Both the position numbers and the translations under genes were made by a program. This document shows positions 1-64,000 of a DNA stretch of 64,000 bases, one piece after another (positions within the stretch are counted from its first letter, which is position 1; each line of letters begins with the position of its first letter). The stretch is from contig CAYOQL010000006.1 of NCBI GenBank assembly GCA_964406085.1, forward strand, positions 3,657 through 67,656. The letters are read 5' to 3'. Source of the DNA: an uncultured Herminiimonas sp. GTDB taxonomy: Bacteria > Pseudomonadota > Gammaproteobacteria > Burkholderiales > Burkholderiaceae_D. The notes under the pieces were generated by a model that saw only the letters and a program-made list of their open reading frames with translations, was not told where the DNA came from and searched no databases.

Positions 1-567
1 ATTGCAGTCGGTTGCGGACGCACCGGCACTTTCTTTGCGTGTGAACAGGCCGCGATCTGGCCGGACTTTTTATGTCTGTCGAAAGGCATCAGCGGCGGTT
101 ATCTGCCCCTGTCCCTGGTGATGACGCGCGACGAAATTTATCAATCCTTCTATGACGTCGATGTGAAGCGCGGCTTTTTGCATTCGCATTCCTACACCGG
201 CAATCCGCTCGCCTGCCGTGCTGCACTGGCGACGCTGGCGATTTTTGAAGAAGACGATGTCATCCACAGCAATCGCGCGCATGCCACGCATTTGACCAAG
301 GCGCTGGCACCGCTGGCGACGCATGAACAGGTGGCGAACTTCCGCCATCGCGGCATGATATGGGCCTTTGATGCGGTGATCGACAGTCCGCAAGCGGCTG
401 CGACGTTCTCGCAGCGCTTCTTCTCGACCGCGCTGGAACATGAGTTGCTGTTGCGCCCTATCGGCAACACGGTCTATCTGATGCCGCCGTATATTTTGAG
501 CAGCGAAGAAATCGAAGAGCTTGCTGCGCGCGTACAAACCGTTTTTGCAAAAGTGATGGCGGCATGA
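1..567 (+). CDS. bioA: Adenosylmethionine-8-amino-7-oxononanoate aminotransferase, C-terminal part (5' end outside window)
   Basis: Frame 1 is open from base 1. Translation [38 protein letters not shown]...[10 protein letters not shown] matches class-III PLP aminotransferase/BioA motifs. The stop overlaps the bioF ATG (ATGA). Confidence 0.85.
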
Positions 568-1748
568 GCAGATTGATTGCGGAACTGGATGCGCAGCTGG
601 CGCATATTGACGCACAAAGCCTGCGTCGTCGCCGTCGCGTCACCGAAACCCCATCCACGCCACGCGTGCACGTCGATGGCCGTGCGATGCTGGCGTTTTG
701 CAGCAATGATTATCTGGGTTTGGCAGCGCATCCGAAAATCATCGCAGCCTTGCAGCAAGGTGCCGCACTCTATGGCGCTGGCAGCGGCGCATCGCATTTG
801 ATCAGCGGTCACTCGCGTGCGCATGCGCAGCTGGAAGAGCGGCTCGCCGAATTCGTCGCGCCGCAAATCGACAATGCACGTGCGCTGTATTTCTGCACCG
901 GCTATATGGCGAACCTGGCGATGCTGGGTGCGCTGGCCGGGAGCGACGCCGATCTGTTTTCCGAATCGCTGAATCATGCATCGCTGATCGATGGCGCGCG
1001 TTTGTCGCGTGCGAACGTGCAGGTTTATCCGCACGGCGACCTCGAAAAATTATCCGCCTTGCTCGCCGCCAGCACCGCTGCGAAAAAGATGGTGGTAACC
1101 GACAGTGTCTTCAGCATGGATGGCGACCTGGCCGATTTGCCGCGCTTGCTGGCTTTGTGCGAACAGCATGACGCGTGGCTGGTGGTCGATGATGCGCACG
1201 GCTTTGGTGTGCTCGGTGCCGACGGTCGTGGCGTGCTCGAACATTTCAATCTGCGCTCGCCGAATCTGGTTTACATGGGCACGCTCGGCAAGGCGGCTGG
1301 TGTGGCTGGTGCCTTCGTCGCTGCGCATGCGAGCGTGATCGAATGGATGGTGCAGCGCGCCCGTCCTTATATTTATACAACGGCTGCGCCGCCTGCAGTC
1401 GCGCATGCACTGCTGACCAGTCTGGATATTATTGAAGGCGCGGAAGGTGCAGCACGCCGGACGCAATTGCACAGCCTGATCGCGCAATTTTCACAAACCC
1501 TGCAATTGAGCACATGGCAGACCATGGCATCCGCTACCGCGATTCAACCGGTCGTGATCGGCGCGAATGATGTGGCGATGCAAGTCGCTGCCGATTTATA
1601 CGCGCGCGGCATCTGGGTGCCGGCGATTCGTCCGCCGACTGTGCCTGCCGGTACTGCGCGTTTGCGCGTGACGCTGTCGGCTGCGCATACGGCTGTCGAT
1701 GTCGCGCAACTGGTCGATATGCTGCAGCAACTGGAAAAGGAAATCTGA
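564..1748 (+). CDS. bioF: 8-amino-7-oxononanoate synthase
   Basis: 394 aa. Motifs [18 protein letters not shown] and GTLGKA (PLP lysine) are typical of the BioF/KBL family. It sits between bioA and bioD. Confidence 0.9.
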
Positions 1749-1749
1749 C

Positions 1750-2496
1750 GTGAATAAACCCGTGACAGCGTCTTTCAGTTGTTTCGTTACCGGCACCGAT
1801 ACTGAAATCGGCAAGACGCTGATTTCCACCGCAATCCTGCATGCGCTGGTGCAAACCGGGGTGCGGGCGGCGGCGATCAAATCGGTGGCGGCTGGCGCGC
1901 ATCCGGTTCAGACAGCCGATGGCGAGGTCTGGCACAATGACGACGCTGACGCTTTGGCGCAGGCGGCAAATGTGGTTTTGCCGCGAAATTTGGCCGTGCC
2001 GTACCTGTTCAAAACCGCCGCCGCACCGCACGTTGCCGCCAGGTTGGAGAATGTTGCAATAGATATCGCGTATATACGCCGATGTTATGCGCAAGTGGTT
2101 GAAATGGCGGACGCGGTCGTGGTGGAGGGGGTGGGCGGCTTTTGCGTACCCTTGTCGGATGATGCCGATACTGCAGATTTGGCCCAACAACTGGCATTGC
2201 CGGTCATAATGGTGGTCGGGCTGCGGCTCGGTTGCCTGAATCACGCTTTATTGACTGCCGATGCGATCGCCGCACGCGGTCTGAAGCTGGTGGGTTGGGT
2301 GGCCAATACCGTCGATGCTGGCATGGCCTATGCTGGGGATAATGTCGAAGCATTGTCGGCCCGTTTGTCCGCACCGTTGCTGGGTTGTGTGCCGCGCCTG
2401 TCGGTTGATGATGATCAACAACATGCGCCCTTGCCTGCTGCAGCGGCTGCTTTTCTGGATTTTTCGTGTTTGCCTGGCTGGCCCAAGTCGGCCTGA
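1750..2496 (+). CDS. bioD: Dethiobiotin synthetase (GTG start chosen just after the bioF stop)
   Basis: N-terminus FVTGTDTEIGKT is the BioD P-loop. The in-frame GTG at 1750 avoids a 50-nt overlap with bioF. Confidence 0.88.
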   Translation: MNKPVTASFSCFVTGTDTEIGKTLISTAILHALVQTGVRAAAIKSVAAGAHPVQTADGEVWHNDDADALAQAANVVLPRNLAVPYLFKTAAAPHVAARLENVAIDIAYIRRCYAQVVEMADAVVVEGVGGFCVPLSDDADTADLAQQLALPVIMVVGLRLGCLNHALLTADAIAARGLKLVGWVANTVDAGMAYAGDNVEALSARLSAPLLGCVPRLSVDDDQQHAPLPAAAAAFLDFSCLPGWPKSA

Positions 2497-2534
2497 CAAA
2501 CGCTAGCTTTGAATTTTAGTCAGGAGTTTTTTCT

Positions 2535-3566
2535 ATGTCGTCGCAACCATCGTCGCAAGCAGTAACCTTCCAGGCGCCTGTCGCTCCTATCGTCCCGACC
2601 GCGTGGCCGGTGGATGATGTACTCGCGCTGTTCAACCTCCCATTCAATGAATTGATGTTCCGCGCGCAAACCGTGCACCGCGAAAACTTCGATCCGTCGG
2701 AAGTGGAATTGGCGACCTTGCTGTCGATCAAAACCGGCGGCTGCCCGGAAGATTGCGGCTACTGTCCGCAAGCTGCGCGCTACGATACGGGCGTGACGGC
2801 ACAAAAAATTCTGCCTTTGGAAGAAGTGCTGGCCGCTGCCCGCGAAGCAAAATCGCATGGCGCGACGCGTTTCTGCATGGGCGCTGCATGGCGTGAACCA
2901 AAAGATCGCGATCTGGAAAAGGTCGAAGAGATGGTGCGCGAAGTCAAGGCGATGGGCATGGAAACCTGCGCCACACTCGGCATGCTGGGCGAAGGCCAGG
3001 CTGAAAAACTGAAAAACGCCGGCCTCGATTACTACAATCACAATCTCGATACCGCGCCTGAATTCTATTCCAACGTGATCTCGACCCGCGATTACCAAAA
3101 CCGCATCGACACCCTCGGCCGTGTGCGTGGCGCAGGCATCAAGGTTTGCTGCGGCGGTATTGTCGGCATGGGCGAATCGCGTTTGCAACGCGCCGGCCTG
3201 ATTGCGCAATTGTGCAATATGGATCCGTATCCTGAATCGGTACCAGTCAACAATCTGGTGCAAGTCGAAGGCACGCCTTTGCACGGCACTGATCCTATCG
3301 ATCCTCTGGAATTCGTACGCACCGTCGCAGTGGCACGCATCACGATGCCGAAAGCACGCGTACGTTTGTCTGCCGGTCGTCGCGAAATGGGCGAAGCGAT
3401 ACAGGCATTGTGTTTCGTCGCTGGCGCAAACTCGATTTTCTATGGCGACAAGTTACTGACGACCGGCAATCCGGAAGCACTGGCTGATCAAGAATTGCTG
3501 GAAAAGCTCGGCATGCATACACGCAGCACCGCGATCGATGCGCGTTGCGATGTGACGCCGCAGTAA
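2535..3566 (+). CDS. bioB: Biotin synthase (radical SAM)
   Basis: 343 aa. Carries the [10 protein letters not shown] radical-SAM cluster motif and [12 protein letters not shown]-like RBS lies upstream. Confidence 0.95.
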
Positions 3567-3586
3567 TTAGAATTTGTAGTGTAGAG

Positions 3587-3618
3587 ACGGCCGGTTGAAT
3601 CTTCGACCGGCCGTTTTT
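3587..3618 (+). terminator. Rho-independent terminator after bioB
   Basis: ACGGCCGGT-N10-ACCGGCCGT followed by a T run. Confidence 0.7.
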
Positions 3619-3722
3619 CCATCTGAAACAAGTTTTTCTTTGCAGTAAATTCTTGTATTAAATTCTTGCAGTAGAACTTGCGCCAATCTCGTTTTGAATT
3701 CTGTTTTATCGAGGTCACTTAA

Positions 3723-4655
3723 TTGATTTCTTCCAACCTGCCCGCATCCGTCAAGATCATAGAAGTCGGCCCACGCGACGGTTTGCAGAACGAACAGCAA
3801 ACTATCAGCGCCGACGTTAAGATCGAACTGGTCAATCGCCTGTCGCAAGCCGGCTTCGTCAATATCGAGGCGACGTCATTTGTGTCGCCAAAATGGGTGC
3901 CGCAAATGGCGACATCCACTGAAGTAATGGCCGGCATTACGCGCAGGCCGGGCACGCTGTATTCGGCCTTGGTGCCGAACATGAAGGGTTTCGAAGCTGC
4001 ATTGGCGGCCGGTGTGGATGAAGTCGTGATCTTTGCCGCCGCATCGGAAGCGTTTTCGCAAAAGAATATCAATTGTTCGATTGCAGAATCGGTGGAACGC
4101 TTTCGCGAGGTGGCGCGTGCCGCCAAGGAAAACAAGATGCGTTTGCGCGGCGCCCTGAGCTGCGCCTTCGGTTGCCCGTATCAGGGTGAGGTCTCGACCG
4201 ATAGCGTGGCGAGCGTGGTGCAGCAATTGCGCGATCTCGGGTGCGATGAAATCGATATCGCCGACACGATAGGGGTGGCGACGCCACGTCATGTGCAAAC
4301 GGTGATGCAACGCGCAGCACAGGAATTCCCGATCGCCGGTTTGTCCGGTCATTTCCACGACACCTACGGGCAGGCGCTGGCGAATATTTACGCCAGCCTG
4401 GAAGTCGGCATCACGATTTATCATGCATCGGTTGCCGGTCTCGGCGGCTGCCCGTATGCCAAAGGCGCGACCGGCAATGTTGCGACTGAAGACGTGCTGT
4501 ACATGATGCGCGGACTAGGGATAGCAACCGGTATCGATTTCGATGCAGTGGTCGATGCCGGGCAATTCATTTCCGCGCAGCTGGGCCGCAAGGCGGCCAG
4601 TCGCGCCGGCAATGCGATTGCAGCGAAACGATCAGGCAATGCTGGCTGCGTCTGA
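3723..4655 (+). CDS. Hydroxymethylglutaryl-CoA lyase family protein (TTG start)
   Basis: VKIIEVGPRDGLQNE near the N-terminus and a GLGGCPYA motif are typical of the HMGL-like family. Confidence 0.85.
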   Translation: MISSNLPASVKIIEVGPRDGLQNEQQTISADVKIELVNRLSQAGFVNIEATSFVSPKWVPQMATSTEVMAGITRRPGTLYSALVPNMKGFEAALAAGVDEVVIFAAASEAFSQKNINCSIAESVERFREVARAAKENKMRLRGALSCAFGCPYQGEVSTDSVASVVQQLRDLGCDEIDIADTIGVATPRHVQTVMQRAAQEFPIAGLSGHFHDTYGQALANIYASLEVGITIYHASVAGLGGCPYAKGATGNVATEDVLYMMRGLGIATGIDFDAVVDAGQFISAQLGRKAASRAGNAIAAKRSGNAGCV

Positions 4656-4767
4656 GTGCAGAGGGATTTCAGTGCAATGAAAAAGTGACGCACGCCTGAA
4701 GCTATGGCGTGCAGCGCGACTTGCAATGTGACTGGCAATCGGAGCTGCAATACAAATTACAGTGGAA

Positions 4768-4806
4768 TAAAAAACGGGACGCGCCGAATTGGCCGCATCC
4801 CGTTTT
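4768..4806. terminator. Imperfect hairpin flanked by A and T runs between convergent genes
   Basis: AAAAAACGGGACGCGCC...GGCCGCATCCCGTTTT lies between the HMG-CoA lyase (+) and dctM (-) 3' ends. Confidence 0.5.
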
Positions 4807-4822
4807 GATGTGCGACGCAGGT

Positions 4823-6790
4823 CTATTTGTACAGCACGCCTGGCAGCCACATGCCGATTGCAGGGAAGGTATAGAGCAAAATCAAGGCAATGATCTGCAG
4901 CCCCATGAATGGCAGCATGCCGAGGAAAATCTGGTTCAGTGTCACATGCGGTGGTGCGACGCCTTTCAGATAAAACGCCGACATCGCAACTGGCGGTGAC
5001 AGGAAGGCGGTTTGCAGATTCATCGCCACCAGCAATCCAAAGAACAGTGGATCGACATCGAAGTGGGCAAGCAGAGGAATAAAAATCGGCATGAAGATCA
5101 CGATGATCTCTGTCCATTCCAGCGGCCAGCCGAGCAGGAAGATGATCACTTGCGCGAGGATCATGAATTGCAAGGGTGTCATGTCGAGCGACAGAACCCA
5201 GTCATTGATGATTTCCTGTCCGCCCAGCAATGCAAACGAGGCCGAGAATATGCTTGAGCCGACAAACAGCCAGCACACCATCGCACTGGTCTTGGTCGCC
5301 AGATAGGCAGATTCCTTGAGCATCGTAAAGTTGAAGCGACGATACGCCGCCGCCAGCAAGATGCCGCCGAACGCCCCCATCGCTGCTGCCTCCGTCGGCG
5401 TTGCCAGCCCGAACACGATACTGCCAAGGACCGCAAGAATCATGAAGGCTAGCGGAAACAGCGAGCCCAGCAGCATCTTGAAAATCTCCAGCCGCGCAAA
5501 AGTAAAAAACGCATAGAAGGCAATCAGCAGCGTCAGTCCGACCGCGAATGTTATCCAGTAATTTTGCGGCGCACTTTTTCGTTCTGCCGGCGTAGCGGCT
5601 GAACTGATTGTCGGGCTGGTTTCTTGCGACGACACCGAAGCTGGTGGAGCGGCTTCTTGCAATGGCTCTGCAAGCGTGCCGTCCACTGGTGGTTCGGCCA
5701 GCGCTCCTCCCACTGGTGGCTCGGCGAGTGATTCTTCTGCCGGTGGCTCACCGAAGCCGTTATCCGATGAAAATTCGTCGCCGGTAAAACTCTGCGCACC
5801 AGAACCCATCTCTACCAATTCCGTTTGGGCCGCATCGGGCGCAGTGACCATGCGATAGCTCAAGCCCATCACCAGCGCAAAAGCCAATGCCGGCAAAAGG
5901 GCGATGAACAATTGCGACAACAAGGTGCCCACAGGAACATCGGCAGCACGCTTGCCCTTTAATGCACCCAGCAAACCTGGCAGCGCCTTCTTGCTGATGT
6001 TGGTGGAAATATGTTCGGCAAAGACGGGTAGATCCACGCGGCGATCTGCTGCAGATAATGGCGGAGCCATGCGGGGTTTGAGCTTTGCCAGGATGATGAC
6101 ATAGCCGATATACATCGCAGCCAGCATGACGCCTGGAAAAAATGCACCGGCATACAGCTTGACCACCGATACGCCAGCGGTCGCACCATAGACGATCAAT
6201 AGGACTGATGGCGGAATAAGGATCCCCAGACAGCCGCCTGCGGTAATGGCACCGGCCGACAATTGCGTGCTATAGCCAGCCTTCAGCATGGCAGGCAAGG
6301 CCAGCAGCCCCATCAAGGTCACCACTGCGCCGACAATGCCGGTCGCTGTCGCAAACACGGCACAGGTGATGATGGTGGCGACGGCAAGCGAACCCGGCAC
6401 CCGTGCCATGGCAATGTGCAGGCTCTTGAACAGCTTCTCGATCAGATTGGCGCGTTCAACCAGATAGCCCATGAAGATGAACAGCGGGATAGAGATCAGC
6501 ACATCGTTGGCCATGACCGAATAGGCGCGTTGCACCATCAAATCCAGCGTTTGCTGCGTTGCCAGAGAGGGATCGCGACTGTAAAACGCGAACCATGCAA
6601 ACATCACCCCCATCCCCATCAGTGTAAATGCTGTCGGGAAACCGAGCATGATCGCGACCACTACCAGTGCCAGCATCAGCAGGCCGAGATGACCGTTGGT
6701 CATGTTTTCCGGCGACGGCATCAAGATAAAAAGTCCGACCACAATTGCGACCAGAATGGAGATTCCAAACCATACTTCTTTTCTCATCAC
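4823..6790 (-). CDS. dctM: TRAP transporter large permease (DctM-like) with a central low-complexity insertion
   Basis: 655 aa, polytopic hydrophobic protein. It overlaps the small-subunit gene by 4 nt and lies in an operon with DctQ/DctP-like genes. Confidence 0.85.
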   Translation of the reverse strand: MMRKEVWFGISILVAIVVGLFILMPSPENMTNGHLGLLMLALVVVAIMLGFPTAFTLMGMGVMFAWFAFYSRDPSLATQQTLDLMVQRAYSVMANDVLISIPLFIFMGYLVERANLIEKLFKSLHIAMARVPGSLAVATIITCAVFATATGIVGAVVTLMGLLALPAMLKAGYSTQLSAGAITAGGCLGILIPPSVLLIVYGATAGVSVVKLYAGAFFPGVMLAAMYIGYVIILAKLKPRMAPPLSAADRRVDLPVFAEHISTNISKKALPGLLGALKGKRAADVPVGTLLSQLFIALLPALAFALVMGLSYRMVTAPDAAQTELVEMGSGAQSFTGDEFSSDNGFGEPPAEESLAEPPVGGALAEPPVDGTLAEPLQEAAPPASVSSQETSPTISSAATPAERKSAPQNYWITFAVGLTLLIAFYAFFTFARLEIFKMLLGSLFPLAFMILAVLGSIVFGLATPTEAAAMGAFGGILLAAAYRRFNFTMLKESAYLATKTSAMVCWLFVGSSIFSASFALLGGQEIINDWVLSLDMTPLQFMILAQVIIFLLGWPLEWTEIIVIFMPIFIPLLAHFDVDPLFFGLLVAMNLQTAFLSPPVAMSAFYLKGVAPPHVTLNQIFLGMLPFMGLQIIALILLYTFPAIGMWLPGVLYK

Positions 6791-7404
6791 TGGCTCCCGG
6801 ACTGTTTGATGGCGAATTGATCAGCTTCAGCGATGTCCTTGATATGGACCATCGCTTTCAACTGGTCGACGTCAACTTCTTCTACATCCTTCACGCGCGT
6901 TGGCCATTCGCCATCGCGCAGACAAATGATGCAGCGTATGATTTCCACCACGCCTTGTATTAGTAAAAGGACGCCAGAGATCGGGATGACCATCTTGAAT
7001 GGATAGAGCGGCGGACCGTTGGCAGTGAGCGTGGAGTGCTCGTTGATGGCCAGGGATTCTGCCGCATAGGTGTAGCCGGCCCAAACCAGCGCGCTGACAC
7101 CGGGAATAAAGAAGACGAAGTAAAGGATGAGGTCCAGCCCGGCTTGCAGACGCGGCGGGAAAAATCCGTACAGCACATCGCCGCGCACATGGCCGTTTTT
7201 TGCCAATGTGTAAGCGCCTGCCATCATGAAGGCGGTGCCATACATCATGATCATCAGATCGAATGACCAGGGATTGGGATGGTTGAGTACGTAACGTGAA
7301 AAGACTTCCCACGAGATGAGTAGGGTCAGCGCCACGATAAGCCAGGAAAATGCCTGGCCGACCCAGCTGCTCACCTTGTCGATGAAAAGTAAAATGTTCT
7401 GCAT
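6787..7404 (-). CDS. dctQ: TRAP transporter small permease (DctQ-like)
   Basis: 205 aa with four hydrophobic segments. Positioned between the DctP and DctM homologues. Confidence 0.8.
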   Translation of the reverse strand: MQNILLFIDKVSSWVGQAFSWLIVALTLLISWEVFSRYVLNHPNPWSFDLMIMMYGTAFMMAGAYTLAKNGHVRGDVLYGFFPPRLQAGLDLILYFVFFIPGVSALVWAGYTYAAESLAINEHSTLTANGPPLYPFKMVIPISGVLLLIQGVVEIIRCIICLRDGEWPTRVKDVEEVDVDQLKAMVHIKDIAEADQFAIKQSGSQ

Positions 7405-7514
7405 GACGACCTCCGAAGAAAAGACAAGTGACGTTGGTCGCTTCGCGACGCCAGTCAGCGTTCATAAAATCCCATCCAGTTGGACTGGATGGGATTGTGT
7501 CGAACGTCGACGCG

Positions 7515-8660
7515 TCAGCCTTTCTTCGGTGCCGCTTTTTGCATGAAGTAATGGTTGTAGGCCATGCGGCGATTATTGTTGGTGTCCATGTCCCACTTCA
7601 TTGCGCGTTCGGCAAAGGCGCGTTGCGATTTTTCCACTTCCTGGAAGAGTGGATTGTCAGCCCCTTTTTTCTTGACGACGTCGTCCCAGATCTTCAGTTG
7701 AGTTTGCAGGATCGTGTCCGGCGTTTTGTAGAATTTCACGCCATCCTTGGTCTGCATGTCGCGATAATCCTTGGAATAGCGATCGATTGCTTTCCACGAC
7801 ATGTCGGCTGAAGCAGCTTCCACCGCATTGGAAATAATGGCCTTCATCTTCGGTGGCAGTGTGTCGTACTTGGTCTTGTTAAAGCTGATCTCGAACTGCT
7901 CCGAGCTTTGGTGGAAGCTTTGCAGCATGCAGACCTTGGATACATCCGGAAAGCCAAGCAGGCGATCCGAGCTGGCGTTGTTGAACTCTGCGCCATCCAG
8001 CAAGCCTCTATCCATGGCCGGCACGATCTCGCCACCCGGCAAAGCATTCACTGCCGCGCCCATTGCGGTAAACAGATCAATTGCCAGGCCGTTGGTGCGG
8101 AATTTCAGGCCCTTGAGATCATCGGTTTTGGTGATCGGTTTTTTGAACCAGCCTAGCGGTTGTGTCGGCATCGGTCCGCTGAGGAAGGAGGTGACGTTGG
8201 CACCGATCGAGTTGTAGAGTTTCTCCAGCAATTCCTTGCCACCGCCGTATTTATGCCATGCCAGCACCATGTTCGCATCCATGCCGAATACCGGGCCGGA
8301 GGTCCACAGCGCAATCGCACTCTGTTTGCCGTAGTTGTAGCCCATCACGCCGTGGCCGCCATCCAGAGTACCTTTGGAAATTGCATCCAGCAAGCCGAAT
8401 GCAGGCACGACCGCACCGGCCGGCAGCACTTCAATCTTCAATTCACCACCAGTCATGTCATTCACTTTTTTAGCGAAATCGAGGGCGTATTCGTGGAAGA
8501 TATCCTTGCTCGGCCAGGTACTTTGGAAGCGCATCTGCGTCACGGATTGTGCCGTGGAGATCATCGGAAAACTGAGGGCGGCGGCAGCGGTGCCGGCGGT
8601 TGCTGTGCCCAGGAACTTGCGGCGAGCGGTGGTCTTGCTCTGATCGTGATTCTTCTTCAT
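7515..8660 (-). CDS. dctP: TRAP transporter periplasmic solute-binding protein with a Tat-like signal
   Basis: 381 aa. The N-terminal RRKFLGTATAGTAAAALSF is a twin-arginine-type signal. First gene of the TRAP operon. Confidence 0.85.
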   Translation of the reverse strand: MKKNHDQSKTTARRKFLGTATAGTAAAALSFPMISTAQSVTQMRFQSTWPSKDIFHEYALDFAKKVNDMTGGELKIEVLPAGAVVPAFGLLDAISKGTLDGGHGVMGYNYGKQSAIALWTSGPVFGMDANMVLAWHKYGGGKELLEKLYNSIGANVTSFLSGPMPTQPLGWFKKPITKTDDLKGLKFRTNGLAIDLFTAMGAAVNALPGGEIVPAMDRGLLDGAEFNNASSDRLLGFPDVSKVCMLQSFHQSSEQFEISFNKTKYDTLPPKMKAIISNAVEAASADMSWKAIDRYSKDYRDMQTKDGVKFYKTPDTILQTQLKIWDDVVKKKGADNPLFQEVEKSQRAFAERAMKWDMDTNNNRRMAYNHYFMQKAAPKKG

Positions 8661-9134
8661 TGTGTATCTCCTTTTATATTTTTAGAAATAACGCTGATTC
8701 ATCACCGACAGACAGCATCCATATGAAATGGCGGCCGGGCTGACGAGCCTAGAATGCGCCTTAACAGAAAGATGTCAAGGTGCGATGCAACACGTTCCAG
8801 GTTTTTTTCTCAGTGATTTGATGCTTGGGTGATGATGTCTCCTTCTTTATTATTTGATGCGATGCCGTGATTCTTTGTGACGTCTTGCGCGTCTAGGGCA
8901 AAGCAGTAAAACAGCATGCTGGTACAGGGCAGGACGGTGTACTGATGAAAAATGCCGCCGTTACCTGCATCAATCTTGATGATGTGAAAATAGTGTCAGA
9001 GCCGACTTCATTTTTAAGCCAGCATGCTTATCTGGTTAAAATGACTTCACTATTTTCACGCGCTTGATCGACACGCCATTATTCGGGCCTTTCCCTTACG
9101 TGATGCTTACAGCAACGCCAACTAATGGAATCAG

Positions 9135-9614
9135 ATGCAAACTATCGAATTGATACAAATTGGTGCGTCGGGTTGTCCACTGTCGGATGTCGGCGAACTT
9201 GACGACATCGCACAGCAGGTATGCGCGGCAACTGCCGCGCTGTATCGAGTCACCGGTTTCGGGCCACCATGGGTGGGTTATCTGGCGCTCCTGGATAGGC
9301 ATCTGGTCGGTGCCTGCGCATTCAAGGCCCCGCCAGCGGAAGGCAAGGTCGAGATTGGCTATTTCACATTTCCCGATGCAGAAGGCCACGGTGTGGCGAC
9401 CATGATGGTGCGGCAGTTGCTGGACATTGTGCTCGCAGAGAATCCGGCATTGACCGTGCGTGCTGAAACCGAAAGTGAAGAAAATTCTTCGAATGCGGTT
9501 TTGAAGAAATTCGGCTTTAACCACGTAGGTACGGCCAACGACCCGGAAGATGGCGAAATCTGGTTATGGCAGTTGGCGGATGTCAAAAAATCGCCGCAGC
9601 CGGGAGTGGAATAA
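9135..9614 (+). CDS. GNAT family N-acetyltransferase
   Basis: 159 aa with a [13 protein letters not shown]-type acetyl-CoA binding segment. Confidence 0.65.
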
Positions 9615-9618
9615 ATAC

Positions 9619-9951
9619 ATGTTTGAAATCAAGACTATCGCGCTTTTCATCGTTACAGCGGTTGCCGAGATTGTCGGCTGTTATCTGCCGTATCTGTGGC
9701 TACGCCACGCCGCGTCGGCCTGGTTGCTGATTCCCGCAGCGCTCAGCCTCGCGCTATTTGCGTGGTTGCTTACCTTGCATCCGGAAGCCAGCGGCCGTGT
9801 CTATGCCGCCTACGGTGGCGTCTACGTCAGTGCTGCACTAGTTTGGCTGTGGGTCGTCGATGGCATCAAACCTTCCGTCTGGGATGCGGCGGGTGTTGCC
9901 TGCACCTTGCTGGGGATGGCCATCATCATGTTTGCCCCGCGTCATGCGTAG
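9619..9951 (+). CDS. YnfA/UPF0060 family small membrane protein
   Basis: [27 protein letters not shown]... with four TM segments. The internal ATG was chosen over the upstream in-frame extension. Confidence 0.75.
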
Positions 9952-10189
9952 AAAGAAAGTGGATCCTGCCGAATTTGGCCGGCTGCTTGCCGGCATTGAT
10001 CTCGCGGCAAACGCAGGCGCGTTGCCGTCACCGTGTATCGGTATTTGCAGGGTGGATGCAAGCACTCGTTTTTGCGTAGGCTGCCTGCGCACCATAGATG
10101 AAATCGCGACATGGGGTGGTGCCAGTGAAGGCGACAAGCGCAGTATATGGACGGCGCTTCGACAACGCTATGATGCCAGCTTGTCCTGA
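9944..10189 (+). CDS. DUF1289 family Fe-S-like small protein
   Basis: [29 protein letters not shown] cysteine motif. The start overlaps the ynfA-like stop. Confidence 0.7.
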
Positions 10190-10259
10190 TGGCAAGATAG
10201 GCGAGAAATTAAATAATATGTGCGATCATCCGTCGCATGAAATCTTACGAAGAAGCGAC

Positions 10260-10721
10260 ATGGAACTGAATTTTTACAAGCCCGCCAAAACAGTCAGCGG
10301 TCCTGCATACAGCAGATGGTTCAAGCTGATGGCGACGATTTTTTCCATTGCGCTGGTGGTCTATGCCATAGATATCGCGCGCCGTTTTCCTTTGCTGGAA
10401 TATGGATTCAGCGTCAAGGCCTTGCTGTTTTTTGCGGCATTGATGTTGGCCATCAGCTACTACTGGTTCTTGCGCTCGACCATCACGATCGACGAGAAAG
10501 GGATTACGCAAACCTGGATGTATAACCGGCATGTCGAATGGCGCGATGTGCGTAGCGCCAAGATGATAGGCGTGCCCTACGCCGGTTGGCTATTCCCGCC
10601 GCGCCTGGTGGTGCGCACGGGTAATTCCTTCACTACTTTCAACGGTGGTACACAAGATATCCTGATCGAGTTCGCACACATATCGCTGGCATTCCAGATG
10701 AAAAAAATGGCAGGCGAATAA
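10260..10721 (+). CDS. Hypothetical membrane protein (two TM segments plus a PH-like C-terminal region)
   Basis: Internal start MELNFYKP. Hydrophobic helices are followed by ITIDEKGITQTW. No family recognised with confidence. Confidence 0.45.
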   Translation: MELNFYKPAKTVSGPAYSRWFKLMATIFSIALVVYAIDIARRFPLLEYGFSVKALLFFAALMLAISYYWFLRSTITIDEKGITQTWMYNRHVEWRDVRSAKMIGVPYAGWLFPPRLVVRTGNSFTTFNGGTQDILIEFAHISLAFQMKKMAGE

Positions 10722-10825
10722 TCCCGGCTGTGCGCTGAAACACTTAGGTTGATTTCCTCGTTTGCCCTTCGAGTCCTGTCCGAAAACGGCTAGACGCTGA
10801 TCCATCCAGCGCGTATAAATGCGCC

Positions 10826-12328
10826 ATGGATACCCCTTATCTCAACGATATGCAGGCTGGTGCAACGCTCACGCATGAGAGTTGTTACCGCGCATTGGCA
10901 GCAAAAGATACACGCTTCGATGGTGTCTTTTTTACCGGCGTCAAAACCACAGGCATTTATTGCCGTCCGGTTTGTTCCGTCAAAACGCCACGCGCGTCTT
11001 CCTGCGTATTCTTCGGTACCGCCGCCGCGGCGGAGGCGGCCGGTTTCCGTCCCTGCCTGCGTTGCCGTCCCGAATTGGCGCCGTATGCATTGCAGCAAAA
11101 TCTTGCATACGCAGTGTGGCAACGTATCGCCGCAGGCGCATTGAATGATGGCGATGGCGAGAAACTGGCAACAGAAGTGGGTTTGTCTTCGCGGCAATTG
11201 CGGCGTGTACTGCAGCAGCATTTTGGCGTCACGCCGATCGAGCTTGCGCAAACGCAACGGCTGCTGTTTGCGAAAAAATTATTGCAGGAAACGCATTTCC
11301 CCATGAGCGAAGTGGCTTACTCAGCCGGCTTCGGCAGCGTGCGCCGATTCAATGCCTTGTTCCTTGCACGTTACGGCATGGCTCCGACCAGCATACGACG
11401 CGCTGCAGAAAAATCATCCGCCTATGACGCGGATGCCATTACCTTGCGCCTGGCTTATCGCCCGCCATTTGCGTGGTCCGACATGCTGCATTATTTGTCA
11501 GGTCGCGCCATCGCCGGCGTTGAAGCGGTAATCGATGATGCGGCGGGCGGCATCTCATATGCGCGCAGCGTGCGCCTGGACGGTGCCAGTGGCTGGTTGC
11601 ATGTGCGGCATCTTCCTGAAAAACATCAGCTTGAAGTATCAGTGTCGAGCACGCTGGCGCACGTCTTGATGCCCTTGCTGGCGCGTCTGCGCAGTCAGTT
11701 CGATCTCGATGCTAATCCGCAAGTAGTCGCCGCACATCTGGCGCACGATCCATTGCTGGCCAGGCAAATTGATAAGACGCCGGGTTTACGTGTACCCGGT
11801 GCTTTCGAGGTATTTGAACTGGCAGTCCGCGCAGTGTTGGGGCAGCAAGTCAGTGTGGCGGGTGCGACGACCTTGTCGGCACGCATGGTGCACAAGTTTG
11901 GTGTCGCGACAGCCACGCCTTTCGCCGGCGTAACCCACCACTTTCCGACACCGGAGTGCCTCGCTGCAGCGAGCGCGGCAGAGATCGCTGCCATCGGCTT
12001 GCCTGGCGCGCGTGCCGAGGCGATACGCAATCTCGCGCAGTTTGCGGTGCAAGGTGGTTTGCAGATCAGGCCGGGCGCATCCCTGACCGAAGTGATTACA
12101 CATTTGAAGACCGTACGCGGCATAGGTGAATGGACGGCGCAATACATTGCGATGCGTGCTTTGCGCTTCTCCGATGCCTTCCCGGCGGGCGACCTGGGTT
12201 TGCAAAAGGCCGCGACCGAATCGGTGGACGGCCTTCGGCTGACGGAAAGGCAGTTGCTGCTGCGCGCCGCCAACTGGTCACCGTGGCGCGGGTATGCAGC
12301 GCTGTTGTTATGGCATGCGCTGGGATGA
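10826..12328 (+). CDS. Ada-like regulator fused to AraC HTH and DNA-3-methyladenine glycosylase II (AlkA)
   Basis: 500 aa. The N-terminal Cys cluster (CRPVC...CLRC) resembles the Ada zinc domain. The central part is AraC-type HTH. The C-terminal HhH-GPD-like region contains GIGEWTAQYIAMR. Confidence 0.8.
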   Translation: MDTPYLNDMQAGATLTHESCYRALAAKDTRFDGVFFTGVKTTGIYCRPVCSVKTPRASSCVFFGTAAAAEAAGFRPCLRCRPELAPYALQQNLAYAVWQRIAAGALNDGDGEKLATEVGLSSRQLRRVLQQHFGVTPIELAQTQRLLFAKKLLQETHFPMSEVAYSAGFGSVRRFNALFLARYGMAPTSIRRAAEKSSAYDADAITLRLAYRPPFAWSDMLHYLSGRAIAGVEAVIDDAAGGISYARSVRLDGASGWLHVRHLPEKHQLEVSVSSTLAHVLMPLLARLRSQFDLDANPQVVAAHLAHDPLLARQIDKTPGLRVPGAFEVFELAVRAVLGQQVSVAGATTLSARMVHKFGVATATPFAGVTHHFPTPECLAAASAAEIAAIGLPGARAEAIRNLAQFAVQGGLQIRPGASLTEVITHLKTVRGIGEWTAQYIAMRALRFSDAFPAGDLGLQKAATESVDGLRLTERQLLLRAANWSPWRGYAALLLWHALG

Positions 12329-12412
12329 CTCATTGATGTGCTGGCTCAGCAAGAATTCTGATCAACGATTTAAAAGTAACTGGACCGGCGCTGACCGGCA
12401 AAAGGAGACATC

Positions 12413-12904
12413 ATGATTTCGTACATACAGCACCCCAGTCCGCTTGGCTTACTGCTGATTGCGGCAAGCGATGCCGGCATTTGCGGAGTGTATTTTGAAG
12501 AGCACAAACATTTCAGGGGCAAGGATAATTGGTCACTAACCGCGACGCCATCCGCTGCCCTGCATTTAAAGCACGCTGCCAAACAGCTGGACGAATATTT
12601 TGCCGCCAAGCGTACCGGGTTTGATGTAAGGCTGGACATGACCGGCACGGAATTTCAGCGTGACGTGTGGACAGCCCTGACTGCGATCCCGTTCGGCCGC
12701 AGCGTCAGTTACACGCAGCATGCAGAAGCATTGGGCAAACCCAGAGCTGTGCGCGCAGTCGGCTCGGCCATAGGAAAAAATCCGGTTTCCATCATCGTGC
12801 CCTGCCATCGCGTAATCGGTTCATCCGGCGCGGTGACCGGTTATGCCGGCGGTCTGGAACGCAAGCGCTTCTTGCTCGCGCTGGAAAATGTGGCGGTGAA
12901 CTGA
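12413..12904 (+). CDS. ogt: Methylated-DNA-protein-cysteine methyltransferase
   Basis: 163 aa with the PCHRV active-site motif. Confidence 0.9.
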   Translation: MISYIQHPSPLGLLLIAASDAGICGVYFEEHKHFRGKDNWSLTATPSAALHLKHAAKQLDEYFAAKRTGFDVRLDMTGTEFQRDVWTALTAIPFGRSVSYTQHAEALGKPRAVRAVGSAIGKNPVSIIVPCHRVIGSSGAVTGYAGGLERKRFLLALENVAVN

Positions 12905-13062
12905 ATACGATTGCGGCGCCAATAAAAGATGATTGTAAGGAGCCTGCGAATTGCCCGCCTTTCAGTCATTCCATAGTAAATCCAGCTAGCCGATATCCAC
13001 CGACCGATTTCATCAATCTGTTGCATCCACCGGTTGAAACCGTTATCCAAAGCGGATATTTA

Positions 13063-13974
13063 TTATTTTGAGTCGCTCAACATGCTGACAAAATCCAGAA
13101 ATGCGCGTGTCTTGGCGGGGACATGATGCCGCGACGGATAGAGGGCATACAACGGGAAGCGCTCATCCGGCCAATCGGGAAAGAGATTGATCAGCTTGCC
13201 ATCATCTACCAACTGCCGTACGCCGAATTCCATCGCCTGTGCGATCGCATGACCAGCCAGGCAAATGCTGTGCAATGTGCCCACGTCGTTCACCATTAAT
13301 TGCCCGCTCGTCTCAACCGTCATGCGCTTTTTACCCTTGTGAAATTCCCAGTCAAATGCTCGACCAGTCACCGGATTGCGATATTGCAGGCAAGCATGCT
13401 GACCGTTTGCCAATTCCTTCGGCGACAGTGGCCGGCCAAAGCGCTTGATGTATGCCGGTGATGCGACCGTCAAAATGCGCGTATCCATCAGCTTGCGTGC
13501 CACCAGCGTCGACACCGGCGGTGGCCCAAAACGCACGGCAAGATCGAAGCCGTCGGCAATCATGTCACCCAGCTGATCGCGAGTAATCAGCTCCAGTTTC
13601 AGTTCAGGATATTTTTTTAGAAACGCGCCGAGTTGCGGGCCCAATATCCAACGCGAAAAGAATGGATCAACTGTCACGCGCAATCGTCCGCGCACCGTGG
13701 TTGTCCCTTGCGCGGCAGACGATGCCGCTTCTTCCAATCCGGATAGCAACGGCATGATTTGCTCGTAGAATCGCCGTCCTTCGTCAGTCAATGTGACTGA
13801 TCGCGTGGTGCGATCAAACAGCCGGATTCCTAGCCGTGCCTCAAGCCGGGCAATCGAGCGACTGACGCCGGATTGCGACATATCGAGAATGTCACCGGCG
13901 CCGGCAAAGCTACCGCTATCCACAATCGCGGACAGTACGCCCATGCCATTTAAGATGCGTTCATCAAACGCCAT
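13063..13974 (-). CDS. LysR family transcriptional regulator
   Basis: 303 aa. N-terminal wHTH (GSFAGAGDILDMSQSGVSRSIARLE). Divergent from the NmrA-like gene. Confidence 0.9.
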   Translation of the reverse strand: MAFDERILNGMGVLSAIVDSGSFAGAGDILDMSQSGVSRSIARLEARLGIRLFDRTTRSVTLTDEGRRFYEQIMPLLSGLEEAASSAAQGTTTVRGRLRVTVDPFFSRWILGPQLGAFLKKYPELKLELITRDQLGDMIADGFDLAVRFGPPPVSTLVARKLMDTRILTVASPAYIKRFGRPLSPKELANGQHACLQYRNPVTGRAFDWEFHKGKKRMTVETSGQLMVNDVGTLHSICLAGHAIAQAMEFGVRQLVDDGKLINLFPDWPDERFPLYALYPSRHHVPAKTRAFLDFVSMLSDSK

Positions 13975-13989
13975 GATGTATGCCTTTAT

Positions 13990-14006
13990 GTCATTTATTA
14001 AATGAC
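13990..14006. promoter_or_regulatory. Candidate LysR box (T-N11-A palindrome) in the divergent promoter region
   Basis: GTCATTTA-T-TAAATGAC is a perfect 8-bp-arm palindrome 16 bp upstream of the LysR start codon. Confidence 0.45.
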
Positions 14007-14091
14007 ACCCATGCTATCGCGAAATGTGTCCACAGCGGTCAAAATGCTTTCCATCGCGACGCCGTTGTCGCTAATCGCTTAGGAGAACACT

Positions 14092-14943
14092 ATGTACGCC
14101 ATCACAGGAATCACAGGAAAAGTCGGTAGCATCGTTGCCGATACATTGCTCGCAGCAGGTCTGCCAGTGCGTGCCGTTGTGCGTGATGCGGAAAAAGGTA
14201 AGGCATGGGCGGCAAAAGGCTGCGAAGTCGCGATCGCCTCCAGTGCCGATGCCCACGCGATGGCCAAGGCATTTACCGGTACTGCCGGCGTGTTCTTTAT
14301 GACGCCGCCTAATTTTGACCCGGAGCCGGGCTTTCCGGAAAGCGTCAAGATTGTCACTGCTGTTACCGCCGCGATCGAACAGGCCAAACCAGGCAAGGTG
14401 GTATTCCTGTCAACGGTTGGCGCACACGTTGCGGAACCCAATTTGCTTAATAACTCCAAGCTGACTGAAGAAGGTTTGCGCAAGGTATCGGTGCCGGTCG
14501 CCTTGCTGCGCGCCGCCTGGTTCATGGAAAACGCTGCATGGGATGTGGATGCGGCCAGAAACGGCGTCATTCACAGCTTCCTGCAGCCGCTCGATCATAA
14601 GATCCCAATGGTTTCCACGCAGGATATCGGGCGCACGATCGCCGATCTATTGCGCGAGACGTGGATCGGCACGCGGGTAATTGAGCTCGAGGGACCTCAA
14701 CGATATTCCGCCAATGATGTTGCCGCCGCCTTTGCCAAAGTACTCGGTCACCCAGTAAGCATTAATCCGGTGCCGCGCGATACATGGGAGACACTGTTCC
14801 GCTCTGAGGGTATGCAATTCCCGATGCCGCGCATTCGGATGCTCGATGGCTTCAATGAAGGCTGGATCGATTTTGAGGATAGCGGCGCAGAAAAACGTAA
14901 CGGGATAACTTCAATCGATGCAGTGCTGGGTGAATTGTCCTAA
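14092..14943 (+). CDS. NmrA-like NAD(P)-binding protein
   Basis: Rossmann motif ITGITGKVGS at the N-terminus. 283 aa. Confidence 0.8.
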   Translation: MYAITGITGKVGSIVADTLLAAGLPVRAVVRDAEKGKAWAAKGCEVAIASSADAHAMAKAFTGTAGVFFMTPPNFDPEPGFPESVKIVTAVTAAIEQAKPGKVVFLSTVGAHVAEPNLLNNSKLTEEGLRKVSVPVALLRAAWFMENAAWDVDAARNGVIHSFLQPLDHKIPMVSTQDIGRTIADLLRETWIGTRVIELEGPQRYSANDVAAAFAKVLGHPVSINPVPRDTWETLFRSEGMQFPMPRIRMLDGFNEGWIDFEDSGAEKRNGITSIDAVLGELS

Positions 14944-15014
14944 GCGCAAAGATTGAAAGCGCCGCCGATAGCGGACCGAAGCAATAGCCAGCTGTCCCGG
15001 CAGTTGGCTATTGC

Positions 15015-15812
15015 CTATCGTGCGCTGATCTCCGTAGTCCAGCGCACGATCTCGGCGATGGAGGCAGAAGGTGCGCCCACATGTGTGGCGTCCGGCTCGT
15101 ACAGGACGGTGAGCGGATTGACAGGCAATGCATTGAACATGTCTTGTTTGACCTTGATCAAGCCCGGGTGGTCGGCTTTGGGTGCGATGAACAATACAGG
15201 TATGCGCGGATTGACATTCTTCGTTGCCATCGACTGGTTCATCGCACCATCCGGATTGAACCAGTCGAAATACCATGCTGCCGTAGTGTTCAGCGGTGTG
15301 ACGCCCTTGGCACCTTCGTAATCTGCAAAGCGGGTTTTTTCATTGCCCTTGCCATCGGCAATCATCTTGCGCGCGTTGGCAACTTCGCCACCGAGCTTGT
15401 CCTGAAAAACGGGACTGCCGACATTGCCGCCAGGCGCAATCGCGACAATGCCGTCGATCACATGTTTGTTTGCAAAATAGAGCGTGAATAAACCGCCCTG
15501 GCTATGACCTGCCACGAACAGCCGATTCGCTCCCTTGCTGCGCAAAGTAGCAAGGGCAGATTCGACTTCAGCCTCGGCGGCACTCACGCTGGCGTCATAC
15601 TCGCGTCGGGCCGACCAAGGCATGTCCAGATTCGCCACGAGATACCCTTTTGTTTCCAGCGCTGAGGCCAGATCCGCCACATGCCGAGTGGGTGCGCCGC
15701 CCTTGCCGTGCATGACCACGATGCCGATTTTAGGCGTTGATCCGGCATCGTTGGCGGCAAAGGTCGTTATGCTCACCAACGCAGCGGCAAGCAGTGCAAT
15801 GAAATGTTTCAT
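15015..15812 (-). CDS. Secreted alpha/beta hydrolase
   Basis: Signal peptide MKHFIALLAAALVSITTFA and nucleophile elbow GHSQGG. Confidence 0.7.
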   Translation of the reverse strand: MKHFIALLAAALVSITTFAANDAGSTPKIGIVVMHGKGGAPTRHVADLASALETKGYLVANLDMPWSARREYDASVSAAEAEVESALATLRSKGANRLFVAGHSQGGLFTLYFANKHVIDGIVAIAPGGNVGSPVFQDKLGGEVANARKMIADGKGNEKTRFADYEGAKGVTPLNTTAAWYFDWFNPDGAMNQSMATKNVNPRIPVLFIAPKADHPGLIKVKQDMFNALPVNPLTVLYEPDATHVGAPSASIAEIVRWTTEISAR

Positions 15813-15887
15813 TCGTCGCCTTGATCAGTTAAGGAATTTTTGCGAAAGAGGAACCAGTACCAGTAGGCACTGGCCGATCGACGGTTC

Positions 15888-16232
15888 TTACTGAACCAGA
15901 CGAATTGCAAATGGATAGCGATACTCTTGTCCCTTGGATGCCGCTATCGCACCGAGTATGCAAAAGATAAGATTGGCGATATACAGAACCGGCACCAGAA
16001 CAAAACCGATCAGGATGAATGCCAGCACCCACGCAATCAAGAATCCTATCGTCATGGTGATCTGAAAATTCAAGGCTTCCTTGGCTTGTGAATTGGCAAA
16101 GCCCGGGCTGTCTTTTTTGAGTATCCAGATAATCAGCGCACCGATAAAGCCGGTGAAAATTCCCAGCAAATGCGCGAGCATAGCGAGATTGCAATCGTCT
16201 TTGCCTGGACTGCCTACTTCGATTTGGTCCAT
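15888..16232 (-). CDS. DUF4870-like small membrane protein
   Basis: 114 aa with three TM segments. C-terminus GQEYRYPFAIRL resembles the DUF4870 family. Confidence 0.55.
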   Translation of the reverse strand: MDQIEVGSPGKDDCNLAMLAHLLGIFTGFIGALIIWILKKDSPGFANSQAKEALNFQITMTIGFLIAWVLAFILIGFVLVPVLYIANLIFCILGAIAASKGQEYRYPFAIRLVQ

Positions 16233-16385
16233 GAAAACTCCCTGTACAAGTGTGCGTCGAAAGGTGTTGCCGTATGACGTTGCAGTGCGGAATACTCGGG
16301 ACTGATAACAGGATAAGACGACACAGGCCGCTTTAGCAAGCAGCAGTCAGCGGCTGTGCCACAAAGATAGATCGTTGCCGCAAAA

Positions 16386-16414
16386 CATCGGGGGCGCTTG
16401 ATGCGCCCCCGATG
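16386..16414 (-). terminator. Rho-independent terminator after topB
   Basis: CATCGGGGGCGC-N5-GCGCCCCCGATG, followed on the minus strand by TTTTG. Confidence 0.65.
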
Positions 16415-16432
16415 TGATGTGAAGAATCTTGC

Positions 16433-19084
16433 TTATGCAGCGGCCTTTTTCGCTGCCGGTTTCTTGGCGGCAGCTTTTTTGGCCGGGGCTTTTTTTGCAG
16501 CAGGCTTTTTCGCCGCTACTTTCTTGGCGGCTTTGGCTGGTACTGCATCCGTTGCGGTTTCTTCTGCATCGTCCGCTACTGCTGCTGCCTTGCCTTTGCC
16601 TGGCACTTTCTCCTTGCGCGGTTCAAACTCAAAGCTGGTTTTGCCATCCTTGCCTCGCACCAGATAGGCCTTGAAGGCGCGACGCGTGCGTTGCGAGACG
16701 AATCCCGGCAACAAATCTGTCTTTCCTTCGTTGAGCAGCTTGCTCATTTGCTCGGGCAGGATTTCCTGTTGCAGGATGATGCGACCGCTGCGGAAGTCAC
16801 AGGTCTTGGGCTTGGCGACAGAGTTTTCACATACATAGGAGAGCGGCATTTCGTACACATTGCCAGCACATTTCGGGCAAGGGCCGAGTGCGGTCTGGCC
16901 TGTGAAATCGACCGGTTCCGCATTTTCGTCGTCGTTCTGACCGAAGTCGAATTCAAGTTTGAAGTTCTTGATTTCTTCGTCGCGTGAAATTTTCAGCACG
17001 GCAGCGAATGGACGGCCCATCTTCGAGCGGAAGCCTTGCAATGGACCGATGGTTTTGTTCGTCAGCAGTTCTTCAACTTCAGCGACTTCAAACTGACGGC
17101 TGCCTGGTGTCTTGCTCATCGAGAATTCGCATTTGGTGCAAGCGAAGCGACGGTAGTTTTCTTTCACCACGCCACCACAATTCGGGCACGGCGTGGTCAG
17201 TGTCGCGTAGTCACCGGGTATCGTGTCGTTGTCGTATTCCTTGGCGCGTTTGACGATGATTTGCGTCATTTGCGCGATCTCGCGCATGAATTCTTCGCGA
17301 CTGATCTTGCCGCGTTCCATTTCCGACAGCTTGTATTCCCATTCGCCTGTCAGTTCCGGCGCGGTTAATTCATTGACGCCCAGGCCGCGCAGCAAAGTCA
17401 TTAACTGGAATGCCTTGGCGGTCGGAATCATCTCGCGACCTTCGCGCAGCAGGTACTTTTCGTTCAGCAAACCTTCGATGATGGCGGCGCGTGTCGCTGG
17501 CGTACCCAGGCCTTTGCCAGACATTGCTTCGCGCAAGCCTTCGTCGTCGATCAGTTTGCCGGCACCTTCCATCGCGGACAACAGTGTCGCCTCTGAATAG
17601 CGGGCCGGCGGCTTTGTGACGAGGCCGTTGGCGACGACGGATTCGGTTTTTACCTTCTCGCCTTTGGCGACTGGTACCAGCGTACCGCTGTTTTCCGGAT
17701 CTTTTTCGTCTATGACTTCCTTGCCGTACACCGCGAGCCAGCCCGGATTGGTCATGACCTTGCCTTCAGTCTTGAACTGATGGCCGGAGACTTCGGTGAA
17801 GCGTGTGGTGACCTGGAATTCTGCCGCCGGGAAGAAGATAGACATGAAGCGGCGCGTCACCAGGTCATACAACTTCTGTTCAGGCTCGGACAGATTCTTC
17901 GGCGCTTGCGTGGTCGGGATGATCGCAAAGTGATCACTGATTTTCGTGTTGTCGAAAATGCGCTTGTTCGGCTTGACCCATTTGTTGTTCAGGATCTGCT
18001 TGGCAAACTGGTGATAGTTATTGTTCTCGGCGACGACTTCCAGCGTCTCCAGCACGGTAGGCAAATAATCTTCCGGCAGGTGGCGCGAATCGGTACGCGG
18101 ATAGGTCAATACTTTATGGCGTTCGTACAAAGCTTGCGCCAGGCCGAGGGTGTTCTTTGCGGAGAAACCGAAACGTGCATTCGCTTCGCGCTGCAAGCTG
18201 GTCAGGTCGAACAATGCAGGCGCCATCGAAGTGGTGGGCTTGGATTCTTCGGTGACGTTGCCTTGCTTGCCGCCGCGACAGGCGGTGACGATCGATTCTG
18301 CAGCGGCTTTGCTCCACAGGCGTTCGGCACGGCGTTCAGGATCGACTTCGTCTTTCTTGAATTTGGTATCCAGCCAGCGGCCTTCATAAATGCCCGCGGC
18401 ACAAATGAATTCAGCGCGCACTTCCCAGTAATCGCGTGAAACGAATTTTTTGATCTTCTCTTCGCGCTCGACCACGATCGACAGCGTAGGCGTTTGCACG
18501 CGGCCAACGGTGGTCAGGTAGAAGCCGCCTTCTTTCGAGTTGAATGCGGTCATCGCACGCGTGCCGTTGATGCCGATCAGCCAGTCGGCTTCGCTGCGGC
18601 AGCGTGCGGCATCTGCCAGTGGCGTCATTTCGCTATCGCTGCGCAGGTTCTTGAAGGCCTCGCGTATCGCGGTGGGCGTCATCGATTGCAGCCACAAACG
18701 CTGGATAGGCTGCTTGGCTTTGGTATGTTGCGCGATCAGGCGGAAAATCAGTTCGCCTTCACGCCCGGCATCGCATGCGTTGATCAGGCCGGTGACGTCC
18801 TTGCGCTTGATCAGCTTGTTCAGCACTTTGAGGCGCGATTCGGTCTTGGCGATCGGGTTCAGCGCAAAGTGCGGTGGAATCATGGGCAAATGCGTGAAGG
18901 TCCATTTGCCGCGCTTGACGTCGTATTCTTCTGGCACCGCGATTTCCAGCAGGTGACCGACGGCGGAAGACAGCACGTATTCGTCGGATTCAAAGTACTC
19001 ATCGTGCTTGGTAAAGCCGCCGAGCGTCTTCGCGATATCGTTCGCGACTGATGGCTTCTCGGCAATGATGAGGGTTTTGGTCAT
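16433..19084 (-). CDS. topB: DNA topoisomerase III with C-terminal zinc ribbons and a Lys/Ala/Pro-rich tail
   Basis: 883 aa. It has a Toprim N-terminus (LIIAEKPSVA), the YPRTDSR active-site tyrosine region, CPNCGG/CPKCAG zinc ribbons, and a terminal AAKKPAAKKA repeat tail. Confidence 0.9.
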   Translation of the reverse strand: MTKTLIIAEKPSVANDIAKTLGGFTKHDEYFESDEYVLSSAVGHLLEIAVPEEYDVKRGKWTFTHLPMIPPHFALNPIAKTESRLKVLNKLIKRKDVTGLINACDAGREGELIFRLIAQHTKAKQPIQRLWLQSMTPTAIREAFKNLRSDSEMTPLADAARCRSEADWLIGINGTRAMTAFNSKEGGFYLTTVGRVQTPTLSIVVEREEKIKKFVSRDYWEVRAEFICAAGIYEGRWLDTKFKKDEVDPERRAERLWSKAAAESIVTACRGGKQGNVTEESKPTTSMAPALFDLTSLQREANARFGFSAKNTLGLAQALYERHKVLTYPRTDSRHLPEDYLPTVLETLEVVAENNNYHQFAKQILNNKWVKPNKRIFDNTKISDHFAIIPTTQAPKNLSEPEQKLYDLVTRRFMSIFFPAAEFQVTTRFTEVSGHQFKTEGKVMTNPGWLAVYGKEVIDEKDPENSGTLVPVAKGEKVKTESVVANGLVTKPPARYSEATLLSAMEGAGKLIDDEGLREAMSGKGLGTPATRAAIIEGLLNEKYLLREGREMIPTAKAFQLMTLLRGLGVNELTAPELTGEWEYKLSEMERGKISREEFMREIAQMTQIIVKRAKEYDNDTIPGDYATLTTPCPNCGGVVKENYRRFACTKCEFSMSKTPGSRQFEVAEVEELLTNKTIGPLQGFRSKMGRPFAAVLKISRDEEIKNFKLEFDFGQNDDENAEPVDFTGQTALGPCPKCAGNVYEMPLSYVCENSVAKPKTCDFRSGRIILQQEILPEQMSKLLNEGKTDLLPGFVSQRTRRAFKAYLVRGKDGKTSFEFEPRKEKVPGKGKAAAVADDAEETATDAVPAKAAKKVAAKKPAAKKAPAKKAAAKKPAAKKAAA

Positions 19085-19359
19085 GATTTTTGTTCTCTAA
19101 TAAAGGTGCCGGCATCCATGGCTGGGTGCAGGTTGAGGCATACAGCTTATGGCGAGGGCGGCTTTTTTCAAGAAAGACCCGCGCTAATATAAGAGTTGCA
19201 TAGCCGTCAAGCGGCCAATGATAAGCGCGTTGCGGCGAAATCCGCAAGCTTGCGACAAAAGAGTGGTGAAAAGAAACGTGAAAACGAGGCGGGGTTGTTG
19301 TTGAAGAGACATGTCCGGCAGCATGGCGCCCGTCCGGACATGTTTTACAGCTACTTATA

Positions 19360-19836
19360 TTAGTGCAACATCCGCGGTGTGGCGTCGTCGTCGTCGAGAA
19401 AGAGTTCGTCGAAGATCAAACCATCCGGCTCCTTGCCTTGGCTCCACAACACCATCAAGACAATGACTTTGAGCTTGTCGAGCGAGATCGGCGATTCGCC
19501 GGCAGCCAGTGCGCGTTCAATCACAATTTCGCGCTGGATGGGATTGATCAGCTTGGCTGATTCCAGAAATTGAATGAAGCCGATCGCCGGGGTGCCGATC
19601 ACATCGATTTCACGGTCGGCATAAATGCGGATGCCGAAAGAAAACGCGGTCTGATGCGGATAGGAATCGGAAAATTCGTTGGTGGTTTCGGCTAACGCAG
19701 TCAGCCAACCCAGCGCTTTGGAGATCTCTTCTTCCTCAAAGCCGATGGCGGACAATTTTTTTGTCAGCGCATCAGAGTCCGGGCAGGCATCGGGCCGGTA
19801 GTAGGTTTCGTACAGATAAACTAGAACATCAAACAT
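19360..19836 (-). CDS. smg: Smg protein (DUF494)
   Basis: [14 protein letters not shown]-terminus. Conserved position next to dprA and topB. Confidence 0.85.
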
Positions 19837-20100
19837 GGCGTCACCGTAGCGCTTAGGTTAAGACGACACCATCGCGAGTGTCGTCAGGATCGGATGCGTA
19901 TGAATCACGCTCTTTAGATAAAACATTACAAAGAGGTGTTACGACAGCGGCAGATCAAAGACAGCGCTTACTGGGTTCAAGGATACCCTAAAAATGCGTA
20001 TGCCAACAGTGTTAGAAAATTTTATGAAGCAGATGCGATGTCAAAGTGAAATGACATTTTCGTATGATGAGAGTTTGATAATCAGGCGATGGTGGGCGAC

Positions 20101-21219
20101 TTAACCCAGGCGGCGATACAAGCCTCCCGGCAACATTTCGAGCAAGCCGTTCAACTCTAATGTGAGAAGTTGTCCATTCAAGGTGGCGATGTCGAGCTCG
20201 CAGCGTGCGGCTAGCGTGTCAGCATCCACCGGATCGAACCCTAATGCGTGCAGCAGTTGCGCCGATTGCTCATCGGGCACGCTGGCTGCAGATGCGGGTA
20301 CCGTGGATGTGGCGACCGGGAGGTATTGCAATTCTTCCAGTATGTCCTGCGCTGATTCAACCAGCTTCGCCCCTTGCTTGATCAGCAGATGACAGCCTTT
20401 CGACAAGGGCGAATGGATGGAGCCGGGAATCGCAAACATATCGCGCCCCTGTTCCGCCGCCATGCGTGCAGTGATCAGCGAGCCGGATTGCAATGCAGCT
20501 TCGACGACCAGGACGCCACGTGCCAAACCACTGATGATGCGATTGCGGCGCGGGAAGTTGGATGCGATCGCCGGCATGCCAAGCGGATACTCGCTGAGTA
20601 TGCAGCCGGCTTCGGCAATCCGATGAGCGAGCGCACGATTGCGCGCCGGATAAACAAGATCAGCGCCGGTGCCGATGACGGCAATCGTCGAACCGGCATG
20701 TTGTGCATGTTTGATAGCCAGCAAGCCACCTTGATGCGCCGCAGTGTCTATGCCGAGTGCCATGCCGGAGACGATGCTTAAGCCGGCCAGACTCAATGCT
20801 TCGGAAAACTTCTCTGCATTGACGATGCCTTGGGTGGTGGCGTTGCGGCTGCCGACGACGGCCAGCGATGGTCGCGCTAGTAAATCGATGCGTCCCTTTG
20901 CATACAAGACGATGGGCGGATCGGGAATTTCCAGCAGCGTGAGTGGATAAGCAGCGTCCGCCAGCGTCAACACGTGATTGCCCGGCTGTTCAGCCCAGGC
21001 TTGCGTTTGCTCTATCAGCAGGCTGACGGATTCAGAGGCAGGCGCAAGCAATGCGCGCGCGATGCGATCGGGGACGACTTTCTGCAGCGCGGATAATTCG
21101 GTATTGAATATATTGTGTGGCAGCCCGAAGACGCCAAGCAACTTGCGCGCCGTATCCGGGCCGACGCCGGCAGTTTGCTCGAGCCGCAACCAGCTTGCGA
21201 GATCGTCGGGTGCCGGCAT
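20101..21219 (-). CDS. dprA: DNA-processing protein DprA
   Basis: 372 aa with SGMALGIDTAAHQG and the Rossmann-like DprA core. Confidence 0.9.
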   Translation of the reverse strand: MPAPDDLASWLRLEQTAGVGPDTARKLLGVFGLPHNIFNTELSALQKVVPDRIARALLAPASESVSLLIEQTQAWAEQPGNHVLTLADAAYPLTLLEIPDPPIVLYAKGRIDLLARPSLAVVGSRNATTQGIVNAEKFSEALSLAGLSIVSGMALGIDTAAHQGGLLAIKHAQHAGSTIAVIGTGADLVYPARNRALAHRIAEAGCILSEYPLGMPAIASNFPRRNRIISGLARGVLVVEAALQSGSLITARMAAEQGRDMFAIPGSIHSPLSKGCHLLIKQGAKLVESAQDILEELQYLPVATSTVPASAASVPDEQSAQLLHALGFDPVDADTLAARCELDIATLNGQLLTLELNGLLEMLPGGLYRRLG

Positions 21220-21341
21220 TATGCAGACACAGGCAAAAGAATCTCGGGCGCAAATAAAAACCGGCCCTGCATGCTCGGCATCAAGTCGCTCAGGGCTAAG
21301 CGCATGAAGGGCATGTCAGGGCCGGAGGGTGAGTGCCTTGC

Positions 21342-22442
21342 TTACTCAGGGGATCTGGCAACGTCCGCAATTTGTACGGTATCGGTAACCTGCATCACCA
21401 GCCCGTACGAGATATTGTTGAAGACGCGGAAGATCAGCAGCGTCCCATACGTTTCGTCGGGCAGCTTGATGAGGCCGCGGCCATTGCCTTCGGTACGATC
21501 GGCGACCAGCAGGCCCAGGCGCTGCAGCTCCAATACGGTACCGATATCCAGGCCATCCTTGCTGCCGCGATTGATCGATACGATTTGATTCTGACCGGCT
21601 TGCGAGACGCCGCCGTACACGGCCACGATTTGCGCATCCACTTGCTGTTCAGGTGCATGTGGCACGCTGTTCATGAAGGGCTTGGGCTCCACCGCGATCA
21701 GACGATCGCGCACGCCCATTTCTTCCTTGACGTTGGTCACGGTGAACGTGTGCGGCTCGTTTTCCGCTCTGCTCAAGCGCTGCAGTTTCAAGGTGCCGAG
21801 ATAAACCGATTCATAACCTATGATCTTTTTGGTCGCAGGGTCCTTCAATGGTTTGCCAGGACGGAACGCTTCAAATTCAGTGTGGCCGTTCAATTCGCCG
21901 CGCACATAGGCTTTGTCGCCACTGCCGAGGTAGACATGGCCTTCTTGCACTGCAACGATACGCGGTGCGGTGTTCAATTCATTTTCTTCGACAATCAGCG
22001 GTTTGGCCAGAAACGCTTGAATGGCTGCCAGGGTCACGGTAGAAATCGCGTCGTTAGGAGCATCGCTGGAGCGCACTTGTGGCGACAGGCGCACGGTAGA
22101 CATGTCGCCGCTATCACTGCCGGTACCTCGGCCCAGGCGCAATTTGCCAGCGACGCGATCGAAATAAACCACTTGTCCCGGATAGATCCAGTGAGGGTTG
22201 CGTATCTGCTCGCGATTCATGTCCCACACTTGCGGCCAGCACCACGGGCGCTGCAGAAATTTACCCGAAATATCCCACAAGGTATCGCCGCGCACGACTA
22301 CGTGCTGATCGGGTGCATTAGGCAAAAACGCGCAATTTGTTTTGCTGGCGACGGCTTTTGCCGGTGTCTGGGCGTAGGTACTGATGGGTAAAACGATGGA
22401 AGTGAAAGCGAGAAAGAGTGCAGCTGTGCTAAAATTTTTCAT
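21342..22442 (-). CDS. LysM domain-containing periplasmic protein (internal start with signal peptide)
   Basis: Signal peptide MKNFSTAALFLAFTSIVLPISTYA. LysM motif VVRGDTLWDISGKFL. Conserved neighbour of def/dprA. Confidence 0.75.
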   Translation of the reverse strand: MKNFSTAALFLAFTSIVLPISTYAQTPAKAVASKTNCAFLPNAPDQHVVVRGDTLWDISGKFLQRPWCWPQVWDMNREQIRNPHWIYPGQVVYFDRVAGKLRLGRGTGSDSGDMSTVRLSPQVRSSDAPNDAISTVTLAAIQAFLAKPLIVEENELNTAPRIVAVQEGHVYLGSGDKAYVRGELNGHTEFEAFRPGKPLKDPATKKIIGYESVYLGTLKLQRLSRAENEPHTFTVTNVKEEMGVRDRLIAVEPKPFMNSVPHAPEQQVDAQIVAVYGGVSQAGQNQIVSINRGSKDGLDIGTVLELQRLGLLVADRTEGNGRGLIKLPDETYGTLLIFRVFNNISYGLVMQVTDTVQIADVARSPE

Positions 22443-22617
22443 GGTTTGTCCGGTGAGCTTGACCAATTGTGACGCCATTACTGTGCTGCAGCATGTTATG
22501 AGTGAAATAACACATTCGTCAAAAAACTTGCTAAATTGAATCAAATTTTGCACATAAATCCTTGAAGTAGCAAGAAAACCACGCTGTTAACCTGCCGCCT
22601 TGTTGCGCAAAAGCCGT

Positions 22618-23151
22618 ATGTCTATATTAAATATTCTGCGTTACCCCGATTCACGGCTGCATAAAATTGCCAAGCCAGTTACCGTATTCGATGCGCGCAT
22701 CAAGACGCTGGTCGCCGATATGGCAGAAACCATGTATGACGCACCAGGCGTCGGCTTGGCCGCATCGCAGGTCGATGTGCATGAACAAGTGATCGTCATC
22801 GACACGTCGGAAACCCATTCCGAATTGCGTGCCTACATCAATCCGGAGCTGATCTGGGTCAGCCCGGAAATGCAAATCTACGATGAAGGTTGTCTGTCTG
22901 TGCCCGGCGTGTATGACGGCGTCGAACGCCATGCGAAGGTCAAGGTGCGCGCCTATGACGTCGATGGCAAGCAGTTCGAGCTGGAAGCCGAGGGCTTGCT
23001 GGCGGTATGCATACAGCATGAAATGGATCACTTGAAGGGCAAGGTATTTGTCGAATACCTGTCGCCGCTGAAGCGCAATCGCATCAAGACCAAGATGCTG
23101 AAGGAAGAGCGCGAATTGAATCGCCATAGCAACAAGGTCGCGCAACGCTGA
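22618..23151 (+). CDS. def: Peptide deformylase
   Basis: [13 protein letters not shown] and HEMDH motifs are all present. Confidence 0.95.
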
Positions 23152-23255
23152 TTGACCGGGCTGCGGCAGCGTTGTCGCAGCTAAGCCCCGTGTTCCCATG
23201 CTGCAAATGTACGCAAGGGTTCGCATCCGCCGTCTGTCGTACTACAATCCCTTCC

Positions 23256-24209
23256 ATGAAGATCATATTTGCCGGTACGCCGGAATTCGCGGCGGTTGCG
23301 TTGGCAGCCTTGCACGCGGCCGGGTTCGAGATTCCGCTGGTGTTGACGCAGCCGGATCGCCCTGCCGGCCGCGGCATGCAATTGCATGCATCCGCTGTCA
23401 AACAGTTTGCATTGGCGCATAACATTCCGGTGGCGCAACCGGTGTCGCTGCGTCTGGATGGCAAATTCCCCGAAGTCGCGCAACAAGCGCACGACTTGCT
23501 GCGCGCCACCCCGCACGACGTCATGGTGGTGGCTGCGTATGGTTTGATCCTGCCGCAATCGGTGCTGGATATTCCGCCGCTCGGCTGCCTGAATATTCAC
23601 GCGTCTTTGCTGCCACGCTGGCGCGGCGCCGCCCCCATTCACAGGGCGATTGAAGTCGGCGATGCCGAAACCGGCGTCACCATCATGCAGATGGAGCTGG
23701 GTCTGGATACCGGGCCCATGCTGTTGATGCGCAGTCTGCCGATCGCAGCCGACGACACGACCGCGAGTCTGCACGACAAGCTGGCCAAGCTCGGAGGCGA
23801 GATGATCGTCGAGGCCTTGCGCAAGCTGGAGCAAGGCGGCCTGACTGCAACGCCGCAGCCGGAAGCGGGCGCGAACTACGCGGCAAAAATTGCGAAGGAT
23901 GAGGCAACACTTGACCTCGATCAATCGGCAACCGAGCTCGCGCGCAAGATACGGGCATTCAATCCCTTCCCCGGTGCAATGGGTATCTGCAATGGCACGC
24001 CGGTGAAATTCTGGCAGGCCGAAGCAGTGGAATCTTCAAATCAATGGGAAGTTGGCCAGGTCATCTCGGCCAATGCGCATGACGGGGTGGTGATTGCGTG
24101 CGGCGAGGGTGCCCTGCGCGTCAGTGAACTGCAAAAGCCGGGCGGCAAGCGCTTGTCGGCCGCTGAGTTCATCAAGGGATTTCCCTTGCAGGATCAGTGT
24201 TTCGACTGA
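23256..24209 (+). CDS. fmt: Methionyl-tRNA formyltransferase
   Basis: [12 protein letters not shown] start and the [14 protein letters not shown] motif. Follows def. Confidence 0.95.
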
Positions 24210-24334
24210 AGTTCGTTGACTTTCCGCTGACTTGCACAGTGGTTGTACCTTTCCGCAAACCATTGATTTCACGTATAATTTTTACTGCGCCGATTTGATT
24301 GAACAAGTCAAAACCAGCTTGCGGGCGCCAGAAT

Positions 24335-24351
24335 AAATTCCCTGGGAATTT
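24335..24351. promoter_or_regulatory. Perfect palindrome AAATTCCC-T-GGGAATTT upstream of metH (candidate regulator site)
   Basis: Seen directly in the sequence, 107 bp upstream of the metH ATG. Confidence 0.35.
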
Positions 24352-24383
24352 ACTCTAAAAATACTGCTAAAGCGGCGCTTGGT

Positions 24384-24415
24384 AACCCGGTCCCGTTCTA
24401 CAGACCGGGTTTTTG
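24384..24415 (+). promoter_or_regulatory. Terminator-like hairpin plus T run inside the metH leader (possible attenuator)
   Basis: AACCCGGTC-N10-GACCGGGTT followed by TTTT, 43 nt before the metH ATG. Confidence 0.45.
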
Positions 24416-24457
24416 CATTTATGCATAGAAACGTTAACGATCAATAAAGAATTCACA

Positions 24458-27400
24458 ATGAAACGCGACGCTATCTCCCCGACCGAAACTCTCTTGCGCG
24501 ACCTGATGGCGCGCCGCATCCTGATTCTGGATGGCGCGATGGGAACCATGATTCAGCAATACAAGCTGACGGAAGAGGATTATCGCGGCACGCGTTTTGC
24601 GGATCTGGCTGCTGCTGGTGTGCATGTGCCGGCCGGTCGTGAACTGTTCGTCAAAGGCAATAATGAATTGCTGTCGCTGACCCAGCCACATGTCATCAGC
24701 GAAATTCATGAAAAGTATCTTGCCGCAGGCGCCGATCTGATCGAAAGCAATACCTTTGGTGCGACCACCGTGGCGCAAGATGATTACCACATGGGTCATC
24801 TGGCTTATGAAATGAACGTCGCATCGGCGCGCCTGGCGCGTGCAGCCTGCGACAAGTATTCGACGCCGGACAAGCCGCGTTTTGTCGCCGGCGCGTTGGG
24901 ACCCACACCGAAGACGGCATCGATCTCGCCGGACGTCAACGACCCGGCTGCACGCAATGTGACTTACGATCAACTGGTCACTGCGTATCTGGATCAGACG
25001 CGTGCATTGGTCGAAGGTGGTGCCGATGTGCTGCTGGTTGAAACCATTTTCGATACCTTGAACTGCAAGGCAGCCTTGTTCGCGATCGATCAGTTTTTTG
25101 AGGAGTCGGGCAAGCGTTTGCCGATCATGATTTCCGGTACGGTGACCGATGCTTCGGGCCGTATTCTGTCCGGCCAGACCGTGCCTGCATTCTGGCATTC
25201 GATACGCCATGCGCGTCCGCTGACCGTGGGTTTGAACTGCGCCCTTGGTGCCGCGTTGATGCGTCCGTATGCGGAAGAATTGTCGAAGATAGCCGATACC
25301 TATGTCTGCATTTATCCGAATGCGGGCTTGCCGAATCCGATGAGCGATACCGGTTTCGACGAGACTCCGGATGTGACGTCATCTTTGCTGAAAGACTTTG
25401 CCGAAAGCGGTTTCGTCAATATCGCTGGCGGTTGCTGCGGTACCACGCCCGACCATATTCGGGCGATCGCAGAAACGGTCAAGACGATCGAGCCGCGGCT
25501 GGTGCCTTCGGTTGCGCCGACCATGAAATTGTCCGGTCTGGAACCGTTTGTGATCGACGATCAGTCGCTGTTCGTCAATGTCGGCGAACGCACCAATGTC
25601 ACCGGCTCGAAAGCGTTTGCACGCCTGATCATCAACGAGCAATACGATGAAGCCTTGGCGGTTGCGCGTCAGCAGGTAGAGAACGGCGCGCAAGTCATCG
25701 ACATCAATATGGATGAAGCGATGCTCGATTCGCAAGCGGCGATGTCGCGCTTTTTGAATCTGGTGGCGTCCGAGCCGGATATCGCACGCGTTCCTCTCAT
25801 GATCGATTCGTCCAAATGGTCGGTGATAGAAGCCGGCTTGAAATGCGTGCAGGGCAAGGCGATCGTCAATTCGATCTCGATGAAAGAGGGCGAAGAGAAA
25901 TTCCTGCATGAAGCGAAGCTGTGCCGTCGTTACGGCGCAGCCGTGATCGTCATGGCCTTCGATGAAAAAGGCCAGGCCGATACCTTCGAACGCAAGATTG
26001 AGATCTGCGAACGCGCGTACAACTTGCTGGTCAAGGAAGTGGATTTCCCGCCGGAAGACATTATCTTCGATCCGAATATTTTCGCGATCGCGACCGGTAT
26101 TGAAGAGCACAATAATTACGCGGTCGACTTCATCAATTCAGTACGCTGGATCAAGGAGAATCTGCCACACGCAAAAATCAGCGGCGGCGTGTCCAACGTC
26201 AGCTTCAGCTTCCGCGGCAATGATCCCGCGCGTGAGGCAATCCACACGGTGTTTCTGTATCACGCGATCAAGGCCGGCATGACGATGGGCATCGTCAACG
26301 CCGGCATGGTGGGCGTGTACGACAATCTGCCTGCAGAGCTGAAAGAACGCGTAGAAGACGTGGTGCTGAATCGTCGCGAAGATGCGACCGAACGCATGAT
26401 TGAAATCGCGTCGACGCTGAAGGCTGGCGACAAGAAGGAAGAAGCCACGCTCGAATGGCGCAGCGGCACTGTGCAGCAGCGTCTGGCGCATGCGCTGGTG
26501 CAAGGCATCACACAATGGATAGTGGAAGATACCGAAGAAGCGCGGCAGGAATTACTGGCCAATGGCGGGCGGCCTATCCATGTGATCGAAGGTCCATTGA
26601 TGGACGGCATGAACATCGTCGGCGATTTGTTCGGCCAGGGCAAAATGTTTTTGCCGCAAGTCGTTAAATCTGCGCGCGTGATGAAGCAGGCAGTCGCCCA
26701 TCTGATTCCATTCATTGAAGAAGAAAAGCGCTTGCTGCAAGAGCAGACCGGCATCGTCAGCAAACCGAAAGGCAAGATCGTGATCGCCACGGTCAAAGGC
26801 GACGTACATGACATCGGCAAGAATATTGTGTCGGTCGTCCTGCAATGCAATAACTTCGAAGTCGTCAACATGGGCGTGATGGTGCCGTGTTCCGAAATTC
26901 TGGCGAAGGCCAAGGAAGAGAATGCCGACATCATCGGTCTGTCGGGTTTGATTACGCCGTCGCTGGAAGAAATGGCTTACGTCGCCAAGGAAATGCAGCG
27001 CGACGAATACTTCCGCGGTCTGAAAGTGCCGCTGCTGATCGGTGGTGCGACCACCAGTCGCGCGCATACCGCAGTCAAGATCGCGCACAACTATGACGGT
27101 CCGGTGGTCTATGTACCGGACGCATCGCGCTCGGTCTCGGTCGCGCAATCATTGCTGACGCCCGAGCATCGCGACGCCTATATTGCCGAGATCGCCACCG
27201 ACTACGAACGCATACGTGAGCAGCACGCGAATAAAAAAGCCGTGCCGATGTTGAGTTTGGCGGATGCGCGTGCCAACAAAACGAAACTCGATTTCACCGG
27301 CAAGTTCGCGCCCGTCAAACCGAAATTTATTGGGCGTCGCGTGTTCAAGAACGTTGATCTGGCGACGATTGCGCAATATATAGACTGGGGCCCGTTCTTC

Positions 27401-28234
27401 CAGACTTGGGATCTTGCCGGCCCCTATCCTGCGATCCTGAAAGATGAAGTGGTCGGCGATGCGGCGACCAAGGTGTTTGCTGAAGGTCAGGCCTTGCTGA
27501 AGAAGGTCATCGACGGGCGCTGGCTGACCGCCAATGGCGTGATCGCTCTGCTGCCTGCCAACAGCGTCAATGATGATGACATTGAAGTCTATACCGATGA
27601 AACGCGCAGCAAGGTTGCGTTTACCTATTACGGCTTGCGTCAGCAGACAGTCAAGCCGGTGATCGACGGCGTGGCGCGCCCGAATCAATGTCTGGCCGAT
27701 TTCATCGCGCCGAAATCATCCGGGGTGGCGGACTACATTGGCTTGTTTGCCGTGACGGCTGGCCTTGGTATCGAGAAGTATGAAAAGCGCTTTGAAGATG
27801 CGCATGACGATTACTCATCGATCATGCTGAAGTCGCTGGCCGATCGTCTGGCCGAAGCATTTGCCGAGCATTTGCATGAGCGCGTGCGCAAGGATTTGTG
27901 GGGCTACGCCAGCGACGAGCATTTGAGCAACGAAGCCTTGATCAAGGAAGAATATCTGGGCATACGCCCAGCGCCTGGCTACCCGGCGTGTCCCGAGCAT
28001 ACGGTCAAGGCCGAGATGTTCAAGACCTTGCAGGCAGAAGAAATCGGCATGATGCTGACCGATTCGTTTGCGATGTTCCCGGGTGCTGCAGTGTCAGGTT
28101 TTTACTTTGCCCATCCGGAAGCGAAATACTTTGTGGTTGGCAAGGTTGGCAACGATCAGGTGAGCGATATGGTAAAACGTCGAGGTGCGTCGAAAGAGGA
28201 TGTGGAACGGTGGCTGGCGCCCAACCTGTTGTAA
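24458..28234 (+). CDS. metH: Cobalamin-dependent methionine synthase
   Basis: About 1258 aa. The Hcy-binding, pterin-binding, B12-binding ([10 protein letters not shown]) and AdoMet-activation modules are all recognisable. Confidence 0.95.
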
Positions 28235-28278
28235 TCCGATGCATCGCGCGACAGGTGGTCGCCCGACAGTCGCACAAC

Positions 28279-28311
28279 AAAAAAAGCTGCAATAAATTTT
28301 GCAGCTTTTTT
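28279..28311. terminator. Bidirectional rho-independent terminator
   Basis: AAAAAAAGCTGCA-N8-TGCAGCTTTTTT between convergent metH and the amidotransferase gene. Confidence 0.7.
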
Positions 28312-28354
28312 ATATCTGGTCGGGTTTGATTGCCAGCCGAGCAAGAGACAGCGC

Positions 28355-29122
28355 TTAGGCCAGCGGTAAACCATCGATGAATACTTTCAATTCGCCGGTC
28401 TTGAATGCCACCCATGTTTCATTCGTGGTCAATGGCTCGGTAACGATGATGGCGACGCGATCATTCGGCGTGGTCACTTCAGAAAAATCCACTTTTATGT
28501 CTTCATCGGACAGCACGGCTTCAGCAAATGGATATTGCCGCACGATGTAATGCAGATTGGTCGAGCAGTGTGCAAAGAGTGCCGAGCCATCTGACAGCAT
28601 CATGTTGAATGTGCCATGCGTGGCGATCTCGCTGCACAGCGCGTCTATCGCAGCAGTCAGTTGCGGCAGTGTCGGCAAGGCGTCGTGAAAGCGGCGGCGT
28701 AGTTCCTGCAGGATGTAGCAGAATGCCGCTTCGCTGTCGGTGCTGCCCACCGGCCGGTAAGGGCCGTTCAATTCCGGATTGAAATCTTTCAGGTCGCCGT
28801 TGTGGGCAAAGACGAAATAGCGCCCCCATAGTTCGCGTACGAATGGATGGCAATTCTCCAACGCGATGTGGCCTTGCGTCGCCTTGCGGATATGCGCGAT
28901 CACATTCTTTGATTTGATCGGGCAACGTCGTATCAGCTCGGCAACCGGAGATTCGGTGGCTGATTGATAATCGACAAAATGACGCACGCCTGCGCCTTCA
29001 AAAAAGGCAATGCCCCACCCGTCATTGTGATTATCGGTGCGGCCACCGCGTGTGGCAAAGCCGGTGAAGCTGAACACGATATCGGTGGGAACATTGCAAT
29101 TCATTCCAAGAAGCTGACACAT
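28355..29122 (-). CDS. Class II (Ntn) glutamine amidotransferase, YafJ-like
   Basis: MCQLLGM N-terminal nucleophile Cys2. 255 aa. Confidence 0.8.
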   Translation of the reverse strand: MCQLLGMNCNVPTDIVFSFTGFATRGGRTDNHNDGWGIAFFEGAGVRHFVDYQSATESPVAELIRRCPIKSKNVIAHIRKATQGHIALENCHPFVRELWGRYFVFAHNGDLKDFNPELNGPYRPVGSTDSEAAFCYILQELRRRFHDALPTLPQLTAAIDALCSEIATHGTFNMMLSDGSALFAHCSTNLHYIVRQYPFAEAVLSDEDIKVDFSEVTTPNDRVAIIVTEPLTTNETWVAFKTGELKVFIDGLPLA

Positions 29123-29375
29123 GGATTTCCGTAATTATTTGTGATGTAAAGCGGCTGGCTTTTGTTGCGCAGGTTTTTCAACACAGTATCACGACTCGCC
29201 TCATGCTCAACGTTGGTCCGGCATTTCGGCGAGGTTTTGACCAAGGACGATCTGTGGTGTTTTCCGCATAAAACAGTGAAATATCGATCACTTGCCGAGT
29301 CGGAAATGGAATGTCAAAGTCCGGTCATAATCGACAACTAGCATGAGCGCTATCAATTTATCTATCGGGTGACTC

Positions 29376-30587
29376 ATGAGCGTGCGAAATTTACTGATCC
29401 AGGGTGGTACCAGTCTTGTACAAAATGCGCAGGGCGTAACGAACTGGAGCACCAGGGCAATTGCCACTTCGCACGCCTGCATTGACAGCATTGCGGCGAC
29501 GCCGAACCATGCAGCTCGTCCACCAACGGTGTTTGATGCCGGTGGCTTGCTGGTGTTGCCTGGCATGGTGGATATTCATGGCGATGCTTTCGAGCGGCAA
29601 TTGCAGCCGAGGGCAGATGCCTTCTTTTCCCATGAGATCGCGCTGGCGGATACGGATCGTCAGTTAGTCGCCAACGGCATTACGACGGCCTGCCATGGAT
29701 TGACTTATTCGTGGGAGGGCGGCTTGCGCGGGCGTGAATCCGCGATCGCATTGCTGGAACAAGTCGCGGGGCAACGCAAGATGAACCATGCAGATCACCG
29801 CATTCATTTACGCTTTGAAAATCATCACATCGACGGCCTGGCCGATGCCTTGCAATGGATACATCAGGGGCGCATTGATTTCCTCGCCTTTAATGAGCAT
29901 CTGCCTGCGATTGCGGAAAAATCCCTGTCGCCGGAAAAGTTGGCTACTTATAGCGAGCGAGCGCGTTGCGATACGCAGACCTATCTGCGTCGCTTAAAAA
30001 AGGCACAGGAGCGTTCTGATCAGGTGCCCTATGTCATCGCCACACTGGCCAAAGCCTGTCGTGCACGCGGCGTGCCTATGGCTTCGCACGGCGACCAGAC
30101 GTTCCTGCAAAGGGAGCGTTATCAGGAATTAGGTGTGACCATCAGCGAATTCCCGCGCACGCAGGAGGCAATTTTGACAGCGATGGGGTTGGATAATCAG
30201 GTGGTGATGGGCGCACCGAATGTCTTGTTAAGCGGTAGCCATTGCGGTGGCCTGGCGACCGAAGATGCCGTCAGGAGCGGTATGTGCGACATGCTGGCTT
30301 CCGATTATTATTATCCGGCGATGTTGCATGCACCCTTCAAGCTGGCGCATCTGGGTTTGTGTACGCTGGCACAGGCATGGTGTCTGGTGGCGCAAAATCC
30401 GGCTCGTGCCTTGGGTCTGGAAGATCGCGGTCACATACGTGATGGCGGCCGTGCCGATATGTTGATGGTGGATGTGTCAGCGGCAGGCAGCGCGCGTCTG
30501 GTGGCGACGATTGCGGCTGGCAAAATCGCCTACTGTGCAGATCCTGCACGTTTGCACATGCCACAGTCGCATGAGTTGGTGGCCTGA
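29376..30587 (+). CDS. PhnM-like amidohydrolase
   Basis: VDIHGDAFER metal-binding motif and amidohydrolase fold length (403 aa). No other phn genes are nearby. Confidence 0.65.
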   Translation: MSVRNLLIQGGTSLVQNAQGVTNWSTRAIATSHACIDSIAATPNHAARPPTVFDAGGLLVLPGMVDIHGDAFERQLQPRADAFFSHEIALADTDRQLVANGITTACHGLTYSWEGGLRGRESAIALLEQVAGQRKMNHADHRIHLRFENHHIDGLADALQWIHQGRIDFLAFNEHLPAIAEKSLSPEKLATYSERARCDTQTYLRRLKKAQERSDQVPYVIATLAKACRARGVPMASHGDQTFLQRERYQELGVTISEFPRTQEAILTAMGLDNQVVMGAPNVLLSGSHCGGLATEDAVRSGMCDMLASDYYYPAMLHAPFKLAHLGLCTLAQAWCLVAQNPARALGLEDRGHIRDGGRADMLMVDVSAAGSARLVATIAAGKIAYCADPARLHMPQSHELVA

Positions 30588-30642
30588 GGGAAGGTAACTG
30601 ATCCAGTTTTGCAGTAGGGCGCCGGACGCGCAGCTCATTTTC

Positions 30643-31338
30643 TTAGCCGTCAACTTTTGTAGCGGTGTTTTGCTCAAGTTTTATCCGGCAATGCCATAAG
30701 TCATGTCCCGATGCCTGATATTTTTGCTCGAACGGCGTAATTGCAGCTTGCGGTACGTAAGGCAGACAAGCCACTTGCTGCTTAGTTACCAACGCCAATG
30801 CTGAGCTGAATTCTTCAATATAGATGCGCCAGTTGCTGCGACATTCCAGCGTGCCACCCAGCGCAATAATCGTCGGGAAAATAGCGTGTCCATGCCAGCG
30901 CCGTGCCAGATGCCCTATCTTCGGCCATGGATTGGGATATAGAAGGTAATGTCGCTCCAGCCTTATCCCGCTGTGCAATAGCAGCCGCCAGTAATCAACC
31001 AGATCGGCCCGCACACGCGTGAAATTGTGCGGCAGCGCTTGCGGCCATTGCGTATTGCGAGCGATCCGATCTGCGGATTGATCGACGCCGATCACAAAAT
31101 GATCGGGGAATTGCGTTGCCAGATGCAATGTTGACAAGCCCACACCGCAAGCGGCATCCAGTATCAACGGCTTTGCACCTGCAGCCCGCCAGGCATCAAT
31201 GCTGTGCTCGAATGCAACGCGATTGTAATCAGTAACGGGTTTTTGAAACGGGTGTGTGAGGTGTTTGATCAGCAGTGCGTTCAAGTCTTTGTGCACATCG
31301 CTTTGACTGCTGCTGATTTGATGGGAGTTCGCCTGCAT
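30643..31338 (-). CDS. TrmB-like SAM-dependent methyltransferase
   Basis: LDAACGVGLS SAM motif and YPNPWPKIGHLARRWHGH, which resembles the TrmB family signature. Confidence 0.6.
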   Translation of the reverse strand: MQANSHQISSSQSDVHKDLNALLIKHLTHPFQKPVTDYNRVAFEHSIDAWRAAGAKPLILDAACGVGLSTLHLATQFPDHFVIGVDQSADRIARNTQWPQALPHNFTRVRADLVDYWRLLLHSGIRLERHYLLYPNPWPKIGHLARRWHGHAIFPTIIALGGTLECRSNWRIYIEEFSSALALVTKQQVACLPYVPQAAITPFEQKYQASGHDLWHCRIKLEQNTATKVDG

Positions 31339-31401
31339 CGCGATAGAACGGAAAAGAAAATGGAGGAGTTATGCTTTCGGGATGTCGAATGATAAATGAA
31401 A

Positions 31402-31430
31402 TTCAGGCAATAAAAAAGCGATCCCTGCGG
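31402..31430. terminator. Bidirectional rho-independent terminator
   Basis: AAAAAAGCGATCC-CTGC-GGATCGCTTTTT. Confidence 0.65.
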
Positions 31431-31456
31431 ATCGCTTTTTCTGATATGAAGCATGA

Positions 31457-31714
31457 TTAATGAAAGACGACTGCCTGGCTCATGAATGGATCATAGTTGC
31501 CGAGAAAATCATCAATTTCTTCCACACTTGGTTCGGTGGCGATCAAATCCTTCACTTCGCGGCGAAACGATTCTGCCAGTGCACCCGCGATGAATACTTC
31601 GCGCTTGGATGGTTTATCCATGATTTCATAACCGCCGAAACGCAATGCGTCCTGATCGGCGTCCACACCGAATTCCACTACGCTGTACTGATCGCTGTTG
31701 TAGATAACGTTCAT
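31457..31714 (-). CDS. DUF3567-like small protein
   Basis: MNVIYNSDQYSVVEFG start with GGAG upstream. 85 aa. Confidence 0.55.
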   Translation of the reverse strand: MNVIYNSDQYSVVEFGVDADQDALRFGGYEIMDKPSKREVFIAGALAESFRREVKDLIATEPSVEEIDDFLGNYDPFMSQAVVFH

Positions 31715-31907
31715 ATGAATCTCCTGTTGCCAATGCAATGAAATCATTGCGTTGATAGAGAAATGGCGCAGATTGGAAAAATTTCAAGCCCTGAACCAAA
31801 TCTCTGGTTCATAAGTTGGTAACGGCTTGTAACAGCAAATATTGAGCAGAACTAACGATGATTAACAATGTGAGTAAAACAACATGTTTGTTTTCGTTGT
31901 TGTTTAG

Positions 31908-32273
31908 TTATGCATTGCACACGATGTCATCTGTGAGCGACATCAAACTGTCGTAAGGTGCTTGCGAGAGAAAGAGGCGAAGTTGGTCTATGTGTTCGCT
32001 ATTGGCAACGCTGATGTAAAGTCGTTCTGGCTTGGTGCGCAACATCCGATTCAAATGCACGCGCATGATCATGTTGCCAACGCAGCACATGCAGCCTGGT
32101 GCAATGCGGACAACGGTCAGAGTGGGGCTGGACGCCAAAGTATCGATTGCACTGGTGCCGTCGGGCAGGCCTTCTAGAATAATCGCGGTCTGCAGGCTGG
32201 GATCGAGGTGGCGGAGAATGACGGCTTCGCGGTCTTTGGCGCGCGCGCCCATCACCAGGGACGTCAGTGTCAT
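31908..32273 (-). CDS. CobW/HypB/UreG-like small protein lacking a P-loop
   Basis: GCMCCVGN and LYISVANSEHIDQL resemble the CobW GCICC and switch regions. The N-terminus (LVMGARAKDRE) has no GxxGxGKT. The start overlaps the stop of the upstream response-regulator gene. Confidence 0.5.
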   Translation of the reverse strand: MTLTSLVMGARAKDREAVILRHLDPSLQTAIILEGLPDGTSAIDTLASSPTLTVVRIAPGCMCCVGNMIMRVHLNRMLRTKPERLYISVANSEHIDQLRLFLSQAPYDSLMSLTDDIVCNA

Positions 32274-32986
32274 ATTCCTTTTTTTGCAATCTTGCCCGGC
32301 TCTACACCCAACTGCTTGAGCTTGCGATACAGGTGCGTGCGTTCCAGTCCGGTTTTTTCCGCTACGCGCGTCATGCTGCCGCCCTCTTGCCCCAGATGAT
32401 GTTCGAAGTATGCGCGCTCGAAAGCATCGCGTGCTTCGCGCAAAGGCAATTCAAACGAGGCAGTAAAGAATTGGGTATCGGCCGACATCAGTGATGCAGG
32501 AATATTTTGCTGGTAAGCGATGCCGGTTGCTGGTAGCAAATTTTTATCGTTAGCCAGATGGTGGGGGTCTACTGAGGCGATAGGCGCACGCACTGGAATG
32601 GCCGCTACGCGGGTGACCTCCTGTCCGCGCGAAATACCTTGTTGTACGGCTTTCAAAAGCTTTTGCAACGAGATAGGCTTTTCGAGGAAGTTGAGCGCAC
32701 CTATGCGGGTTGCTTCGACTGCAGTATCGATGGTCGCATGCCCCGACATCATGATCACCGGCATCGTCAGCAAGCCATCGCGTTGCCATTCCTTGAGCAG
32801 GGTGACGCCGTCTGTGTCGGGCATCCAGATATCCAGTAAAACCAGATCAGGTTTTGCCGCTGCACGCAATTCTCTTGCTTGCTGGGCGTTTTCGGCTGTT
32901 GCCACGACGTGCCCTTCATCTCCCAGAATTTCGGAGAGCAATTCGCGTATTCCCATTTCATCGTCAACAACTAAAATATTTGCCAT
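32270..32986 (-). CDS. NtrX-like response regulator (REC plus Fis-type HTH, no AAA+ domain)
   Basis: ILVVDDE...DLVLLDIWMPD receiver motifs. The C-terminal HTH is GGSMTRVAEKTGLERTHLYRKLK. 238 aa. Confidence 0.85.
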   Translation of the reverse strand: MANILVVDDEMGIRELLSEILGDEGHVVATAENAQQARELRAAAKPDLVLLDIWMPDTDGVTLLKEWQRDGLLTMPVIMMSGHATIDTAVEATRIGALNFLEKPISLQKLLKAVQQGISRGQEVTRVAAIPVRAPIASVDPHHLANDKNLLPATGIAYQQNIPASLMSADTQFFTASFELPLREARDAFERAYFEHHLGQEGGSMTRVAEKTGLERTHLYRKLKQLGVEPGKIAKKGI

Positions 32987-33045
32987 CTGTTTACCTCCCT
33001 CAACATAGTGTCATCCTCTATCCAAGTCCTGTAGTTCGAACTTTG

Positions 33046-35349
33046 TCAGGTGGATAACTTTAACAGCAAAATTGCCACTTTTGCACCATTCGTGGTGGTT
33101 CGATTTTTTATGTCGATGCGCCCACCATGTTCTTCGATAATCTTCTTCACCATAGCAAGGCCTAGACCAGTGCCGCGCGGTTTGGAAGTAATGTAGGGTT
33201 CAAATGCATGTGCCAGAATTTTCGGAGAGAAACCCGGGCCATTATCGGTAATGGACAGTTGCACTGCGTTACTGACCGTGCCATCCGAACTGCGATAATG
33301 AATTTCTTCCGTAATAATATCGATACGGGCAGGGGTGTCTTTGTTTGGGCGGTCACTGACCGCGTCTTGCGCATTCTGCAGCAGATTGTGTATGACTTGG
33401 CGTAATTGTGTAGGGTCGCCCATCACATGCGGCAAGCCCTCACCTAAATTGGCGTAAATGATATCGCGTTCATCGCCGGCGAGATAGAGATGCAGAATTT
33501 CTTCAATCAGTGCATTCAGATCGAGTTCGGACAGCACTGCCGGCGGTGTCTTTGCATAGTCGCGGAAATCATCGACCATACGCTTCATCGCAGTAACCTG
33601 ATTGACGATAGTCGCAGTGCTGCGCTCCAGTATTTTCGTATCCTGCTCGTTCAACTTGCCTTCGAGTTTCATCTGCAGGCGTTCTGCCGACAGTTGTATC
33701 GGGGTCAGCGGATTCTTGATTTCATGCGCGAGGCGCCGCGCCACTTCGCCCCATGCAATCGAGCGCTGCGCAGAAATCACGTCAGAGATGTCATCGAATA
33801 CCACCACATAACCGCTGTCCCTCGCGGCCGGCAGGCGCGATCCGCGTGCCAACAACGAAATATCGTTTTCCGCTTCCGGCCCTCCCATGCGGCGCGGCAC
33901 ATCGATCTGATGTTGCCAGTGCAGATTTTCGGCGCCTGCACCACCTGCTGCCGATTGCGCGCTTTGTTCGGAAAATGATCGTGTGATGACTTCGGCGAAT
34001 GCGCTCAGGCCATCGATCTCCTTGATAGGCTTGCCGATGTGCTGACCGAAGTCATGTTCCAGAATACGCTCTACCGATTCATTGCAGGTAACGAGTTTGA
34101 AATTGCGGTCCAGTACCATCACGCCCGCTGACATATTGGCCAGTACCGATTCCAGATACCCTTTGGCGTTTTCCAGTTCGTTGCGGTTTTTTTCCACCGA
34201 TGCGCGCGCGTCGAACAACTGGCGTGTCATGGTGTTGAAGGATTGCGTCAGAGTGCCGAGTTCATCCGAGGTTGCAATAATAGGTCTGGGCGACAGATTG
34301 CCTTCGGCAACCGCTTTGGTGCCCTCTGCCAGCAACAGCAGTGGCTTGGCCAGATCGCTGGCGATCAAAAATGCACCGGCAATCGCGCCGAAGATCGCCA
34401 GCAGCAGGGTTAGCGTCAAGGTCACGATATAGATTTTGCGCAGTCCTGTGCGCGCAATATACCGTTCCTGATATTCACTGTAGGCCACGCGTAGCGCTTC
34501 TGCATTGGTTGCCAGTTGTTCCGGCACTGGCTGCAGCAATTGCAGATAACGTGGTTCGGTTTGAAAGGATAATGTCCTGCTTGCGCTCGGAATCGCGACG
34601 ACAACGCGCAAACGCAAACTGTTGCCTGGGTTGGCTGCAGGATTGGTGATAGTGTTGGTCGTTGCGTTGCTGACTGCCGGGCTGTTGTCCTGAAAATCGG
34701 TATTGCCTTCGATAACTGCGTATCCACGCGTCAGCCTGGCCTGGCGCAACATCGCTGCAGTAGGCAGGTCGGGCAGGAAGGCGCTGAGCTGTGAGCCGGA
34801 GCTTGCCACCATCTGGCCGGTACCGGTCACGATGACAGCTTCCTGCGACAGGTTTTGATCGCGTATGCGCGACAACTGCGTGATTTGGTTGGCTTCGGAT
34901 GAATCGGATAATTCCAGCGCCATGTTGCGCGCCCTGACGCGTAATTCATCCAGAGAAGAATCGAGTGCGGCACGACCTAGATTGAGACCGGCTTCCAGCG
35001 CAGATTCAACCCGTACGTCAAACCAGGATTCGATCGAGCGCGAAACAAATTGCACGGAGACGGTATAAATCACGGCGCCAGGCAAGATGCCGATCATGGC
35101 AAACAGCAGCACCAATTTTGCCATCAGCCTGGAGCCAAACTTGCCGCGCCGATAGCGCTTGTATAAACGTATCAGCAACAACGTAACCAGCATCAGCAAT
35201 GCCGCGGCAACGCCTGCATTGAGAATCAGCAGCCACGGATAATTGCGTTCGAACAGGTTGGAGTTTTCTGACGCGGAGGCCAGCAGGAATAGCAGGATAC
35301 TGATAACGGCGCCGCCAACTATCAGCAAATACCGAAGTAACCTGGTCAC
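33046..35349 (-). CDS. NtrY-like sensor histidine kinase (TM, HAMP, PAS, HisKA, HATPase)
   Basis: 767 aa. H-box LAHEIKNPLTPI and the N/G boxes (NLLQNA, DNGPGF, GTGLGL) are present. Confidence 0.85.
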   Translation of the reverse strand: MTRLLRYLLIVGGAVISILLFLLASASENSNLFERNYPWLLILNAGVAAALLMLVTLLLIRLYKRYRRGKFGSRLMAKLVLLFAMIGILPGAVIYTVSVQFVSRSIESWFDVRVESALEAGLNLGRAALDSSLDELRVRARNMALELSDSSEANQITQLSRIRDQNLSQEAVIVTGTGQMVASSGSQLSAFLPDLPTAAMLRQARLTRGYAVIEGNTDFQDNSPAVSNATTNTITNPAANPGNSLRLRVVVAIPSASRTLSFQTEPRYLQLLQPVPEQLATNAEALRVAYSEYQERYIARTGLRKIYIVTLTLTLLLAIFGAIAGAFLIASDLAKPLLLLAEGTKAVAEGNLSPRPIIATSDELGTLTQSFNTMTRQLFDARASVEKNRNELENAKGYLESVLANMSAGVMVLDRNFKLVTCNESVERILEHDFGQHIGKPIKEIDGLSAFAEVITRSFSEQSAQSAAGGAGAENLHWQHQIDVPRRMGGPEAENDISLLARGSRLPAARDSGYVVVFDDISDVISAQRSIAWGEVARRLAHEIKNPLTPIQLSAERLQMKLEGKLNEQDTKILERSTATIVNQVTAMKRMVDDFRDYAKTPPAVLSELDLNALIEEILHLYLAGDERDIIYANLGEGLPHVMGDPTQLRQVIHNLLQNAQDAVSDRPNKDTPARIDIITEEIHYRSSDGTVSNAVQLSITDNGPGFSPKILAHAFEPYITSKPRGTGLGLAMVKKIIEEHGGRIDIKNRTTTNGAKVAILLLKLST

Positions 35350-35930
35350 TGCCGTTCCGCCGTATAGAGAAAGTGCTTCCAGTTAGAAGTCAGGCGCCAG
35401 TCGCTGCTATTGAGTGCATGGACCTGAAACGGCTTGGGAAGCTGGGCAACATCGAGCTGCATACGGACGGAGACGGAATAAGTCTGGCCAACCTTTAACG
35501 CATTTCGGTCGGCGACCACCCAGCGATTGGGGCGGCGCACCAGGGACAGTGCATCGTCAAGTGTCGGGAAGCTTTGCTGCAGCCTTCCGGTAATGGCGGC
35601 GTGATATTGCCGGGTGAGGACGTTGTAGGAAATGCGTATGGTTTGCGATTCAACGATTTCTTTTTCATCAAACCAGTACCAGCGAGGTTTGGTGATTTGG
35701 ATCTCGGTCGTGAAATACAAGGGGATGCCGCGATTCAGTGCATCTTCCAGTCCACGATTCAAATCGAAAGCAAAGGTCGACGACAGCCGATAACCTTCGC
35801 TGCTGTCCTCCAGATGCGCTTGTTCAATCTCGATGCCATCCGCAGCATATGCGCCGGCAAACTGCAGCGAAAACGCCAGCAGCAAGGAGGCGCAAAGCCA
35901 ATAGAGGGAAATGGGAGAGTGTAGTTTCAC
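35346..35930 (-). CDS. DUF4390 domain protein (secreted)
   Basis: Has a signal peptide. Conserved position between rsmB and the ntrY-like kinase. 4-nt overlap with the kinase gene. Confidence 0.6.
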   Translation of the reverse strand: MKLHSPISLYWLCASLLLAFSLQFAGAYAADGIEIEQAHLEDSSEGYRLSSTFAFDLNRGLEDALNRGIPLYFTTEIQITKPRWYWFDEKEIVESQTIRISYNVLTRQYHAAITGRLQQSFPTLDDALSLVRRPNRWVVADRNALKVGQTYSVSVRMQLDVAQLPKPFQVHALNSSDWRLTSNWKHFLYTAERQ

Positions 35931-35981
35931 GCGTGATGACAGTGCAGTCGGCTGGCAGATGGTATCGGTTGAATAAGAAGA

Positions 35982-37298
35982 TCAGACTCCGGATTTTTGA
36001 AACAATGCGTAAAACAGGCCGTCATGATCGTTTTCCAAACTTGCTGCTGGCAACAACTGGCCGGGAGCAGGCAATCTCGTCGCATTATTGCGCACCGCAA
36101 ACGCAGCTGCCTGCGCTTCTGATTCCTGCGGCCACAATGAGCACGTTACGAATAGCAATTTACCATCCGCTCGCAGCATCTGCCAAAGGTTGTCTAGAAT
36201 TTCGCCGGAAATTGTTGCAAGCTGTGCAGTATCGCTTTTGCGTCGCAGCCAGCGTATATCGGGATGCCTCCGCACGATGCCTGATGCAGTACATGGCACA
36301 TCGGCCAGGATGCGGTCGAAAGGTTTGCCATCCCACCAATTGTTTTCGCTGGCATCGCCGGTCAGCAAGGATGCCTGTAATTGCAGGCGCTCCAAATTTT
36401 CGGTAATGCGCGACATGCGGCGTTCATCGCTATCAAGTGCAATCAGTTCGACCTGAGCGGTTTCGAGAATGTGGCCGGTTTTTCCACCCGGCGCCGCGCA
36501 TGCATCCAGCACGCGCATGCCATCTTGCACATCGAGCAAAGGTGCGGCCAATTGGGCGGCAGCGTCCTGCACGGAAACCAAGCCGTCAATGAAGCCGGGA
36601 ATTTGACTGACAGGCGTTGCTTGCGCGAGGCGCACTGCAAACGGACCTATGCGGGTGGCAGCGATGTCTTGTTGCGCCAGCATTGCCAGGTAATCGGCTA
36701 CGCTGATTTTGCGTTGATTGACGCGCAAGGTCAGTGGCGGTGCAGCGTTGCCAGCCGTGAGTATCGCTTGCCAGTCTTGCGGATAGGCCGAACGCATCCG
36801 GTCTATCCACCAGTCCGGATAATTCCAGACGGCCATTTGCGTGCCGGCTGCACTTTTCATCAGCGCATCGCGTTCACGCAAAAAGCGCCGCAAGATGGCG
36901 TTCACCATGCCTTTGGCATGCGCCATGTCTGGATCTGCGGCGGCCGCTGTTACTGCTTGATCGACCACAGTGAAATCACTGTAGCGCGCGCCTGCGGTGG
37001 CCGCTTCCGGATCTGAAATCAGTGCGAGCGAACAACACAACAGGCCGTGCAAAATGGCCGGGTCGGTTTGCTTGGTCGTCATTGCATTGAGCAAGGCTTC
37101 GGCACGACCGATATGGCGCATGCAGTGATACGAAATATCCTGGATGGCGCCGCGCGCTTGCGGGCTTGCATTGGTTTGCGCAAAAATCCGTGCCAGCGAT
37201 TGGGGCAATGCGATGCCGCGTCCGACATCGGCAACAGCCTGTGCGGCACCGTGCAGAGTAAAGGAAAGGGAATCCGGTTTTAAATGAATGGTCGCCAC
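35982..37298 (-). CDS. rsmB: 16S rRNA (cytosine967-C5)-methyltransferase
   Basis: NusB-like N-terminus. SAM motif DACAAPGGKT and catalytic PCTASG and TCS motifs. Confidence 0.9.
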   Translation of the reverse strand: MATIHLKPDSLSFTLHGAAQAVADVGRGIALPQSLARIFAQTNASPQARGAIQDISYHCMRHIGRAEALLNAMTTKQTDPAILHGLLCCSLALISDPEAATAGARYSDFTVVDQAVTAAAADPDMAHAKGMVNAILRRFLRERDALMKSAAGTQMAVWNYPDWWIDRMRSAYPQDWQAILTAGNAAPPLTLRVNQRKISVADYLAMLAQQDIAATRIGPFAVRLAQATPVSQIPGFIDGLVSVQDAAAQLAAPLLDVQDGMRVLDACAAPGGKTGHILETAQVELIALDSDERRMSRITENLERLQLQASLLTGDASENNWWDGKPFDRILADVPCTASGIVRRHPDIRWLRRKSDTAQLATISGEILDNLWQMLRADGKLLFVTCSLWPQESEAQAAAFAVRNNATRLPAPGQLLPAASLENDHDGLFYALFQKSGV

Positions 37299-37678
37299 AT
37301 TATGTTTTCGTTAGGGCGGATGAGGCCGAATACGATGCAACGATCGTCCACGGCGGCTTCCTGCCTGAGCCAACTTGCAAGAATAACCGTGCAATGCTCG
37401 TGATTTTCAATGACGTGATTGTAACGGGAGCGGACTGTCCGCGCGCATTATGCGCGATAAATTGCGGAAGTTTATGGTTTGCATGTCGGCCGTATAAGGA
37501 CAAAGATTCAACCGAAATGTAACCGGCAAGCGTCATGATCCAACGGCGAGGGAAATGCTTGATGCAAGCGGAAGTCAGTTTCGTGCCTACAAACTGCTTC
37601 CGCTTTCTTCATTGACGCGAGGCAAAAGCGTGCATGCGTTGCCTGCTGTGTGACTGTATCAACGGTGTTGCTTCAACA

Positions 37679-38023
37679 TTAAACGCCCCACATCACATCT
37701 TTGTTTTCTTCTCGTGCGGCGCGCAGCATTTCAAGCAGCGGGTAGGCCCGAGATGAAAAATGCACCGCCTCCGGTTGTTCGTGTTCATTGTCGTCGCCTT
37801 GTTCGCCATGATGGGCGACGACATCGCGTTCTACCGCCTCGGACGCGTAATGCGCCTTGCTTTCGGTTATTTCGTTTTCCAGTAATTTGATCGCATTGGC
37901 TGTTTCTGCTGCGGTAATGACGCCGCGTTTATGGTCTTTATGCAGAAGATCGAGAATACGTTTGGCATGTTCTTCATACATCATGACCTCGGCAGCCGCT
38001 TTGGATTTAAACGTAATTAACAT
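37679..38023 (-). CDS. DUF1840-like small protein
   Basis: MLITFKSKAAAEVMMYEEHAKRILDLL start. AAGGAGG lies 6 nt upstream of the chosen ATG. Confidence 0.55.
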   Translation of the reverse strand: MLITFKSKAAAEVMMYEEHAKRILDLLHKDHKRGVITAAETANAIKLLENEITESKAHYASEAVERDVVAHHGEQGDDNEHEQPEAVHFSSRAYPLLEMLRAAREENKDVMWGV

Positions 38024-38142
38024 GAGCATCCTCCTTGTTGTGAGCCTGATAAAACGATAGCACGATTTCAAAATGGCTTCTAGCGCCGTTCAGTCGCATA
38101 TTGTGAACAGCATATACCTGTAAAGACAGAAATGCTTGTGAG

Positions 38143-38691
38143 CTAGTTCAATTTGAAAGAAGAGAAAAATGTCGTCACCACATCGCGACTGACCGATTTC
38201 TCGGGGCCGATCACTATCAGTTGATACACGTGCGTTTCTTTTGCCAGAAAGCGCGCAAACAAAACGCGATTCTGACCATTCGCTGTCGCGCCGATGGCTT
38301 CAATCTCAGTGAATACAACAGTGCCTGGACTATTCATCGATTGCGGCATGGTAAGCACTTTTTCCTGCTTGATATTGCCGCTGATATTGTTGACCATCGC
38401 GGTCTTCATTGCCGCCAGTGAAATTTGCGCTTGCACTGCGTCCGGCAACGCTGCGCTGCCGACTGCGAAAGTAATGCCATCAACCTCGGATGCGACCATC
38501 GTCATGGAGACGGGTATGCCTTTGAGGTCGATTTTCCGGGTGTATGTTGTGGGCTTGGTCGGCAGCGCGACGATATAAGATGCTGTTTCGCTGCGCACTT
38601 CGCGCCAATCGAACTTGGGCGAACACGCGCTCAGCAAGAGAATGCTGGCGATGAAAACCGTATTGCGTAGGTGGGTAGGTGAAAAAATCAT
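38143..38691 (-). CDS. Hypothetical lipoprotein
   Basis: Lipobox LLSAC after a hydrophobic signal. Confidence 0.55.
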   Translation of the reverse strand: MIFSPTHLRNTVFIASILLLSACSPKFDWREVRSETASYIVALPTKPTTYTRKIDLKGIPVSMTMVASEVDGITFAVGSAALPDAVQAQISLAAMKTAMVNNISGNIKQEKVLTMPQSMNSPGTVVFTEIEAIGATANGQNRVLFARFLAKETHVYQLIVIGPEKSVSRDVVTTFFSSFKLN

Positions 38692-38849
38692 GGCGATGAA
38701 GGCGTGTGCGGGACAGCCATGTTACACCCTGCACTCTAGCGGGCCGTAATTCTCGTTCTTGCAAGTGGCGCGGGTGATGCCCGCGCCGGCAAGGCGAGTA
38801 AAATCTTCCAAAAATGAAAAGTTCTGCAAACCTGTCATAAGGCAATCTC

Positions 38850-39635
38850 ATGGGAAAACTGCTGGCGATCGATGGTTTAAACATCGTACGGCGTGTGTAT
38901 GAAGCAAATGTGGAGCCCGACTCATCAGCCAAGGCCGAGTCGGCGCTGCGCCATTCGATCGCCTCGTTTAAAAAACTGCTGGCGACGCACCAGCCTACAC
39001 ATGTATTGCCTGCCTTTGATTTTGGCGGCCACACGTGGCGTCATGATTTGTATCCGCAATATCGCGAAAAGCGCGAAGCGATGCCAGACGTATTACGCGA
39101 GCGCCTGCCGGATTTTTACGCGCAACTGGCGACACTCGGACTGAAGGTAGTGTCGGTGCCCGAAGTGGAAGCCGATGACGTGATCGCAACTGCCGTGATG
39201 CGCTGGTTGGCAGAGGGTCGCGGCGATGCAGTCATTGCGTCAACCGACAAGGATTTGCATGTGCTGATTGCGCACGGCGCGGTGGTATGGGATCACTTCA
39301 AAAGCGAATGGCACGACAGCAAATGGGTGGAAGATAAGTTCGGCGTGCCGCCAGAAAAATTGACGGATCTTTTGGCTTTGATGGGTGATGTATCCGATAG
39401 CATTCCCGGCGTATCCAAAGTCGGCGTGAAGACCGCCGCCAAGTTGTTGCAAAGTTACGGCGATATCGATCGCATCATGGCCGGTGCCGGCATTTTGAAG
39501 GATAGCTTGGGCGAGCGTTTGCGCAAGGATAGTGCGCAGCTCGCTGTATCGCGAAAACTGGTTGAGTTGAAAGCGGATGTGAGGATGGGCGTGACATGGA
39601 ATATGCTGGCATTCGACGCGATGCAAACTACTTGA
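38850..39635 (+). CDS. xni: Flap endonuclease Xni (5'-3' exonuclease family)
   Basis: LLAIDGLNIVRR, EADDVIAT and the H3TH segment DSIPGVSKVGVKTAAKLL. Confidence 0.85.
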   Translation: MGKLLAIDGLNIVRRVYEANVEPDSSAKAESALRHSIASFKKLLATHQPTHVLPAFDFGGHTWRHDLYPQYREKREAMPDVLRERLPDFYAQLATLGLKVVSVPEVEADDVIATAVMRWLAEGRGDAVIASTDKDLHVLIAHGAVVWDHFKSEWHDSKWVEDKFGVPPEKLTDLLALMGDVSDSIPGVSKVGVKTAAKLLQSYGDIDRIMAGAGILKDSLGERLRKDSAQLAVSRKLVELKADVRMGVTWNMLAFDAMQTT

Positions 39636-39686
39636 TGTGCGATGACAGCACCTTAGTTACTACACACTTTTTGAAATCGAACTTTT

Positions 39687-39932
39687 ATGACTGAACTCAA
39701 TCAACACTACATCGTCCAGCAATGCAAAACCAATGCGGGCGAAAAAGAGTTACCTGTTTTTGCCAGGGCAATGCGCAGCAAGGACGGTGTTTTTGAGGGT
39801 GTATCTTTTATTCGCAATCGTGAAAAGGCATCCATCATGACGCTGGCAGAAGCGCAAGAAGCGGTGGCGTGGGCCAAGAAGAAAAAGCCGCTGGCAGGCT
39901 TGTACGAAACCAGCATTATTCCTGCAGAATAA
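39687..39932 (+). CDS. Hypothetical protein
   Basis: 81-aa ORF with a plausible start. No family recognised. Confidence 0.35.
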   Translation: MTELNQHYIVQQCKTNAGEKELPVFARAMRSKDGVFEGVSFIRNREKASIMTLAEAQEAVAWAKKKKPLAGLYETSIIPAE

Positions 39933-39998
39933 AGAGGTGCGATTTGCTTGCTGGCGAATCAGGTTAAGAATTTTTATGATCTCTGCGAAAGGGCAAGT

Positions 39999-40310
39999 AT
40001 GCGCTTGACGATGCGACGTATTATCACTTGCGGTGCTATTGCTTGTGCCGGATGGGGTGCGGTGGGTAGTGCATCGGCATCTTCCCCCGACGCATGGAAA
40101 GTCTTATACGAGACAACGGCCGATGCCTGTTTGAAGCAAAGCGGCTTGAAGAAAACCAAGGTGGTGGAAGGGCCGGTGTTGTTTTCCAATGCGATACTTT
40201 ACAAGATCAAGGGTACGTGGCCGCAGGCACATATGAAGGGTAAAAAGGGCAAGGTGTATTGCTCCCATCCCTACCCAAATGGGGCGCCTGAAATTGTTGA
40301 CGCGCCTTGA
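39999..40310 (+). CDS. Hypothetical secreted protein
   Basis: Internal start MRLTMRRIITCGAIACAGWGAVGSASA (signal peptide). Confidence 0.4.
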   Translation: MRLTMRRIITCGAIACAGWGAVGSASASSPDAWKVLYETTADACLKQSGLKKTKVVEGPVLFSNAILYKIKGTWPQAHMKGKKGKVYCSHPYPNGAPEIVDAP

Positions 40311-40562
40311 TTGAGCCTCCGCGTACTGCGATCCGTCGATTGACTTCCGTTGTTTGAAAAATGCTGTTGCGCGAAAGATGTATTTCCGTCGCTATACACA
40401 ACAGCATTAGTACGTCTGCCTATTTCAACGCATTGGAGCCGCCGGTAGTCGGCATGACCAGCGTGTCGTACTTTTCATTGGCGGCAATCGGACGGGCGTG
40501 CAAAGTAGCGCTTAATTTGCGGGCCTTTTTGATTTGCTCGATCAGCAAAAAGGATCTTTTGA

Positions 40563-40958
40563 CTATTGTTCGCGTAATGCGCGTCGGTATTGAATCGCCT
40601 CAGCCACGTGAGCTTGACTGATCGTTGCTGCATCACCCAGGTTGGCAATCGTGCGGGCGACTTTCAAGACGCGATGATAGGCGCGCGCAGACCAGTTCAG
40701 GCGCGTCATTGCAGTGCGCAATAACTGTTCGCCTGCTTCATCTGGCTTGCAATGACTGTCCATCTCATTGCCCGTCAATAAATTGTTGTGTTTGCCTTGC
40801 CGTGAGAGTTGTCGGGTTGATGCGTGCGCAACGCGTGCTGCGACATTTTCGGAGGATTCACCGGTCGATTGTTTGAGCAAGTCTTCATGTGCGAGTGCGC
40901 CGACTTGAATTTGCATATCTATGCGATCAAGCAAGGGCCCGGAGATTTTTCCCTGATT
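40563..40958 (-). pseudogene. comM: 3' fragment of comM/yifB (Mg-chelatase-like AAA+ competence protein), truncated by island insertion
   Basis: Translation QGKISGPLLDRIDMQIQV...WSARAYHRVLKVARTIANLGDA...HVAEAIQYR is the ComM C-terminal third. Upstream of it the reading frame becomes unrelated AT-rich sequence. No N-terminal Lon/AAA+ part is present in the window. Confidence 0.85.
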
Positions 40959-41148
40959 GCCCATCCGCAAATTTAAGCTAACTACGAATGTGTACATATT
41001 CAAAGCGCTACGAGATGTCAGCTTAACTGCAAACTGACTCAAACCATCATAGTTAAACTAACTTTGAAAGTTTCCCACCCTTCGACCGTCTAGGTGAATG
41101 TATTTGGTCAAAAGGTGCCTTTTGGTGCGGATGCTCTAAGCTTCATGG

Positions 41149-41439
41149 TCATTTGTCGTCGCTCTGAGAAATTATCTTTGGAAGTTCGTGTTCAACAATG
41201 TGTCCGTTGGCGGCTGAGACCGAAAAGAACGAAATTCCTAAGCTGTCAGCAATATCCATAAATTTTCCAAGGCTTACCGTTGGCTTCCCTGCCTCAATGT
41301 CTGTAAGCGTCTGTATCGAGATTCCTGCGAGCGCGCACGCATCAACGACGCGCATTCGCGCGGCTCTACGGCCAGCACGCACTGCTGCACCAAAGTCAGA
41401 GACCGCATTAATTTTTCCGAAATGCTCTGGTTTGCTCAT
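41149..41439 (-). CDS. XRE-family HTH transcriptional regulator
   Basis: 96 aa. HTH ACALAGISIQTLTDIEAGKPTVSLGKFMDIADSLG. Confidence 0.8.
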   Translation of the reverse strand: MSKPEHFGKINAVSDFGAAVRAGRRAARMRVVDACALAGISIQTLTDIEAGKPTVSLGKFMDIADSLGISFFSVSAANGHIVEHELPKIISQSDDK

Positions 41440-41458
41440 GGGATACTCCTCGTCTAAA

Positions 41459-41527
41459 AATCTGCTATAGCAGAATTATGCCAAAAATTCAGGGCATTTT
41501 TTATAATAATTCTGCTCTGATAGAATT
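41459..41527. promoter_or_regulatory. Two related TCTGCT...AGAATT inverted-repeat sites (candidate XRE operators)
   Basis: AATCTGCTATAGCAGAATT (41459-41477, with a perfect CTGCTATAGCAG core) and AATTCTGCTCTGATAGAATT (41508-41527). Both lie between the divergent XRE and HAD-like genes. Confidence 0.45.
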
Positions 41528-41670
41528 TTTACTGCTTGAATGTTGGGGCTGAAGGCCACGAGTCATGGGGCTTAACGCTAGGCTATGTCACCCAAATTGA
41601 CATTGAAAAGCAAGCTCAGTTAGCCTTCATACAGTGCATTTCAGATGGGGAGCAGGCCAAGGTGAGTCTT

Positions 41671-42216
41671 ATGCAAACAAAGACAAAACAAGCAACGCGG
41701 CCAATTATCTTTTTAGATATGGATGACGTGCTTTGTATCGATATCAAGTATTCGAGTATAGAAGTGAAGGCGGCCTTTAAAAGCTACGAGACAAATTACC
41801 CAGGGTTGTGGGCAAATCTAGTGCACACAGATGCTCGGATGAATTTACTCGAACTACACACGGAATTTTTTCCACAATACGTATTGAGTTCAAGCTGGTC
41901 ATGCACATTTGAAGAATGGCAAATGAAGGAGGTATTTAAAAGAACTGAATTGGATTTCGTTGCGAAAAATCTGCACAAAGAATGGACAACTCCGAAAGAG
42001 CTAGGCTCTAGCAGAATTAAAGAAATTGAAAATTGGCTTGCAAAATATATGCATCCCAAACGACCAATACTGATTCTCGACGATGCTGATAGTGGTTGGA
42101 CGCTAAAAGATAGTCGTCTTGATAAATTAGGAGTAATAGTTTTCTGCGAACCAAGTATTGGATTTAACGAGCAATGTCTTATACAGGCTCGAAAAATTCT
42201 TGGTTCCCAACTTTGA
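41671..42216 (+). CDS. HAD-like small protein (resembles stand-alone HAD domains of RNA-repair proteins)
   Basis: IIFLDMDDVL (DxDxV-type motif I) and ILILDDAD. Internal ATG chosen. Family call is tentative. Confidence 0.45.
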   Translation: MQTKTKQATRPIIFLDMDDVLCIDIKYSSIEVKAAFKSYETNYPGLWANLVHTDARMNLLELHTEFFPQYVLSSSWSCTFEEWQMKEVFKRTELDFVAKNLHKEWTTPKELGSSRIKEIENWLAKYMHPKRPILILDDADSGWTLKDSRLDKLGVIVFCEPSIGFNEQCLIQARKILGSQL

Positions 42217-42364
42217 GAGTTCAATGCATTGAGTATCAACATCTGCCGGCAAGTCGCATCACAAAGTGGCCTGTCGTTCGCAATCAAAGGTTGCCATTAG
42301 CCGGGCAACTACGGACAGTCCGCTTTCCACCCGAAGTGGACGGTGGAGGTTAGGCATGATTGTC

Positions 42365-50539: not shown

Positions 50540-52555
50540 ATGGTAAAGCGAGAGATAACAGGAATCGGGAGAGATGATTTCACATTTGAAGTAGGCCAGT
50601 ATTTTAGGAGCGGGAAAACTGTATTCAGAATTACAGATGAGCATGGCACGCACTTTAAGTTGGAACACGTCATATCGATGGAATCTAAATTCATTGAGAT
50701 GACAAAGTTGATGAGCCAGTTTTTGGCAGGTGAAATTTTGCCTTGTTCTGAAAACGATTTGATTAGAGCAATTAGAAACGATGGATTTGTGGAGGATGAC
50801 CAACCGGCCACAATTAGTGGTGAAATGTCGATGTTGAGCGATGCGGCAAAAGAAGCAGGAAGACTTTCGCTTAAATATATAACGAAGTTGCAGGAGCTTG
50901 GATACTCCAGTTTGCGACCTACGCCCTTGTTAGAACTTGATATCGAGCGGCTGAGAAAAATATTCAGCGATTCGAAAGCACCAAGGCCATCAACTCTTTA
51001 TCGAATTTCATTGGATATGGAGCGACTTGGGGGAGATAGGCGCGCAGCCTACCCGAAATTCGCACAAAGAGGTGGACGTGGAAAAACAAGAATGCATCCA
51101 GTGGCACAGCAAGCGTACCAAGATAGTGTGGAGATGCTCATACGTAATCCAAAGGCGCGAATTGCGTACACAAAGCTTTCACAAGACGTATGGTTGCGAT
51201 TGGTTGAGCAAGAAGGGCAAGAAAAGGCAATGTTGTTACAGCCTTCATTGTCGACTGTAACTAGAGAAGCCAAAAAAATATTTCCCGCCTATGAAATATG
51301 CGTCAGAAACGAAGGAAAAAAAGCTGCCGACAAAAAATTCCGCAGCTGGGCGCCTAGAGATGGGGCGACCGCGCCACTTGAAGTGGTCGAATTTGATGAT
51401 AAGGATAGTAGGGTGTTTGGTATTGACGAGCGTACTGGACTACCGGCTGGAAGATTATTCGTAACAACTGGAGTGGACCAATATACCGATGTTCCATTGG
51501 GATTTTCAATTAGTGACCAACCGCGAAATACTTGGTCCGCTATCAATGCATTAGTTAACTGTGTATTGCCTAAAGACCTAACCCACCCTGATTTCTCTGA
51601 AGTTGTTACTGACCTACCTTACATGGGAAGGATGGGTATTGCCGTCTTCGACAATGCCTTATACAACCATTCGAAGATGCTGGAAGAAGCAGCGCTCGAT
51701 GTGTCTAAACACATCTTCGCGTTCGCGAAACCATATACCCCAACAGAAAAATCAAAGGTTGAAGATTTTAATGGCCAGATGGCTAAAAACTTTTTTGCAA
51801 ATCTGCCGGGATTCCTGGGAAAAAAAGATTCTCGTGATTCACTTGTTGAAGGGGTAGCTGCCGCAAATATGTCAGTAACAGATTTTAGAAAGAAATTTCT
51901 AAATTGGGCTTACAACGATTACTGCAACAAGCCAAGAGCTTCTGGGATGACGCCACGGCAATGCTGGGAGTTAGGGATGATAGGGCGTAAGCCTAGAATT
52001 CCAGGTGATGTTAATAGCGTTCATTTGGCAGCTATGTTACGTCGCAAACTTAGGTTGCGACCCGAGCTTATTCAATTTACTGGACTGATATATCAAAACC
52101 AACGTCTGGAGGTTATGCGAAGAAAAATCGGCCATAACGCTGAGGTGGACATTAGATATCATCCAGAGCGTTTGGATAGAATTTTCGTATTTGACCCATA
52201 TGCGAAAGAATGGTTTTTCGTACCGAGTGCAAATCCAGAATACACAACAAATCTCTCGCTTTATCAACATAGCCTTATAAGAAAAAAAGCACGCGAGACG
52301 GGCGCAAAAAATCCCTCTATTCCTATTCTTTTGATACATCGCGCGGAGTTGGCGAAATTGGTCTTTCAATTACGGTATTCACCAAAAGTAAAGAACAGAA
52401 AGTGGGCAAAACGTGTAATGGGCGAGAACGGTTTTGCGATTACTGAAAAGACTACCGAAATTATTGTCATGACAGAATTGGAGGCGCAGGTCGCGGAAAT
52501 TGAAGCCGTCGAAATGGACGATAGCGTTGAGGAATGGGAGTTTCCGACGATATGA
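50540..52555 (+). CDS. tnsB: TnsB-like DDE transposase (Mu/rve family)
   Basis: 671 aa. Candidate DDE residues lie in VVEFDDKD, IAVFDNALYN and SKVEDFNG. Located between the tnsA-like and AAA+ genes. Confidence 0.85.
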   Translation: MVKREITGIGRDDFTFEVGQYFRSGKTVFRITDEHGTHFKLEHVISMESKFIEMTKLMSQFLAGEILPCSENDLIRAIRNDGFVEDDQPATISGEMSMLSDAAKEAGRLSLKYITKLQELGYSSLRPTPLLELDIERLRKIFSDSKAPRPSTLYRISLDMERLGGDRRAAYPKFAQRGGRGKTRMHPVAQQAYQDSVEMLIRNPKARIAYTKLSQDVWLRLVEQEGQEKAMLLQPSLSTVTREAKKIFPAYEICVRNEGKKAADKKFRSWAPRDGATAPLEVVEFDDKDSRVFGIDERTGLPAGRLFVTTGVDQYTDVPLGFSISDQPRNTWSAINALVNCVLPKDLTHPDFSEVVTDLPYMGRMGIAVFDNALYNHSKMLEEAALDVSKHIFAFAKPYTPTEKSKVEDFNGQMAKNFFANLPGFLGKKDSRDSLVEGVAAANMSVTDFRKKFLNWAYNDYCNKPRASGMTPRQCWELGMIGRKPRIPGDVNSVHLAAMLRRKLRLRPELIQFTGLIYQNQRLEVMRRKIGHNAEVDIRYHPERLDRIFVFDPYAKEWFFVPSANPEYTTNLSLYQHSLIRKKARETGAKNPSIPILLIHRAELAKLVFQLRYSPKVKNRKWAKRVMGENGFAITEKTTEIIVMTELEAQVAEIEAVEMDDSVEEWEFPTI

Positions 52556-53568
52556 GCGAGATTTTAGACAAGCAACATTGGGTGAATGTGCCTAAGCAAT
52601 TACGTCAGCGCTACATAGCGAATGAACTCGACGTATTACATCCTCCGTTAACCCGCATCTTGAAGCAGCTGTTCCGGTCCGCGGCCGCGTGTAAGAACAA
52701 AGGAGCGGGCGATGCTGCCCTAATTATTGGTGGGAGTGGAAGCGGTAAGTCACACCTTATCGATATGGTTTTTAGACATAAAACTGCAGACCACACAGGC
52801 GACATTAGCAAGGTGCCAATAGTTAGATTTTCGGTACCCTCTGCTCCTACTCAACGAGCAATGAGCTCCCAATTGTTGCTCGCTCTCGAGCACCCGAAAA
52901 GTCGCTATGGCAATGCACAAGATATGTTTAACCGGGCAATTACTCAAATTCGTGCAGTGCAAACCGAAATTATTATGATTGATAACGTCCACGACATTCC
53001 AGAGCGCCGAAGGGCGGGAGGTGTCATGCAAATAGGAAATTGGATAAGGGATTTAATTGACGAATCACATTGCTTGGTAGCGTTGTTCGGTACACAAGCA
53101 GCAAGGCAGGTCACGGAAGCAAATGCGCAGTTAAGGCGACGCGTGCCGACTCACATGCATATCGATTATTTTGGTATTGAAGTTCAAAGAGATATTGCCA
53201 TATTCCGTCGCTTTCTTCACGAACTGGACAAGAGACTTCCTCTTGTAGAAATATCAGGCCTGAGTGACTCAGACTTGATGGTGAAACTTTACTGGGCGAC
53301 GGGAGGTATTGCCGACTATATCTTTCGCTTCGTGAGCGAAGCAGTTGATATTGCGGTAGAACGCGGACGAGAGAAACTGCTACTAGAAGATTTCGAGGCG
53401 GCCTTTAATTTAATCTTTCAAGATGCAGCTCGAGACATAAATCCATTCTCATCAGACGGCCCTCAACGTTTGCTCGACCAGACAGGCGAACCATTCCACA
53501 ACTGGTTCGATAACTCTAATCCGCGTCCTGAGAAACATCAGGTTCAGAAGGCGTCTGTGGCGAGATGA
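52552..53568 (+). CDS. tnsC: TnsC/TniB-like AAA+ ATPase
   Basis: Walker A GGSGSGKSHL and Walker B IIMIDNVHD. ATGA overlap with tnsB. Confidence 0.85.
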   Translation: MSEILDKQHWVNVPKQLRQRYIANELDVLHPPLTRILKQLFRSAAACKNKGAGDAALIIGGSGSGKSHLIDMVFRHKTADHTGDISKVPIVRFSVPSAPTQRAMSSQLLLALEHPKSRYGNAQDMFNRAITQIRAVQTEIIMIDNVHDIPERRRAGGVMQIGNWIRDLIDESHCLVALFGTQAARQVTEANAQLRRRVPTHMHIDYFGIEVQRDIAIFRRFLHELDKRLPLVEISGLSDSDLMVKLYWATGGIADYIFRFVSEAVDIAVERGREKLLLEDFEAAFNLIFQDAARDINPFSSDGPQRLLDQTGEPFHNWFDNSNPRPEKHQVQKASVAR

Positions 53569-55085
53569 GAGAAACCGAATTTCACCCCCATTCTGCTTAT
53601 GAAGAGTCGGACATGCGTACAAAACCTTGTGCCGGGAGACAACGGTCGCGGTCGCAAACGGGAGTACGCCTATTGGTGCGTTTGGATGCAAATAGCAATC
53701 CAAATCGCCAAGACCATTTGATGAGAGTTGCCGAAGCTAACGCTTTAAGCGGGATAGCAGATTTGACCATAATGCTCGGGGTCCGATATATGGCCTTGGT
53801 TTCTATGTCGTCAACTGAATTAAATGCCCTGTTAATGGGTACGCGGCTACACGCATTAGCCTCAAATGCGGTACAGGTTCGGGGACCGCAGGTGAGTCGC
53901 TATGGACTGTCGCAATATGCTCGAATATGCCCACAATGCGTAGCTGAAGATATTCCACAATCCCAAGTATTTAATTCGTCTCTACCGGTCCATTGTCCAA
54001 TTCATAAAATTCTTCCGTTGGACTTTTGCCCGGGTTGCGGGTGCAGTCTTAGCTATCTTCGGCGCACCGTTAGACGTTGCAATTGCGGCTTTCAATTCGC
54101 GACGGCTAGAAGTCAAAGCCCCCCAATGTGGCTTCAGGTTTTGTACGGCATATTTGCACCATGGCACTTGACTGGATTTGTAGAGGATGAATTCAGAATG
54201 ATTGCGTCTGAAGATTATAGAGCTGCAGAATTGATTCAAACACTTCTTGGATACAAAGAAGTGGCTTTACAACGAAGGCGCATTACTTCGAAGGATTTCA
54301 ATGAGCTTGAGAGTTTTTTTGATAATTGGAAAGAAAAATTTCGCTTAGCCATAACTCCATATTTTGAAACAAAATCGCCGGCTGGTAATTCAAAATTTTT
54401 GAAGCGACTATCCAAGCATAACGAGGTCCTAAATAAGTCCGTAATCGCGGCTGGTATAAATTTTAGTCCGGCGCAGATGTCAATAAAGGATAGTCGGAAA
54501 GAACCTGAAAAAAATGAAATAAGAGCTAGCGCCGTTCGAAAAAAAGCAAAACTAGATGCAGAAGCAATGCGCCAATACCTGTTGTCAGTAGAGTCAGTAA
54601 GCGTCACGACTTATGAAAGTGGGCGAAAATTTCAAACTATAAATTCATCAGGAGTTAAGGACGTTGAAGAGTACTTGTATGGCACGATGAGTATTCAGGA
54701 TTCGTCGACATACCTTGGATATAACGTTTCCGATTTGCGCGCGCTAGCAAAGGTAGGACTTGTAAAATCTCAAATGCTTGTAGTTAAACCTCGCTCTCCA
54801 AGGTTTCTCAAGGATTGTCTTGATGAGTGGCTTCATATCTTGGCTAGAGCGTCAGTAAAAATCACAAAGCTGGATGAAAAATTAGTTAGGCTAACGGACA
54901 TTACTGCTCACAAGGCAAGCGGAGACGTTCGAACAACATGGTTGCGATTGATGAAGAAGATTCAGGCTCGACAAATTGTTCTTTCGTTGCTGGGCTCTCC
55001 GTCACAGGCGTCGAATTTCTATGTAAATTCCCGAGACCTTGCAGAAATTGGTTTCTTAAAAATATACAACATGGCTCCCAAATAA
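53565..55085 (+). CDS. tniQ: TniQ/TnsD-like target-selector paralog 1
   Basis: 506 aa. Cys-rich segment CPQC...CPIH...CPGCGC...CNCG after a TniQ-like N-terminal region. ATGA overlap with tnsC. Confidence 0.6.
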   Translation: MRETEFHPHSAYEESDMRTKPCAGRQRSRSQTGVRLLVRLDANSNPNRQDHLMRVAEANALSGIADLTIMLGVRYMALVSMSSTELNALLMGTRLHALASNAVQVRGPQVSRYGLSQYARICPQCVAEDIPQSQVFNSSLPVHCPIHKILPLDFCPGCGCSLSYLRRTVRRCNCGFQFATARSQSPPMWLQVLYGIFAPWHLTGFVEDEFRMIASEDYRAAELIQTLLGYKEVALQRRRITSKDFNELESFFDNWKEKFRLAITPYFETKSPAGNSKFLKRLSKHNEVLNKSVIAAGINFSPAQMSIKDSRKEPEKNEIRASAVRKKAKLDAEAMRQYLLSVESVSVTTYESGRKFQTINSSGVKDVEEYLYGTMSIQDSSTYLGYNVSDLRALAKVGLVKSQMLVVKPRSPRFLKDCLDEWLHILARASVKITKLDEKLVRLTDITAHKASGDVRTTWLRLMKKIQARQIVLSLLGSPSQASNFYVNSRDLAEIGFLKIYNMAPK

Positions 55086-55095
55086 AGGCCAAGCG

Positions 55096-56655
55096 ATGTT
55101 CTTGATTCGGCCCAAACCTCTGTTATCTGAGTCGCTGTCGTCATGGAGGCAGCGAGCCGGGGTCGCTAATGGATTCCGAAGATATCCACGACCAGACGGA
55201 TTGTATTCGTGGGCCGAGCCAGACTGCTTTCCAGCGCTTAAGGAGGCCCAATGGTTACAAGACGAATATAGACTTCAACCAGAAGATGTTCGCGCCATGT
55301 GCTTGGAAGCTGTTGGCAACAATATTTCGTTCGACTTTGGTAGAACAAAAAAACTTCGCTGGGTAATTCCCTGCGCTAATCGGAAAGTATGGAATCTGGG
55401 CGGAAGCTGCTGTCCTCTTTGTCTTGAGGAAGACGAAATTCCATACTTTAGATTGTCTTGGCGTTTTGCGTTTATCACCCATTGCCCAAAACATGGATGC
55501 CCGTTAATAGAACAATGTTCTACTTGTTCGACCTTACTTTGGCCAACGAATGTTCGAAATATATCCACCAATAGGCAGTTTGATTTCCGCAATTGCCACA
55601 GTTGTGGCAGTGCGCTTGAAGCATGCGGGGATATGCATGAGCCTTTGATGTCAACATCGCGAGTACTTTGGGATTGCGCTACTACGCAGCTTGTGCCTGC
55701 ACATTTAAAGCAAGCTAAAAACTCTTGTGAGGTGTTCTCCGCGTTGTGGGCAATTAGTCAGCTGCTACTTCGTAAAAATGCGAGTGGAATTTGGAAGTTT
55801 TTCCCAGATGATTTCTCAAAGTTCGATAGGGGTAAATTCAATTTTGGCGAAGGAATAAATACAATCGAGTTACTTCCAAATGAAGCTAGGCGAAGCGTCA
55901 TTGATGCTGCTTATTGGATGATTTCAGAATGGCCTAATCATTTTGTATTGATATCCCAAAAGGCGCATTTGTCACGTTATCTTTTTTCGCCTATTTGGCT
56001 GAGTCAGCCGCAATGGATGACTAATGTTATTGAAGAAAACTTATCCATCAGAACAATCGGCATTACAAGTCTCCAAGTGCACGCTGCAATTGACTCAATA
56101 AAAGATGCGGGAAAGCCTGTTTCAAAGATGGCGGTTCGCCGGGTCCTTGGCGTCTCAGAATCGTTGGCCATCAATGAAATATTATCGCAGCGCCGCACAG
56201 GTTCGTTGGGCGAGTTAAAGAGACTGTGTGGAATGTTTGAGCATAGGTTAATGACAGTTTCAGATTCGCGCGACCAGAAAGCTAGCCTGATTCGGGATTA
56301 TCTGATTTTCTTGGTCAGCGCCCTCCTTAACCAAAAAATTGAAAAAGTCTGTCTGTTGACTAAGGATTCTGTCGCTACGTTGCTTTCGACAGAATCTTTG
56401 CATGGAGTGAGCTGCACGCCACTTTATAAGCTCATCAGTCATCGCGCCAATCAGTTAAATGACATTTATCTTGAGCAATACCGGTTATTGAATCCGGATT
56501 TTTTGATTTGCGATGGTCGAATGTTTTTGGCTCGTAACGGCGACGTACTTGCTGGGCATACAGTCAGAGACCGAATTACAAAAATGATGAAATCAGGATT
56601 CCCCCCCGACCTATGGAAAAGTGCGGACGTTTTCTTAGGCGTAATCGGGAAATAA
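55096..56655 (+). CDS. tniQ: TniQ/TnsD-like target-selector paralog 2
   Basis: 519 aa. N-terminus PKPLLSESLSSWRQRAGVANG and CCPLCL...CPKHGC...CSTC are the classical TniQ pattern. Confidence 0.8.
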   Translation: MFLIRPKPLLSESLSSWRQRAGVANGFRRYPRPDGLYSWAEPDCFPALKEAQWLQDEYRLQPEDVRAMCLEAVGNNISFDFGRTKKLRWVIPCANRKVWNLGGSCCPLCLEEDEIPYFRLSWRFAFITHCPKHGCPLIEQCSTCSTLLWPTNVRNISTNRQFDFRNCHSCGSALEACGDMHEPLMSTSRVLWDCATTQLVPAHLKQAKNSCEVFSALWAISQLLLRKNASGIWKFFPDDFSKFDRGKFNFGEGINTIELLPNEARRSVIDAAYWMISEWPNHFVLISQKAHLSRYLFSPIWLSQPQWMTNVIEENLSIRTIGITSLQVHAAIDSIKDAGKPVSKMAVRRVLGVSESLAINEILSQRRTGSLGELKRLCGMFEHRLMTVSDSRDQKASLIRDYLIFLVSALLNQKIEKVCLLTKDSVATLLSTESLHGVSCTPLYKLISHRANQLNDIYLEQYRLLNPDFLICDGRMFLARNGDVLAGHTVRDRITKMMKSGFPPDLWKSADVFLGVIGK

Positions 56656-56724
56656 TTAACGCCTCTCAAATCACAGGGATTATTAAAGATTAGTAAGAGA
56701 TTTACTAATTGAAAGAATGGCAAT

Positions 56725-57228
56725 ATGGATAGGTACTTACTCTCTTTAGAGCTGAATGCTGCAGCAATGAAGCAATGCATCAACGCACGGCAAGTCTTCA
56801 CTGCATATGAGACGGCGTTGAAGCATGGGTGGCATTCAATTGCTGGGCTAAGAGAAGCGCTTAGGAAACAGGAACATCTTAACGCTGAATTCAATGTAGG
56901 CAACGTCGATTTAAACACATTTGAATGGCTGCAGCAGGAGGCGGCCGTAAATAGAATTGTAATTGGTGAGCATTCCTTTTATGCGTACGAGGCCAATGCT
57001 GGTGTCCGGCTTAAGTATGAGTGGGAGCAAACGAGCCTAGAGACGGTGCAAGACTATTCTTTGTTACCTTATGAGGCGGTAGTAGTCGCAGTAGACGGCC
57101 GAATGGCACGTATGCGAACAATGCAGCCGCACGATTATGTGAATGCAGGTTATCCATTAGCCGATATGGTCAGGCGAATGATTGCCGACAATAGAATCTA
57201 CGTTAGCTATGGCGACTCCAATGAGTAG
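56725..57228 (+). CDS. Hypothetical protein
   Basis: 167-aa ORF in island-type composition. No family recognised. Confidence 0.4.
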   Translation: MDRYLLSLELNAAAMKQCINARQVFTAYETALKHGWHSIAGLREALRKQEHLNAEFNVGNVDLNTFEWLQQEAAVNRIVIGEHSFYAYEANAGVRLKYEWEQTSLETVQDYSLLPYEAVVVAVDGRMARMRTMQPHDYVNAGYPLADMVRRMIADNRIYVSYGDSNE

Positions 57229-57360
57229 ACGAGCTAAATCGGCTATCGCTAAGCTGTATTTGCTCTAAATTACTTGCTGCATTTTATCTTTCGCTCGTCT
57301 ACCGATTAAACCAATTTGACTTGATTTCACTTCTCTAATCGACAGCCTAGTAACAATTTA

Positions 57361-57463
57361 TGTGACGATTGTTGTTACGATTATTGTGACGATTAAATTA
57401 TGGTCTTTAAGAGGAGAACTGGAGATTTTACTTACTGATTTTGTAACGATTTATGTGACGATT
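57361..57463 (+). repeat. Five direct copies of TGTNACGATT in two 12-bp-phased clusters
   Basis: Copies start at 57361, 57373, 57385, 57442 and 57454 (TGTGACGATT, TGTTACGATT, TGTGACGATT, TGTAACGATT, TGTGACGATT). Confidence 0.9.
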
Positions 57464-57486
57464 ATTTAGTGAGCGCGGAATACAAA

Positions 57487-58557
57487 TCACCCTAGGCGAA
57501 TCAAGAAATCAGACACCTTCAGATGTGTATAACGCTTTAGCATAATGAGCGTCTTATGGCCTGTAATCGCCGCGACTTCCATTTCCTTAAAACCCTTTTC
57601 AAAAAGCCTTGTTGTTGCCTCATGTCTTAGGTCGTGAAACCTAAAATCCTCAATGCCACAAGCTCTACAGGCGTTCTTAAAATCCGTTGTAATCACATCC
57701 GCATTCCTATCGACAATCGAGATTTTAGACGTCCGCGGCATTGCCTTTAGAGCCAGGATTGCACGTGTAGATAATGGCACCTCGCGAGGCTCTCCATTTT
57801 TTGTGTCACGTAAATAAATCAACCTGGTGTCAAGATTGACATCGCCATACTCCAAGCTGGCTATCTCGCCGCGACGCATGGCAGTCTCAGTGGCGAGAAT
57901 GATGAGGTTTTTCAAACGAACGTCACCTACCTTGTCACAATAAGCAAGAAGACGAAGTTCTTCATCTTGGCGAAATCTGCGGTCACGCCCTCTGGCAATC
58001 TTTGGCTTACGGAACATGCTAGTGGGGCTGACGAGCTCCTCATATCCCCAATCTGTCCGTGCGACTTTGTATAGATGAGAGATAAGTGCGAACTCCTTTT
58101 GGAGTGTGCTGCCACTGATACCTTCGCGCAGGCGGTTATCACGATGAAGAGCAAGATGATGTCCTCGTATCGCTAGCAAGGGGAACGCTGCAAGGGGATG
58201 GCGCTGCCAGCGCCTTATGTAGTTTCTTTCAATTGCGGCCCCCTTCTTTTCGGGTGTCACTTCATCCAGATATCGATTTAGCGATTCATATAGTGTGGGT
58301 GTTTCATACGCCAAGTTAGCGAGGCAGGGAATTTTAAAATCCTCGCTCGCAGTCGGTGCCGGCGGTTGTTTTGCTGAATCAGCTAAGCGCAGCCTTCTCT
58401 CAATGGCAGATTGAATTTGGAAAATAAGATTCTCTTGAAAAGAAGCCCATTCTTCGGCCTCCTTCCTTGTTGAGAATGTCTTTGTTAACCGAGGGCAGTC
58501 GGGGAGAGAGATGCGTGCGCGGAATCGGCCTGGATAACGACTGTCGATAGATGCCAT
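57487..58557 (-). CDS. Tyrosine site-specific integrase
   Basis: ATETAMRRGE (Arg I), HDLRHEATT (H-x-x-R) and GHKTLIMLKRYTH (catalytic Tyr region). Internal start MASIDSRY. Confidence 0.85.
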   Translation of the reverse strand: MASIDSRYPGRFRARISLPDCPRLTKTFSTRKEAEEWASFQENLIFQIQSAIERRLRLADSAKQPPAPTASEDFKIPCLANLAYETPTLYESLNRYLDEVTPEKKGAAIERNYIRRWQRHPLAAFPLLAIRGHHLALHRDNRLREGISGSTLQKEFALISHLYKVARTDWGYEELVSPTSMFRKPKIARGRDRRFRQDEELRLLAYCDKVGDVRLKNLIILATETAMRRGEIASLEYGDVNLDTRLIYLRDTKNGEPREVPLSTRAILALKAMPRTSKISIVDRNADVITTDFKNACRACGIEDFRFHDLRHEATTRLFEKGFKEMEVAAITGHKTLIMLKRYTHLKVSDFLIRLG

Positions 58558-58654
58558 ATTTTTATTAACTGAATGTGGGGAGTTTAAAAATAATTGAATA
58601 CCTATTGCGCATTCAAGGCATGTACACGATGTCTGCAACTATTTTTAACAAAGC

Positions 58655-58672
58655 ATCCCATATCTATGGGAT
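58655..58672. promoter_or_regulatory. ATCCCATA-TC-TATGGGAT perfect palindrome, copy 3
   Basis: Located in the divergent integrase/helicase intergenic region. Confidence 0.55.
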
Positions 58673-58769
58673 AGGCCAACACTAGCCACGTGATACTTTG
58701 TGGCAACGAAAAAACTAATGACAAGGCCTCCTTGCGACGATTTCGCTAGAAGGTTAAAGGGAACACGTA

Positions 58770-61499
58770 GTGCAACATCTTTCAAAACCAACGGCTTTAG
58801 GTAAATTCTTTACATCGACTACCGACTGGACTCTTACATTCGACGAAAATCGCTTTGTTGTACAGACAAAGGGAAAGAAGCTGGAGGGGGCAACCCTTCT
58901 CCTTGAAAATCTTCGCGTTAAGCGGGGAATTTTATGGTCAACCATCATTATTCCTATTCAAGGCCAGCAAGAAATCCCGCTGGGCGGTCTTTCTAATAGC
59001 GCAGCAAAGAAACTGTTAGCTGAAATCACTACCGTTACTAATACAGTTCGTTATCGGATGAGAGTCGCGGCTCTTATTCAGGATTTCAGTAATGCGATTA
59101 AGCCAGTCGTTGACTGGTCGAGCAAAGCTTTGGCCTCGTGCAAAGTCCAACTGAAAGTTAAGGGTTGGCTCACGCATGAATTTAAGCTGGAGTTAAACAG
59201 CGTAAAGCCGACGGAACTTGCAAGCCTCTTGTCTGAACCTGAAGTTAGGCAGCATCTTATAAAACAGCCGAAAACGACACAGGATGCAGTAAATTTTTGG
59301 ACCCAAAACTTCGATGTTATTGCTGATGGCTTCAATGAGCTTCACGTAACTAAGCAGAAAGAAATACTTAAAGACTTCTTCGATAAAGTTGAAAAATCAC
59401 CACTCACAGAAGAACAACTAAAGGCGGTGGTGTGCTTTGACAATCGTCTATTGTTGGTCGCATCAGCAGGGTCCGGCAAGACCTCCACAATGGTTGCCAA
59501 GGCGGCATACGCCCTTAAGCAAGGCTACTTCGCCCCTGAACAGATGTTGTTGCTGGCATTTAATAACGATGCCGCTGCTGAGTTGCGAGAGCGCATTAAA
59601 GCCAGACTAGTGCCACTGGGTCTGCCAGCCGAGAAAGTCGTTGCTAAAACATTTCATGCCTTTGGTCTTGACATCATTGGCGTAGCTACGGGAAAACGTC
59701 CATCGTTAGCTCCGTGGGTCGAGAACGGCAGGGACATTGAAACGCTACTCGGCATTGTTGATGAGCTTAAAGACAAAGATGCGGCTTTCCGAACAAATTG
59801 GGATATGTTTCGAATAGTTATTGGCCAGGACTTACCCAAGTTTGGTAGAGAAAATGATTCGCCAGATTCATGGAATAAAGAGACGAGTACCGGCGGATTT
59901 TGGTCCCTTAATAATGACGTTGTAAAAAGTAGAGGTGAGCTTCTGATAGCCAACTGGCTTTTCTACAATGGCGTTAATTATAAGTATGAAGCGCCTTACC
60001 AGCATGACACGGCCGACTCCGCGTATAGACAATACAAACCTGATTTCTATTTCCCCGACATCGATGCGTATCTTGAGCATTGGGCGGTAGACGAAAACGG
60101 GCAGCCTCCGAAAGAGTTCGTTGGATACAAAGAAGGGATGGCCTGGAAAAAGGAATTACACGCACGTAATGGCACTCGGCTCCTTGAGACCACGATGGCC
60201 GAATTATGGTCAGGCAAAGCATTCATTTATCTCGCGCAGGAGCTGCCTAAGCTGGGCATTACTTTGGACCCTAATCCGGAACGGCCGGTACCTGGCCGAA
60301 AGCCAATTGAAAATCCGCGACTAGCCAGAACGTTCCGTTCATTCCTCACACACGCCAAAAGTAATCGCCTGACGGCTGAGAACTTACGCGGTCGTTTAAA
60401 TGCTGGAATCGCCGGACAGTTCCGATTTCGGCATGCAATGTTCCTGAGCCTTTTTCAAAGAATATGGGATGGTTGGGAAGAAAAGCTCAAGGCGGAAAAA
60501 AGTATAGATTTCGACGATATGTTGAATCTGGCAAGCGATTGCGTGGCGCAAGGGCAATGGCATAGCCCGTTCGAATTAATCATGGTCGATGAATTCCAAG
60601 ATGCGAGTCAGGCCAGGGCTAGATTGGTATCGGAATTAGTTAAGGGGCCTGGTAAATGTTTATTTGCAGTGGGGGATGACTGGCAGAGCATTAACAGATT
60701 TGCCGGAGCTGATTTAGCAGTAATGACAGAATTTACTAAGACATTCGGACATGCAGTAACGATGAAATTGGAAACAACTTTCAGATGTCCTCAGTCCTTA
60801 TGTGACATCAGCAGTAATTTCGTTCAAAAAAATCCAAAACAAATCAAGAAAAAGGTTCGGGCATATGGCGCAGATGTTTCAGCGCCGGTACATGTCATGC
60901 GCGTTGATGATGAAAACAAAATCAGGTCTGCTCTTAGCCAACGTATAAACGAAATAATATCTACTACGGCAATTAGAGGTCGAAAAATTCAGATTTACAT
61001 CCTTGGTCGCTATAACAAGGAAAATATCTACGTACCTCCCATTTACGACATGGATAAGGCGAACGTGGAGTTTATGACTGTGCACTCTTCTAAGGGGCTT
61101 GAGGCAGATTACATTTTGCTGCCCCGTATGACGTCTGAAATACTTGGTTTTCCTAGCCGCATTGTGGATGACCCTGTTATGCAGTTGGCTATGCCTGGCG
61201 GGGATGATTTCGAGAGCGCTGAGGAAAGGCGTCTGTTCTATGTGGCGCTGACACGTGCTCGAGAAAATGTAACGCTAGTTACGCTTTTGCATAAGGAGTC
61301 GCCATTTATCGTAGAACTGGCTAGAGACTGCAAGCTTCAAATTCAAGATTTTGGAGCGCCTGTGAATCAGAGTATTCGGACGGAAGTTTGTCCGACGTGT
61401 CAGAAGGGGTTCTTAGTTGGAAAAAAAGGGAAGTATGGAAAGTTTCTAGGATGCAGTCAGTTTCCTCGATGTAGGCATACTCAAAAAACAATTCAATGA
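58770..61499 (+). CDS. Helicase IV (HelD)-like UvrD-family helicase with an inserted PD-(D/E)xK-like segment and a C-terminal topoisomerase-type zinc ribbon
   Basis: 909 aa. The N-terminal region and FFDKVEKSPLTEEQLKAVV...LLVASAGSGKTS...LLLAFNNDAAAELRERI run parallel to E. coli HelD as I recall it. VDEFQD and FYVALTRAR are also present. The insert is SRGELLIANWL...YKPDFYFP...AYLEHW. The tail is CPTCQKG...GCSQFPRC. Confidence 0.8.
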   Translation: MQHLSKPTALGKFFTSTTDWTLTFDENRFVVQTKGKKLEGATLLLENLRVKRGILWSTIIIPIQGQQEIPLGGLSNSAAKKLLAEITTVTNTVRYRMRVAALIQDFSNAIKPVVDWSSKALASCKVQLKVKGWLTHEFKLELNSVKPTELASLLSEPEVRQHLIKQPKTTQDAVNFWTQNFDVIADGFNELHVTKQKEILKDFFDKVEKSPLTEEQLKAVVCFDNRLLLVASAGSGKTSTMVAKAAYALKQGYFAPEQMLLLAFNNDAAAELRERIKARLVPLGLPAEKVVAKTFHAFGLDIIGVATGKRPSLAPWVENGRDIETLLGIVDELKDKDAAFRTNWDMFRIVIGQDLPKFGRENDSPDSWNKETSTGGFWSLNNDVVKSRGELLIANWLFYNGVNYKYEAPYQHDTADSAYRQYKPDFYFPDIDAYLEHWAVDENGQPPKEFVGYKEGMAWKKELHARNGTRLLETTMAELWSGKAFIYLAQELPKLGITLDPNPERPVPGRKPIENPRLARTFRSFLTHAKSNRLTAENLRGRLNAGIAGQFRFRHAMFLSLFQRIWDGWEEKLKAEKSIDFDDMLNLASDCVAQGQWHSPFELIMVDEFQDASQARARLVSELVKGPGKCLFAVGDDWQSINRFAGADLAVMTEFTKTFGHAVTMKLETTFRCPQSLCDISSNFVQKNPKQIKKKVRAYGADVSAPVHVMRVDDENKIRSALSQRINEIISTTAIRGRKIQIYILGRYNKENIYVPPIYDMDKANVEFMTVHSSKGLEADYILLPRMTSEILGFPSRIVDDPVMQLAMPGGDDFESAEERRLFYVALTRARENVTLVTLLHKESPFIVELARDCKLQIQDFGAPVNQSIRTEVCPTCQKGFLVGKKGKYGKFLGCSQFPRCRHTQKTIQ

Positions 61500-61555
61500 A
61501 ATGCATACTCAGGCTATTGGCTAGAGTAATAAAGGCGGCGTTGCTAGTTGGGCGC

Positions 61556-61572
61556 ATCCCATAAATATGGGA
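61556..61572. promoter_or_regulatory. ATCCCATA-AA-TATGGGA palindrome, copy 4
   Basis: 12 bp upstream of the TTG start of the DUF4297-like gene. Confidence 0.55.
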
Positions 61573-61583
61573 GCCTGTAAAAA

Positions 61584-62807
61584 TTGCAATCGAGTACTAT
61601 CTTGCAACGATTGCATACACTACGACCTGTGAAACTTAAAAATACGCAACTTACTTTAAATGAGTTGTTAGCAGACATACCTGTTGATGACAATTCAGGA
61701 CAAATCGCCATACAAGGGTTTGAGTATCAGCATTGGTATGCGACATTGCTAATCACTGAGCTTCTTGCATTAGACGAGGACTTCGCCATTGGTGTGGAAG
61801 TTAAGGAGGATATTTGTGTTATCGATTCCGCCGATGCTCCTACCAAGGTTAAATTTGTTCAAGTCAAAACAAATGAAAAATCTGTTGCTTGGACCTTCAA
61901 TGCCCTTCATGCGAAAGGCAAAAAGCTGAAGGACGGTACGCATGCGCCATCAATCCTGTCAAAGTTGTTTCGGCGGCGTATTGATTTTGATGGGCATGAC
62001 AATGAACTGTGGTTTGTGACGAATTCAAGTATCAAAGTCTCTGATACAGAGATGATGACGACCGTTCACGACATGCCTCTCAACAATTTGGAGGTGGCGC
62101 AGCAAGCTGCTTTACGTAAGTCATTGGCTACCGAGTTAATGGTTGATGAATCAATGATTGATTTATCGAACGCTCGCCTCCACACATCTCATCTTCCATT
62201 AGGAAATCAAAAGTTTTATATAAGTGGAAAACTTAGCGCCTTGGTTGAAGAGGGGCATTTGGATATCGAAATATCCAAACCATCTGTGGCCGCAACTTTA
62301 CTTGCTTCTGAAGTTCGGTCGAAAGCAGCTAATACGGGACATTCGAAAAATTTCGAAGACCTAAAGGCAAGTCGATTAATAACCAGAAACAATGTTTTAC
62401 AGACCTTGTTGCAACTAGCAAACCATAAGTCTATTGCTACTGTTTTCAATGACGCACTGCAAGAGCTTAAAACGGAAGCGTTCAACTATCCGTTACGAAA
62501 AAAAATGCAGGCAGAAAAAAATCGTATTCTTCTCGCTGCCTCGGACAGAACAAACGATGAGTTCAAACGCCAGATAGAAACGCTTTCTAAGTGTTATTCA
62601 ATAATTCAATCAAGCCATTCCCACGACTGTAAAAGCTTTGGGGATTTAATTAAGGCAGTCTCCGATAAAGCCATGACTGAACAATCCGACGTTTTCTCAA
62701 CGGTAGAAATGCCCTATCTATATGCACTCACAATGGTGGTAATACATGGAATCGAAATCGACGTACTCAATATTGCGCCTTGTGCGCAATCTAAGGACGC
62801 GCAATGA
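61584..62807 (+). CDS. DUF4297/Cap4-type nuclease domain protein (LmuA-like)
   Basis: 407 aa. IQGFEYQHWY, VEVKEDICVID and VKFVQVKT fit the DUF4297 PD-(D/E)xK N-terminal pattern. The TTG start is uncertain. Confidence 0.6.
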   Translation: MQSSTILQRLHTLRPVKLKNTQLTLNELLADIPVDDNSGQIAIQGFEYQHWYATLLITELLALDEDFAIGVEVKEDICVIDSADAPTKVKFVQVKTNEKSVAWTFNALHAKGKKLKDGTHAPSILSKLFRRRIDFDGHDNELWFVTNSSIKVSDTEMMTTVHDMPLNNLEVAQQAALRKSLATELMVDESMIDLSNARLHTSHLPLGNQKFYISGKLSALVEEGHLDIEISKPSVAATLLASEVRSKAANTGHSKNFEDLKASRLITRNNVLQTLLQLANHKSIATVFNDALQELKTEAFNYPLRKKMQAEKNRILLAASDRTNDEFKRQIETLSKCYSIIQSSHSHDCKSFGDLIKAVSDKAMTEQSDVFSTVEMPYLYALTMVVIHGIEIDVLNIAPCAQSKDAQ

Positions 62808-64000
62808 CTCGGCGCGTGACCTTCAAAACTCTTTGGCTCGTATCCGCAGTGGAACAGAAAGCAAAGAAGCAAACATTCTCCAGCGGAAAAACGATTCTTC
62901 ACGGGAAGAACGGGACAGGTAAATCTCGAATTATCAAGAATTTATTTTGGACTTTAGGCTGTAGTCCTGCAAAGCATATGCCGCCAGGTTGGGACCCGGA
63001 TACCATTGGCGCGCTCGAATTCACCTTTGATGGCAAAACGTTTGTCGTGGTACGAAAGGCGAAAACATTAGGCCTATTTGACGACCAAGGGTTACTCATT
63101 GAAGCAGTCGATAACTTAACTGCCTGGGATAGGTTTATTGCTCATAAATTTGGATACATGTTGATGCTGCAACGGCCAGGAACCACAAAACAAAGTAGTG
63201 CTGGTATAGATTATCTGACATTGCCCTTTTACATTGACCAAGACGGAAGCTGGGGCGAGCACTGGGATACATACACTAACCTTGCTCAATTTTCAAAATG
63301 GCAAAAACCAGTATTTGAGGCGTTCATTGGTCTACGGCCCAATGCCTATTTCACGGCTTATCAGAAGTGCCAGCTCGTGCGCAGCCAACGAACTGAGCTA
63401 CAAAAGCAACTCAACACGGAAGCCAATGCTTTTCAGCGCGTGCGAGAACTTCTGCCAAAGAATGTGCCGGTGATTGACTCGGAAACTTTTGAGCAAGATT
63501 TGGTGGGTCTTGGTTTGGAAGCAAAGTCATTGCAGTCAAAGCAAAATGAACTTCGCGCGCGAGTAATCACTGCAACTGGAATGAAAGAGAAGGTGATTGC
63601 TGAGCTAGCTTTGGCGACATCTTCTCTGAAAGAAGTTTCAGATGACCTTGGCTACCTTAGTGGGATTGATGATGCTCTGGAATGCCCGACATGCGGAACC
63701 GTGCATACGGAGTCCTTTCATGGAAGATTAAACTTAGCTCAAGATGTGGATGCCTTGGTGGCGTTAATCGCTGAGCTTCAGAATGAAAAAGGAAAAATTA
63801 CTTTTCAGTTGCAAAAGCTTAAGACTGAATATGTAGAAGTTGTTGGATATATTCAGGCACTCAACGAACGAATGACTGCGGTGCAGTCGAATCTTAAGGC
63901 CGAGAAACTTCTATTCGAAGCTCATAGCGTTCAGACTCTGCACAATGCATTTGCAGCAGTCACTGCCGACTTAGTTAAAGACATTGCTGAGCTTGAGTAT
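62803..64000 (+). CDS. SMC/ABC-like ATPase with coiled coil and CxxC hook-like motif (LmuB-like); 3' end outside window and absent from the ORF track
   Basis: My translation from the ATG at 62803 (ATGA overlap with the previous gene) stays open to base 64000. It reads MTRRVTFKTLWL...ILHGKNGTGKSRIIKNLFWTLGC (Walker A), then long heptad-like QKQL/ELQ segments and ECPTCGTVH. Confidence 0.65.

Follow-up and report, generated by a model that had tools for sequence, protein, structure and literature searches.

A defence-rich island in comM of an uncultured Herminiimonas is very probably a single Tn7-like transposon with cargo on both sides of its transposition operon

Introduction

In an uncultured Herminiimonas sp., anti-phage genes, a set of tns genes and a tyrosine integrase follow one another from a break in comM, within a stretch of 64,000 nucleotides that was analysed as a whole (the window). 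The locus raises the question of whether such an island consists of several elements stacked at one attachment site or of one transposon with cargo in unexpected places. A preliminary description had read it as a composite island of three modules and had offered two explanations, namely tandem accretion at the same att site and unusual cargo placement between a transposon end and tnsA. Here, we report that the whole block is very probably a single Tn7-like transposon of the cut-and-paste type, 23,756 bp in length, that extends from 40958 to 64713. It is an element of an ordinary kind with an unusual internal layout, in which anti-phage genes flank a central transposition operon on both sides.

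Results

A single pair of ends and one target duplication in comM

Comparison with the intact comM of genome G009 revealed that comM is interrupted at 40957 by a block of 23,756 bp, which runs from 40958 to window-equivalent position 64713, that is, 713 bp beyond the window end, where the N-terminal part of comM picks up again on contig C6. Using the intact G009 comM as a blastn query, the left match runs up to 40957 and the right match reaches 64715, with an overlap of 4-5 bp. The target-site duplication is perfect (5 bp, CTGAT), with copies at 40953-40957 and 64714-64718, and the block terminates in one pair of inverted repeats, TGCCCATC..., with the tips TGCCCATCCGCAAATTTAAGC on the left and, as reverse complement, TGCCCATCGTCAAAGTTAAAG. 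The boundary features are as follows.

40563..40957, minus strand: comM 3' part, ComM residues ~381 to the end (Pfam Mg_chelatase_C, E 1e-30)
40958..41080, plus strand: L-type (dispersed) end, with the terminal TnsB site TGCCCATCCGCAAATTTAAGC and a direct-orientation site ~85 bp further in
Window-equivalent 64650-64713 (G000:C6:68306-68369; L001:1437-1500): R-type (compact) end, with a terminal and an inverted site
64719 to ~65847 (window-equivalent, beyond the window), minus strand: comM 5' part, on contig C6

The preliminary description, which had the block open at the comM break, placed its start at 40959, within 1 bp of the position found here, and its estimate of at least 23 kb agrees with the length measured on contig C6. 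The break falls at ComM residue 380, and the Walker B motif (VLFLDE) lies at ~residue 305. GC content is 42-50% within the block and 51-57% in the flanks. In 15 of the 25 genus relatives, comM runs uninterrupted across the site, which provides the empty-site comparison that had been proposed and identifies the block as accessory. Although the draft assembly comprises 107 contigs, the element and both comM flanks lie on a single one of 116.5 kb.

A Tn7-type core and its relatives at comM codon 380

A conserved core, HTH-tnsA-tnsB-tnsC-tniQ-tniQ, occupies the middle of the element (~49.05-56.65 kb), entirely on the plus strand. Pfam calls here match the plus-strand transposition module described earlier at 49.1-57.2 kb.

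49139..49609, plus strand: XRE-type HTH regulator, first core gene (Pfam HTH_3)
49587..50522, plus strand: TnsA, PD-ExK endonuclease (fold and motif)
50540..52555, plus strand: TnsB transposase, DDE (Mu-transpos_C; Tn6677 TnsB 9y7b, E 1e-29)
52534..53568, plus strand: TnsC/TniB AAA+ regulator (Pfam TniB, E 7e-22)
53565..55085, plus strand: TniQ-domain target selector 1, 506 aa (weak Pfam TniQ match)
55096..56655, plus strand: TniQ/TnsD-like target selector 2, 519 aa, last core gene (Pfam TniQ, E 1e-16)

These genes provide the full Tn7 protein set of TnsA, TnsB, TnsC/TniB and two TniQ proteins, in which the presence of TnsA implies a cut-and-paste mechanism. TnsA gave no match in sequence searches of Pfam, NCBIfam and the PDB and was identified by fold search alone: the best Foldseek matches of its AF2 model (pLDDT 77) are the Tn7 TnsA structures 1t0f and 1f1z (E 1e-6, probability 1.0), and residues D153, E169 and K171 are invariant across 10 homologues. 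Selector 1 is kept in relatives, and its zinc-finger segment can be aligned with selector 2; selector 2 itself has PDB matches to TniQ and TnsD and is 42% identical to its counterpart in Herminiimonas aquatilis (G016). Homologues of the HTH gene lie upstream of tnsA in G016, G659, G687, L033, L036, L038, L039, L040 and L043. All five tns open reading frames and both ends are intact, suggesting that the element may still be active in transposition.

Four complete relatives, with TnsB 39-54% identical, are inserted at codon 380 of comM. The exact position is shared by H. aquatilis, G727 and G687 (target duplication ATCAG or ACCAG), and the G659 insertion is offset by ~2-3 bp. With this genome, five complete elements thus occupy codon 380 in different species, four of them at the same 5 bp. 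This shared insertion site points to a site-specific att in comM that is probably recognised by a selector protein. The closest TnsB homologues (P0002-P0015) are 50-78% identical; an order-wide sample of 400 genomes contained no close TnsB, a related-locus search of genome contigs returned H. aquatilis as the sole hit, and the viral contigs and plasmids searched yielded no related loci.

Two cargo bays

The cargo on the tnsA side is composed as follows.

41149..48759, minus strand except HAD_SAK_2: cargo bay 1 (Pfam, PADLOC)
41149-41439, minus strand: HTH (Pfam)
41536-42216, plus strand: HAD_SAK_2 (Pfam)
42365-43498, minus strand: PIN_12 protein (Pfam)
43682-44380, minus strand: ThsB-like TIR (PADLOC ThsB model, 1.7e-117)
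44924-45442, minus strand: second TIR gene (Pfam)
45627-47123, minus strand: GajB, UvrD-like (PADLOC, E 6.5e-185)
47041-48759, minus strand: GajA, ATPase-TOPRIM, full length (PADLOC, E 6e-235)

GajA adjoins GajB, the two genes overlapping at 47041-47123, as expected of Gabija. Thoeris was not assigned, as the ThsA model had no match among the genes neighbouring the ThsB-like TIR, whose neighbour is the PIN_12 protein. This content agrees with the earlier account of single-gene cassettes plus Gabija at 41-49 kb, on the minus strand save for the HAD-like gene.

Downstream of the core lies a second bay.

56725 to window-equivalent 64522, mostly plus strand: cargo bay 2 (Pfam, NCBIfam, PADLOC)
56725-57228, plus strand: small NTP_transf_8-like open reading frame (Pfam)
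57350-57466: six phased 12-bp direct repeats, GTNACGATTNTT (repeat search)
57487-58638, minus strand: tyrosine integrase (Pfam/NCBIfam)
58770-61499, plus strand: helicase IV-like protein with Zn ribbon, 909 aa (Pfam/NCBIfam)
61584-62807, plus strand: LmuA, Cap4 nuclease (PADLOC, E 2e-54)
62804 to 64522, plus strand: LmuB, SMC-like ATPase (PADLOC, E 1e-85; stop read on contig C6 / L001:1309)

The LmuA effector and LmuB together make up a Lamassu system, of which LmuC is an optional part; the space between LmuB and the transposon end is too small for LmuC. The repeats, integrase, helicase and Lamassu-like pair had all been noticed from 57.3 kb onward, the helicase, here called helicase IV-like, having then been termed HelD-like.

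The 12-bp repeats were considered as TnsB sites and rejected: they occur in one orientation and at one place and are unrelated to the terminal motif, and therefore do not constitute a transposon end. They stop ~20 bp from the stop codon of the integrase, which retains its catalytic residues (R, HxxR, H, Y), and they are absent elsewhere on the contig. Because an 82% identical integrase in G007 sits in an unrelated genomic context, the integrase is mobile cargo and not part of the transposon core; G016 has no homologue of it. As integrase and repeats sit exactly at the border between core and bay 2, this bay could be a separately arrived integrative element of the tyrosine-recombinase type, nested in the transposon directly behind the tns operon, with the repeats as its arm-type integrase sites. 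The intact catalytic residues, the placement of the repeats and the distribution of the integrase in G007 and G016 all favour such nesting, which is compatible with a single transposon. However, no direct repeat of at least 9 bp joins 57229-57500 to 64515-64660, so that an attL/attR pair was not found, the far boundary is undefined, and the G007 homologue has no 12-bp repeats beside it; we regard a nested element as possible, though rather unlikely.

The core appears flipped relative to the ends

A position weight matrix (PWM) for TnsB sites was derived from 10 terminal sites. Scores of 20 or above are confined to the two termini (40962+, 64655+ and 64693-), and no further copies of the ends exist elsewhere in the genome. 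The tip of the L-type end scores 19.8-20.1. At the R-type end, the terminal site scores 22.3-22.8 and the inverted site, whose outer edge lies 64 bp from the tip, 21.1-21.6. R-type ends are those whose inverted site lies 63-64 bp inside the tip (the 64.7-kb end of this genome, G000, the C-side of G016, the N-side of G659, L038 and L039), and L-type ends are those with a direct site ~81 bp inside it, with matching architecture on the N-side of G016 and the C-sides of G659 and G687.

Judged by how its TnsB sites are spaced and oriented, the far end at 64.7 kb is the compact, Tn7R-like one, so that the tns operon appears to be turned around with respect to the ends. The tnsA-side end, which the preliminary description had placed by analogy with Tn7, is thus not Tn7R-like but L-type. 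G000 and G016 have the R-type end on the tniQ side, and G659, G727, G687, L038 and L039 have it on the tnsA side; L036, whose inverted site is unscored, has the layout comM-N, end, ~6 kb, HTH-tnsA, like elements of the latter group. The core consequently points towards the compact end in this genome and H. aquatilis and away from it in the other three complete relatives, which are more distant. The most economical account, and in our judgement probably the correct one, is that the interior was long ago inverted between its ends; this view draws on only five complete elements and takes compact spacing to be the mark of the functional right end. A search for inverted repeats on either side of the tns core, through which it could have turned around, gave none of at least 9 bp beyond chance.

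The 5' part of comM is adjoined by the R-type end in this genome and by the L-type end in H. aquatilis. It is conceivable, if improbable, that in this sub-lineage all of the genes between the asymmetric ends have been turned around with respect to them and that insertion occurs in either orientation at the same 5-bp target.

One transposon or stacked elements

The preliminary description had set a transposon end just left of 49.1 kb and, with it, the 8-kb defence block between the att site and the transposon. The PWM scan detected no end-like TnsB sites at the internal module borders (48.76-49.14 kb and 57.2-57.5 kb), the best internal score being 14.7, within tniQ2; ends decayed past PWM detection could escape such a scan. 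Since the ends lie at 40958 and 64713 with one 5-bp duplication, the 8-kb block is inside the transposon. Most relatives likewise hold several kilobases of defence cargo between end and tnsA, which marks the block as internal cargo: G659, L036, L038 and L039 carry ~6 kb or more there, including caspase-like, AbiTii, Pycsar-type TIR and HAD_SAK_2 genes. What H. aquatilis shares with this element is confined to the core, at 35-62% amino-acid identity, and the sequences of the ends; its bays of 10 kb and 9 kb carry entirely different genes.

Alternatively, two or three elements (a tns-less defence element, a tns element and an integrase-bearing element) could have inserted successively at the comM att site, their internal ends later being lost or decayed. 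The three parts of the block do differ in strand bias and GC content, Tn6022 islands in comM with several left and right ends and nested duplications offer a precedent (PMC11014353), and the HTH gene is preceded, at a distance of 53 bp, by a lone 10-mer TnsB-site core (TCAAAGTTAA). This 10-mer is probably due to chance: it is expected 0.11 times per window, one match was reached in 10 of 100 shuffles, G016 has not conserved it at the corresponding position, and it has no terminal site next to it. Against stacking, a tandem array would show more than one end pair or more than one target duplication, whereas we found one pair and one perfect duplication, no internal site above 14.7 compared with 20-22 at the true ends, and comM-derived sequence in the two flanks only and nowhere inside the block. 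Moreover, the relatives repeat the arrangement of a central core between two bays with unrelated cargo, indicating cargo turnover inside one element and not stacking. We therefore consider successive insertion very unlikely. Of the composite island proposed earlier, the three modules and the comM att site stand and the separate elements do not: mapping of TnsB sites and target duplications, the check then suggested, gave a single pair of ends around the whole block in this genome itself, and cargo between end and tnsA is the reading that the data favour.

Vertical inheritance of the block as part of the core genome, or its origin as an artefact of assembly, has a negligible probability, being already refuted by the empty sites in 15 of 25 genus relatives and at odds with the fall in GC of 5-10 points, the precise duplication with terminal inverted repeats, and the contiguity of the element with both comM halves on one contig.

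Discussion

By analogy with Tn7, we propose that TnsA and TnsB would cut both strands at two asymmetric ends bearing TnsB sites, and that TnsC would connect the bound ends to a TniQ/TnsD-like selector reading the conserved comM sequence around codon 380 (RYQ|GKISGPLLDR). Insertion would yield a 5-bp duplication and inactivate comM. Between the central core and the ends lie two hypervariable bays of cargo, here Gabija, two TIR genes, PIN and HAD in bay 1, and the integrase with phased repeats, the helicase IV-like gene and Lamassu in bay 2.

An apparent composite defence island would thereby become a single, probably still mobile, vehicle that transports Gabija, Lamassu, the TIR/PIN genes and a helicase as one load and disrupts the transformation gene comM. 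Cargo in the codon-380 family builds up on both sides of the transposition operon, and pipelines that assume tnsA to abut an end would consequently mis-draw such elements. If the interior flip and two-way insertion were true, control of orientation by end asymmetry may be relaxed; alternatively, palindromic double TnsB sites inside each end may promote interior inversion, a built-in reshuffling of the element that would open a second cargo bay. A flipped core together with one oppositely inserted relative makes a natural test case for how the ends of Tn7-like elements set insertion polarity.

The prototype Tn7 uses TnsABC+D and attTn7 at glmS. The comM element resembles it in TnsA, TnsB and TnsC with a TnsD/TniQ selector, a target duplication of 5 bp, several TnsB sites at ends that are asymmetric (one compact, one dispersed), a fixed insertion position beside a highly conserved coding motif, and cargo unrelated to transposition. 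It differs in that its target lies inside comM, which is inactivated, its tips are TGC/TGG...GCA/CCA instead of TGT...ACA, and its TnsB sites occur in both orientations within each end. In addition, it lacks TnsE and has a pair of TniQ-domain selectors, its tnsA follows an XRE-type HTH gene, and its tns operon occupies the middle of the element, flanked on either side by cargo and pointing to the compact end. Tips other than TGT/ACA and TnsB sites in both orientations in one end have a precedent in the type I-D CAST McCAST, which is, however, CRISPR-guided and cyanobacterial and has a TnsAB fusion and another target (PMC9881144).

Defence-cargo Tn7-like transposons in general (Benler et al. 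2021, PMC8649781) are similar in having boundaries set by TnsB-site arrays and cargo made up mainly of defence systems and other mobile-element genes, here Gabija, Lamassu, TIR and an integrase; the passages of that survey searched here describe neither a family at comM codon 380 nor a core turned around with respect to its ends.

Tn6022/AbaR elements of Acinetobacter are likewise Tn7-like, reside in comM, generate a 5-bp duplication and carry large accessory islands, some of the Tn6022 type also with an accessory tyrosine recombinase (PMC11014353, PMC10293859). Tn6022 has TGT/ACA ends and a fixed orientation, requires TniQ together with TnsF, a tyrosine recombinase that has been inactivated, and inserts at the Walker B region (target duplication ACCGC) (PMC11014353, PMC10293859). 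In contrast, codon-380 elements insert ~70 codons downstream of the Walker B site and have two TniQ-domain proteins and no TnsF in the core: the second selector has a TniQ zinc-finger domain, and the only tyrosine recombinase here has intact catalytic residues, is a cargo gene on the opposite strand and is absent from G016. TnsB is ~20% identical to that of a Tn6022-like element (TnsA/B/TniB/TniQ and a 476-aa open reading frame) located at ~ComM residue 290 in the genus relative G005. Collectively, these comparisons indicate that comM contains a second Tn7-type attachment site, codon 380, which serves a family that has two TniQ selectors and lacks TnsF.

Gene content of the block

An open reading frame listing with Pfam, NCBIfam and PADLOC scans bore out the gene inventory of the preliminary description, which had seen in the block that splits comM a composite island of three modules.

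40563-40957, minus strand: C-terminal fragment of comM (ORF listing, Pfam)
Left block, first gene, minus strand: HTH gene (ORF listing, Pfam)
Left block, 41536-42216, its sole plus-strand gene: HAD_SAK_2
Left block, minus strand: PIN_12 protein, 377 aa
Left block, minus strand: TIR protein, full-length ThsB model, E 1.7e-117
Left block, minus strand: second TIR gene
Left block, minus strand: GajB, E 6.5e-185
Left block, minus strand: GajA, E 6e-235
Operon, plus strand, in order: XRE-HTH, 311-aa protein, TnsB, TniB/TnsC, two TniQ-domain proteins (506 and 519 aa), small NTP_transf_8-like ORF
57350-57466, after the operon: six phased 12-bp repeats
After the repeats, minus strand: tyrosine integrase
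After the integrase: helicase IV-like protein, 909 aa, with a topoisomerase-type zinc ribbon
After the helicase gene: LmuA (Cap4 nuclease), E 2e-54
Last gene, stop at 64522: LmuB, E 1e-85

GC content is 42-50% within the block versus 51-57% outside it. The protein set of the element is Tn7-like. TnsB matches the solved TnsB of Tn6677 (E 1e-29), and both selectors contain the TniQ zinc-finger segment. The 311-aa protein has no sequence match in Pfam, NCBIfam or PDB; its residues D153, E169 and K171 are invariant among ten homologues, and the four best PDB matches of its AlphaFold2 model (pLDDT 77) are all Tn7 TnsA (1t0f, 1f1z and the TnsABCD transpososome 9bw1; E 1e-6 to 1.5e-4).

Within the cargo to the left of the core (bay 1), the TIR pair, one member being the full-length ThsB-model match, adjoins the PIN_12 protein (window 42365-45442), whose C-terminal half carries no domain assignment; no ThsA accompanies these genes, and the cluster may represent a Thoeris-like system that uses another effector. 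HAD_SAK_2 recurs: besides bay 1 (window 41536-42216), it lies directly upstream of HTH-tnsA in the related element of genome G659 (L023:16087-16509), and a 48% identical copy lies 8 kb from an integrase homologue in genome G007 (L052:3829-4356).

One pair of ends encloses the block

The window corresponds to G000:C6:3657-67656, G000 being the source genome; the contig runs on past the window end, and the N-terminal 380 codons of comM lie just beyond. When both flanks were aligned to the uninterrupted comM of a genus relative (G009), the gene broke off at 40957 on the left and resumed at 64715 on the right, with a 4-5 bp overlap on the empty site. The left junction reads ...TTTCC-CTGAT|TGCCCATCCGCAAATTTAAGC... 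and the right ...CTTTAACTTTGACGATGGGCA|CTGAT-AACG..., so that CTGAT forms a perfect 5-bp duplication around the element, whose terminal inverted repeats are imperfect. From these junctions and this duplication, the element therefore extends from 40958 to window-equivalent 64713 (23,756 bp), the final 190 bp after the LmuB stop being non-coding end sequence.

A position weight matrix (PWM) of TnsB sites, built on ten terminal sites from five complete family members, scored 20 or more at just three positions in the source genome, 40962(+), 64655(+) and 64693(-), corresponding to both tips and to the inner site within the right end. Internally, the highest score was 14.7, within tniQ2, and no site was found in the 380-bp gap preceding the HTH gene or the 260-bp gap following the operon. 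The block holds no internal comM fragment, and the rest of the genome no extra copies of the element ends. The check that the preliminary description had proposed, mapping the ends by TnsB sites and target-site duplications, thus yielded a single pair of ends and a single CTGAT duplication. That description had itself named a single pair of ends flanking the entire block, in related strains, as the observation that would speak against it; here the source genome itself shows this arrangement, which counts against the first reading, tandem accretion.

The 12-bp repeats were rejected as a transposon end, as they occur in one orientation at a single place and are unlike the terminal motif. Together with the integrase they may, though less probably than not, point to a nested integrative element that brought in the helicase and Lamassu genes: the phased repeats adjoin the integrase, but no att duplication was found. 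The integrase keeps its catalytic residues; an 82% identical one sits in an unrelated locus of G007, and G016 has no copy. A nested element is compatible with the single transposon concluded here.

Three short motifs were observed within the element. The sole window copy of the TnsB-site core TCAAAGTTAA (49077-49086, minus strand; chance expectation 0.11) is found 53 bp ahead of the start codon of the HTH gene and has no conserved counterpart in G016; a role in autoregulation, a relic or chance could account for it. The palindrome ATCCCATnnATATGGGA has four intergenic copies across both bays (window 44483, 44804, 58657 and 61558), about four elsewhere in the 3-Mb genome (G000 C12:64604, C16:14057, C40:18858, C10:78719) and another adjoining the integrase homologue in G007 (L052:12503); it could be an operator common to accessory genes. 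The 13-mer GCCGATAGCGGAC stands at three consecutive bay 1 cassette borders (43566-43578, 44522-44534, 44869-44881); at both of its other genomic copies (window 14964, G000 C7:48837) a short GC hairpin precedes it. The 13-mer resembles an intergenic repeat of host type, a hint that the bay 1 cassettes were put together in a Herminiimonas-like genome.

Related elements share the insertion site

A search of 5.8 billion proteins returned about 70 TnsB relatives, chiefly metagenomic, and four more complete elements were readable: one of 26.4 kb in H. aquatilis (G016; TnsB 54% identical) and three of 27.6-37.8 kb from the same family (G659, G727 and G687; TnsB 39-41% identical). All four are inserted in comM at codon 380, where the empty site reads CGT TAT CAG GGA AAA (R-Y-Q|G-K-ISGPLLDR). 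The duplication is ATCAG in G016 and G727 and ACCAG in G687; the G659 insertion is offset by about 2-3 bp from the others. The present element and that of G016 have in common only the core genes and end sequences: nucleotide homology begins some 85 bp before the HTH gene and ends with tniQ2, and both flanking bays are unrelated in gene content. In G016, tnsA (L020:12164-13083) matches in two frames (12164-12313 and 12319-13071) and the comM 5' part (L020:613-1790) shifts frame near residue 312, reflecting either real frameshifts or assembly indel errors.

Cargo between an end and tnsA recurs. The 10-kb tnsA-side bay of G016 encodes DUF4238, a 1236-aa SIR2 protein, a PLD nuclease and umuDC; the 6 kb from the end to HTH-tnsA in G659 encode a caspase-like protein, AbiTii, a Pycsar-type TIR effector and HAD_SAK_2; and three metagenomic loci (L036, L038, L039) share the G659 layout, with comM, an end, about 6 kb and HTH-tnsA. 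In three further loci (L033, L034, L037), 7-9 kb precede tnsA and the PWM detected no end there, although it could miss diverged ends. Only in G727 (1 kb) and G687 (0.3 kb) does tnsA lie near an end. Such cargo is therefore a family trait and does not point to a foreign element lodged between the att site and the transposon, the position that had been proposed for the 8-kb block; the alternative reading, cargo between end and tnsA, agrees with the layout of most relatives read.

End types and orientation

The family has two conserved end architectures. The compact end (R-type) pairs a terminal site with an oppositely oriented one, which belongs to a palindromic double site and has its outer edge 63-64 bp in from the tip; the dispersed end (L-type) has a terminal site and a same-orientation site about 81 bp in. 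Tn7R comprises four packed sites and Tn7L three spread sites, and by analogy the compact end would correspond to Tn7R. In G659, G727, G687, L038 and L039 the compact end lies on the tnsA side, as it does in Tn7, and abuts the comM 5' part. In the present element the compact end, at 64.7 kb, also abuts the comM 5' part, with tnsA 15 kb off and the operon pointing towards it; G016 has the same internal order (dispersed end, 10 kb, HTH-tnsA...tniQ2, 9 kb, compact end). Across five complete and three partial elements, the simplest reading is that the interior inverted once relative to the ends, in the ancestor shared by G000 and G016, and that the two elements kept transposing thereafter.

The preliminary description thus holds as an observation and only partly as an interpretation: there is one element with end-to-tnsA cargo, and the right end is not proximal to tnsA, the nearest end being 8.2 kb away and of the left type.

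The G016 element uses the same 5-bp target (ATCAG) in reversed orientation relative to G000, G659, G727 and G687, its L-type end abutting the comM 5' part (junctions at joined positions 1746/1747 and 28154/28155 of L020+L021, G016:C1:1208500-1248499). Tn7 and Tn6022 insert in a single orientation (PMC11014353); this one case may be a rare reverse insertion or relaxed polarity, and fits both.

Comparison with known systems

comM is a known target of Tn6022/AbaR and tyrosine-recombinase 'Tsy' elements, which read the Walker B region via TnsF (PMC10293859, PMC11014353). Membership in Tn6022 was rejected, as the codon-380 site lies about 70 codons downstream of Walker B and the element has no TnsF. 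A Tn6022-like element does occur in G005 (L056, G005:C6:66300-86299) at about residue 290 of ComM, encoding TnsA, TnsB, TniB, TniQ and a 476-aa ORF. In G001 (L054, G001:C1:2234800-2249800), a 12-kb element encoding at least two tyrosine recombinases interrupts comM around residue 312, by Walker B, and G022 (L055, G022:C53:39000-58500) has a 17-kb element at that position with a matching ORF layout. With the codon-380 insertions, Herminiimonas comM therefore has three insertion positions, used by three kinds of mobile element.

A type I-D CAST offers a precedent for non-TGT/ACA tips and bidirectional TnsB sites (PMC9881144), and cargo rich in defence genes, with nested mobile-element genes among them, is usual for Tn7-like transposons (PMC8649781). 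Taken together, the island is one Tn7-like defence transposon, from a family with its own distinct comM site, whose central and apparently flipped core has cargo on either side; its layout and polarity are of some specialist interest.

Follow-up and report, generated by a model that had tools for sequence, protein, structure and literature searches.

The window analysed here, a stretch of 64,000 nucleotides from an uncultured Herminiimonas sp. (contig CAYOQL010000006.1), ends inside the second of two overlapping plus-strand genes, called lmuA and lmuB below. The features of the locus, in window coordinates, are the following.

58770 to 61499, plus strand: helicase IV-like gene with UvrD/helicase IV matches, 84 bp upstream of lmuA.
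61556 to 61572, no strand assigned: 17-bp palindrome ATCCCATAAATATGGGA, 12 nt 5' of the lmuA TTG and overlapping a Shine-Dalgarno-like GGGAG at 61569-61573.
61584 to 62807, plus strand: lmuA, a 407-aa open reading frame with a TTG start, predicted to encode a Cap4/DUF4297 dsDNA nuclease domain followed by a helical LmuA C-terminal domain.
61695 to 62327, plus strand: Cap4-type PD-(D/E)xK nuclease domain, LmuA residues 38-248, placed by Pfam match, invariant columns and AlphaFold2 fold.
62328 to 62804, plus strand: C-terminal helical domain of LmuA, residues ~249-407, placed by the coverage of the PADLOC LmuA profile and all-helical in the model.
62804 to 62807, plus strand: ATGA, the 4-nt start/stop overlap of lmuA and lmuB, read from the sequence, with an AAGGA Shine-Dalgarno sequence at 62793-62797.
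62804 to 64000, plus strand: lmuB, the first 399 of its 572 codons, encoding a short SMC/Rad50-like ATPase and predicted sensor; the gene ends at window-equivalent 64522 (L001:11221-12939 on the assembly contig).
62903 to 62926, plus strand: Walker A motif GKNGTGKS, LmuB residues 34-41, from the translation and the homologue alignment.
63341 to 64000, plus strand: antiparallel coiled-coil arm, LmuB residues 180-434 in the AlphaFold2 model, of which the window holds the part up to residue 399.
63683 to 63694, plus strand: putative zinc hook CPTC, LmuB residues 294-297, at the coiled-coil apex, from the homologue alignment, the alignment with 9ux7 and the model.

The sequence-only reading of this DNA had described the product of the first gene as a 407-aa nuclease of the DUF4297/Cap4 type, and HMM comparison upheld that description. 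Residues 38-248 match the Pfam family Cap4_nuclease (PF14130) with E=1e-28, and the PADLOC LmuA profile PDLC03849 (370 positions) matches residues 27-384 at 2.2e-54, nearly over its full length and including the C-terminal domain. LmuA profiles account for 11 of the 15 PADLOC families matched by the protein; PADLOC HamA models match it as well, only at about 1e-9 (6e-10), and NCBIfam holds no model for it. Judged by the N-termini of homologues, the candidates for the start of lmuA are TTG 61584, TTG 61602, TTG 61611 and GTG 61629, a margin of up to about 15 codons.

Within the nuclease domain, residues E72, K74, D76, D81, Q93 and K95 are invariant among LmuA homologues (VEVKED...FxQVK). An AlphaFold2 model of LmuA, built from an alignment of only 10 sequences and leaving the first 43 residues unmodelled, has as its best fold match the Hachiman nuclease HamA (8zue_A, 2.6e-7), with the CBASS nuclease Cap4 (6wam, 6vm6, 6vm5) matching at about 1e-4. 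In the HamA alignment, FVQVK of LmuA falls on FCQVK, which points to K95 of the FxQVK motif as a candidate catalytic lysine. A search of the PDB by sequence and profile found no solved LmuA, the matches being HamA 8zue at 4e-4 and noise. The whole-chain fold match to Vibrio cholerae LmuA (9uxh_C) is weak, spanning 403 columns with E=0.011, probability 0.93 and a TM score of 0.32, and Bacillus cellulasensis LmuA is not among the top 50 fold matches of the model. Because the protein is too divergent for detection of the solved LmuAs, its catalytic lysine was not mapped directly onto K59 of B. cellulasensis LmuA or K57 of V. cholerae LmuA. The N-terminal domain of LmuA shares the PD-(D/E)xK (DUF4297/DUF1837-type) fold with HamA and Cap4, and the (F)xQVK motif with HamA; the surroundings of the domain differ, since HamA works with the HamB helicase and CBASS Cap4 senses cyclic oligonucleotides through a SAVED domain, whereas LmuA has its own C-terminal domain and LmuB as regulatory module.

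For the second gene, an open reading frame overlapping lmuA by ATGA had been translated from 62803 to 64000 without a stop; the overlap and the open frame stand, and the start codon is the ATG at 62804, from which 399 codons run to the end of the window. The assembly contig L001, which shows 0 mismatches to the window across 12,417 bp, completes the ATPase to 572 aa. Over residues 3-553 the full-length protein matches the PADLOC LmuB profile PDLC00249 at 2.5e-122 (407 bits), and it was to these LmuB profiles that the sequence was assigned when membership in another family (RecF, RecN or AbiL), which had been raised as a possibility, was tested. A sequence search of the PDB gave a single significant match, 'Lamassu protein LmuB' 9ux7 (E=4.7e-10), the other five matches having E>=0.23. 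DUF3732 is a Pfam label for LmuB; present classifications rely on LmuB profiles of their own and do not treat it as defining. A DUF3732 match had been proposed as a check; Pfam searched with full-length LmuB at E<=10 returned neither DUF3732 nor any LmuB-specific family, only a sub-threshold SMC_N match, and NCBIfam returned only Rad50/SMC-type matches far below cut-off (<=42 bits vs 300-1087).

The AlphaFold2 model of LmuB (mean pLDDT 85) has a head, coiled coil, head arrangement, and the long coiled-coil-like stretches noticed in the translation correspond to long helices in it (residues 180-216, 226-287, 305-409 and 414-434). In the fold search the first rank is taken by 9ux7_A, the LmuB of the type I LmuAB-DNA complex of B. 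cellulasensis (6.6e-20). Six of ranks 2-8 are filled by type II LmuBs (9hqu, 9hqx, 9uxh, 9nyg), with scores weaker than that of 9ux7 (9hqu 9.6e-16, 9uxh 1e-14); 9a6c holds rank 7, and Rad50 and SMC structures rank below the LmuBs. By sequence and by fold match, LmuB is therefore nearer to the validated type I LmuB than to those of type II.

The motifs of the ATPase are intact and stand in the order expected of a 'short' Lamassu LmuB of about 600 aa, Walker A coming first and signature, Walker B and H-loop following beyond the coiled coil, towards the C-terminus. The Walker A motif GKNGTGKS is present as first read, and in an alignment of 20 LmuB homologues its residues G34, N36, T38, G39, K40 and S41 are invariant; ECPTCG (293-298), the GGSS signature (455-458), the Walker B motif PFVVDT (484-489) and the H-loop H515-Q516 are invariant or nearly so. 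The deviant Walker B fits hhhhD[Q/S/T/E], the form described for short Lamassu (PMC12663957). The CPTC motif, suspected from the outset to be hook-like, lies at the turn between the long helices, belongs to an ECPTCG...H...SFH block that is invariant in the 20 homologues, and, in the PDB sequence match, is paired with CQYC of B. cellulasensis LmuB. That CQYC, at residues 285-288, is a zinc hook (bioRxiv 10.1101/2025.06.23.660979), and by analogy CPTC would be the zinc hook that mediates dimerisation of LmuB.

An AAGGA Shine-Dalgarno sequence lies 6 nt 5' of the lmuB ATG, within lmuA, and the ATGA overlap implies coupled translation of the two genes. The overlap leaves no room for a gene between lmuA and lmuB. 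Beyond the window, the lmuB stop is followed by 191 bp and then by a transposon terminus and a truncated comM, so that extension on L001 reveals no third gene; PADLOC LmuC models gave no match among the island proteins scanned. The absence of a middle LmuC-like gene, already noted in the sequence-only reading, thus holds.

We then asked how far this layout is shared by related loci. A search of genome contigs with the single LmuB sequence confirmed no relative, and related loci were obtained with an LmuB alignment as query. In 45 of 47 related loci, from many genera and with LmuBs of 23-58% identity, an LmuA homologue ends 0-60 nt ahead of lmuB, and the closest of them (L004-L020) have the identical 4-nt overlap. 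The layout therefore occurs in at least 45 loci, ranging from Oxalobacteraceae to Yersinia, Acinetobacter, Rhizobium and Clostridium. A third conserved neighbour was sought around these loci, and no other family was common to more than four of them. Since lmuA and lmuB abut in 45 of 47 loci and the other neighbours are not conserved, the absence of LmuC is a defining trait of type I and no anomaly of this copy. Identity to the nearest LmuB found is 58%; in public databases the homologues carry the label 'hypothetical protein'.

The gene pair is cargo of a mobile element. This element is a Tn7-like transposon of 23,756 bp that interrupts comM of Herminiimonas, and 191 bp separate the pair from one of its ends. 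The ends, at 40958 and window-equivalent 64713, were placed from the split comM and are accompanied by a 5-bp target duplication. The GC content of the element is 45.7%, compared with 54.5% in the chromosomal flank. The same transposon carries a Gabija system (GajA 6e-235, GajB 6.5e-185) and TIR/ThsB-like genes. A megablast search of positions 61500-64000 against the PLSDB plasmids gave no match, and Lamassu is not mentioned by Benler et al. (PMC8649781). Tandem 12-nt units GTRACRATTRTT at 57350-57466 were considered as a transposon end and rejected, there being no inverted copies elsewhere in the window.

Our results indicate with high confidence that the region from 61584 to window-equivalent 64522 is an intact two-gene lmuA-lmuB system of type I ('short', clade S) Lamassu. 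This assignment is based on gene structure, profile and fold family membership, intact motifs, two-gene synteny and the mobile-element context. The lmuA-lmuB pair is the established type I form (bioRxiv 10.1101/2025.06.23.660979), equivalent to clade S (PMC12663957); the architecture has been validated experimentally and its structures solved (bioRxiv 10.1101/2025.06.23.660979), and the same work traces the two-gene Lamassu back to a first report in 2018. The proposal that a nuclease effector next to an SMC-like ATPase follows the logic of Lamassu is borne out by the LmuA and LmuB profile matches and by the fold match to 9ux7. Its further description as DdmABC-related is correct as to kinship, and type I is the closer model, DdmABC being a three-gene type II system. 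The pair is a divergent copy of a known, structurally characterised system, at most 58% identical to any relative found. Its discovery value is little, as the type, architecture and mechanism have been described and solved and standard defence-finder profiles would annotate the locus. Its modest worth is in three points: a divergent branch of type I Lamassu from betaproteobacteria, with an invariant ECPTCG zinc hook, is documented; the two-gene layout is shown to be kept across at least 45 loci; and a cleanly delimited comM-targeting Tn7-like transposon is seen to carry Lamassu, Gabija and TIR genes together.

Among characterised systems, B. cellulasensis LmuAB (9ux7/9ux8) provides the best PDB match of the Herminiimonas LmuB by sequence and by fold. 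In both, lmuA precedes lmuB without an lmuC, and LmuA joins a Cap4/DUF4297 nuclease to a helical C-terminal domain. Their LmuBs are of similar size (562 aa in B. cellulasensis, 572 aa here); in each, Walker A lies near residue 37-40, the coiled coil is short and has one CxxC zinc hook at its apex (CQYC 285-288 and CPTC 294-297, respectively), and Walker B is deviant. They differ in that the LmuBs share only ~18% identity in the fold alignment, so ATP dependence and the mode of LmuA docking may differ; the Herminiimonas LmuA is too divergent for detection by sequence or profile; and the host is a betaproteobacterium instead of a Bacillus, with the Herminiimonas copy carried by a Tn7-like transposon. 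Type II systems, represented by DdmABC/LmuACB of V. cholerae (9uxh, 9nyg) and LmuACB of Salmonella enterica (9hqu, 9hqx), likewise combine an SMC-like LmuB sensor with a Cap4-nuclease LmuA; the scheme proposed for them likewise has monomeric LmuA held sequestered, DNA ends detected by the complex, and tetramers of LmuA formed in response. Similarity to the Herminiimonas proteins is strong for the LmuB fold (1e-14 to 1e-15) and extends to the weak whole-chain LmuA match with 9uxh_C. In type II, however, lmuC (ddmB) lies between lmuA and lmuB, and LmuB is longer (~630-650 aa); the two types also differ in how the heads are arranged and in how LmuA docks. The LmuB of V. cholerae is without a zinc hook (PMC12663957), whereas the Herminiimonas branch has an invariant one.

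Three other explanations of the locus were weighed. According to the first, the helicase IV-like gene belongs to the system, which would then be either a Hachiman-like helicase with a HamA-like nuclease or a three-gene helicase-LmuA-LmuB variant. The helicase lies on the same strand as lmuA, no terminator-like site was found in the 84 bp between them (scan of 61200-62000), and the same palindrome precedes both genes; the nuclease domain of LmuA, moreover, has HamA as its best fold match and is matched by HamA profiles. The profile scores nevertheless separate LmuA (2.2e-54) clearly from HamA (6e-10). The helicase matches NCBIfam DNA helicase IV at 4e-112 and Pfam UvrD-helicase at 8.5e-44, and is thus of the SF1 type, whereas HamB is an SF2 helicase. 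Among the best 25 of the 62 PADLOC families matched by the helicase, which are GajB and RTasHel, HamB does not appear, and no helicase family is conserved beside the 45 LmuAB relatives. On synteny and profile scores, membership of the helicase in either form was rejected, and we consider it very unlikely.

Scarcely credible, in turn, is a Lamassu of type II (DdmABC-like) with a small LmuC that was missed, is encoded elsewhere or was recently lost, leaving a crippled system. Type II is the dominant form of Lamassu in the literature, and type II LmuBs are strong fold matches of this LmuB. This explanation is largely refuted by the layout, in which a 4-nt overlap and 191 bp up to the transposon end leave little space for an lmuC, and by the abutting pair with no common third gene in 45 related loci of many genera. 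It is also opposed by the lack of a PADLOC LmuC match among the island proteins scanned and by a type I LmuB as the best match in both sequence and fold, while the intact ATPase and hook motifs speak against a crippled system. An equally slight chance is left to a function outside defence, in which a Rad50/SbcC-like DNA-repair ATPase and a partner nuclease serve the cell or the transposon: the LmuB fold does resemble Rad50/SbcC/SMC heads (7zr1, 5xei, 7yzp), NCBIfam Rad50/SMC models match weakly and Lamassu has been proposed to derive from SbcCD (PMC12663957), but those matches remain far under their cut-offs against 407 bits for LmuB profiles, LmuB is paired not with an Mre11/SbcD phosphoesterase but with a Cap4-type nuclease that has an LmuA C-terminal domain, the mobile element in which the pair resides is low in GC and also carries Gabija and TIR defence genes, and the neighbourhood of the pair varies between genomes, as expected of mobile defence modules. 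Like Rad50-Mre11/SbcCD, LmuB combines a split ATPase head of the ABC type with an antiparallel coiled coil and a CxxC zinc hook, and it is predicted to recognise DNA ends as that complex does; the housekeeping complex, which is not mobile defence cargo, has much longer coiled coils and holds its phosphoesterase at the heads, whereas in Lamassu the Cap4 nuclease is at the coiled coil.

For the type I Lamassu pair, homology to B. cellulasensis LmuAB and to the LmuACB systems of V. cholerae and S. enterica suggests the following course of action. Two LmuB protomers would pair via their coiled coils and the CPTC zinc hook, and an LmuA monomer would be kept inactive on the head-distal coiled coils through its C-terminal domain, giving a probable 1:2 LmuA:LmuB complex. 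An encounter of the ATPase heads with free dsDNA ends or with replication intermediates of an incoming phage or plasmid would set LmuA free, and LmuA would then tetramerise through its C-terminal domain, assembling the active site of the Cap4-type nuclease. By analogy with the solved complexes, it is presumably through this domain that LmuA docks on the LmuB coiled coils and is driven to tetramerise (bioRxiv 10.1101/2025.06.23.660979). The non-specific degradation of cellular and invader DNA that may follow would abort the infection. Stoichiometry, activation by DNA ends, abortive outcome and protection against phage or plasmid are thus predicted for Herminiimonas lmuAB from its characterised relatives.

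The sequence-only reading had also placed a copy of a palindromic motif, at 61556, at the promoter of the pair. The repeated motif is real: with up to 2 mismatches allowed, the window contains six matches at four loci, compared with a chance expectation of 0.01. The copies at 44481, 44802, 58655 and 61556 are all intergenic and all within the transposon, and they lie upstream of a ThsB-like TIR gene, the helicase gene and lmuA. The promoter role was rejected as unsupported, since no sigma-70-like site turned up when 61200-62000 was scanned, and the palindrome region folds unexceptionally as RNA (z -0.8 and -1.4). The palindrome is absent 5' of lmuA in the 45 other loci, and no link to Lamassu was seen in other genomes.

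It seems doubtful, though conceivable, that the palindrome ATCCCATAnnTATGGGA is a common operator for several defence modules or a recombination site at which cargo cassettes are shuffled. As an operator it could let a regulator encoded by the transposon, such as the XRE-type HTH protein at 49139-49609, control unrelated cargo modules in concert; at lmuA, binding of that regulator would occlude the Shine-Dalgarno sequence or the promoter. As a recombination site it could be acted on by the adjacent tyrosine recombinase, encoded at 57487-58638, to shuffle cassettes. If either were true, this Lamassu copy would be part of a regulated or modular cargo architecture and not a free-standing operon.

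Three assembly contigs were found to carry LmuA by an exact-protein look-up. One of them, L001, showed zero mismatches to the window across the full 12,417-bp overlap, and the other two, L002 and L003, showed zero mismatches to L001 downstream; therefore, L001 was taken to extend the window, with coordinates converted as window = L001 + 51583. The two genes are laid out as follows:

61584-62807, plus strand: lmuA, 407-aa ORF with a TTG start
62804-62806 (ATG) and 62805-62807 (TGA), plus strand: ATGA overlap of lmuA and lmuB, read from the sequence
L001:11221-12939 (window-equivalent end 64522), plus strand: complete lmuB, 572 aa

Six nt 5' of the lmuB ATG is a Shine-Dalgarno sequence, AAGGA. 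Translation from this ATG stays open for 399 codons, as far as the end of the window, and includes the Walker A motif GKNGTGKS (residues 34-41) and the CPTC motif (residues 294-297). The sequence-only reading had described both motifs and the ATGA overlap correctly, but had placed the start at 62803, one nucleotide off. The extension past 64000 that it had called for completed the ATPase and revealed no third gene after lmuB; what comes next is a convergent gene for a ComM/Mg-chelatase-like protein of 393 aa, truncated at the C-terminus. The start codon of lmuA is uncertain, with TTG 61602, TTG 61611 and GTG 61629 as alternatives to TTG 61584, because several homologues cannot extend past the equivalent of residue 15-22.

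LmuA matched Pfam Cap4_nuclease (1e-28, residues 38-248) and the PADLOC LmuA profile PDLC03849 (2.2e-54, residues 27-384), upholding the earlier call of a DUF4297/Cap4-type nuclease. LmuA profiles made up 11 of the 15 PADLOC families matched (PDLC03849 and ten more), HamA profiles reached about 1e-9 at best, and a search of NCBIfam gave no match. No solved LmuA was found in the PDB by sequence or profile search. An AlphaFold2 model of LmuA (10 sequences, pLDDT 76.5, residues 1-43 and 391-407 unmodelled) matched the solved structures of HamA (8zue, 2.6e-7) and Cap4 (6wam/6vm6/6vm5, about 1e-4), and weakly that of V. cholerae LmuA (9uxh_C, 403 columns, E=0.011, probability 0.93); the divergence of LmuA prevented residue-level mapping onto solved LmuA structures. 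Residues E72, K74, D76, D81, Q93, and K95 are invariant in the alignment of homologues, and in HamA the sequence FVQVK aligns with the FxQVK block. We infer from sequence that K95 is probably the catalytic lysine, equivalent to K59 of BcLmuA (Bacillus cellulasensis) and K57 of VcLmuA (V. cholerae).

The LmuB fragment within the window matched PADLOC LmuB at 1e-87, and the full-length protein matched PDLC00249 at 2.5e-122 (residues 3-553). Pfam gave only a sub-threshold SMC_N P-loop match, with no DUF3732, a family proposed earlier as a check, even at E<=10, and NCBIfam gave only Rad50/SMC matches far below threshold. Among PDB sequences, the only significant match was 9ux7, 'Lamassu protein LmuB' (E=4.7e-10), the remaining five having E >= 0.23; CPTC aligns with CQYC of 9ux7, which is the zinc hook of B. 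cellulasensis LmuB (10.1101/2025.06.23.660979). The AlphaFold2 model (20 sequences, pLDDT 85) runs from an N-terminal head half through a coiled coil to a C-terminal head half, and the coiled-coil-like stretches noted previously correspond in it to helices 180-287 and 305-434, which pair as an antiparallel coiled coil with CPTC at the turn. The top Foldseek hit in the PDB was 9ux7_A, from the type I LmuAB-DNA complex (6.6e-20), followed in ranks 2-8 by type II LmuBs in six cases (9hqu, 9hqx, 9uxh, 9nyg) and 9a6c at rank 7, and in lower ranks by Rad50, SMC, MukB, and JetC.

The search for LmuB homologues yielded 212 sequences, the closest 58% identical; nearly all named ones are annotated as 'hypothetical protein', and many are from Beta- and Gammaproteobacteria. 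With 20 of these sequences aligned, the Walker A residues G34, N36, T38, G39, K40, and S41, the DQDG block (145-148), ECPTCG (293-298), H301, SFH (304-306), GGS (455-457), the Walker B region FPFVVDTPQQSGQD (483-496), and H515-Q516 are invariant or nearly so. The Walker B sequence PFVVDT agrees with the short-Lamassu form hhhhD[Q/S/T/E] (PMC12663957).

Scanning one genome per species under profile guidance gave 47 loci with LmuB relatives (23-58% identity), in genera including Massilia, Herbaspirillum, Thiobacillus, Nitrosospira, Pseudomonas, Luteimonas, Rhizobium, Ruegeria, Acinetobacter, Serratia, and Clostridium, and in Yersinia pestis. An LmuA homologue ends 0-60 nt 5' of lmuB in 45 loci, and the 4-nt overlap is kept in the closest ones (L004-L020, all except L010). 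An LmuA match was absent in two loci; in one of them, L041, the match begins 75 bp from the contig end. When other ORFs within 3 kb were clustered over the loci, no family was common to more than four. Together with the constant presence of LmuA in those 45, this indicates that lmuAB is a self-contained two-gene module. Neither the helicase encoded upstream nor LmuC shows linkage across the related loci. The lack of a middle LmuC-like gene noted from the sequence is borne out by the ATGA overlap, the downstream extension, and this synteny.

The two-gene form lmuA-lmuB is the original Lamassu, now type I, and the form with lmuC is type II, for example DdmABC (10.1101/2025.06.23.660979). According to Haudiquet et al., type I arose by LmuC loss in clade S of short Lamassu (PMC12663957). 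BcLmuAB is reported to be a 2:1 LmuB:LmuA complex in which the LmuB dimer forms via coiled coils and the zinc hook, and the C-terminal domain of LmuA, sitting on the head-distal coiled coil, keeps LmuA monomeric; its nuclease activity is stimulated by dsDNA ends and depends on the Walker A lysine, and activation consists of LmuA tetramerisation (10.1101/2025.06.23.660979). By homology, the Herminiimonas pair is predicted to work by this mechanism, as an LmuB2:LmuA1 complex with a hook dimer, a dsDNA-end trigger, and an LmuA tetramer. The proposal that a nuclease effector paired with an SMC-like ATPase means Lamassu is supported by the PADLOC LmuA and LmuB matches (2.2e-54 and 2.5e-122), and the locus is classified as a type I Lamassu operon that is divergent but intact. 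Type I Lamassu is already known and mechanistically characterised, and the Herminiimonas copy is a new member. The missing LmuC is the feature that defines type I, and no anomaly; with the hook motif it is textbook, which makes the locus less noteworthy than first thought.

The comM gene is split by a 23,756-bp Tn7-like transposon, which extends from 40958 to window-equivalent 64713 and contains lmuAB. The features with coordinates are:

40563-41042, minus strand: comM 3' fragment (Mg_chelatase positions 182-205 and Mg_chelatase_C)
42365-43498, minus strand: PIN_12 protein, 377 aa, beside the TIR genes
43682-44380, minus strand: ThsB-like TIR gene (PDLC00424, 1.7e-117)
44924-45442, minus strand: second TIR gene (TIR_2 match)
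45627-48759, minus strand: complete Gabija
L001:13083-14264, just past the window, minus strand: comM 5' fragment (ChlI and Mg_chelatase positions 1-182)

The translations of the comM fragments rejoin as DVIARYQ followed by GKISGPLLDRID. A 5-bp direct duplication, CTGAT, borders the insert on both sides (outer limits 40953 and window-equivalent 64718; L001:13131-13135), and the insert's termini form the inverted repeat TGCCCATC; both features are characteristic of Tn7-like transposition. The insert has 45.7% GC and the left chromosomal flank 54.5%. The flanking chromosomal genes include those for a P-II protein, a 5'-3' exonuclease, and a TorF porin. They place the host in Herminiimonas: the P-II protein has the same sequence as that of Herminiimonas, and the exonuclease and porin share 90%-identity clusters with proteins of H. 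aquatilis and Herminiimonas sp. The tns genes (TnsB, TniB, and two TniQ) lie mid-element with cargo on either side, lmuAB ending 191 bp from the transposon terminus; a tyrosine recombinase, an XRE-type HTH protein, and a HAD_SAK_2 protein are also encoded. Defence systems are established as common cargo of Tn7-like transposons (PMC8649781). The Gabija system comprises GajA (572 aa, PDLC04168, 6.4e-235) and GajB (498 aa, PDLC04173, 6.5e-185). No ThsA (SIR2/SLOG) was recognisable, and the TIR/PIN_12 group (42365-45442) may represent a Thoeris-like module that is incomplete or variant.

Several other genes of the transposon were observed. Between the two TIR genes, a small ORF (44617-44742, minus strand) reads as signal-peptide-like with a His/Cys-rich tail, MKKIFMALLLTSIASFAFAHSGGTDSNGCHNDRKNGGYHCH. 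A 311-aa ORF (49587-50522, plus strand) occupies the tnsA position directly 5' of the TnsB-like gene, overlaps the HTH gene, and has no match in Pfam, NCBIfam, or PADLOC. Directly 5' of lmuA, a 909-aa helicase IV-like SF1 helicase (58770-61499, plus strand) matches NCBIfam DNA helicase IV below cut-off (4e-112). Its UvrD N-terminal domain is interrupted by a large insertion, and a C4 zinc ribbon of the topoisomerase I type lies at the C-terminus. The helicase is not conserved beside the Lamassu relatives in the 47 loci.

The palindrome ATCCCATAAATATGGGA at 61556-61572 is a real repeated motif, with related copies in the window in a number far above chance. The four copies of ATCCCATAnnTATGGGA (44481, 44802, 58655, and 61556) are all intergenic and within the transposon, the one at 58655 falling between the divergently oriented recombinase and helicase genes. 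The 41 kb of chromosomal flank within the window has none, and neither does the region 5' of lmuA in 45 other loci, so the palindrome belongs to the transposon and not to Lamassu. The sequence-only reading had placed it at the lmuA promoter; no sigma-70-like promoter was detected nearby. It overlaps GGGAG, the Shine-Dalgarno-like sequence that would act at the lmuA TTG start, and its hairpin is not statistically unusual. Speculatively, it may be an operator or a recombination site.

Other repeats were also seen. At 57350-57466, six 12-nt tandem-like units GTRACRATTRTT form three 24-nt repeats, in the stretch that separates a 167-aa ORF from the 3' end of the tyrosine recombinase gene. The units are absent from the rest of the window and may be iterons or protein-binding sites. 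An element containing GGCCGATAGCGGAC is repeated at 43552-43578, 44508-44534, and 44855-44881. The first copy, between the PIN and TIR genes, is a palindrome with a 10-bp stem, GTCCGCTATC...GATAGCGGAC, and two copies of the element sit shortly after ATCCCAT palindromes.
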